DNA from: an uncultured virus (IMG/VR IMGVR_UViG_3300025804_000224)
Lineage: Duplodnaviria > Heunggongvirae > Uroviricota > Caudoviricetes
Reading direction: 5' to 3' (one strand)
DNA length: 20,000 nt
IMG/VR virus record: IMGVR_UViG_3300025804_000224
How positions within the stretch are numbered: position 1 is the first letter of the stretch; each line of letters opens with the position of its first letter. Made by a program: the position numbers and the translations under genes. Below, piece after piece: positions 1 through 20,000 of the stretch. Below the pieces are notes generated by a model. The model saw only the letters and a program-made list of their open reading frames with translations, had not been told where the DNA came from and searched no databases.

Positions 1-819
1 GATTCAGATCTTACTCACTATGATAAAGCTCCAAATAAGCTTAAGTCAACTGATACATACTATGAGTTCATAACTGATAGTGTAAGTAAGAATGAAGAAT
101 TAGGTAAGGAATGCCCAATAAATAGGACTAAGTATAATTATGTATGGGGAGTTACTAAAGATGGTGATTTAGTATTCCTTCAGGATATGATACTTAATCT
201 TACTGGATTAGTAGTAGATAAGATAAAGTTTAAGTTAAACTTAATAGAGGTAGATGAATTAGTAATTGATACTGATTTCGAGTATAGTGACCACACTCAT
301 CTATATACTCCACCAACTAAGTTTGATACAGTAATTAAGAGGACTAACTTTGTAGGTGAGTTACTTAATAATGAATTATTCACCAATAATAATATAATTA
401 GGGATATAGATAGAGACTTACTTGACTTAAATAAAGTTAATGTATCAGATTTAAATGGAGTTATCTTAACTAACTTTAAGTATGAATCAATGCCTAAAGA
501 TGTAGTTGAGACTATATCAGATAAAGATTATGACTTTAATTCTGATAAATGCCTACTAATGTATAGAGGTGACATTATTCTCTACCGAAACCTCTTGGGT
601 AAGTATAAACTTAAGGTAGGAGATATAGTCAAAACTTTTGATTCACCGATACTATTAATAGATCAGAGTCACTATGTTGACGTAGGAAGTAAGTCATTAT
701 ATAAGTATGAGGTGACTGACTCAGATATAGTATCAACTAAGACTAGATATACTGTAGATAAGGTAGGATACATGGTAGCTTACTATAATAAAGGCAATTA
801 TAATAAGAAATTGATATGA
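1..819 (+). CDS. Hypothetical phage protein, 5'-truncated by the window edge
   Basis: Frame 1 is open from base 1 (GAT TCA GAT CTT...) through the ATG at 187 to TGA at 817-819, so the real start is probably upstream of the window. ATGA overlap with the next gene. No motif recognised. Confidence 0.75.
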   Translation, partial: DSDLTHYDKAPNKLKSTDTYYEFITDSVSKNEELGKECPINRTKYNYVWGVTKDGDLVFLQDMILNLTGLVVDKIKFKLNLIEVDELVIDTDFEYSDHTHLYTPPTKFDTVIKRTNFVGELLNNELFTNNNIIRDIDRDLLDLNKVNVSDLNGVILTNFKYESMPKDVVETISDKDYDFNSDKCLLMYRGDIILYRNLLGKYKLKVGDIVKTFDSPILLIDQSHYVDVGSKSLYKYEVTDSDIVSTKTRYTVDKVGYMVAYYNKGNYNKKLI

Positions 820-1286
820 GTTGGGAATTATCATCTGATGCATATAATGTACTGACTGAGAATGTTATAGTAACTGACTTATATCTAATAGCTACTAATG
901 TAGGTGTAAGGTCAATCACTCATAGACTTAAACCTAGGTCAGTGACTGCAGATAATGGATATCTTACTTTTAATCTAATTGACTTAGATATAACTTTGAC
1001 TCAGGGTAATGAATGTTTCTGGGACTTAGATTTATATTGTAAGGTAAACTATAAAGATACTGATTATAAGATAGCTACACTTAAGAGATTCCAGAGTATA
1101 GACCATAATCTATTTATGTCATATATGGGTATCAATATATTTTATGTAGATTTTAGGTCAATCAAGTGGAGTGAGATACTCGATTTAAGTCAGGAAGGTA
1201 AGGATACATCGATGCACATAATAGATTTTATTAAGATGCATAATACTGGTGTATCAAAATCTGAGATAAATAAATATAGATTATGA
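816..1286 (+). CDS. Hypothetical phage protein (156 aa), possibly tail/baseplate-associated by context
   Basis: ORF with ATGA overlaps at both ends (816-819 and 1283-1286) and typical codon usage. Function is a guess from context only. Confidence 0.75.
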   Translation: MSWELSSDAYNVLTENVIVTDLYLIATNVGVRSITHRLKPRSVTADNGYLTFNLIDLDITLTQGNECFWDLDLYCKVNYKDTDYKIATLKRFQSIDHNLFMSYMGINIFYVDFRSIKWSEILDLSQEGKDTSMHIIDFIKMHNTGVSKSEINKYRL

Positions 1287-2071
1287 GTAATAAGACACTA
1301 GATGAACTTAGGGAGGTAATGTATGTTAACTCCCGTAAGAATAGAGCTAATACTATAGATCCACCTGATGTATTCACTACAATGAAGGATGCATTTGACT
1401 TAGTCTATAGTAAGTCTGAGATAGATAATTTACTTGAACATATAGATGACCCTATTGAGTTAACTAATGGTGACCTTATTAACTTAATTGATAATAGTAA
1501 GCTAAATGTAGGTAGGCATTATAAAGTAACTAATTATAGACCTAGTGGGTCAAAGTATTATGACATACTACTTTTAGCTACTTCACCTAACTCACTTAAC
1601 TCAAATGGATTAGCTATTAAGTCAGATAATGGACCTAGTATAACTGGTATTAACTCATTTAGTATAGTCTACTCAATAAAATCGAATAAAGTTACTAGAC
1701 TAACTGATGAGTATGGAAATGTAGCTGACTTTGATTTCAAGTGTATAAAAGTAGATGACTCAGATTACTTATTTAGTTCATCATCTATATCTAGTGGAAA
1801 TACAATACTCAACTCAACTGGAATTAAATTCTTAGGTGACTGTCATAATAATATAGTTAAGGGATGCAGTAATATTACCATAGATAATGTATCTAACTCT
1901 ATAATTATAGGTAGCTCTAATCTAAGTTTGATTGACTGTGATAGACTTAGTGTATCAGCTAAGAATGAAGGTGAGGTATTAAGTTTCTCCAATAAAGTAA
2001 GTGAGTCAATTGGAAATAACTCTAAAGGTGACGTAGTTGAGATAAATATATTTGACTCAATATTTATATAA
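1283..2071 (+). CDS. Putative short tail spike/fibre protein: shared N-terminal module, 'DEYGN..DFK' domain, short beta-helix-like C-terminus
   Basis: N-terminus has PPDVFTTMKDAFDL, paralogous to 4892, 5890 and 11545. LTDEYGNVADFDFK matches 4892 (MRDEYGNEANYDFK). The C-terminus has N/I/S/G-rich periodic segments (CHNNIVKGCSNITIDNVSNSIIIGSSNLSL). Confidence 0.65.
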   Translation: MSNKTLDELREVMYVNSRKNRANTIDPPDVFTTMKDAFDLVYSKSEIDNLLEHIDDPIELTNGDLINLIDNSKLNVGRHYKVTNYRPSGSKYYDILLLATSPNSLNSNGLAIKSDNGPSITGINSFSIVYSIKSNKVTRLTDEYGNVADFDFKCIKVDDSDYLFSSSSISSGNTILNSTGIKFLGDCHNNIVKGCSNITIDNVSNSIIIGSSNLSLIDCDRLSVSAKNEGEVLSFSNKVSESIGNNSKGDVVEINIFDSIFI

Positions 2072-2081
2072 TAGGATTAAT

Positions 2082-4874
2082 ATGGAACATAATAAACTAG
2101 CTAATGTTAGTAAGACTAATATAGGATTAGGTAGTGTAGAAAATCTTACTCCAGCTGAAATAGCAGCTTTAATGAGGCATTCAGTTATAATTAATCCTAA
2201 CTTTATACCTAAGGATGATTTAACTGCATGGGAAGAACTCATTAAGAGTTGGATAGATAAGCTTAATGAGTGTATAGTAGTAACTCAGTCAGAGTATGAT
2301 AATCTAGTAACTAATTCTAAACTCAAACCTACTAGACTATATAAAGTAACTGGATATAAAGCTAACTTAGACTTATGTAAAGGTAATCTAGGTCAGGACA
2401 TACAAGTATCTGATACATCATTTGATTTCTATGCAATAACTGAAAGTAATCAACTTCAGAATATATGTATAGCTATTGTAAATGATAAATCAGATGACTT
2501 TACTAAATCTATACTATCATCTAGGTTAGTATACTTTATCTATAAGGATGGGTATATAACTCAGATGACTGATACTAAGGGTAACTATGCTACCTTTGAC
2601 TTCATCTCAGTTAAGAACTCATTAGGTAAGAATATAATATCTAGTGACTCAGTAGGAGTTAAGACTAAGTCAGCTGATGTATACATAGATGGTTCTGACG
2701 TAACCTTAGGTACAGATAATACTAAGGTATCTATAACTAAATGTAGTAATGTATCTATAGGTGACCTAAATAAGTCAGTAACTTTATCTGGATGTAGTAA
2801 CTGTGAGATAAATGGAAATAATACTGACATTAATATATCTGGAGATAATGCTAAGATAGGAAGTGGAAATAATACAGTTTCTATTGATGCTGATTCACAT
2901 GACGTATTAGTTAGTTGCCATAATAATAAACTAACCTTCGTAGACTCACCTGCATGTGAGTTTGGTAGTCATAATGATACAGTCACATTCACTCATAGTA
3001 AAGGAGGTATCTTAGGTAACTATAATGACAATATTATCTCTGAGTGCTCATATACTATAATGGGAGATCATAACTCTCATATAACAGCTAAAGGTGCCAG
3101 TAATAAGATAATTCATGTAACTTTAACCTCAGGTAATCAATACCTAATCTTCAATGATGACTCATCATTCATGAGTGAGTCAGATAGTGCATTTCTACAA
3201 TATCTTAAATTATTCAAGTCATATGGATTATTTAAGGATATGGACCATAATGTATTAGTTGGACCTAAGTTAGAATTTAATAGAGCTTATGATAATATAG
3301 GTAGTGTATTCTATCTACTCACTAATACCAATACAATGCCAGTTATTGACTTTGACTCAATGCTAACTGGATTAAAGTCATATAACTCATTTGTACTTCA
3401 TAATCTCGATGTAATTACATATGACGATAATGGAGTAAGTAGATGGATAGATAAGAGAGGTAATGTTACTGACTCTACTCAGTTTACTCTAGCTAAACTA
3501 ATTGACTTCCTCAATGAGAGATGTCAAGCTACTAAGGAATACATATATGTAGAGGATACTACAGGTAATAAGGTATCTCCAGCTAAATCAGCTATAGCAT
3601 ACAATGCAGTAGCCACAACCTCTCCAGTGAACTCAGTATCAGCTACCTCTACTGATGCAGCTAAGAATAATAGTCTTAACTCTACTCCAGTATATGAGGT
3701 AAAGTATCCTGGATTACCTGATGGTAAGGGAGGTGGTACTGTAACTGAGTCAGGTAAGTATTATGAAATTAAATGGGATGATAATAGTAATAAATTTACC
3801 TCTGGAGTAGACTCAACTAAGAAGATATCAGCTAAGTTACATAATGGTTCTACTGAATCAGTGGCTCAGATAAGTGACTTAAAGATATCAAGTTGGGATT
3901 GTAATTGTATCACTATCTCAGGTACTGAGGATATTAATAAGAGTAACTTTAAGATTGACTTAAGGTCAGACTATTATGTCCTTACTCCATCTAATATCAA
4001 TACTTCAGGCGTATACTTAGTTGAGTTCAAATTTTATGGTATCTTAAATAATACTAATGTAACTTATTATCTATACCTATACATTAATACTAATGCACTA
4101 ACTTATACTCATTATATACGTACAGGTAAAGATTATAGCTACAATATAATACCTAACATAAACTCAGCATACTCTAAAGTTGATGCTGAAGTAATGATAG
4201 ATACTGATGAGACTGGATATACATTTACTCCAAATGCAAATGAGACTGACAATACCTCATTTAATATCAAGTTCCCAACTATAAATAAGTTAGATGATAT
4301 ATTCTGTAAATTGAACTTTACATCTAATCTAAATTATAGTGATGGAAATAAGATTAATTTGGATGTAGTACATCAGTTCATAGTCTCTGACTCAATAGTT
4401 ATCATGACCTATGCTAATAATGGAACTGAGTTAACTGAGTCGAGAGCTCAGGGTGAGGAAGTTACGTATAATTTAGGTGTAGGTAGTAATGATACTGAAG
4501 CTACTAAGGATGTAATAAGTAAGATTAGTCAGTTTAAGGTAGATATAGTAACTGAGTATGGTAAAACTGAGGCAGCTAATCCTGATTATGATAATCTAGA
4601 GTCAGTAGATTCGGTTAGTACATCCTCTACTGAAGCTCCAGCTTACTCTAGTCAGGACTCTGCATTCAAGTATAAGTACACTGTACCTACTGAGTACACT
4701 CAAGATAAGTATCTTATAGTACCAACTAAGTCGACTTTAACCATAACTCCAGTGACTTCAGATGACTCATTTACTCTGAGTCCATGTAAGATAACTATTA
4801 ATGTAAAGTCAAAGTTATCTAAAGTGGAAGTTACTATAAATAGAGTTAGTAGAATCTGTATAATAGCTAATTAA
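2082..4874 (+). CDS. Large putative tail spike/structural protein (~930 aa) with beta-helix-like repeats and beta-rich C-terminal domains
   Basis: The ORF track starts at TTG 2052 inside the upstream gene. ATG 2082 (taatATGgaa) follows the upstream stop and is the likelier start. Contains VSKTNIGLGSVEN (cf. TKAQVGLGNV fibre motif), the domain shared with 1283/4892 (LVTNSKLKPTRLYKVTGY ... ITQMTDTKGNYATFDF) and GxxN-periodic repeats (GTDNTKVSI, GDLNKSVTL, GSGNNTVSI, GSHNDTVTF). Confidence 0.65.
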   Translation: MEHNKLANVSKTNIGLGSVENLTPAEIAALMRHSVIINPNFIPKDDLTAWEELIKSWIDKLNECIVVTQSEYDNLVTNSKLKPTRLYKVTGYKANLDLCKGNLGQDIQVSDTSFDFYAITESNQLQNICIAIVNDKSDDFTKSILSSRLVYFIYKDGYITQMTDTKGNYATFDFISVKNSLGKNIISSDSVGVKTKSADVYIDGSDVTLGTDNTKVSITKCSNVSIGDLNKSVTLSGCSNCEINGNNTDINISGDNAKIGSGNNTVSIDADSHDVLVSCHNNKLTFVDSPACEFGSHNDTVTFTHSKGGILGNYNDNIISECSYTIMGDHNSHITAKGASNKIIHVTLTSGNQYLIFNDDSSFMSESDSAFLQYLKLFKSYGLFKDMDHNVLVGPKLEFNRAYDNIGSVFYLLTNTNTMPVIDFDSMLTGLKSYNSFVLHNLDVITYDDNGVSRWIDKRGNVTDSTQFTLAKLIDFLNERCQATKEYIYVEDTTGNKVSPAKSAIAYNAVATTSPVNSVSATSTDAAKNNSLNSTPVYEVKYPGLPDGKGGGTVTESGKYYEIKWDDNSNKFTSGVDSTKKISAKLHNGSTESVAQISDLKISSWDCNCITISGTEDINKSNFKIDLRSDYYVLTPSNINTSGVYLVEFKFYGILNNTNVTYYLYLYINTNALTYTHYIRTGKDYSYNIIPNINSAYSKVDAEVMIDTDETGYTFTPNANETDNTSFNIKFPTINKLDDIFCKLNFTSNLNYSDGNKINLDVVHQFIVSDSIVIMTYANNGTELTESRAQGEEVTYNLGVGSNDTEATKDVISKISQFKVDIVTEYGKTEAANPDYDNLESVDSVSTSSTEAPAYSSQDSAFKYKYTVPTEYTQDKYLIVPTKSTLTITPVTSDDSFTLSPCKITINVKSKLSKVEVTINRVSRICIIAN

Positions 4875-4891
4875 TAAAATAATATAGATAT

Positions 4892-5863
4892 ATGGCACGT
4901 ACAATAGACCAGTTAAAGACTGCAATGTTAAATAATGCAGCTAAACAGATAGGTCAGAAAATTACTCCATCAGATGTATTTAGTACAATGAAGGAGGCAT
5001 TTGACCTCTACTATACTAAGGCTGAAGTCCAGACTATAGAGACTACTATAAACAATAGGATAGATGCACTTCAGTATGGTAGAGTAATGACTAATGCTCA
5101 GTTAGCTTCAGCTATCTCATCTAAGTCATTGAAGAAAGGTGAGCTAATTGAGATACCTTATCCAGCTAAACATAAATTCTCTATACTACTTGTAGCTACA
5201 TCAACTAATACAGTTAGTGGGGTAGGTTATGCTATAAATAACTTAGATACTACCTATTATAGTGGAGTAGACATGACTAAGTGGCTACTTGGAGTTACTA
5301 TAAATGACTCAGGTATTCCTACTATCACATATATGAGGGATGAGTATGGTAATGAGGCTAACTATGACTTTAAGAATAGTTCAACTAATTCATCTACCAT
5401 AACTTATGCACTCCAATATACTGATAGTAAAGGTAATGTATCAGATGCTTCACTTACAGGTAAAGCTAAGAATAATAAGTTATTTGACTCAGTAGGCAAT
5501 AAAGGTATAGCTATAAATACTACCTCATCTATTATCAATAATGAAATATATGGAGGAGTAACTTCTACTGAGGGACTTATTAACTGTAAGATTTATGGCA
5601 CTGGAAATATATTGAAGGGAGCTACTAATCTTGAGTTATATGGAGATAATAACTCATTTGCTAGTCAGGTAACTAATGCTGAGGTAGAGGGAAATAACAT
5701 AACCTTCACTGATACGTCAGCAATCTATAATCTTAAGGTATTGAGTCCAAGTGATACTGCATGTAGTTTATCTGGACTTACAGGTAAGGTATTTAAGTTA
5801 GTAGGTAGGAACTCTAATGGTAATATAGTTATAGGTAAGCCATTAGATCAGATCTTCTCATAA
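4892..5863 (+). CDS. Putative tail spike/fibre protein, paralogue of 1283..2071
   Basis: Shared N-terminal PSDVFSTMKEAFDL, FSILLVATSTN and MRDEYGNEANYDFK motifs, and a beta-helix-like C-terminus (NNEIYG, NCKIYG, NLELYG, NAEVEG). Confidence 0.7.
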   Translation: MARTIDQLKTAMLNNAAKQIGQKITPSDVFSTMKEAFDLYYTKAEVQTIETTINNRIDALQYGRVMTNAQLASAISSKSLKKGELIEIPYPAKHKFSILLVATSTNTVSGVGYAINNLDTTYYSGVDMTKWLLGVTINDSGIPTITYMRDEYGNEANYDFKNSSTNSSTITYALQYTDSKGNVSDASLTGKAKNNKLFDSVGNKGIAINTTSSIINNEIYGGVTSTEGLINCKIYGTGNILKGATNLELYGDNNSFASQVTNAEVEGNNITFTDTSAIYNLKVLSPSDTACSLSGLTGKVFKLVGRNSNGNIVIGKPLDQIFS

Positions 5864-5889
5864 ACTTAATTTAACTGGAGTAAATTAAT

Positions 5890-8800
5890 ATGGCTAATAT
5901 AAATGATTTAAAGAATAGCATGCTTACTAATGCATCTAAGGCTAATTATAGTACAATTAGTCCATCTGATGTATTTAGTACAATGAAGCAGGCATTTGAT
6001 TTATATAGTACTACTGAAGAAATAGCAGCTAAGTACTATAATAAGTCAGAACTTGATGTCAGGGTAGCTACTGCAGATAAGTTAGGTTTCATTAAGATAG
6101 GTTATACTCAGTCTGGAGCTAACTATCCTATTCAGTTAGATAAAGATAATAAAGCTTATGTAACCTTAGCTCTAGGTGAGACTGATGTAACTGCATATAA
6201 AGGTAGCTCAGGTAAAGCTCTAGCTAATAATTTATCAAGTCACGTAGCTAATAAATCTAATCCTCATGGAGTTACTAAAGCTCAAGTAGGATTAGGTGAT
6301 GTAGCTAATACTGGAGATAGTTCTACTCCAGTTAGTGGAGGTACTACTAAATTTACTACAGGTGGAGCTTACTCCATGAAGACTGACTTACAGAATAGTA
6401 TTAATACTAAGGCTGCTAAGACTAATACAGTTAATGGACATCAGATAGGGAGTAACGTATCTATACCTACTATAGATAACTCTACTAAGCTTACCAATCA
6501 GGACCTTAATACTCTCCATGGTAATGGAGGTTTCTATTATGCACCTGGAGGTAATACCTGTACTAATATGCCATCTGGAGTTATTTCATTTGGACTCGTA
6601 GTTAGTAGAGGAGCTGGTGGATGGTGGAGTCAGACACTAACTGGTAATGATGGTAAGATATATTATCGTCAGTGGGATGCTACTAAGTGGACTCCATGGG
6701 TTAGAGTTTATACTACTGGAGATAAGCCATCTAAGTCAGATGTAGGTCTCAGTAATGTAGTAAATACAGGTGACTCAGCAACTCCAGTTAGTGGAGGTAC
6801 TACTAAGTTTACTACAGGTGGAGCTTACTCGATGAAATCAGAGTTACAAGCTAGTATTAACACTAAGGCTAATAACTCAACTACAGTCAACGGACACCCT
6901 CTCACTAGTAACGTTACTGTAACTAAGGCTGATGTAGGTCTAGGTAATCTTACAAATGATTCTCAGGTAAAGAGGTCAGAGATGGGAGCTAAGAGTGGAG
7001 TAGCTACCCTTGATGCTAATGGACTTATACCTAGCTCACAGTTACCTTCCTATGTAGATGACGTATTAGAGTATGCATCTCTAAGTAAATTCCCGACTAA
7101 AGGTGAGACAGGTAAGATATATGTAGCAACTGATACTAACCTCACTTATAGATGGAGTGGAACTAGCTATGTAGAGATTAGTAAATCTCTAGCTCTAGGT
7201 ACTACATCTAGTACAGCTTATGCAGGTAACTTAGGAGCTCAGTTAAGGACTGACCTCAATAGTCATACATCTAGTAAGTCTAACCCACATGGAGTTACTA
7301 AAGCTCAGGTAGGATTAGGTAATGTAGCTAACCTAGATCAGAGTAAGGCTATTAAGTCACTCAGTCAGTCAGGTATTACATATACAGCTACTTATGTAGA
7401 TGGAACTACAGGTACTGCATTCACTACCGATGGATCTACTATAATTAATAGCCTGAGTACAGGTACCGCAGTACCAGGAGACTCAGATTACTTTATATCT
7501 CAATATGTAGGTGGAGGTACTACCACTACCTCATATCATCGTAGACCTATATCTACCTTATATAGCTATATAAAGAGTAAGCTATCTAAGTCTGACTTAA
7601 TAAGTATTCTTGGATTCACTCCTATTAGTAGTGGTGATGGTAAGTTCTCTAATTACCTACCTCTATCTGGAGGTACCATGACTGGAAGGTTAACTATGAA
7701 GTCTAACCCTATCTGGATTCAAGGTGGATCAGATGCAGGTGGAGATGTAAATAGGATGACCCTTACCTCAGGGATGCCTACTGAGATTAAGTATAATGGA
7801 GGTAAGAGAGGTACTGTAATTTACTCTAATGCCATAGCATTTGGAGATCCATTAAACGGTAACTCTAATAATGATGCAGGATGGATTCGTCACTTAGAGA
7901 CTACAGCTAACTCAGGAATACTAGAAATAGCTACTGGAGATGATGGTAATGAAGGTATAGTATTCAGAAGGTATAATAATAGTAATAATGTATCAACTGA
8001 GGTTGTTGTACCTAATGCCTCAGGTACATTAGCTCTTACATCTCAGATACCAACTGTACCTAGTTCACTTAAGAATCCTAATGCACTCACTATCTCACTT
8101 AATGGTACATCTCAGGGAGCTTATGATGGTAGTTCAGCTAAGAGTATTAACATTACTCCAGGCAGTATAGGTGCAGCTGCAGCCAGTCACTCTCACTCTT
8201 ACTTACCTCTTAATGGAGGTACCATGACTGGAGATATAAACTTTGCAGCTACCGGAACTACAGGCACCTCTAAGAAGATAGTATTTAGTGGATCTACCGA
8301 TGGAGCTCAAATCTACTATAATGTACCTACCTCAGATCAAGGTAACTTGGTACTTAATATGGTAGATGATACTAATGCATATATCCAATTTGCATATAAT
8401 GGTAAAGTTGGTTCCTATATATCTCCATCAGATGGTATGTATCATGGTAAGGCTACATCAGCTAGTGTAGCTGACTCAGTAGCTTGGAGTAATGTGTCAG
8501 GTAGACCTAGCTCTATGCCATCTAGTGACGTATCTGCATGGGCTAAAGCATCGACTAAGCCATCTTATTCATGGAGTGAGATAACAAGTAAACCAGGTAC
8601 TTTTACTCCATCAGCTCATACACATAATTCATTAACTAACTTAGGTGCATATACAGCTAGTGCACCTACATCCAATACTAAGTATTTAGGTAATGGATTG
8701 AGTTGGGCTACCTTATATAGTGGTGGAGGTCCATGTGCTTATGGTAATATACTTGAGTTATATGGAACTGGAGCTGGTCAGTTATGTATGGAGTGGAGTG

Positions 8801-9948
8801 GAGGTCAGAATGCAGCTGGTGACTCTAATGTAGGTAGACTCTATTATAGATCTAAACGTGACATTGTTAATGGATGGACTACATGGAAAACTGTAGCTTG
8901 GACTTCTGATATACCTGGAGTTGCTACTACTGGAGCTAATGGACTAATGTCAGCTGCTGATAAGAGTAAGCTCAATGGCATAGCAGCTGGAGCTCAGGTA
9001 AATACCATTACAGGTATTAAAGGTAGTGCTGAGTCATCTTACCGTACAGGTCAAGTTAATATTACTCCAGCTAACTTAGGTATTACTGTAGTTAATAATA
9101 CAGCTGACTCAGCTAAGCATGTAGCATATGCAGCTACTGCAGGTTCAGCTACTGATAATACTAAGTTACCTCTATCTGGAGGTACCATGACAGGAAGTAT
9201 TATTTTTAGTAACTCTGGAACCTCATTAAGAGGTATCCAAGGAACTATGGGAGATAATGACCAATGGCGAGTTATGGGTGGTGCAACTGAAAGTAATTCA
9301 GGTTATCTTGAAATAGCTACTAGTGACGATGGTGATGAACCTATCTATGTAAGACAATATAATACTGGAACATTTGGAAATCTAGTTCGCACAGCTACTT
9401 TGTTAGATGGTAATGGTAATACATCATTCCCAGGTAGCATATCTGAGGGAGGTACTCTCTTATCTAATAAATATCAACCTAAAGGTAGCTATGCACCTGC
9501 ATCCCATACCCACAATTTCCTTAAAGGTAGTCAGTCATCCTCAGTTAAGGCAGCTACCTGTCTAGCTAATGATTCAAATATATCATTAACTGTAGGTTTA
9601 TGGGCTACAACTGATGCAGGTTTCTCTACTCAGTGGGGATCAGTACTTGATCTTAATCCTCAAGGTGGATGGAGGGAGAGATTAGCATTCAATACTAATG
9701 GTACTATAGAGTACTGGCATGGTATTAATACTACTACTATGAGTAAAGTAGGTAACTTAGTTACTTCAAGTAATATAGGTAGTTACATACCTAATTTACC
9801 TGCATCTAAGATTACCTCAGGTACCTTTAGTGCTGATAGGATACCGTCGATTCCTAAATCTAAGATAACTGACTTCCCATCTACTGAGGAATGGACTTTC
9901 ACTTTAAGTGATGGTAGTACAGTTACTAAGAAAGTATATATAGGTTAA
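5890..9948 (+). CDS. Long tail fibre protein (1352 aa), mosaic
   Basis: G/S/T-rich with typical fibre motifs: NPHGVTKAQVGLG x2, GVATLDANGLIPSSQLPSYVDDV...IYVATDTNLTYRWSG, LPL(S/N)GGTMTG x3 and GLMSAADKSKLNGI. Two knob-like segments end in YYR...WxxW (about 6502-6729 and 8728-8910). Carries the shared N-terminal module and ends EEWTFTLSDGSTVTKKVYIG. Confidence 0.9.
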   Translation: MANINDLKNSMLTNASKANYSTISPSDVFSTMKQAFDLYSTTEEIAAKYYNKSELDVRVATADKLGFIKIGYTQSGANYPIQLDKDNKAYVTLALGETDVTAYKGSSGKALANNLSSHVANKSNPHGVTKAQVGLGDVANTGDSSTPVSGGTTKFTTGGAYSMKTDLQNSINTKAAKTNTVNGHQIGSNVSIPTIDNSTKLTNQDLNTLHGNGGFYYAPGGNTCTNMPSGVISFGLVVSRGAGGWWSQTLTGNDGKIYYRQWDATKWTPWVRVYTTGDKPSKSDVGLSNVVNTGDSATPVSGGTTKFTTGGAYSMKSELQASINTKANNSTTVNGHPLTSNVTVTKADVGLGNLTNDSQVKRSEMGAKSGVATLDANGLIPSSQLPSYVDDVLEYASLSKFPTKGETGKIYVATDTNLTYRWSGTSYVEISKSLALGTTSSTAYAGNLGAQLRTDLNSHTSSKSNPHGVTKAQVGLGNVANLDQSKAIKSLSQSGITYTATYVDGTTGTAFTTDGSTIINSLSTGTAVPGDSDYFISQYVGGGTTTTSYHRRPISTLYSYIKSKLSKSDLISILGFTPISSGDGKFSNYLPLSGGTMTGRLTMKSNPIWIQGGSDAGGDVNRMTLTSGMPTEIKYNGGKRGTVIYSNAIAFGDPLNGNSNNDAGWIRHLETTANSGILEIATGDDGNEGIVFRRYNNSNNVSTEVVVPNASGTLALTSQIPTVPSSLKNPNALTISLNGTSQGAYDGSSAKSINITPGSIGAAAASHSHSYLPLNGGTMTGDINFAATGTTGTSKKIVFSGSTDGAQIYYNVPTSDQGNLVLNMVDDTNAYIQFAYNGKVGSYISPSDGMYHGKATSASVADSVAWSNVSGRPSSMPSSDVSAWAKASTKPSYSWSEITSKPGTFTPSAHTHNSLTNLGAYTASAPTSNTKYLGNGLSWATLYSGGGPCAYGNILELYGTGAGQLCMEWSGGQNAAGDSNVGRLYYRSKRDIVNGWTTWKTVAWTSDIPGVATTGANGLMSAADKSKLNGIAAGAQVNTITGIKGSAESSYRTGQVNITPANLGITVVNNTADSAKHVAYAATAGSATDNTKLPLSGGTMTGSIIFSNSGTSLRGIQGTMGDNDQWRVMGGATESNSGYLEIATSDDGDEPIYVRQYNTGTFGNLVRTATLLDGNGNTSFPGSISEGGTLLSNKYQPKGSYAPASHTHNFLKGSQSSSVKAATCLANDSNISLTVGLWATTDAGFSTQWGSVLDLNPQGGWRERLAFNTNGTIEYWHGINTTTMSKVGNLVTSSNIGSYIPNLPASKITSGTFSADRIPSIPKSKITDFPSTEEWTFTLSDGSTVTKKVYIG
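6325..6836 (+). repeat. 56-bp direct repeat pair (6325-6380 and 6781-6836, 2 mismatches), 456 bp apart, flanking a knob-like domain
   Basis: actccagttagtggaggtactactaa(a/g)tttactacaggtggagcttactc(c/g)atgaa read at both positions; encodes TPVSGGTTKFTTGGAYSMK. Confidence 0.9.
7658..9191 (+). repeat. Three in-frame LPL(S/N)GGTMTG-coding repeats (7658-7682, 8204-8228, 9167-9191)
   Basis: tacctctatctggaggtaccatgac is identical (25 bp) at 7658 and 9167. The variant tacctcttaatggaggtaccatgac is at 8204. Confidence 0.9.
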
Positions 9949-9955
9949 ACTAATG

Positions 9956-9989
9956 AGAGTCAGAGATATGAATAATATTCTCTGACTCT
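9956..9989 (+). terminator. Stem-loop after the long tail fibre gene (terminator or mRNA stability element)
   Basis: AGAGTCAGAGA (9956-9966) / TCTCTGACTCT (9979-9989), a perfect 11-bp inverted repeat 7 nt after the stop. The U-tract is weak. Confidence 0.6.
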
Positions 9990-10036
9990 TAATCTAAAGT
10001 GATAATTAACATTAATAACAAGTAAGTTAAGATATT

Positions 10037-10470
10037 ATGTCAGTTGATTTCTCAAAGGTCACCTCAGTGAAAGTTGGGGGGTCGACATTAATAAGATTGT
10101 AGATAACTCTAATAAGGTACTATGGATACATGGGAAGTTAATTAAGTTATATATTATTGACTATACGTCTGATTTAGATTACTCTGGACCTGAACGTAAA
10201 ATAAGGATTAAAGTAGATAATACAACATATATAGCTAGTGGATCTGGTATTTCATATAGTGGAAGTCCCCAAATTACAGCTGAAAATGTATTAATGTATC
10301 CAGGAGTTCATACAGTAGAAATTATATCAACATGGGATAGTAGTTATGGAGGTGAAAATTCAGGTAATACTACCTATGTTAAATTTGATCCTAGCCACAA
10401 GACCAAATTTACTTATACTGAATCTACTAATGATTACTTCTTTGTGAATATATATCGAGTAAATAACTAA
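10037..10470 (+). pseudogene. Frameshifted (putative phase-OFF) small fibre-associated protein, paralogue of 10514 and 11042; 144 aa if one G is added to the G6 run at 10076-10081
   Basis: ATG 10037 reads MSVDFSKVTSVKVGG-STLIRL* (TAG 10100-10102). The -1 frame from 10081 reads VDINKIVDNSNKVLWIHG...VNIYRVNN* and is open to TAA 10468-10470. Joined, the sequence aligns with MDFSKVTSIKVGGVNITKITDKSGKVLW of 11042. Confidence 0.9.
10076..10081 (+). repeat. G6 homopolymer tract (out-of-frame state)
   Basis: aaagtt-GGGGGG-tcgacat. Confidence 0.9.
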
Positions 10471-10489
10471 TCTTATTAATACATAATCT

Positions 10490-10514
10490 TAACTTAGTTA
10501 ATATAACTAAGTTA
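10490..10514 (+). promoter_or_regulatory. Inverted repeat overlapping the translation start of 10514
   Basis: TAACTTAGTTA (10490-10500) ATA TAACTAAGTTA (10504-10514); the final A is the A of ATG. AT-rich, so weak stability. Confidence 0.4.
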
Positions 10515-11008
10515 TGGATATATCAACTAGTAAAATAACCTCAATTAAAATAAATGGATCTGAGATAAATAAGATAGTAGACAGTAAGGGTAATGTATTA
10601 TATTATAATCCTCCATTCAATCCAGGAGATTATGACTGTGCGATTAGAATAACCGATCCAAGTTATAATAGTATACATTTAAGTATATTGATTAGTCTGT
10701 CTAAGAATGGAAAATCTACAATTGCATCTAACTGGACAGCAGTAATAACACCTGATGGATCCCTTACAAGTTCATATGAACCTTTAGGTATGCCAATAGA
10801 TGACTTTATTGAAATTGGATATTTTTCAGCTAACTATATAGGAGTAAATCAAAATTGGCACAAAAGGTCTAATGATCAGGGATCAATAAGATTTGATGGT
10901 TTTAGTTACTCTACTTGCGAGGTGTATTATGATGATAGGAGATACAATTTATCTAAATCTAAAGAATATATGTTCGATCAGTCAGTATCTAAAGCTATCT
11001 ATAAATAA
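10514..11008 (+). CDS. Small fibre-associated protein (putative tip adhesin), conserved N-terminus and variable C-terminus, no poly-G tract
   Basis: N-terminus SKITSIKINGSEINKIVDSKGNVLY is homologous to both neighbours. The remainder is unrelated to them and aromatic-rich. Confidence 0.75.
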   Translation: MDISTSKITSIKINGSEINKIVDSKGNVLYYNPPFNPGDYDCAIRITDPSYNSIHLSILISLSKNGKSTIASNWTAVITPDGSLTSSYEPLGMPIDDFIEIGYFSANYIGVNQNWHKRSNDQGSIRFDGFSYSTCEVYYDDRRYNLSKSKEYMFDQSVSKAIYK

Positions 11009-11041
11009 GTACATAAATATAACATTAAACTAAGTAAATAT

Positions 11042-11509
11042 ATGGATTTTAGTAAAGTCACTTCGATAAAAGTTGGGGGGGTCAACATAACTAAGATTAC
11101 TGATAAGTCAGGTAAAGTACTATGGCAACCTGGAACAATTGTATACTATACGTATTATAATCCAGATCCAAAATATGTAACTTATCTTCATGATATAAAT
11201 GTAACTCCATGGAATATACTTAAAGTATATGGAACTTGTGATCATGTTAATTATACTACTAATGTTGATCAAGATAATATTAGACATCAGGCCATTGAAA
11301 TAATAGCTAAGTCAAGATTAGAGGATCCATGGTTATATGATAAACCAATAGGATATACTAATAATAGTGTAGTATTACTAAATGCATATATACTTAATGT
11401 AGAGACTAATGAGAAGGTATTTACAACTCCATATATCGCAGGTTTACCTATTATAGATCATAAGAAGGTAATGAAATATAAAGATGGGACTGAAGTAGAA
11501 ATTAAATAA
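11042..11509 (+). CDS. Small fibre-associated protein (putative tip adhesin), in frame (putative phase-ON) through a G7 tract
   Basis: MDFSKVTSIKVGGVNITKITDKSGKVLW, with GTT GGG GGG GTC at 11072-11083. Confidence 0.8.
   Translation: MDFSKVTSIKVGGVNITKITDKSGKVLWQPGTIVYYTYYNPDPKYVTYLHDINVTPWNILKVYGTCDHVNYTTNVDQDNIRHQAIEIIAKSRLEDPWLYDKPIGYTNNSVVLLNAYILNVETNEKVFTTPYIAGLPIIDHKKVMKYKDGTEVEIK
11075..11081 (+). repeat. G7 homopolymer tract (in-frame state)
   Basis: aaagtt-GGGGGGG-tcaacat. Confidence 0.9.
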
Positions 11510-11544
11510 TTATAATTAATACATATTAATTTAATTTTAATAAA

Positions 11545-13227
11545 ATGGCTAACAAATCAATCAGTGAACTTAAGTCACTAATGCTGACTAAGTCACAAAG
11601 TAAGAAGAGGAGTAGTATTTCTCCTAGTGATGTATTTAGTACAATGAAGGAGGCATTTGACCTCTTTAGTACTACTGAGGAGATGAATACTGCTATCAAT
11701 AAGGCTAAGAGTGACCTCACTACTAACCTTACCATTAAGCAAGCTACATCATCTGACCTAGGTGGTATCAAGATTGGATATACTAATACTGATACTCACT
11801 ATCAGCCAGTCGTACTTGATAATACAGGTAAGGCTTACGTATATGTAGTCAGTACACTCGAATTAGGTACTACTGCAGGTACAGCCTATGATGGTAAGTC
11901 AGGTGCTGACCTAGCTAATCAGGTTAGTAACCACATTGCTAATAAGTCTAACCCTCATGGAGTTACTAAAGCTCAAGTAGGACTCGATAACGTAGATAAC
12001 GTTAAACAGATCCCAGCTACTCAGAAAGGAGCTAAGAATGGTGTAGCTAGTCTTGATACAGATGGTATTGTACCTCTGAGTCAGTTACCTGCAGCTATGC
12101 CAGCTAGTGATGTATCAGCCTGGGCTAAGGCATCTACTAAACCAACTTATACTAAAGCTGAGGTAGGTCTAGGTAACGTAGATAACGTTAAACAGATACC
12201 TTATACTGAGAAAGGTGCAGCTGGAGGTGTAGCTTCCCTAGGTTCTGATGGTAAGGTACCTGCATCTCAGTTACCTTCCTACGTAGATGACGTAGAAGAG
12301 TTTGATAACTTAGCTTCATTCCCTGAGTCAGGTGAAGAAGGTAAGATCTATACAGCTAAAGATACCAATAAGATCTATAGATGGAGTGGTACTACATATA
12401 TAGTAATCTCTGATACTATAGCTCTAGGTGAGACTTCATCCACTGCATATGCAGGTGATAAAGGTAAGGCATTAGCAACTCAATTAGCATCCCATGTAGC
12501 TAATACTAGTAACCCTCACGGAGTAACTAAGGCTCAAGTTGGACTTGATAAGGTAGTTAACCTTGACCAGAGTAAGGCTATTAAGTCAATCAGTCGTAGT
12601 GACCTTGAGTTTACAGTTACTCACCTTGATGGTACTACTGATACATTCACTCAGAAGGATACAACTTATGCTGTAGCTACATCTACTACTGATGGTCTAA
12701 TGAGTAAGGCTGACCGTGCTAAGTTAGATGGTATCGAAGCTGGAGCTCAGGTTAATCCTAAGTCCCTACCTGCATCTGATGTCTATGATTGGGCTAAGGC
12801 TAAGACTAAGCCTACTTATACTAAGGCTGAAGTAGGTCTAGGTAATGTAGATAATACTGCAGATAAGGATAAGTCAGTTAAGCATGCTACATCAGCTGAC
12901 TCAGTTGCATGGACTGGAGTTACTGGTAAGCCTGATCTATTTACCTTTGTTACTAAGAAGGTAGGTAATACTCAGTTCACTAAGTGCTTACTCACTGATG
13001 CTGAGATGACTGCAATTTCTGCACTTGATGGAGCTCCTACTCAGGTAACTAATCTGATGTCTACATCTAATTGCTCAGCTGAACAGATTACAGCTGGATT
13101 CCTGAGTGAATGGAATAGTCTATACACTGAGGAAGATCCTATTCCACTAGCTCAGCCTAAGTGGATGTTCCCATCTGATGATGGTAACTCTCTCAACATA
13201 GCCACTATCGGAGGTATATTCGCATAA
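11545..13227 (+). CDS. Tail fibre protein (560 aa), paralogue of the N-terminal part of 5890..9948
   Basis: Shared N-terminal module, LGGIKIGYT, NPHGVTKAQVGL x2, GVASLxxDGxVPxSQLP x2, SYVDDVEEF...IYRWSG, SDVxxWAKAxTKPTYTKAEVGLGNVDN x2 and GLMSKADRAKLDGI. Confidence 0.88.
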   Translation: MANKSISELKSLMLTKSQSKKRSSISPSDVFSTMKEAFDLFSTTEEMNTAINKAKSDLTTNLTIKQATSSDLGGIKIGYTNTDTHYQPVVLDNTGKAYVYVVSTLELGTTAGTAYDGKSGADLANQVSNHIANKSNPHGVTKAQVGLDNVDNVKQIPATQKGAKNGVASLDTDGIVPLSQLPAAMPASDVSAWAKASTKPTYTKAEVGLGNVDNVKQIPYTEKGAAGGVASLGSDGKVPASQLPSYVDDVEEFDNLASFPESGEEGKIYTAKDTNKIYRWSGTTYIVISDTIALGETSSTAYAGDKGKALATQLASHVANTSNPHGVTKAQVGLDKVVNLDQSKAIKSISRSDLEFTVTHLDGTTDTFTQKDTTYAVATSTTDGLMSKADRAKLDGIEAGAQVNPKSLPASDVYDWAKAKTKPTYTKAEVGLGNVDNTADKDKSVKHATSADSVAWTGVTGKPDLFTFVTKKVGNTQFTKCLLTDAEMTAISALDGAPTQVTNLMSTSNCSAEQITAGFLSEWNSLYTEEDPIPLAQPKWMFPSDDGNSLNIATIGGIFA

Positions 13228-13235
13228 TAACTATC

Positions 13236-13275
13236 ACTTACCTTAGTTGAAATATACTAAGGTAAGTTTAATTTA
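13236..13275 (+). terminator. Rho-independent terminator-like hairpin
   Basis: ACTTACCTTAGT (13236-13247), loop TGAAATAT, ACTAAGGTAAGT (13256-13267), then T/A-rich sequence; starts just after the stop at 13227. Confidence 0.7.
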
Positions 13276-13286
13276 ATTTATTAATT

Positions 13287-15107
13287 ATGAGTGAAATATC
13301 TAAAGTATTAAGTTACTCTAATCAGTCTAAGACTAGGGACTTTAAGAAGATTAAGCAAGCTATCCTACTCTTAGATGAAATTTTAGGTAATGAAACTAGC
13401 TCAAAATCTGACTTAAGTGAACTCAGGGATGAATTAACTAAGTTAGTTACTGATGAATGTGGTAGAGCTAAGGCATCTGAGAAGTTAAATAAAGATGCCA
13501 TTGATATACTTAATGGTGACTCCAGTATTGATGGATCAGTGAGGAAATATATCTCTGACCTTATTGGAGGTGCACCTGAGGCATATGATACACTCAAGGA
13601 GATAGCTGACTATATCAATAATGATGAGACCGTTGATGCAGCTCTAACTAAGTCATTAAGTGATAATAAGATTAAGATCGATAAAGTCAGCTCTGATCTT
13701 GATTCAACTAAGACTGAGCTTACTGAACTTATTAACTCGAGTAAGACTGAGGCATTAAATGCTAGTAAGGCTAATACTGACTCAATAAATAAGATTAACA
13801 ATGACCTTACTACATTTGCTAAGACTACTGACTTAGCTGACTATGCAACTCACGAAGACCTCTCGGCTATTAAAGTTCCTGATGTATCTAACTTAGTCAG
13901 TAATGATTCACTCACAACTACATTAGCTTTATATGCTAAGAAATCTGAGTTACCTGCAGTACCTGACCTCACTCCCTATGTGACTAAGGAGAATCTTACT
14001 ACAGAATTAGATAGTTACGCTAAGAAGACTGAAATAACTACTCCTGATCTTACTCCATATGTAACTAAGGAGAATCTAACTACTGAGTTAGGTGAGTATG
14101 CTAAGAAGACTGAGTTACCTACAGTCCCAGACCTTACTACTTATGTTACTAAGGATAGTCTTACTACCGAATTAGGTAATTACTCTAAGAAGACTGACCT
14201 TACTCAATACGTCACTAGTGATTCACTCACCTCTACCTTAGCTACATATGCTAAGAAGTCAGATATAGTAACTCCTGACCTTACTCCATATGTAACTAAG
14301 GATAATCTTACTACTGAATTAGGTAATTATGCTAAGAAGACTGAGGTAACTACTCCTGACCTTACATCTTACGTAACTAAGGATAATCTTACCACTGAAC
14401 TATCTACATATGCTAAGAAATCTGAGCTACCTACAGTTCCTGACCTTACCTCCTATGTAACCAGTGACTCATTAACATTGACTTTAGCTACATATGCTAA
14501 GAAGACTGATATCCCTAAGGATGAGATATACATAATCTCATATAATCCGTTAGCTGGTAATATAGTAAGTGGGTCATATACAGAAGCTGAGGAAGCTATT
14601 AAAGCTGGTAAAGTAGTATTGCTTAAATTAGTCGATAATGGAGATGAGGTAACTACTAATAATGTATTACTAGCTAGTGTAGATGGAGATTCCTTATGTT
14701 TCTATGGAGTCACTGACTCTAAATCTAACACTAAGCAGTTAACTATAAATAAGATTACCTTAAGTAAAGATGGTAATATAGATGATGAATCAATAACATT
14801 TGGGTCAAGTGAAGAAACTAACTTACAGGTAAATGTAAGTGGTGCTGAATGCACTGTAGATTTCAGCAATATCGATACCAATAAACTATATGCAGTAATA
14901 GATAACAGTAAAAATAGTACTGACATTACTACGATTAACTTCACCAAACAGGATAGTGACGGTAATGAAGTAAGTGTAAGTCCAGTAACTATTAAGTGGA
15001 GTGATGCTAAGCTCACTACAGTTAAAGCTAATACTACTACAATAGTTAAGTTCGATGTAATAGATAATGTTATATACTGTACTGACATTAAGTCATATAC
15101 AGCTTAG
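13287..15107 (+). CDS. Fibrous virion protein (606 aa) with coiled-coil N-terminus, APEAYDTLKEIAD motif and 8 tandem repeats
   Basis: LIGGAPEAYDTLKEIADYI resembles the APEALDTLKEL motif common in phage fibre proteins. Repeats of PDLTxYVTKxxLTTELxxYAKK, then a beta-rich C-terminal domain. Confidence 0.75.
   Translation: MSEISKVLSYSNQSKTRDFKKIKQAILLLDEILGNETSSKSDLSELRDELTKLVTDECGRAKASEKLNKDAIDILNGDSSIDGSVRKYISDLIGGAPEAYDTLKEIADYINNDETVDAALTKSLSDNKIKIDKVSSDLDSTKTELTELINSSKTEALNASKANTDSINKINNDLTTFAKTTDLADYATHEDLSAIKVPDVSNLVSNDSLTTTLALYAKKSELPAVPDLTPYVTKENLTTELDSYAKKTEITTPDLTPYVTKENLTTELGEYAKKTELPTVPDLTTYVTKDSLTTELGNYSKKTDLTQYVTSDSLTSTLATYAKKSDIVTPDLTPYVTKDNLTTELGNYAKKTEVTTPDLTSYVTKDNLTTELSTYAKKSELPTVPDLTSYVTSDSLTLTLATYAKKTDIPKDEIYIISYNPLAGNIVSGSYTEAEEAIKAGKVVLLKLVDNGDEVTTNNVLLASVDGDSLCFYGVTDSKSNTKQLTINKITLSKDGNIDDESITFGSSEETNLQVNVSGAECTVDFSNIDTNKLYAVIDNSKNSTDITTINFTKQDSDGNEVSVSPVTIKWSDAKLTTVKANTTTIVKFDVIDNVIYCTDIKSYTA
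13878..14513 (+). repeat. Eight imperfect coding tandem repeats (mostly 27-28 aa, one 22 aa)
   Basis: Eight Y(A/S)KK-containing units. cctgaccttact...tatgtaactaagga...actactga...tatgctaagaag recurs at the DNA level. Confidence 0.9.
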
Positions 15108-15125
15108 TTAACTTAAAATGAAATA

Positions 15126-15157
15126 AGCTCCCTAGAGTAATTATACTCTAGGGAGCT
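15126..15157. terminator. Probable bidirectional terminator between convergent operons
   Basis: AGCTCCCTAGAGTA (15126-15139), loop ATTA, TACTCTAGGGAGCT (15144-15157): a perfect 14-bp stem between stops at 15107 (+) and 15183 (-). Confidence 0.85.
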
Positions 15158-15182
15158 ATTGTCATCTAAATCTGAGTATACC

Positions 15183-15473
15183 TTACTCAGCTATAGTTGA
15201 GAGATACTTAATCATTGAATCCACTAATTTAAACTTAGTATAACCTCTTACTGAATTAACTAACTCATTAGATATTCCATTAAATTCACCTAAGGAATCA
15301 ATGAACTTATCTATCTTAATATCTAACTGATTACTAATTACATTAGGGTCATATCCTCTGACCTTATCATAATTATCTTCAAGGAACTTATTAACCTTAA
15401 TAGTTAACTCACTCCAATCAGAAGTCATAGATTTAACTTTATTCTTACTCTCGACTTCAAATCTCTTAGCCAT
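15183..15473 (-). CDS. Hypothetical protein (96 aa; alternative start at 15428 gives 81 aa)
   Basis: Last ORF of the minus-strand operon. ATG 15473 has the typical AT-rich context; ATG 15428 forms an ATGA overlap with the upstream stop. Confidence 0.65.
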   Translation of the reverse strand: MAKRFEVESKNKVKSMTSDWSELTIKVNKFLEDNYDKVRGYDPNVISNQLDIKIDKFIDSLGEFNGISNELVNSVRGYTKFKLVDSMIKYLSTIAE

Positions 15474-15895
15474 ATAATTAATTTATTATATCTTACCTTA
15501 AACTTAAATGACTGAATAAAGTGAGCTCCAGGTACAGGTGAGATAGGATACCTAGAATATACACTAAATCCAAATATCTCAGGACATGGTATAGAATTAG
15601 TTAAGTAATCAGGCACTCTCCCATCCCTATCACATATATAAGATAGGTCATTGTAGAGTTTAATAAGATCCTTCTTACTGACTCTACCTGACCTAAATCC
15701 ATTAGGAACTACTATTACCTCATTTAGAAAATCAGGTAACATAGTCCATATACCATCTTGAGTAAATTCAAGACTACCTATATTATTCTCATCTTTATTA
15801 ACTCTGATTAATAAGTCATTCTTAGTCAAATCAGAGTTAATAAAGTTGTATAGCTCAATAATATAAGCTAGACCTGACCTATTTATCTGAGCCAT
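15425..15895 (-). CDS. Hypothetical protein (156 aa)
   Basis: Starts 2 nt after the stop of the decarboxylase gene. No motif recognised. Confidence 0.7.
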   Translation of the reverse strand: MAQINRSGLAYIIELYNFINSDLTKNDLLIRVNKDENNIGSLEFTQDGIWTMLPDFLNEVIVVPNGFRSGRVSKKDLIKLYNDLSYICDRDGRVPDYLTNSIPCPEIFGFSVYSRYPISPVPGAHFIQSFKFKVRYNKLIIWLRDLKSRVRIKLNL

Positions 15896-15897
15896 AC

Positions 15898-16917
15898 CTA
15901 ATATTTAAAATTATATCTAATCCAGTCTACTGTCTTAGCTATTCCATCCCTAAACTCAGTAACTGGAGCCCAACTAAGTCTATCCATAGCTTTAATTGTA
16001 TCGGGTCTACGTCTCTGAGGCTCACCCTCTAATGGAGCTAAGTGAACTATCTCAGATTTAGAACCTAGATAAAACTTGATAGTCTCAGCTAACTCATTAA
16101 TAGTATGCATAGCTGAGTCACTACCATTACCTAGGTTAACTGGAGTATATACATCTGACTCCATTAACTTAATCAATCCATCAACTACGTCATCTACATA
16201 ACAGAAGCATCTGAACTGATTACCATCTCCATATACAGTAATTGGAGCTCCAGTTAATGCCTGATGTACGAATGTAGGAATTACTCTATCATCAGTACAG
16301 TTAGGTCCATATACATTGAATAGACGAGCTATATGACAGAATGGAGTATCTGACTGATGATTAGCTATATAACATAAAGTCTCAGCTCCACGTTTACCTT
16401 CATCATAACATGCCCTAGGTGACTGAGTATTAACATTACCAAAGTAACTCTCTGACTGAGGTATCTCTAATGGGTCTCCATAAATCTCTGAAGTAGAGGT
16501 CTCTAGTAACTTACAGTCATCAGTACCATACTCCTTAGTTACTCGAATCATATTAGTGATTCCAAGAACTGAAGTCATGAATGTGAACTCAGGATTAGCT
16601 GAGTATAGTTTAACTGAAGCTGGCGATGCGAGATTATAGATTCTATTTACTTTAATTATCTCACCTGGATAAGAATCCATAATCTTATTGAATAACTTAT
16701 TCAATTGAGAATTTAACTGACTCCAGTTAGTAATATCACAGTTGATGAATCCTACCTTATTACCTGAAATAAGGTCAGCGATATACTTAGGAGTACCTGT
16801 AGTAATCAAGTTATCGATAACTACTAAAATTAACTTAGGGTCATTCTTGACTAACTTTCTTACTAGATTGGAGCCTACAAATCCAGCTCCACCTGTTACT
16901 AATGTGATTTTAATCAT
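15898..16917 (-). CDS. uxs: UDP-glucuronic acid decarboxylase (UDP-xylose synthase), extended SDR family
   Basis: LVTGGAGFVGS NAD-binding motif, IDNLITTG, IYNLASPAS, TSTSEIYGDP, PQSESYFGNVN, PRACYDEGKRGAETL (YxxxK), ARLFNVYGP, TVYGDGNQFRCFCYVDD, PVNLGN and RRRPD, all characteristic of UXS. Confidence 0.9.
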   Translation of the reverse strand: MIKITLVTGGAGFVGSNLVRKLVKNDPKLILVVIDNLITTGTPKYIADLISGNKVGFINCDITNWSQLNSQLNKLFNKIMDSYPGEIIKVNRIYNLASPASVKLYSANPEFTFMTSVLGITNMIRVTKEYGTDDCKLLETSTSEIYGDPLEIPQSESYFGNVNTQSPRACYDEGKRGAETLCYIANHQSDTPFCHIARLFNVYGPNCTDDRVIPTFVHQALTGAPITVYGDGNQFRCFCYVDDVVDGLIKLMESDVYTPVNLGNGSDSAMHTINELAETIKFYLGSKSEIVHLAPLEGEPQRRRPDTIKAMDRLSWAPVTEFRDGIAKTVDWIRYNFKY

Positions 16918-16927
16918 TTTACTTAGT

Positions 16928-17833
16928 TTATTTATTATTTACTTTAGTTGAGATTAAATGACCATATTGATTATAGTCATAGATATTCTTAGTTACTCTT
17001 AGTTTACCGAACTTAGATATCTTACTGAGGTATACACTATTCTGAGGTAATCTCAGTTTACATACCTCAGGTGAACTTACTCCTAGTTTAGATTTAGCTA
17101 TAAAGTCATTTAATACTACTGAGATATTAAGTGACCTATAGTCAGACCTTACCCATAGATAGTTAGCTATTATAGAAGTTAGTTTAAGTCTTGAGTCAGC
17201 CCAATCTATGAACTCACCATTAATCAATTCTGACTCAAGTAGCTGATGTACTATATAGATATCAAATATGAATAAGAATAATTTTTGAGTTCCATCAATT
17301 AAGTTTTCTATTGGGACCTCTCGGTAAGTTGAGTCATACTTATTCAATGATAGTGAGATACCACTCTCTGAGTTATCATATATCTTGATTGACTCAGCTC
17401 CATATCCAATTAGGTGATCTGAATTATTATACTCACATATAAAGTTAGCTAATAAATCAATATTGACTAGATGGAATCCACTATTGACCTCCATAAGATA
17501 GTTATTAGAGTCATTTGATGCTAAACTTATGAACTCTTTAAATACCTTATAGTACTTATTAGGTACATCTGGATTTAAGTATAACCTGAGTTTAATAAAG
17601 TTATCTTCAATTAACTTAAGGAACTCCAATTTAGATGACTTACTGACCTCTAGGTAATCTCCTATTGTATTATAACTCATACCATTAGGTACATTATCGA
17701 TAAATAAGTACCAGTCACATGAGTTAGTTCCGACTAATTGGGTATAGAGGTTATATATTGAGTCAAGTAACTCAGGATTAATAGTTAACTTCCCATCATT
17801 AACTTTAATACAGGTAAATAGGTGAAGTTTCAT
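16928..17833 (-). CDS. Hypothetical protein, probable degenerate GT-A/GT2-like paralogue lacking DxD
   Basis: Same length and motif order as 17835..18716 (DG near the N-terminus, LDSI, WYLFIDN, YLMEVNSG in place of FYEIDSDD, DHLIGYG). Similarity is weak and judged by eye. Confidence 0.45.
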   Translation of the reverse strand: MKLHLFTCIKVNDGKLTINPELLDSIYNLYTQLVGTNSCDWYLFIDNVPNGMSYNTIGDYLEVSKSSKLEFLKLIEDNFIKLRLYLNPDVPNKYYKVFKEFISLASNDSNNYLMEVNSGFHLVNIDLLANFICEYNNSDHLIGYGAESIKIYDNSESGISLSLNKYDSTYREVPIENLIDGTQKLFLFIFDIYIVHQLLESELINGEFIDWADSRLKLTSIIANYLWVRSDYRSLNISVVLNDFIAKSKLGVSSPEVCKLRLPQNSVYLSKISKFGKLRVTKNIYDYNQYGHLISTKVNNK

Positions 17834-17834
17834 A

Positions 17835-18716
17835 TCATTTATTTCTAGATTTACTCAATTCATATGGGTCAAACTTAATAAACTTAGACTTATCCTTAGT
17901 ATATCTATAAAATCCACCTCCATTTACGTATAGATATCCTAATTCCTTAAGTTCATTAAGTAGATATTCAGAGTACTCCATATCATATTCATCATGTATC
18001 TGACCTTCATGAATGTGATAGTTAGTGAGATTAGTACAGAGTGCACCAATTCTATAAGGAGTTAATGGATGCTCCTTATTAAACTTAGATACCTCTATTG
18101 TACATAGAGTATCCTCAGGTACTGCATTCGACTTAAATACTAGGTCACCTGAGACATATAGAGTATACAGGAATCTAGCTATGTCATATCCAAACATAAA
18201 TCCCCATATAGTTTGAATATCAGTAGTGATATACCTACGCTGAGATATAAACTTATTTAAGTCCCAAGTCCATGTATTCCACATAGGATGACTCTTAGGT
18301 ACATTATATCCAAATGCAAGTAAGTCACAGTCGAATTTATCTGAGTTAACTATAGCCTTAAATGCATTAGTATCATATATAGTATCATCTGAGTCAATTT
18401 CATAAAACATATATTCATGAGTCCAAGGATTATTAATGATAAATCTATACCACTCCATTCGAGCTGGACCCATCCATAACTGTTTAGGATAGGGAAGTAT
18501 TATCAAGTCATCACCTACTGGAGATGAGGCAAGTTCATCTATCCAGTTAATTGAATCCTTATTTAGATTATCTGTATTAGAGATTAGTAATACCCATTTA
18601 ACATTACCTTTATTCTCTAATACTACCTTACTTATTGACTTAATAGTATCCTCAGATTCATCCCAGGTACCATCTGACCTTACGTAACTTCTATTTAAGA
18701 TAATTACCTTATTCAT
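17835..18716 (-). CDS. Glycosyltransferase, GT-A fold, family 2-like
   Basis: GT2 motif order is preserved: TIKSI, WVLLISN, MGPARM (cf. G..ARN), FYEIDSDD (DxD, aa 108-111), CDLLAFGY, IWGFMF, PEDTL (ED motif) and YHIHEGQ. Confidence 0.75.
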   Translation of the reverse strand: MNKVIILNRSYVRSDGTWDESEDTIKSISKVVLENKGNVKWVLLISNTDNLNKDSINWIDELASSPVGDDLIILPYPKQLWMGPARMEWYRFIINNPWTHEYMFYEIDSDDTIYDTNAFKAIVNSDKFDCDLLAFGYNVPKSHPMWNTWTWDLNKFISQRRYITTDIQTIWGFMFGYDIARFLYTLYVSGDLVFKSNAVPEDTLCTIEVSKFNKEHPLTPYRIGALCTNLTNYHIHEGQIHDEYDMEYSEYLLNELKELGYLYVNGGGFYRYTKDKSKFIKFDPYELSKSRNK

Positions 18717-18720
18717 AATA

Positions 18721-19626
18721 TTAACTTATTTGCACCCATCTACCTGAGTTTACACCTAACTCAGTAGAGGTAGGGGAGTTATATCTAATCTCTCCCGTAA
18801 CCTTCAATCTGGTATCCTTAAGTAGCTCATCAGGAATATCCTGACTAACATACTCTTCATATGACTTATATTGAATTCTAATCATATTAGAAATTATCAT
18901 TCCTACCTTGAACTTAACTTCATAATGATGACTATCATTCCATGTATTAATAGTTCTAGCTAAGTAACATTCATAATACTTATCTGATATGTCACCTATC
19001 TTAAATATAGGCAATAACTTAGACTCCATTAAGGTATTAAATAACTTAAGTACCTTATATGAGTACATGAACTGGAACTTAGGTGAGCTATACTTTAGTA
19101 AGTAATCCTTACTTATTCTAACACTACTAGATGAGGTAGAATAAGTATTATTCTTAGTCCAACTAAACTTACCCATTGATGGAGTTAATCTATCTGATTG
19201 TACTCCATATGAGAGTAAGTCACTATTAATGAATGTATGACCATAGATCACTAGAGATACTACATTAAGGAACTTAGTAATCTCCCAATTAGGTCTCAAG
19301 TCTAGAAAGTAAGATTTATCTGATATATCACCTTTCTCTACTTTATCAGTTACGAACTTATATAGTACAGCTCTACCTTGAGATTCACTCAACTCCGAGT
19401 CTGAAGTAATCATCTCTGAACTCTCAGTAGACCTAAATACATAAGTCTTACTCTTATCCACATTAGATAGTCCACTTACCAATACAATCCAATGAACTTT
19501 TGACCTATCGGATTCTTTAACGAATGATTTAAGTAACTTTCTGAATGATTTCTCAGTCTTCTTACTTAAATCCCAATTCCCATCTTTATCTATATGGGAG
19601 TGAGTTAGGAATATTAATGAATTCAT
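18721..19626 (-). CDS. Degenerate GT2-like paralogue of 17835..18716 lacking DxD/ED motifs
   Basis: Motif pairs (this ORF / 17835): DGNWDLSKKTEKSF / DGTWDESEDTIKSI; VHWIVLVS / VKWVLLIS; SQGR / GPAR; FLDLRPNW / FYEIDSDD; DLLSYG / DLLAFG; WNDSH..FKVG / FNKEH..YRIG. Confidence 0.6.
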   Translation of the reverse strand: MNSLIFLTHSHIDKDGNWDLSKKTEKSFRKLLKSFVKESDRSKVHWIVLVSGLSNVDKSKTYVFRSTESSEMITSDSELSESQGRAVLYKFVTDKVEKGDISDKSYFLDLRPNWEITKFLNVVSLVIYGHTFINSDLLSYGVQSDRLTPSMGKFSWTKNNTYSTSSSSVRISKDYLLKYSSPKFQFMYSYKVLKLFNTLMESKLLPIFKIGDISDKYYECYLARTINTWNDSHHYEVKFKVGMIISNMIRIQYKSYEEYVSQDIPDELLKDTRLKVTGEIRYNSPTSTELGVNSGRWVQIS

Positions 19627-19660
19627 ATATAAATTATTTAACTAGTTATCAAAATAAGCT

Positions 19661-19845
19661 TGACCTATACTCACGTACCAGTCAAGTGACGTATCACAAT
19701 TTATAACGTTAACTATTGAGTTCCTTTTATCTCCTTTCACCTTAAAGGTTTAAAGGTCCAATAAAGGCTCTAATACAAAGATATAATACAACACTAATCT
19801 CATTCGAGATTAGCTATGCCAATATTAAGGTCTCATAATAGGTCA
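19661..19845 (-). ncRNA. Candidate structured RNA or 5' leader upstream of the glycosylation operon
   Basis: Closing helix TGACCTAT (19661-19668) / ATAGGTCA (19838-19845). Internal hairpin CTAATCTC/GAGATTAG (19794-19813). Long nested imperfect stem at about 19704-19775. No family recognised. Confidence 0.35.
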
Positions 19846-20000
19846 GTTTATTAAAGTTTAATTCTATTTAAATTATAATATTTATTAAATCTAAGTTATA
19901 ATTAACTTATAATATCTTATCTTTAATTTAAAGTTTAATTTAATTTTAAATTAGAATATAATACTAACTTTATTTTAACTTTAATTTTATTTAAAATTAG
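19846..20000. other. Extremely AT-rich non-coding tract, probable promoter region
   Basis: Almost only A/T, no ORF, upstream of the minus-strand operon. No specific promoter consensus could be assigned. Confidence 0.45.

Follow-up and report, generated by a model that had tools for sequence, protein, structure and literature searches.

Does a tail-fibre cassette with an apparent gap in it hold a gene that is silenced by the length of a single G run, and could the run restore that gene? We addressed this question in a stretch of 20,000 nucleotides (the window) from an uncultured gut-type phage with low GC. An initial annotation had described the gap at 9949-10513 as a hidden gene broken by a one-nucleotide frameshift in a run of six G, with an in-frame run of seven G in a nearby paralogue. 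It had proposed that the phage stochastically switches between small adhesins at the tip of its tail fibres.

A one-base frameshift among three paralogous genes

Three small paralogous genes, here called genes 1, 2 and 3, lie between two of the at least four fibre-like genes of the phage (Table 1). The likeness among them is confined to the first ~30 residues, and their C-terminal modules are unrelated. The paralogy of genes 1 and 3 stands as first described, with N-terminal DNA that is 75-76% identical on both sides of the tract and a direct-repeat spacing that grows from 999 to 1000 across the tract. The picture of two paralogues does not, as gene 2 between them is a third one, with AAT GGA in place of the G run. 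A BLASTP alignment of genes 2 and 3 is limited to the N-terminal part, with 18 of 38 positions identical (E 3e-6).

Table 1. Positions of the genes, tracts and junction blocks of the cassette in the window.
Feature	Position	Strand	Remark
Tail-fibre gene 1 (1352 aa)	5890..9948	+	Directly 5' of the cassette
Junction block 1: fibre 1 last 28 codons, spacer, gene 1 first 32 codons	9863..10131	+	
Hairpin in the gap between fibre 1 stop and gene 1	9954..9991	+	Folding
Gene 1 as written: ATG, 21 codons, TAG	10037..10102	+	Sequence reading
G6 tract, one G below the in-frame length	10076..10081	+	AAAGTT-G6-TC
Gene 1 body, -1 frame: 129 codons and TAA	10081..10470	+	TAA 10468-10470
Junction block 2: gene 1 stop, spacer, gene 2 first 23 codons	10468..10581	+	
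Gene 2 (164 aa), paralogue without G run	10514..11008	+	AAT GGA at the homologous place
Gene 3 (155 aa), intact paralogue	11042..11509	+	155 codons
G7 tract, in-frame length	11075..11081	+	AAAGTT-G7-TC in gene 3
Junction block 3: gene 3 end, spacer, fibre 2 first ~200 codons	11489..12151	+	
Tail-fibre gene 2 (560 aa)	11545..13227	+	Directly 3' of the cassette

Gene 1 starts with ATG at 10037-10039 and ends in frame 0 with TAG at 10100-10102. One added G turns it into a gene of 144 codons, which confirms the hidden gene and the nature of its defect. Thus, as in a contingency locus, a change of one unit switches the frame, with 21 codons at G6 and 144 at G7. The body of gene 1 is undamaged and has the appearance of coding sequence. 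Its frame is open from the tract to the TAA, and the open stretch measures 140 codons from stop to stop; none of 5,000 shuffles of 9949-10513 reached the 129 codons noticed at first, the maximum being 122. By codon usage the body scores 0.23 bits per codon, close to genes 2 (0.26) and 3 (0.32), and the other five frames score from -0.05 to -1.19. The context of the gene 1 start is AT-rich without a Shine-Dalgarno motif, as is that of the 16 other starts listed.

The Gly-Gly pair encoded by the G run occupies codons 14-15 in gene 1 and codons 12-13 in gene 3, so that the positions are homologous and not, as had been stated, identical. Because the tract lies so early in gene 1, a slip there truncates almost the entire protein. 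A slip in either direction also stops gene 3 as quickly as was claimed, with TAA two codons past the tract at G6 and a stop four codons past it at G8. Among the 20 codons for identical residues that were read by eye in genes 1 and 3, eight differ synonymously, and a single silent change would abolish the G run.

Homopolymer runs and related contigs

Runs of a single base are rare in the window. Composition predicts 112 runs of at least five bases and only six were observed (ratio 0.05, a depletion of ~20-fold); the same ratio ranges from 0.41 to 1.46 in 29 other phage loci. The tracts of genes 1 and 3 are the only two G runs of at least five in the 20,000 bases, as the initial annotation had found, which sets them above the genome background as expected of a contingency locus. 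Runs of exactly four G occur four times in the window, and C runs of at least five are absent. In 300 synonymous-codon shuffles of 16 ORFs, the expectation for A-runs was 21.2 and never fell below 13, and that for T-runs was 14.0 and never fell below 6; the actual ORFs have two of each. None of the 19 Lys-Lys pairs starts with AAA. The preference for GGT and GGA was also confirmed: these make up 399 of the 420 Gly codons in the 16 ORFs, gene 1 left out, with 13 (3%) being GGG, and the only GGG-GGG among 33 Gly-Gly pairs is located in gene 3.

The counts of G runs of at least three (62) and at least four (6) give by arithmetic ~0.06 runs of at least six, and two were observed; a first-order model gives ~0.9 by the same kind of arithmetic. 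The argument from retention of the runs is statistically weak, since 12 of the 20 synonymous codons are unchanged and two more kept would be unsurprising, and since the first-order model already expects about one such run.

A gene caller turns the broken gene 1 into a protein of 58 aa, and database entries of this protein come from two contigs of different origin (JGI/IMG and Logan). The full-length gene 1 product is absent among 5.8 billion proteins. The gene 3 product is letter-identical on two contigs, and a near-identical contig of 10,170 bp differs in one of 1352 fibre residues. With respect to the stochastic switching proposed initially, no difference in tract length was seen: the gene 1 fragment and the gene 3 product are each in the same state on two contigs, with the G6 of the second contig being deduced from gene calls rather than read from its DNA. 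These records bear on the view that gene 1 really has G7 and that the missing base is a sequencing or assembly error. Such errors typically occur at homopolymers, and the window holds no other run of at least six as an internal control. Nevertheless, the same truncated call comes from two kinds of source, no full-length product stands beside it, and all other genes in the window are unbroken and tightly packed. An error, which the initial annotation had kept among its alternatives, is now highly improbable.

Among the sequencing runs, searched through their contigs only, one (X1) matched the stretch, with 0.06 of the sampled words. In this relative, as deduced from the alignment, gene 1 carries a seven-letter tract that is interrupted by a T and is in frame; having one letter more than gene 1 here, it indicates that seven letters is the working length. 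From its ATG to the aligned stop, the X1 gene measures 462 letters or 154 codons, and its replaced module 363 letters or 121 codons, both by arithmetic from the alignment. The relative has two small genes, compared with three here, and other C-terminal modules, and it shares three junction blocks with the window. Block 1 (record 3 of X1) differs by 10 letters and one gap over 269 bases and is followed by 336 bases here versus 363 other letters in X1. Block 2 differs by seven letters without gaps and is followed by 907 bases here versus 459 other letters, and block 3 by 46 letters and six gaps over 663 bases. Gene starts are therefore kept and the rest is swapped in whole codons, in agreement with the cassette described at first. 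The pure G run is not conserved in the family, being broken by T in the X1 relative and replaced by AAT GGA in gene 2. The initial annotation had counted invariant tracts and homologues with other Gly codons at this pair as evidence against a switch, and this is in part what we found.

Proposed slippage at the G tracts and competing explanations

The frameshift in gene 1 is very probably a real one that arose by slippage at the DNA level. We further propose, tentatively, that the tracts form a slippage-prone and reversible switch in the DNA, now OFF in gene 1 and maintained because it is mutable. Each small protein combines a shared N-terminal piece of ~30 residues with an unrelated C-terminal module, and the in-frame form of the tract has seven letters. 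In gene 1 one G has gone missing from the DNA, in all likelihood through slippage of the polymerase, so that translation stops after 21 codons, and gene 3 with its G7 is on. A run of 6-7 bases is a slippage hot spot and, by analogy with the 6-9 base runs measured in T-even phages, a minority of the progeny would carry G7 in gene 1, or G6 or G8 in gene 3. Variants with different protein sets would thus coexist in the population, and host selection could act on them. The frameshift itself, the open body of gene 1, the paralogy, the scarcity of such runs and the in-frame seven-letter tract of X1 are observations; that slippage caused the shift, that it can revert, that it brings a benefit and what the proteins do is inferred.

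The proposal is supported by a tract that is out of character for a run-poor genome, by the location of both runs at the homologous Gly-Gly of paralogues with drifted flanks, and by a silenced gene that is whole and apparently coding. The same broken call on two contigs, which argues against a one-off assembly slip, and the X1 relative with one letter more at its tract point the same way, as does the precedent in T-even phages, Listeria inlA and Campylobacter phages. Against it stand the uniform tract length among the contigs on record, the missing pure run in the X1 relative and gene 2, and the position of G6 and G7 at the low end of tract lengths. The last point had been raised in the initial annotation and agrees with the 7-11 G given for Campylobacter tracts in the review PMC9311878.

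The main rival, which we consider rather unlikely, is an ordinary young pseudogene: G7, already present in the common ancestor of genes 1 and 3 and not kept for its mutability, slipped once, and gene 1 is now being lost without switching at any useful rate. An intact body of 129 codons is to be expected soon after any frameshift. The identical state of the 58-aa fragment and the gene 3 product on two contigs, one of them near-identical, also fits this view, as does the fast turnover of a cassette whose gene number is not fixed between X1 and the window. Moreover, the X1 relative and gene 2 manage without a pure run. What a pseudogene explains less well is that runs were silently removed to ~10-fold below the synonymous-shuffle expectation and yet GGG GGG G is found in two paralogues, in a phage where GGG is so rare a Gly codon and where 8 of 20 neighbouring synonymous sites have changed. 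The intact gene 3, furthermore, still carries the risky run.

Recoding without any change in the DNA is improbable. In this case the ribosome would slip by -1 on GGG GGG, or RNA polymerase would add a G, and the G6 template would yield a small, constant amount of the gene 1 product, set relative to gene 3. None of the three marks of a programmed -1 frameshift, namely a slippery heptamer, a stimulatory structure and conservation, was found. Frame 0 reads GTT GGG GGG TCG without an X XXY YYZ heptamer, which leaves a single-tRNA slip only, although the P-site tRNA on GGG 10079-10081 re-pairs perfectly with GGG 10078-10080 and TCG, which follows in frame 0, is an uncommon codon (15 of 647 for Ser) that could pause the ribosome. 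The sequence downstream (10082-10140) folds at -5.6 kcal/mol with z +0.50, 130 of 200 shuffles being as good, with a z of +0.10 for the corresponding part of gene 3. The X1 relative is in frame and does not share the shift, which at 14 codons from the start would leave the second product useless. The intact gene 1 body is consistent with recoding, and the avoidance of runs throughout the window would fit a slippage-prone polymerase.

Slippage is not a new mechanism for phages, as it is known from the polyG tracts of Campylobacter phages and the contingency loci of T2 and T4. In Campylobacter phages a one-base slip in polyG reportedly toggles a host-recognition gene and gives mixed progeny. The window resembles them in having G runs inside phage genes of a putative host-recognition region, where a slip of one base turns a gene on or off. 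It differs from them in its shorter runs (6-7), in its host group and in sequence, gene 3 matching none of 50,697 phage records by tblastn, and both the switch and any receptor binding are putative here. Hypermutable polyG tracts in the receptor-binding-protein genes of Campylobacter phages are described by Sorensen et al. (2021, Cell Rep 35:109214).

Contingency loci of Neisseria, Campylobacter and Haemophilus are homopolymer switches in the 5' coding region. The tracts here are likewise near the 5' end with a very short off product (21 aa, compared to 8 aa in inlA), whereas the bacterial switches act on cellular surface genes, their classic G/C tracts are longer and their switching has been measured. 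For the 5' poly(A) of Listeria inlA, with its 8-aa product, PMC2831843 gives a variation ~1,000-fold above the point-mutation rate. Short runs of at least six in coding regions are reversible frameshift hot spots in T2 and T4 as well (agt A-run, rIIA A6). According to Gomez, Barrick and Waters (bioRxiv 10.1101/2025.10.21.683753), the rIIA A6 of T4 reverts at ~10,000x the rate of point mutation, indels were present in reads at 131 of 168 T2 runs of at least six, and T7-like genera are poor in runs (0.02-0.07 per kb). The runs reported for T2 and T4 are many and mostly A/T, and they occur in every class of gene, with a deficit in tail-fibre genes (0.77x); here, by contrast, 20 kb contain just two runs of at least six, both of G and both at the equivalent place in paralogues next to fibre genes.

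Mu G-segment inversion and diversity-generating retroelements are presented as phage host-range switches in PMC12823448. The cassette shares with these the alternative versions of a presumed fibre-associated protein encoded side by side. It differs in that the change is one base in a run, with no invertase, inverted-repeat crossover sites or reverse transcriptase seen in the window; Pfam and PHROG scans of 17 proteins found neither enzyme, as the initial annotation had supposed.

If the runs do switch, host-range bet-hedging by homopolymers would extend from Campylobacter and T-even phages to an unrelated, uncultured gut-type phage. It would be an unusually clean case, in which nearly all other runs are gone and the remaining two are readable as selected. 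Purging throughout the genome set against local retention would then be a simple screen for switches in metagenomic phages that needs sequence only. If they do not switch, what remains is a recent pseudogene of the usual kind, within a fibre cassette that is rapidly reshuffled. A bolder and doubtful extension is that homopolymers were purged genome-wide, perhaps since the phage's own replication or transcription slips. The two G runs at the 5' ends of paralogous fibre-accessory genes would have been kept on purpose as a minimal two-bit switch that sets the modules of the virion, and phages that exchange modules would, in addition, recombine at the conserved gene starts.

The small proteins and their surroundings

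From position and modularity, the small proteins are probably fibre-associated, as an accessory binding module or an assembly factor. The name of tail-fibre tip adhesin given to them initially derives from gene position, the cassette being located between fibre genes as a receptor-binding gene might be, and none of the three could be linked to a known family, fold or homologue. None had a family in Pfam, PHROGs or NCBIfam, and tblastn against the 50,697 phage records gave no match for the small genes. In a word-indexed search of the 5.8 billion proteins, genes 2 and 3 matched only themselves and gene 1 nothing. Relatives of the small genes were likewise absent from viral contigs (searched by protein, DNA pattern and alignment), from metagenome contigs (DNA pattern and fibre N-terminus) and from genome contigs. 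The neighbouring fibre genes, used as bait, yielded shared fibre domains only. A HMMER search of gene 3 against 1.84 billion representatives returned four matches, itself and repeat proteins of 961, 713 and 1642 aa; the three were judged spurious, since each matched in 3-7 stretches and the score was summed over repeats. Nothing below E 0.09 was obtained by tblastn of the three proteins against 29 fetched loci. In one of these loci (L005), an ORF after the fibre gene has a faintly similar N-terminus.

The AlphaFold models, made without alignment, are unusable, with a pLDDT of 37.3 (gene 3) and 35.3 (gene 1 body). The ESM Atlas gave nothing above chance level, and a match of gene 2 to the lectin chain 3r0e_A in a PDB sequence search was discarded as not significant (E 0.19). 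A complex predicted from three copies each of the fibre 1 C-terminus and the gene 3 protein scored 0.01.

Fibre assembly or tip proteins such as gp38 of T4 and Tfa of Mu and P2 are encoded just after fibre genes. The small genes agree with them in gene order, directly 3' of a fibre, and in the block-wise exchange with fibre parts seen in X1, with one conserved and one exchanged part. They differ in matching no model of Pfam, PHROG or NCBIfam and no PDB sequence, and the pLDDT values of 37 and 35 add no fold to the comparison.

The two flanking genes are recognizable as fibre genes, and their N-terminal ~150 aa are 54% identical. Fibre 1 matches tail-fibre and tail-protein families of PHROG down to E 3.8e-19. 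Fibre 2 matches 35 PHROG families, the best of which (E 1e-30) is of unknown function, and tail collar fibre and tail fibre families follow from E 2e-27. In a promoter and terminator scan, sites were no commoner than in shuffles. The hairpin region between fibre 1 and gene 1 (9945-10040) folds at -24.5 kcal/mol with z -4.09, and none of 200 shuffles folds equally well; the hairpin may be a terminator or an RNA-end structure.

A hidden gene and its paralogues

The window resembles a phage structural region, with dense gene packing and orphans for the most part, and the sole gap in its gene map is 9949-10513, in a cassette of small genes (genes 1, 2 and 3) between two tail-fibre genes (fibre 1 and fibre 2). 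Gene 1 lies in this gap. From its ATG at 10037, frame 0 runs for 21 codons to a stop at 10100-10102, and the -1 frame from 10081 stays open for 129 codons to TAA 10468-10470; the junction reads AAAGTT-GGGGGG-TC, with G6 at 10076-10081. The longest open frame in 5,000 shuffles of 9949-10513 was 122 codons, and none of the 5,000 reached 129. The hidden frame has a codon-usage score of 0.23 bits per codon, next to 0.26 for gene 2 and 0.32 for gene 3, and the other five frames of the gene 1 body score negative. The hidden frame is genuinely coding, and the 1-nt frameshift at G6 claimed in the initial annotation is confirmed.

In gene 3 the junction is AAAGTT-GGGGGGG-TC, with G7 at 11075-11081. Alignment of the proteins of genes 1, 2 and 3 reveals a common N-terminal piece of about 30 residues, and no likeness was detectable among them beyond it. 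The DNA of genes 1 and 3 is 75-76% identical over 36 bases 5' and 58 bases 3' of the tract, and 12 of 20 synonymous codons are unchanged in their shared part. The spacing of this repeat is 999 ahead of the tract and 1000 past it, and therefore the two genes differ at the run by exactly one base. Gene 2 has AAT GGA at the homologous place and no run. The G runs had been described as lying at an identical codon position; the site is indeed homologous, but the Gly-Gly pair occupies codons 14-15 in gene 1 and 12-13 in gene 3.

Homopolymer runs in the window

Only six runs of at least 5 of any base are present in the whole window against 112 expected from composition (ratio 0.05); the same ratio ranges from 0.41 to 1.46 in 29 other phage loci. 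This avoidance is partly achieved through codon choice at silent sites: when synonymous codons were shuffled within 16 ORFs 300 times, 21.2 A-runs (minimum 13) and 14.0 T-runs (minimum 6) were expected, and two of each were observed. None of 19 Lys-Lys pairs has AAA first. A slippage-prone polymerase is one guess at the cause.

As already noticed in the initial annotation, no G run in the 20 kb exceeds 4 apart from G6 of gene 1 and G7 of gene 3, and GGG proved as unusual a Gly codon as had been stated (13 of 420); GGG-GGG encodes one of 33 Gly-Gly pairs, located in gene 3. G runs of at least 2, 3 and 4 number 626, 62 and 6, each G beyond two thus being kept about one time in ten, and extrapolation predicts about 0.06 runs of at least 6, with the caveat that a first-order model from dinucleotide counts expects about 0.9. 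The two runs count as one event because of their common ancestry, and the 12 of 20 synonymous codons left unchanged around them are a further caveat. Among dinucleotides, the observed/expected ratio shows strong depletion for CG (0.21), is low for AA (0.75) and TT (0.67), and is high for CT (1.56), AG (1.33) and TA (1.30).

Homopolymer switching is already known for phages. PolyG tracts are reported to create phenotypic diversity in Campylobacter phages (Sorensen et al. 2021), and a 2025 preprint describes contingency loci in T-even phages as well as run-poor phage groups, T7-like genera (bioRxiv 10.1101/2025.10.21.683753). In Listeria inlA, a 5' homopolymer truncates the gene to a few codons (PMC2831843). 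The Campylobacter-phage tracts, the T-even loci and inlA have no sequence relation to the window's genes. Particular to the window, with no claim that it is new to the literature, is the combination of a window-wide run purge with two G runs left at the same paralogue site in a shuffling fibre cassette.

Related contigs and the source of the frameshift

For two contigs, from JGI/IMG and Logan sources, the protein collection lists a 58-aa gene-caller fragment of the broken gene 1 (ATG 10294), and the gene 3 product is likewise recorded for two. The same fibre genes are present on the second contig (10,170 bp); its fibre 1 differs at one of 1352 residues, and its other two proteins are identical to those of the window over the called lengths. 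Judging from these gene calls, and not from the DNA letters of the second contig, another assembly, with slight differences, shows the broken state again, so that a sequencing or assembly error as the source of G6 is very improbable. The full-length gene 1 product was not found among 5.8 billion proteins.

Among public sequencing runs, a single one (X1) held any of the window (0.06 of sampled words), in the form of contigs. A contig of 2,061 letters at depth 31 aligned to the window as a related phage, which keeps three junction blocks (table). Between the blocks, 363 other letters replace 336 bases and 459 replace 907; this relative therefore has two small genes versus three here, with other C-terminal modules. 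Its gene 1 measures 462 letters (154 codons) from the ATG to the aligned stop, with a kept start of 96 letters (32 codons) and a new module of 363 letters (121 codons). Compared with the window, a G is inserted behind 10075 and the G at 10078 is a T, giving a seven-letter tract with six G's and a single T, whose precise position hinges on the alignment. As this tract is in frame, seven is the working length and G6 the defect. As aligned, the relative appears to have no pure G run.

When a run loses one base, slippage of the polymerase is usually responsible, and the same process is able to restore the base. In gene 1, one G was most likely lost from the run at the DNA level by slippage, which could also put it back, so that the OFF state would be reversible; by analogy with T-even runs, each burst would include, at low frequency, genomes in which gene 1 is on or gene 3 is off. 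Runs this short do act as phage hot spots: the preprint reports reversion about 10,000 times above point mutation for the run of 6 A's in T4 rIIA, and indels in deep reads at 131 of 168 T2 runs of at least 6, averaging about 3e-4 (bioRxiv 10.1101/2025.10.21.683753).

Our tentative reading, held with a confidence just short of even, is that the G runs are a maintained slippage switch with gene 1 now OFF. It is favoured by the survival of the run in two paralogues while the genome removes runs by silent changes, and by the place of the run right at the beginning of the gene. Against it are the identical product states on the two contigs, the T that interrupts the relative's run, and gene 2, which has no run. 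No tract variation was seen between near-identical phages (the two contigs, the second judged from gene calls), and in the comparison of tract length with relatives that had been proposed, the X1 phage has seven letters with a T. A plain young pseudogene is less likely than the switch and is its main rival. Recoding on G6 without any DNA change is improbable: a single-tRNA slip would re-pair in full and is followed by TCG, an uncommon Ser codon (15 of 647), but there is no slippery heptamer and no downstream structure (z +0.50), and the shift is not conserved in the relative. The initial interpretation is partly supported: gene, frameshift and cassette are real, and the switching and adhesin role attributed to them are putative.

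The fibre cassette and its neighbourhood

No family in Pfam, PHROGs or NCBIfam was found for the small-gene proteins, and no significant match among PDB sequences, the best being a plant lectin chain (3r0e_A, E 0.19) for the gene 2 protein. Apart from gene 3 itself, an HMMER search with the gene 3 protein over 1.84 billion representatives matched only long repeat proteins, which were judged spurious, and the AlphaFold and Atlas models were unusable. Because the genes sit between fibre genes, and because a conserved start is joined to an exchangeable rest that is swapped block-wise with the neighbouring fibre ends, the proteins are suggested to be fibre-associated, as accessory binding modules or assembly factors. 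The cassette proposed earlier stands, with block-wise swapping in the relative, and "tip adhesin" is a guess from context. In an unrelated 98-kb viral contig (L005, 6575-7585), the ORF that follows a fibre gene opens with an N-G-x-x-V-x-K motif of faint similarity, and by this resemblance the N-terminal piece may be part of a broader motif class that lacks annotation. The X1 contig also jumps from 12151 in fibre 2 to sequence like 8572-8661 in fibre 1, going back 3580, a joint that points to exchange of domains between fibre 1 and fibre 2.

Features of the window (blocks are those kept in the relative)
Feature	Position	Strand	Description
Motif carrier	1283-2071		P-[SP]-D-V-F motif
Motif carrier	4892-5863		P-[SP]-D-V-F motif
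Fibre 1	5890-9948	+	1352 aa; PHROG tail-fibre families; P-[SP]-D-V-F motif
Block 1	9863-10131		Fibre 1 end, spacer, gene 1 up to codon 32; 10 other letters, 1 gap
Hairpin	9954-9991		Strong, 13-16 bp, directly 3' of fibre 1 stop; fold of 9945-10040: -24.5 kcal/mol, z -4.09
Block 2	10468-10581		Gene 1 stop, spacer, gene 2 start; 7 other letters
Gene 2	10514-11008	+	164 aa
Gene 3	11042-11509	+	155 aa
Block 3	11489-12151		Gene 3 end, spacer, fibre 2 start; 46 other letters, 6 gaps
Fibre 2	11545-13227	+	560 aa; PHROG tail-fibre families; P-[SP]-D-V-F motif
Third tail-fibre gene	13287-15107		606 aa; PHROG tail-fibre families; weaker P-[SP]-D-V-F motif
Sugar epimerase/dehydratase	15898-16917	-	NAD-dependent; Pfam E 1e-43
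Starts with upstream word	10037, 10514, 11042, 13287, 15473(-), 16917(-)		CTAAGT / TAAGGTAAG-like

Matches to numerous PHROG tail-fibre families were obtained for three genes of the window. A motif near the N-terminus with the pattern P-[SP]-D-V-F-[ST]-T-M-K-x-A-F-D-L, at about residues 24-42 and different from the shared piece of genes 1-3, is common to four proteins; the phage therefore carries several fibre-like proteins, and the motif is probably their common anchor on one virion. No T run follows the hairpin behind fibre 1. Inspection of start contexts found no Shine-Dalgarno motif in any gene of the window. In AT-rich leaders without it, a CTAAGT / TAAGGTAAG-like word recurs 3-30 bases upstream of several start codons and may be a promoter or translation signal. 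On the opposite (-) strand, the block 15183-19626, which may be a glycan-modifying module, includes the epimerase and three orphans, each about 300 aa long, two of which (17835-18716 and 18721-19626) are alike at the N-terminus.
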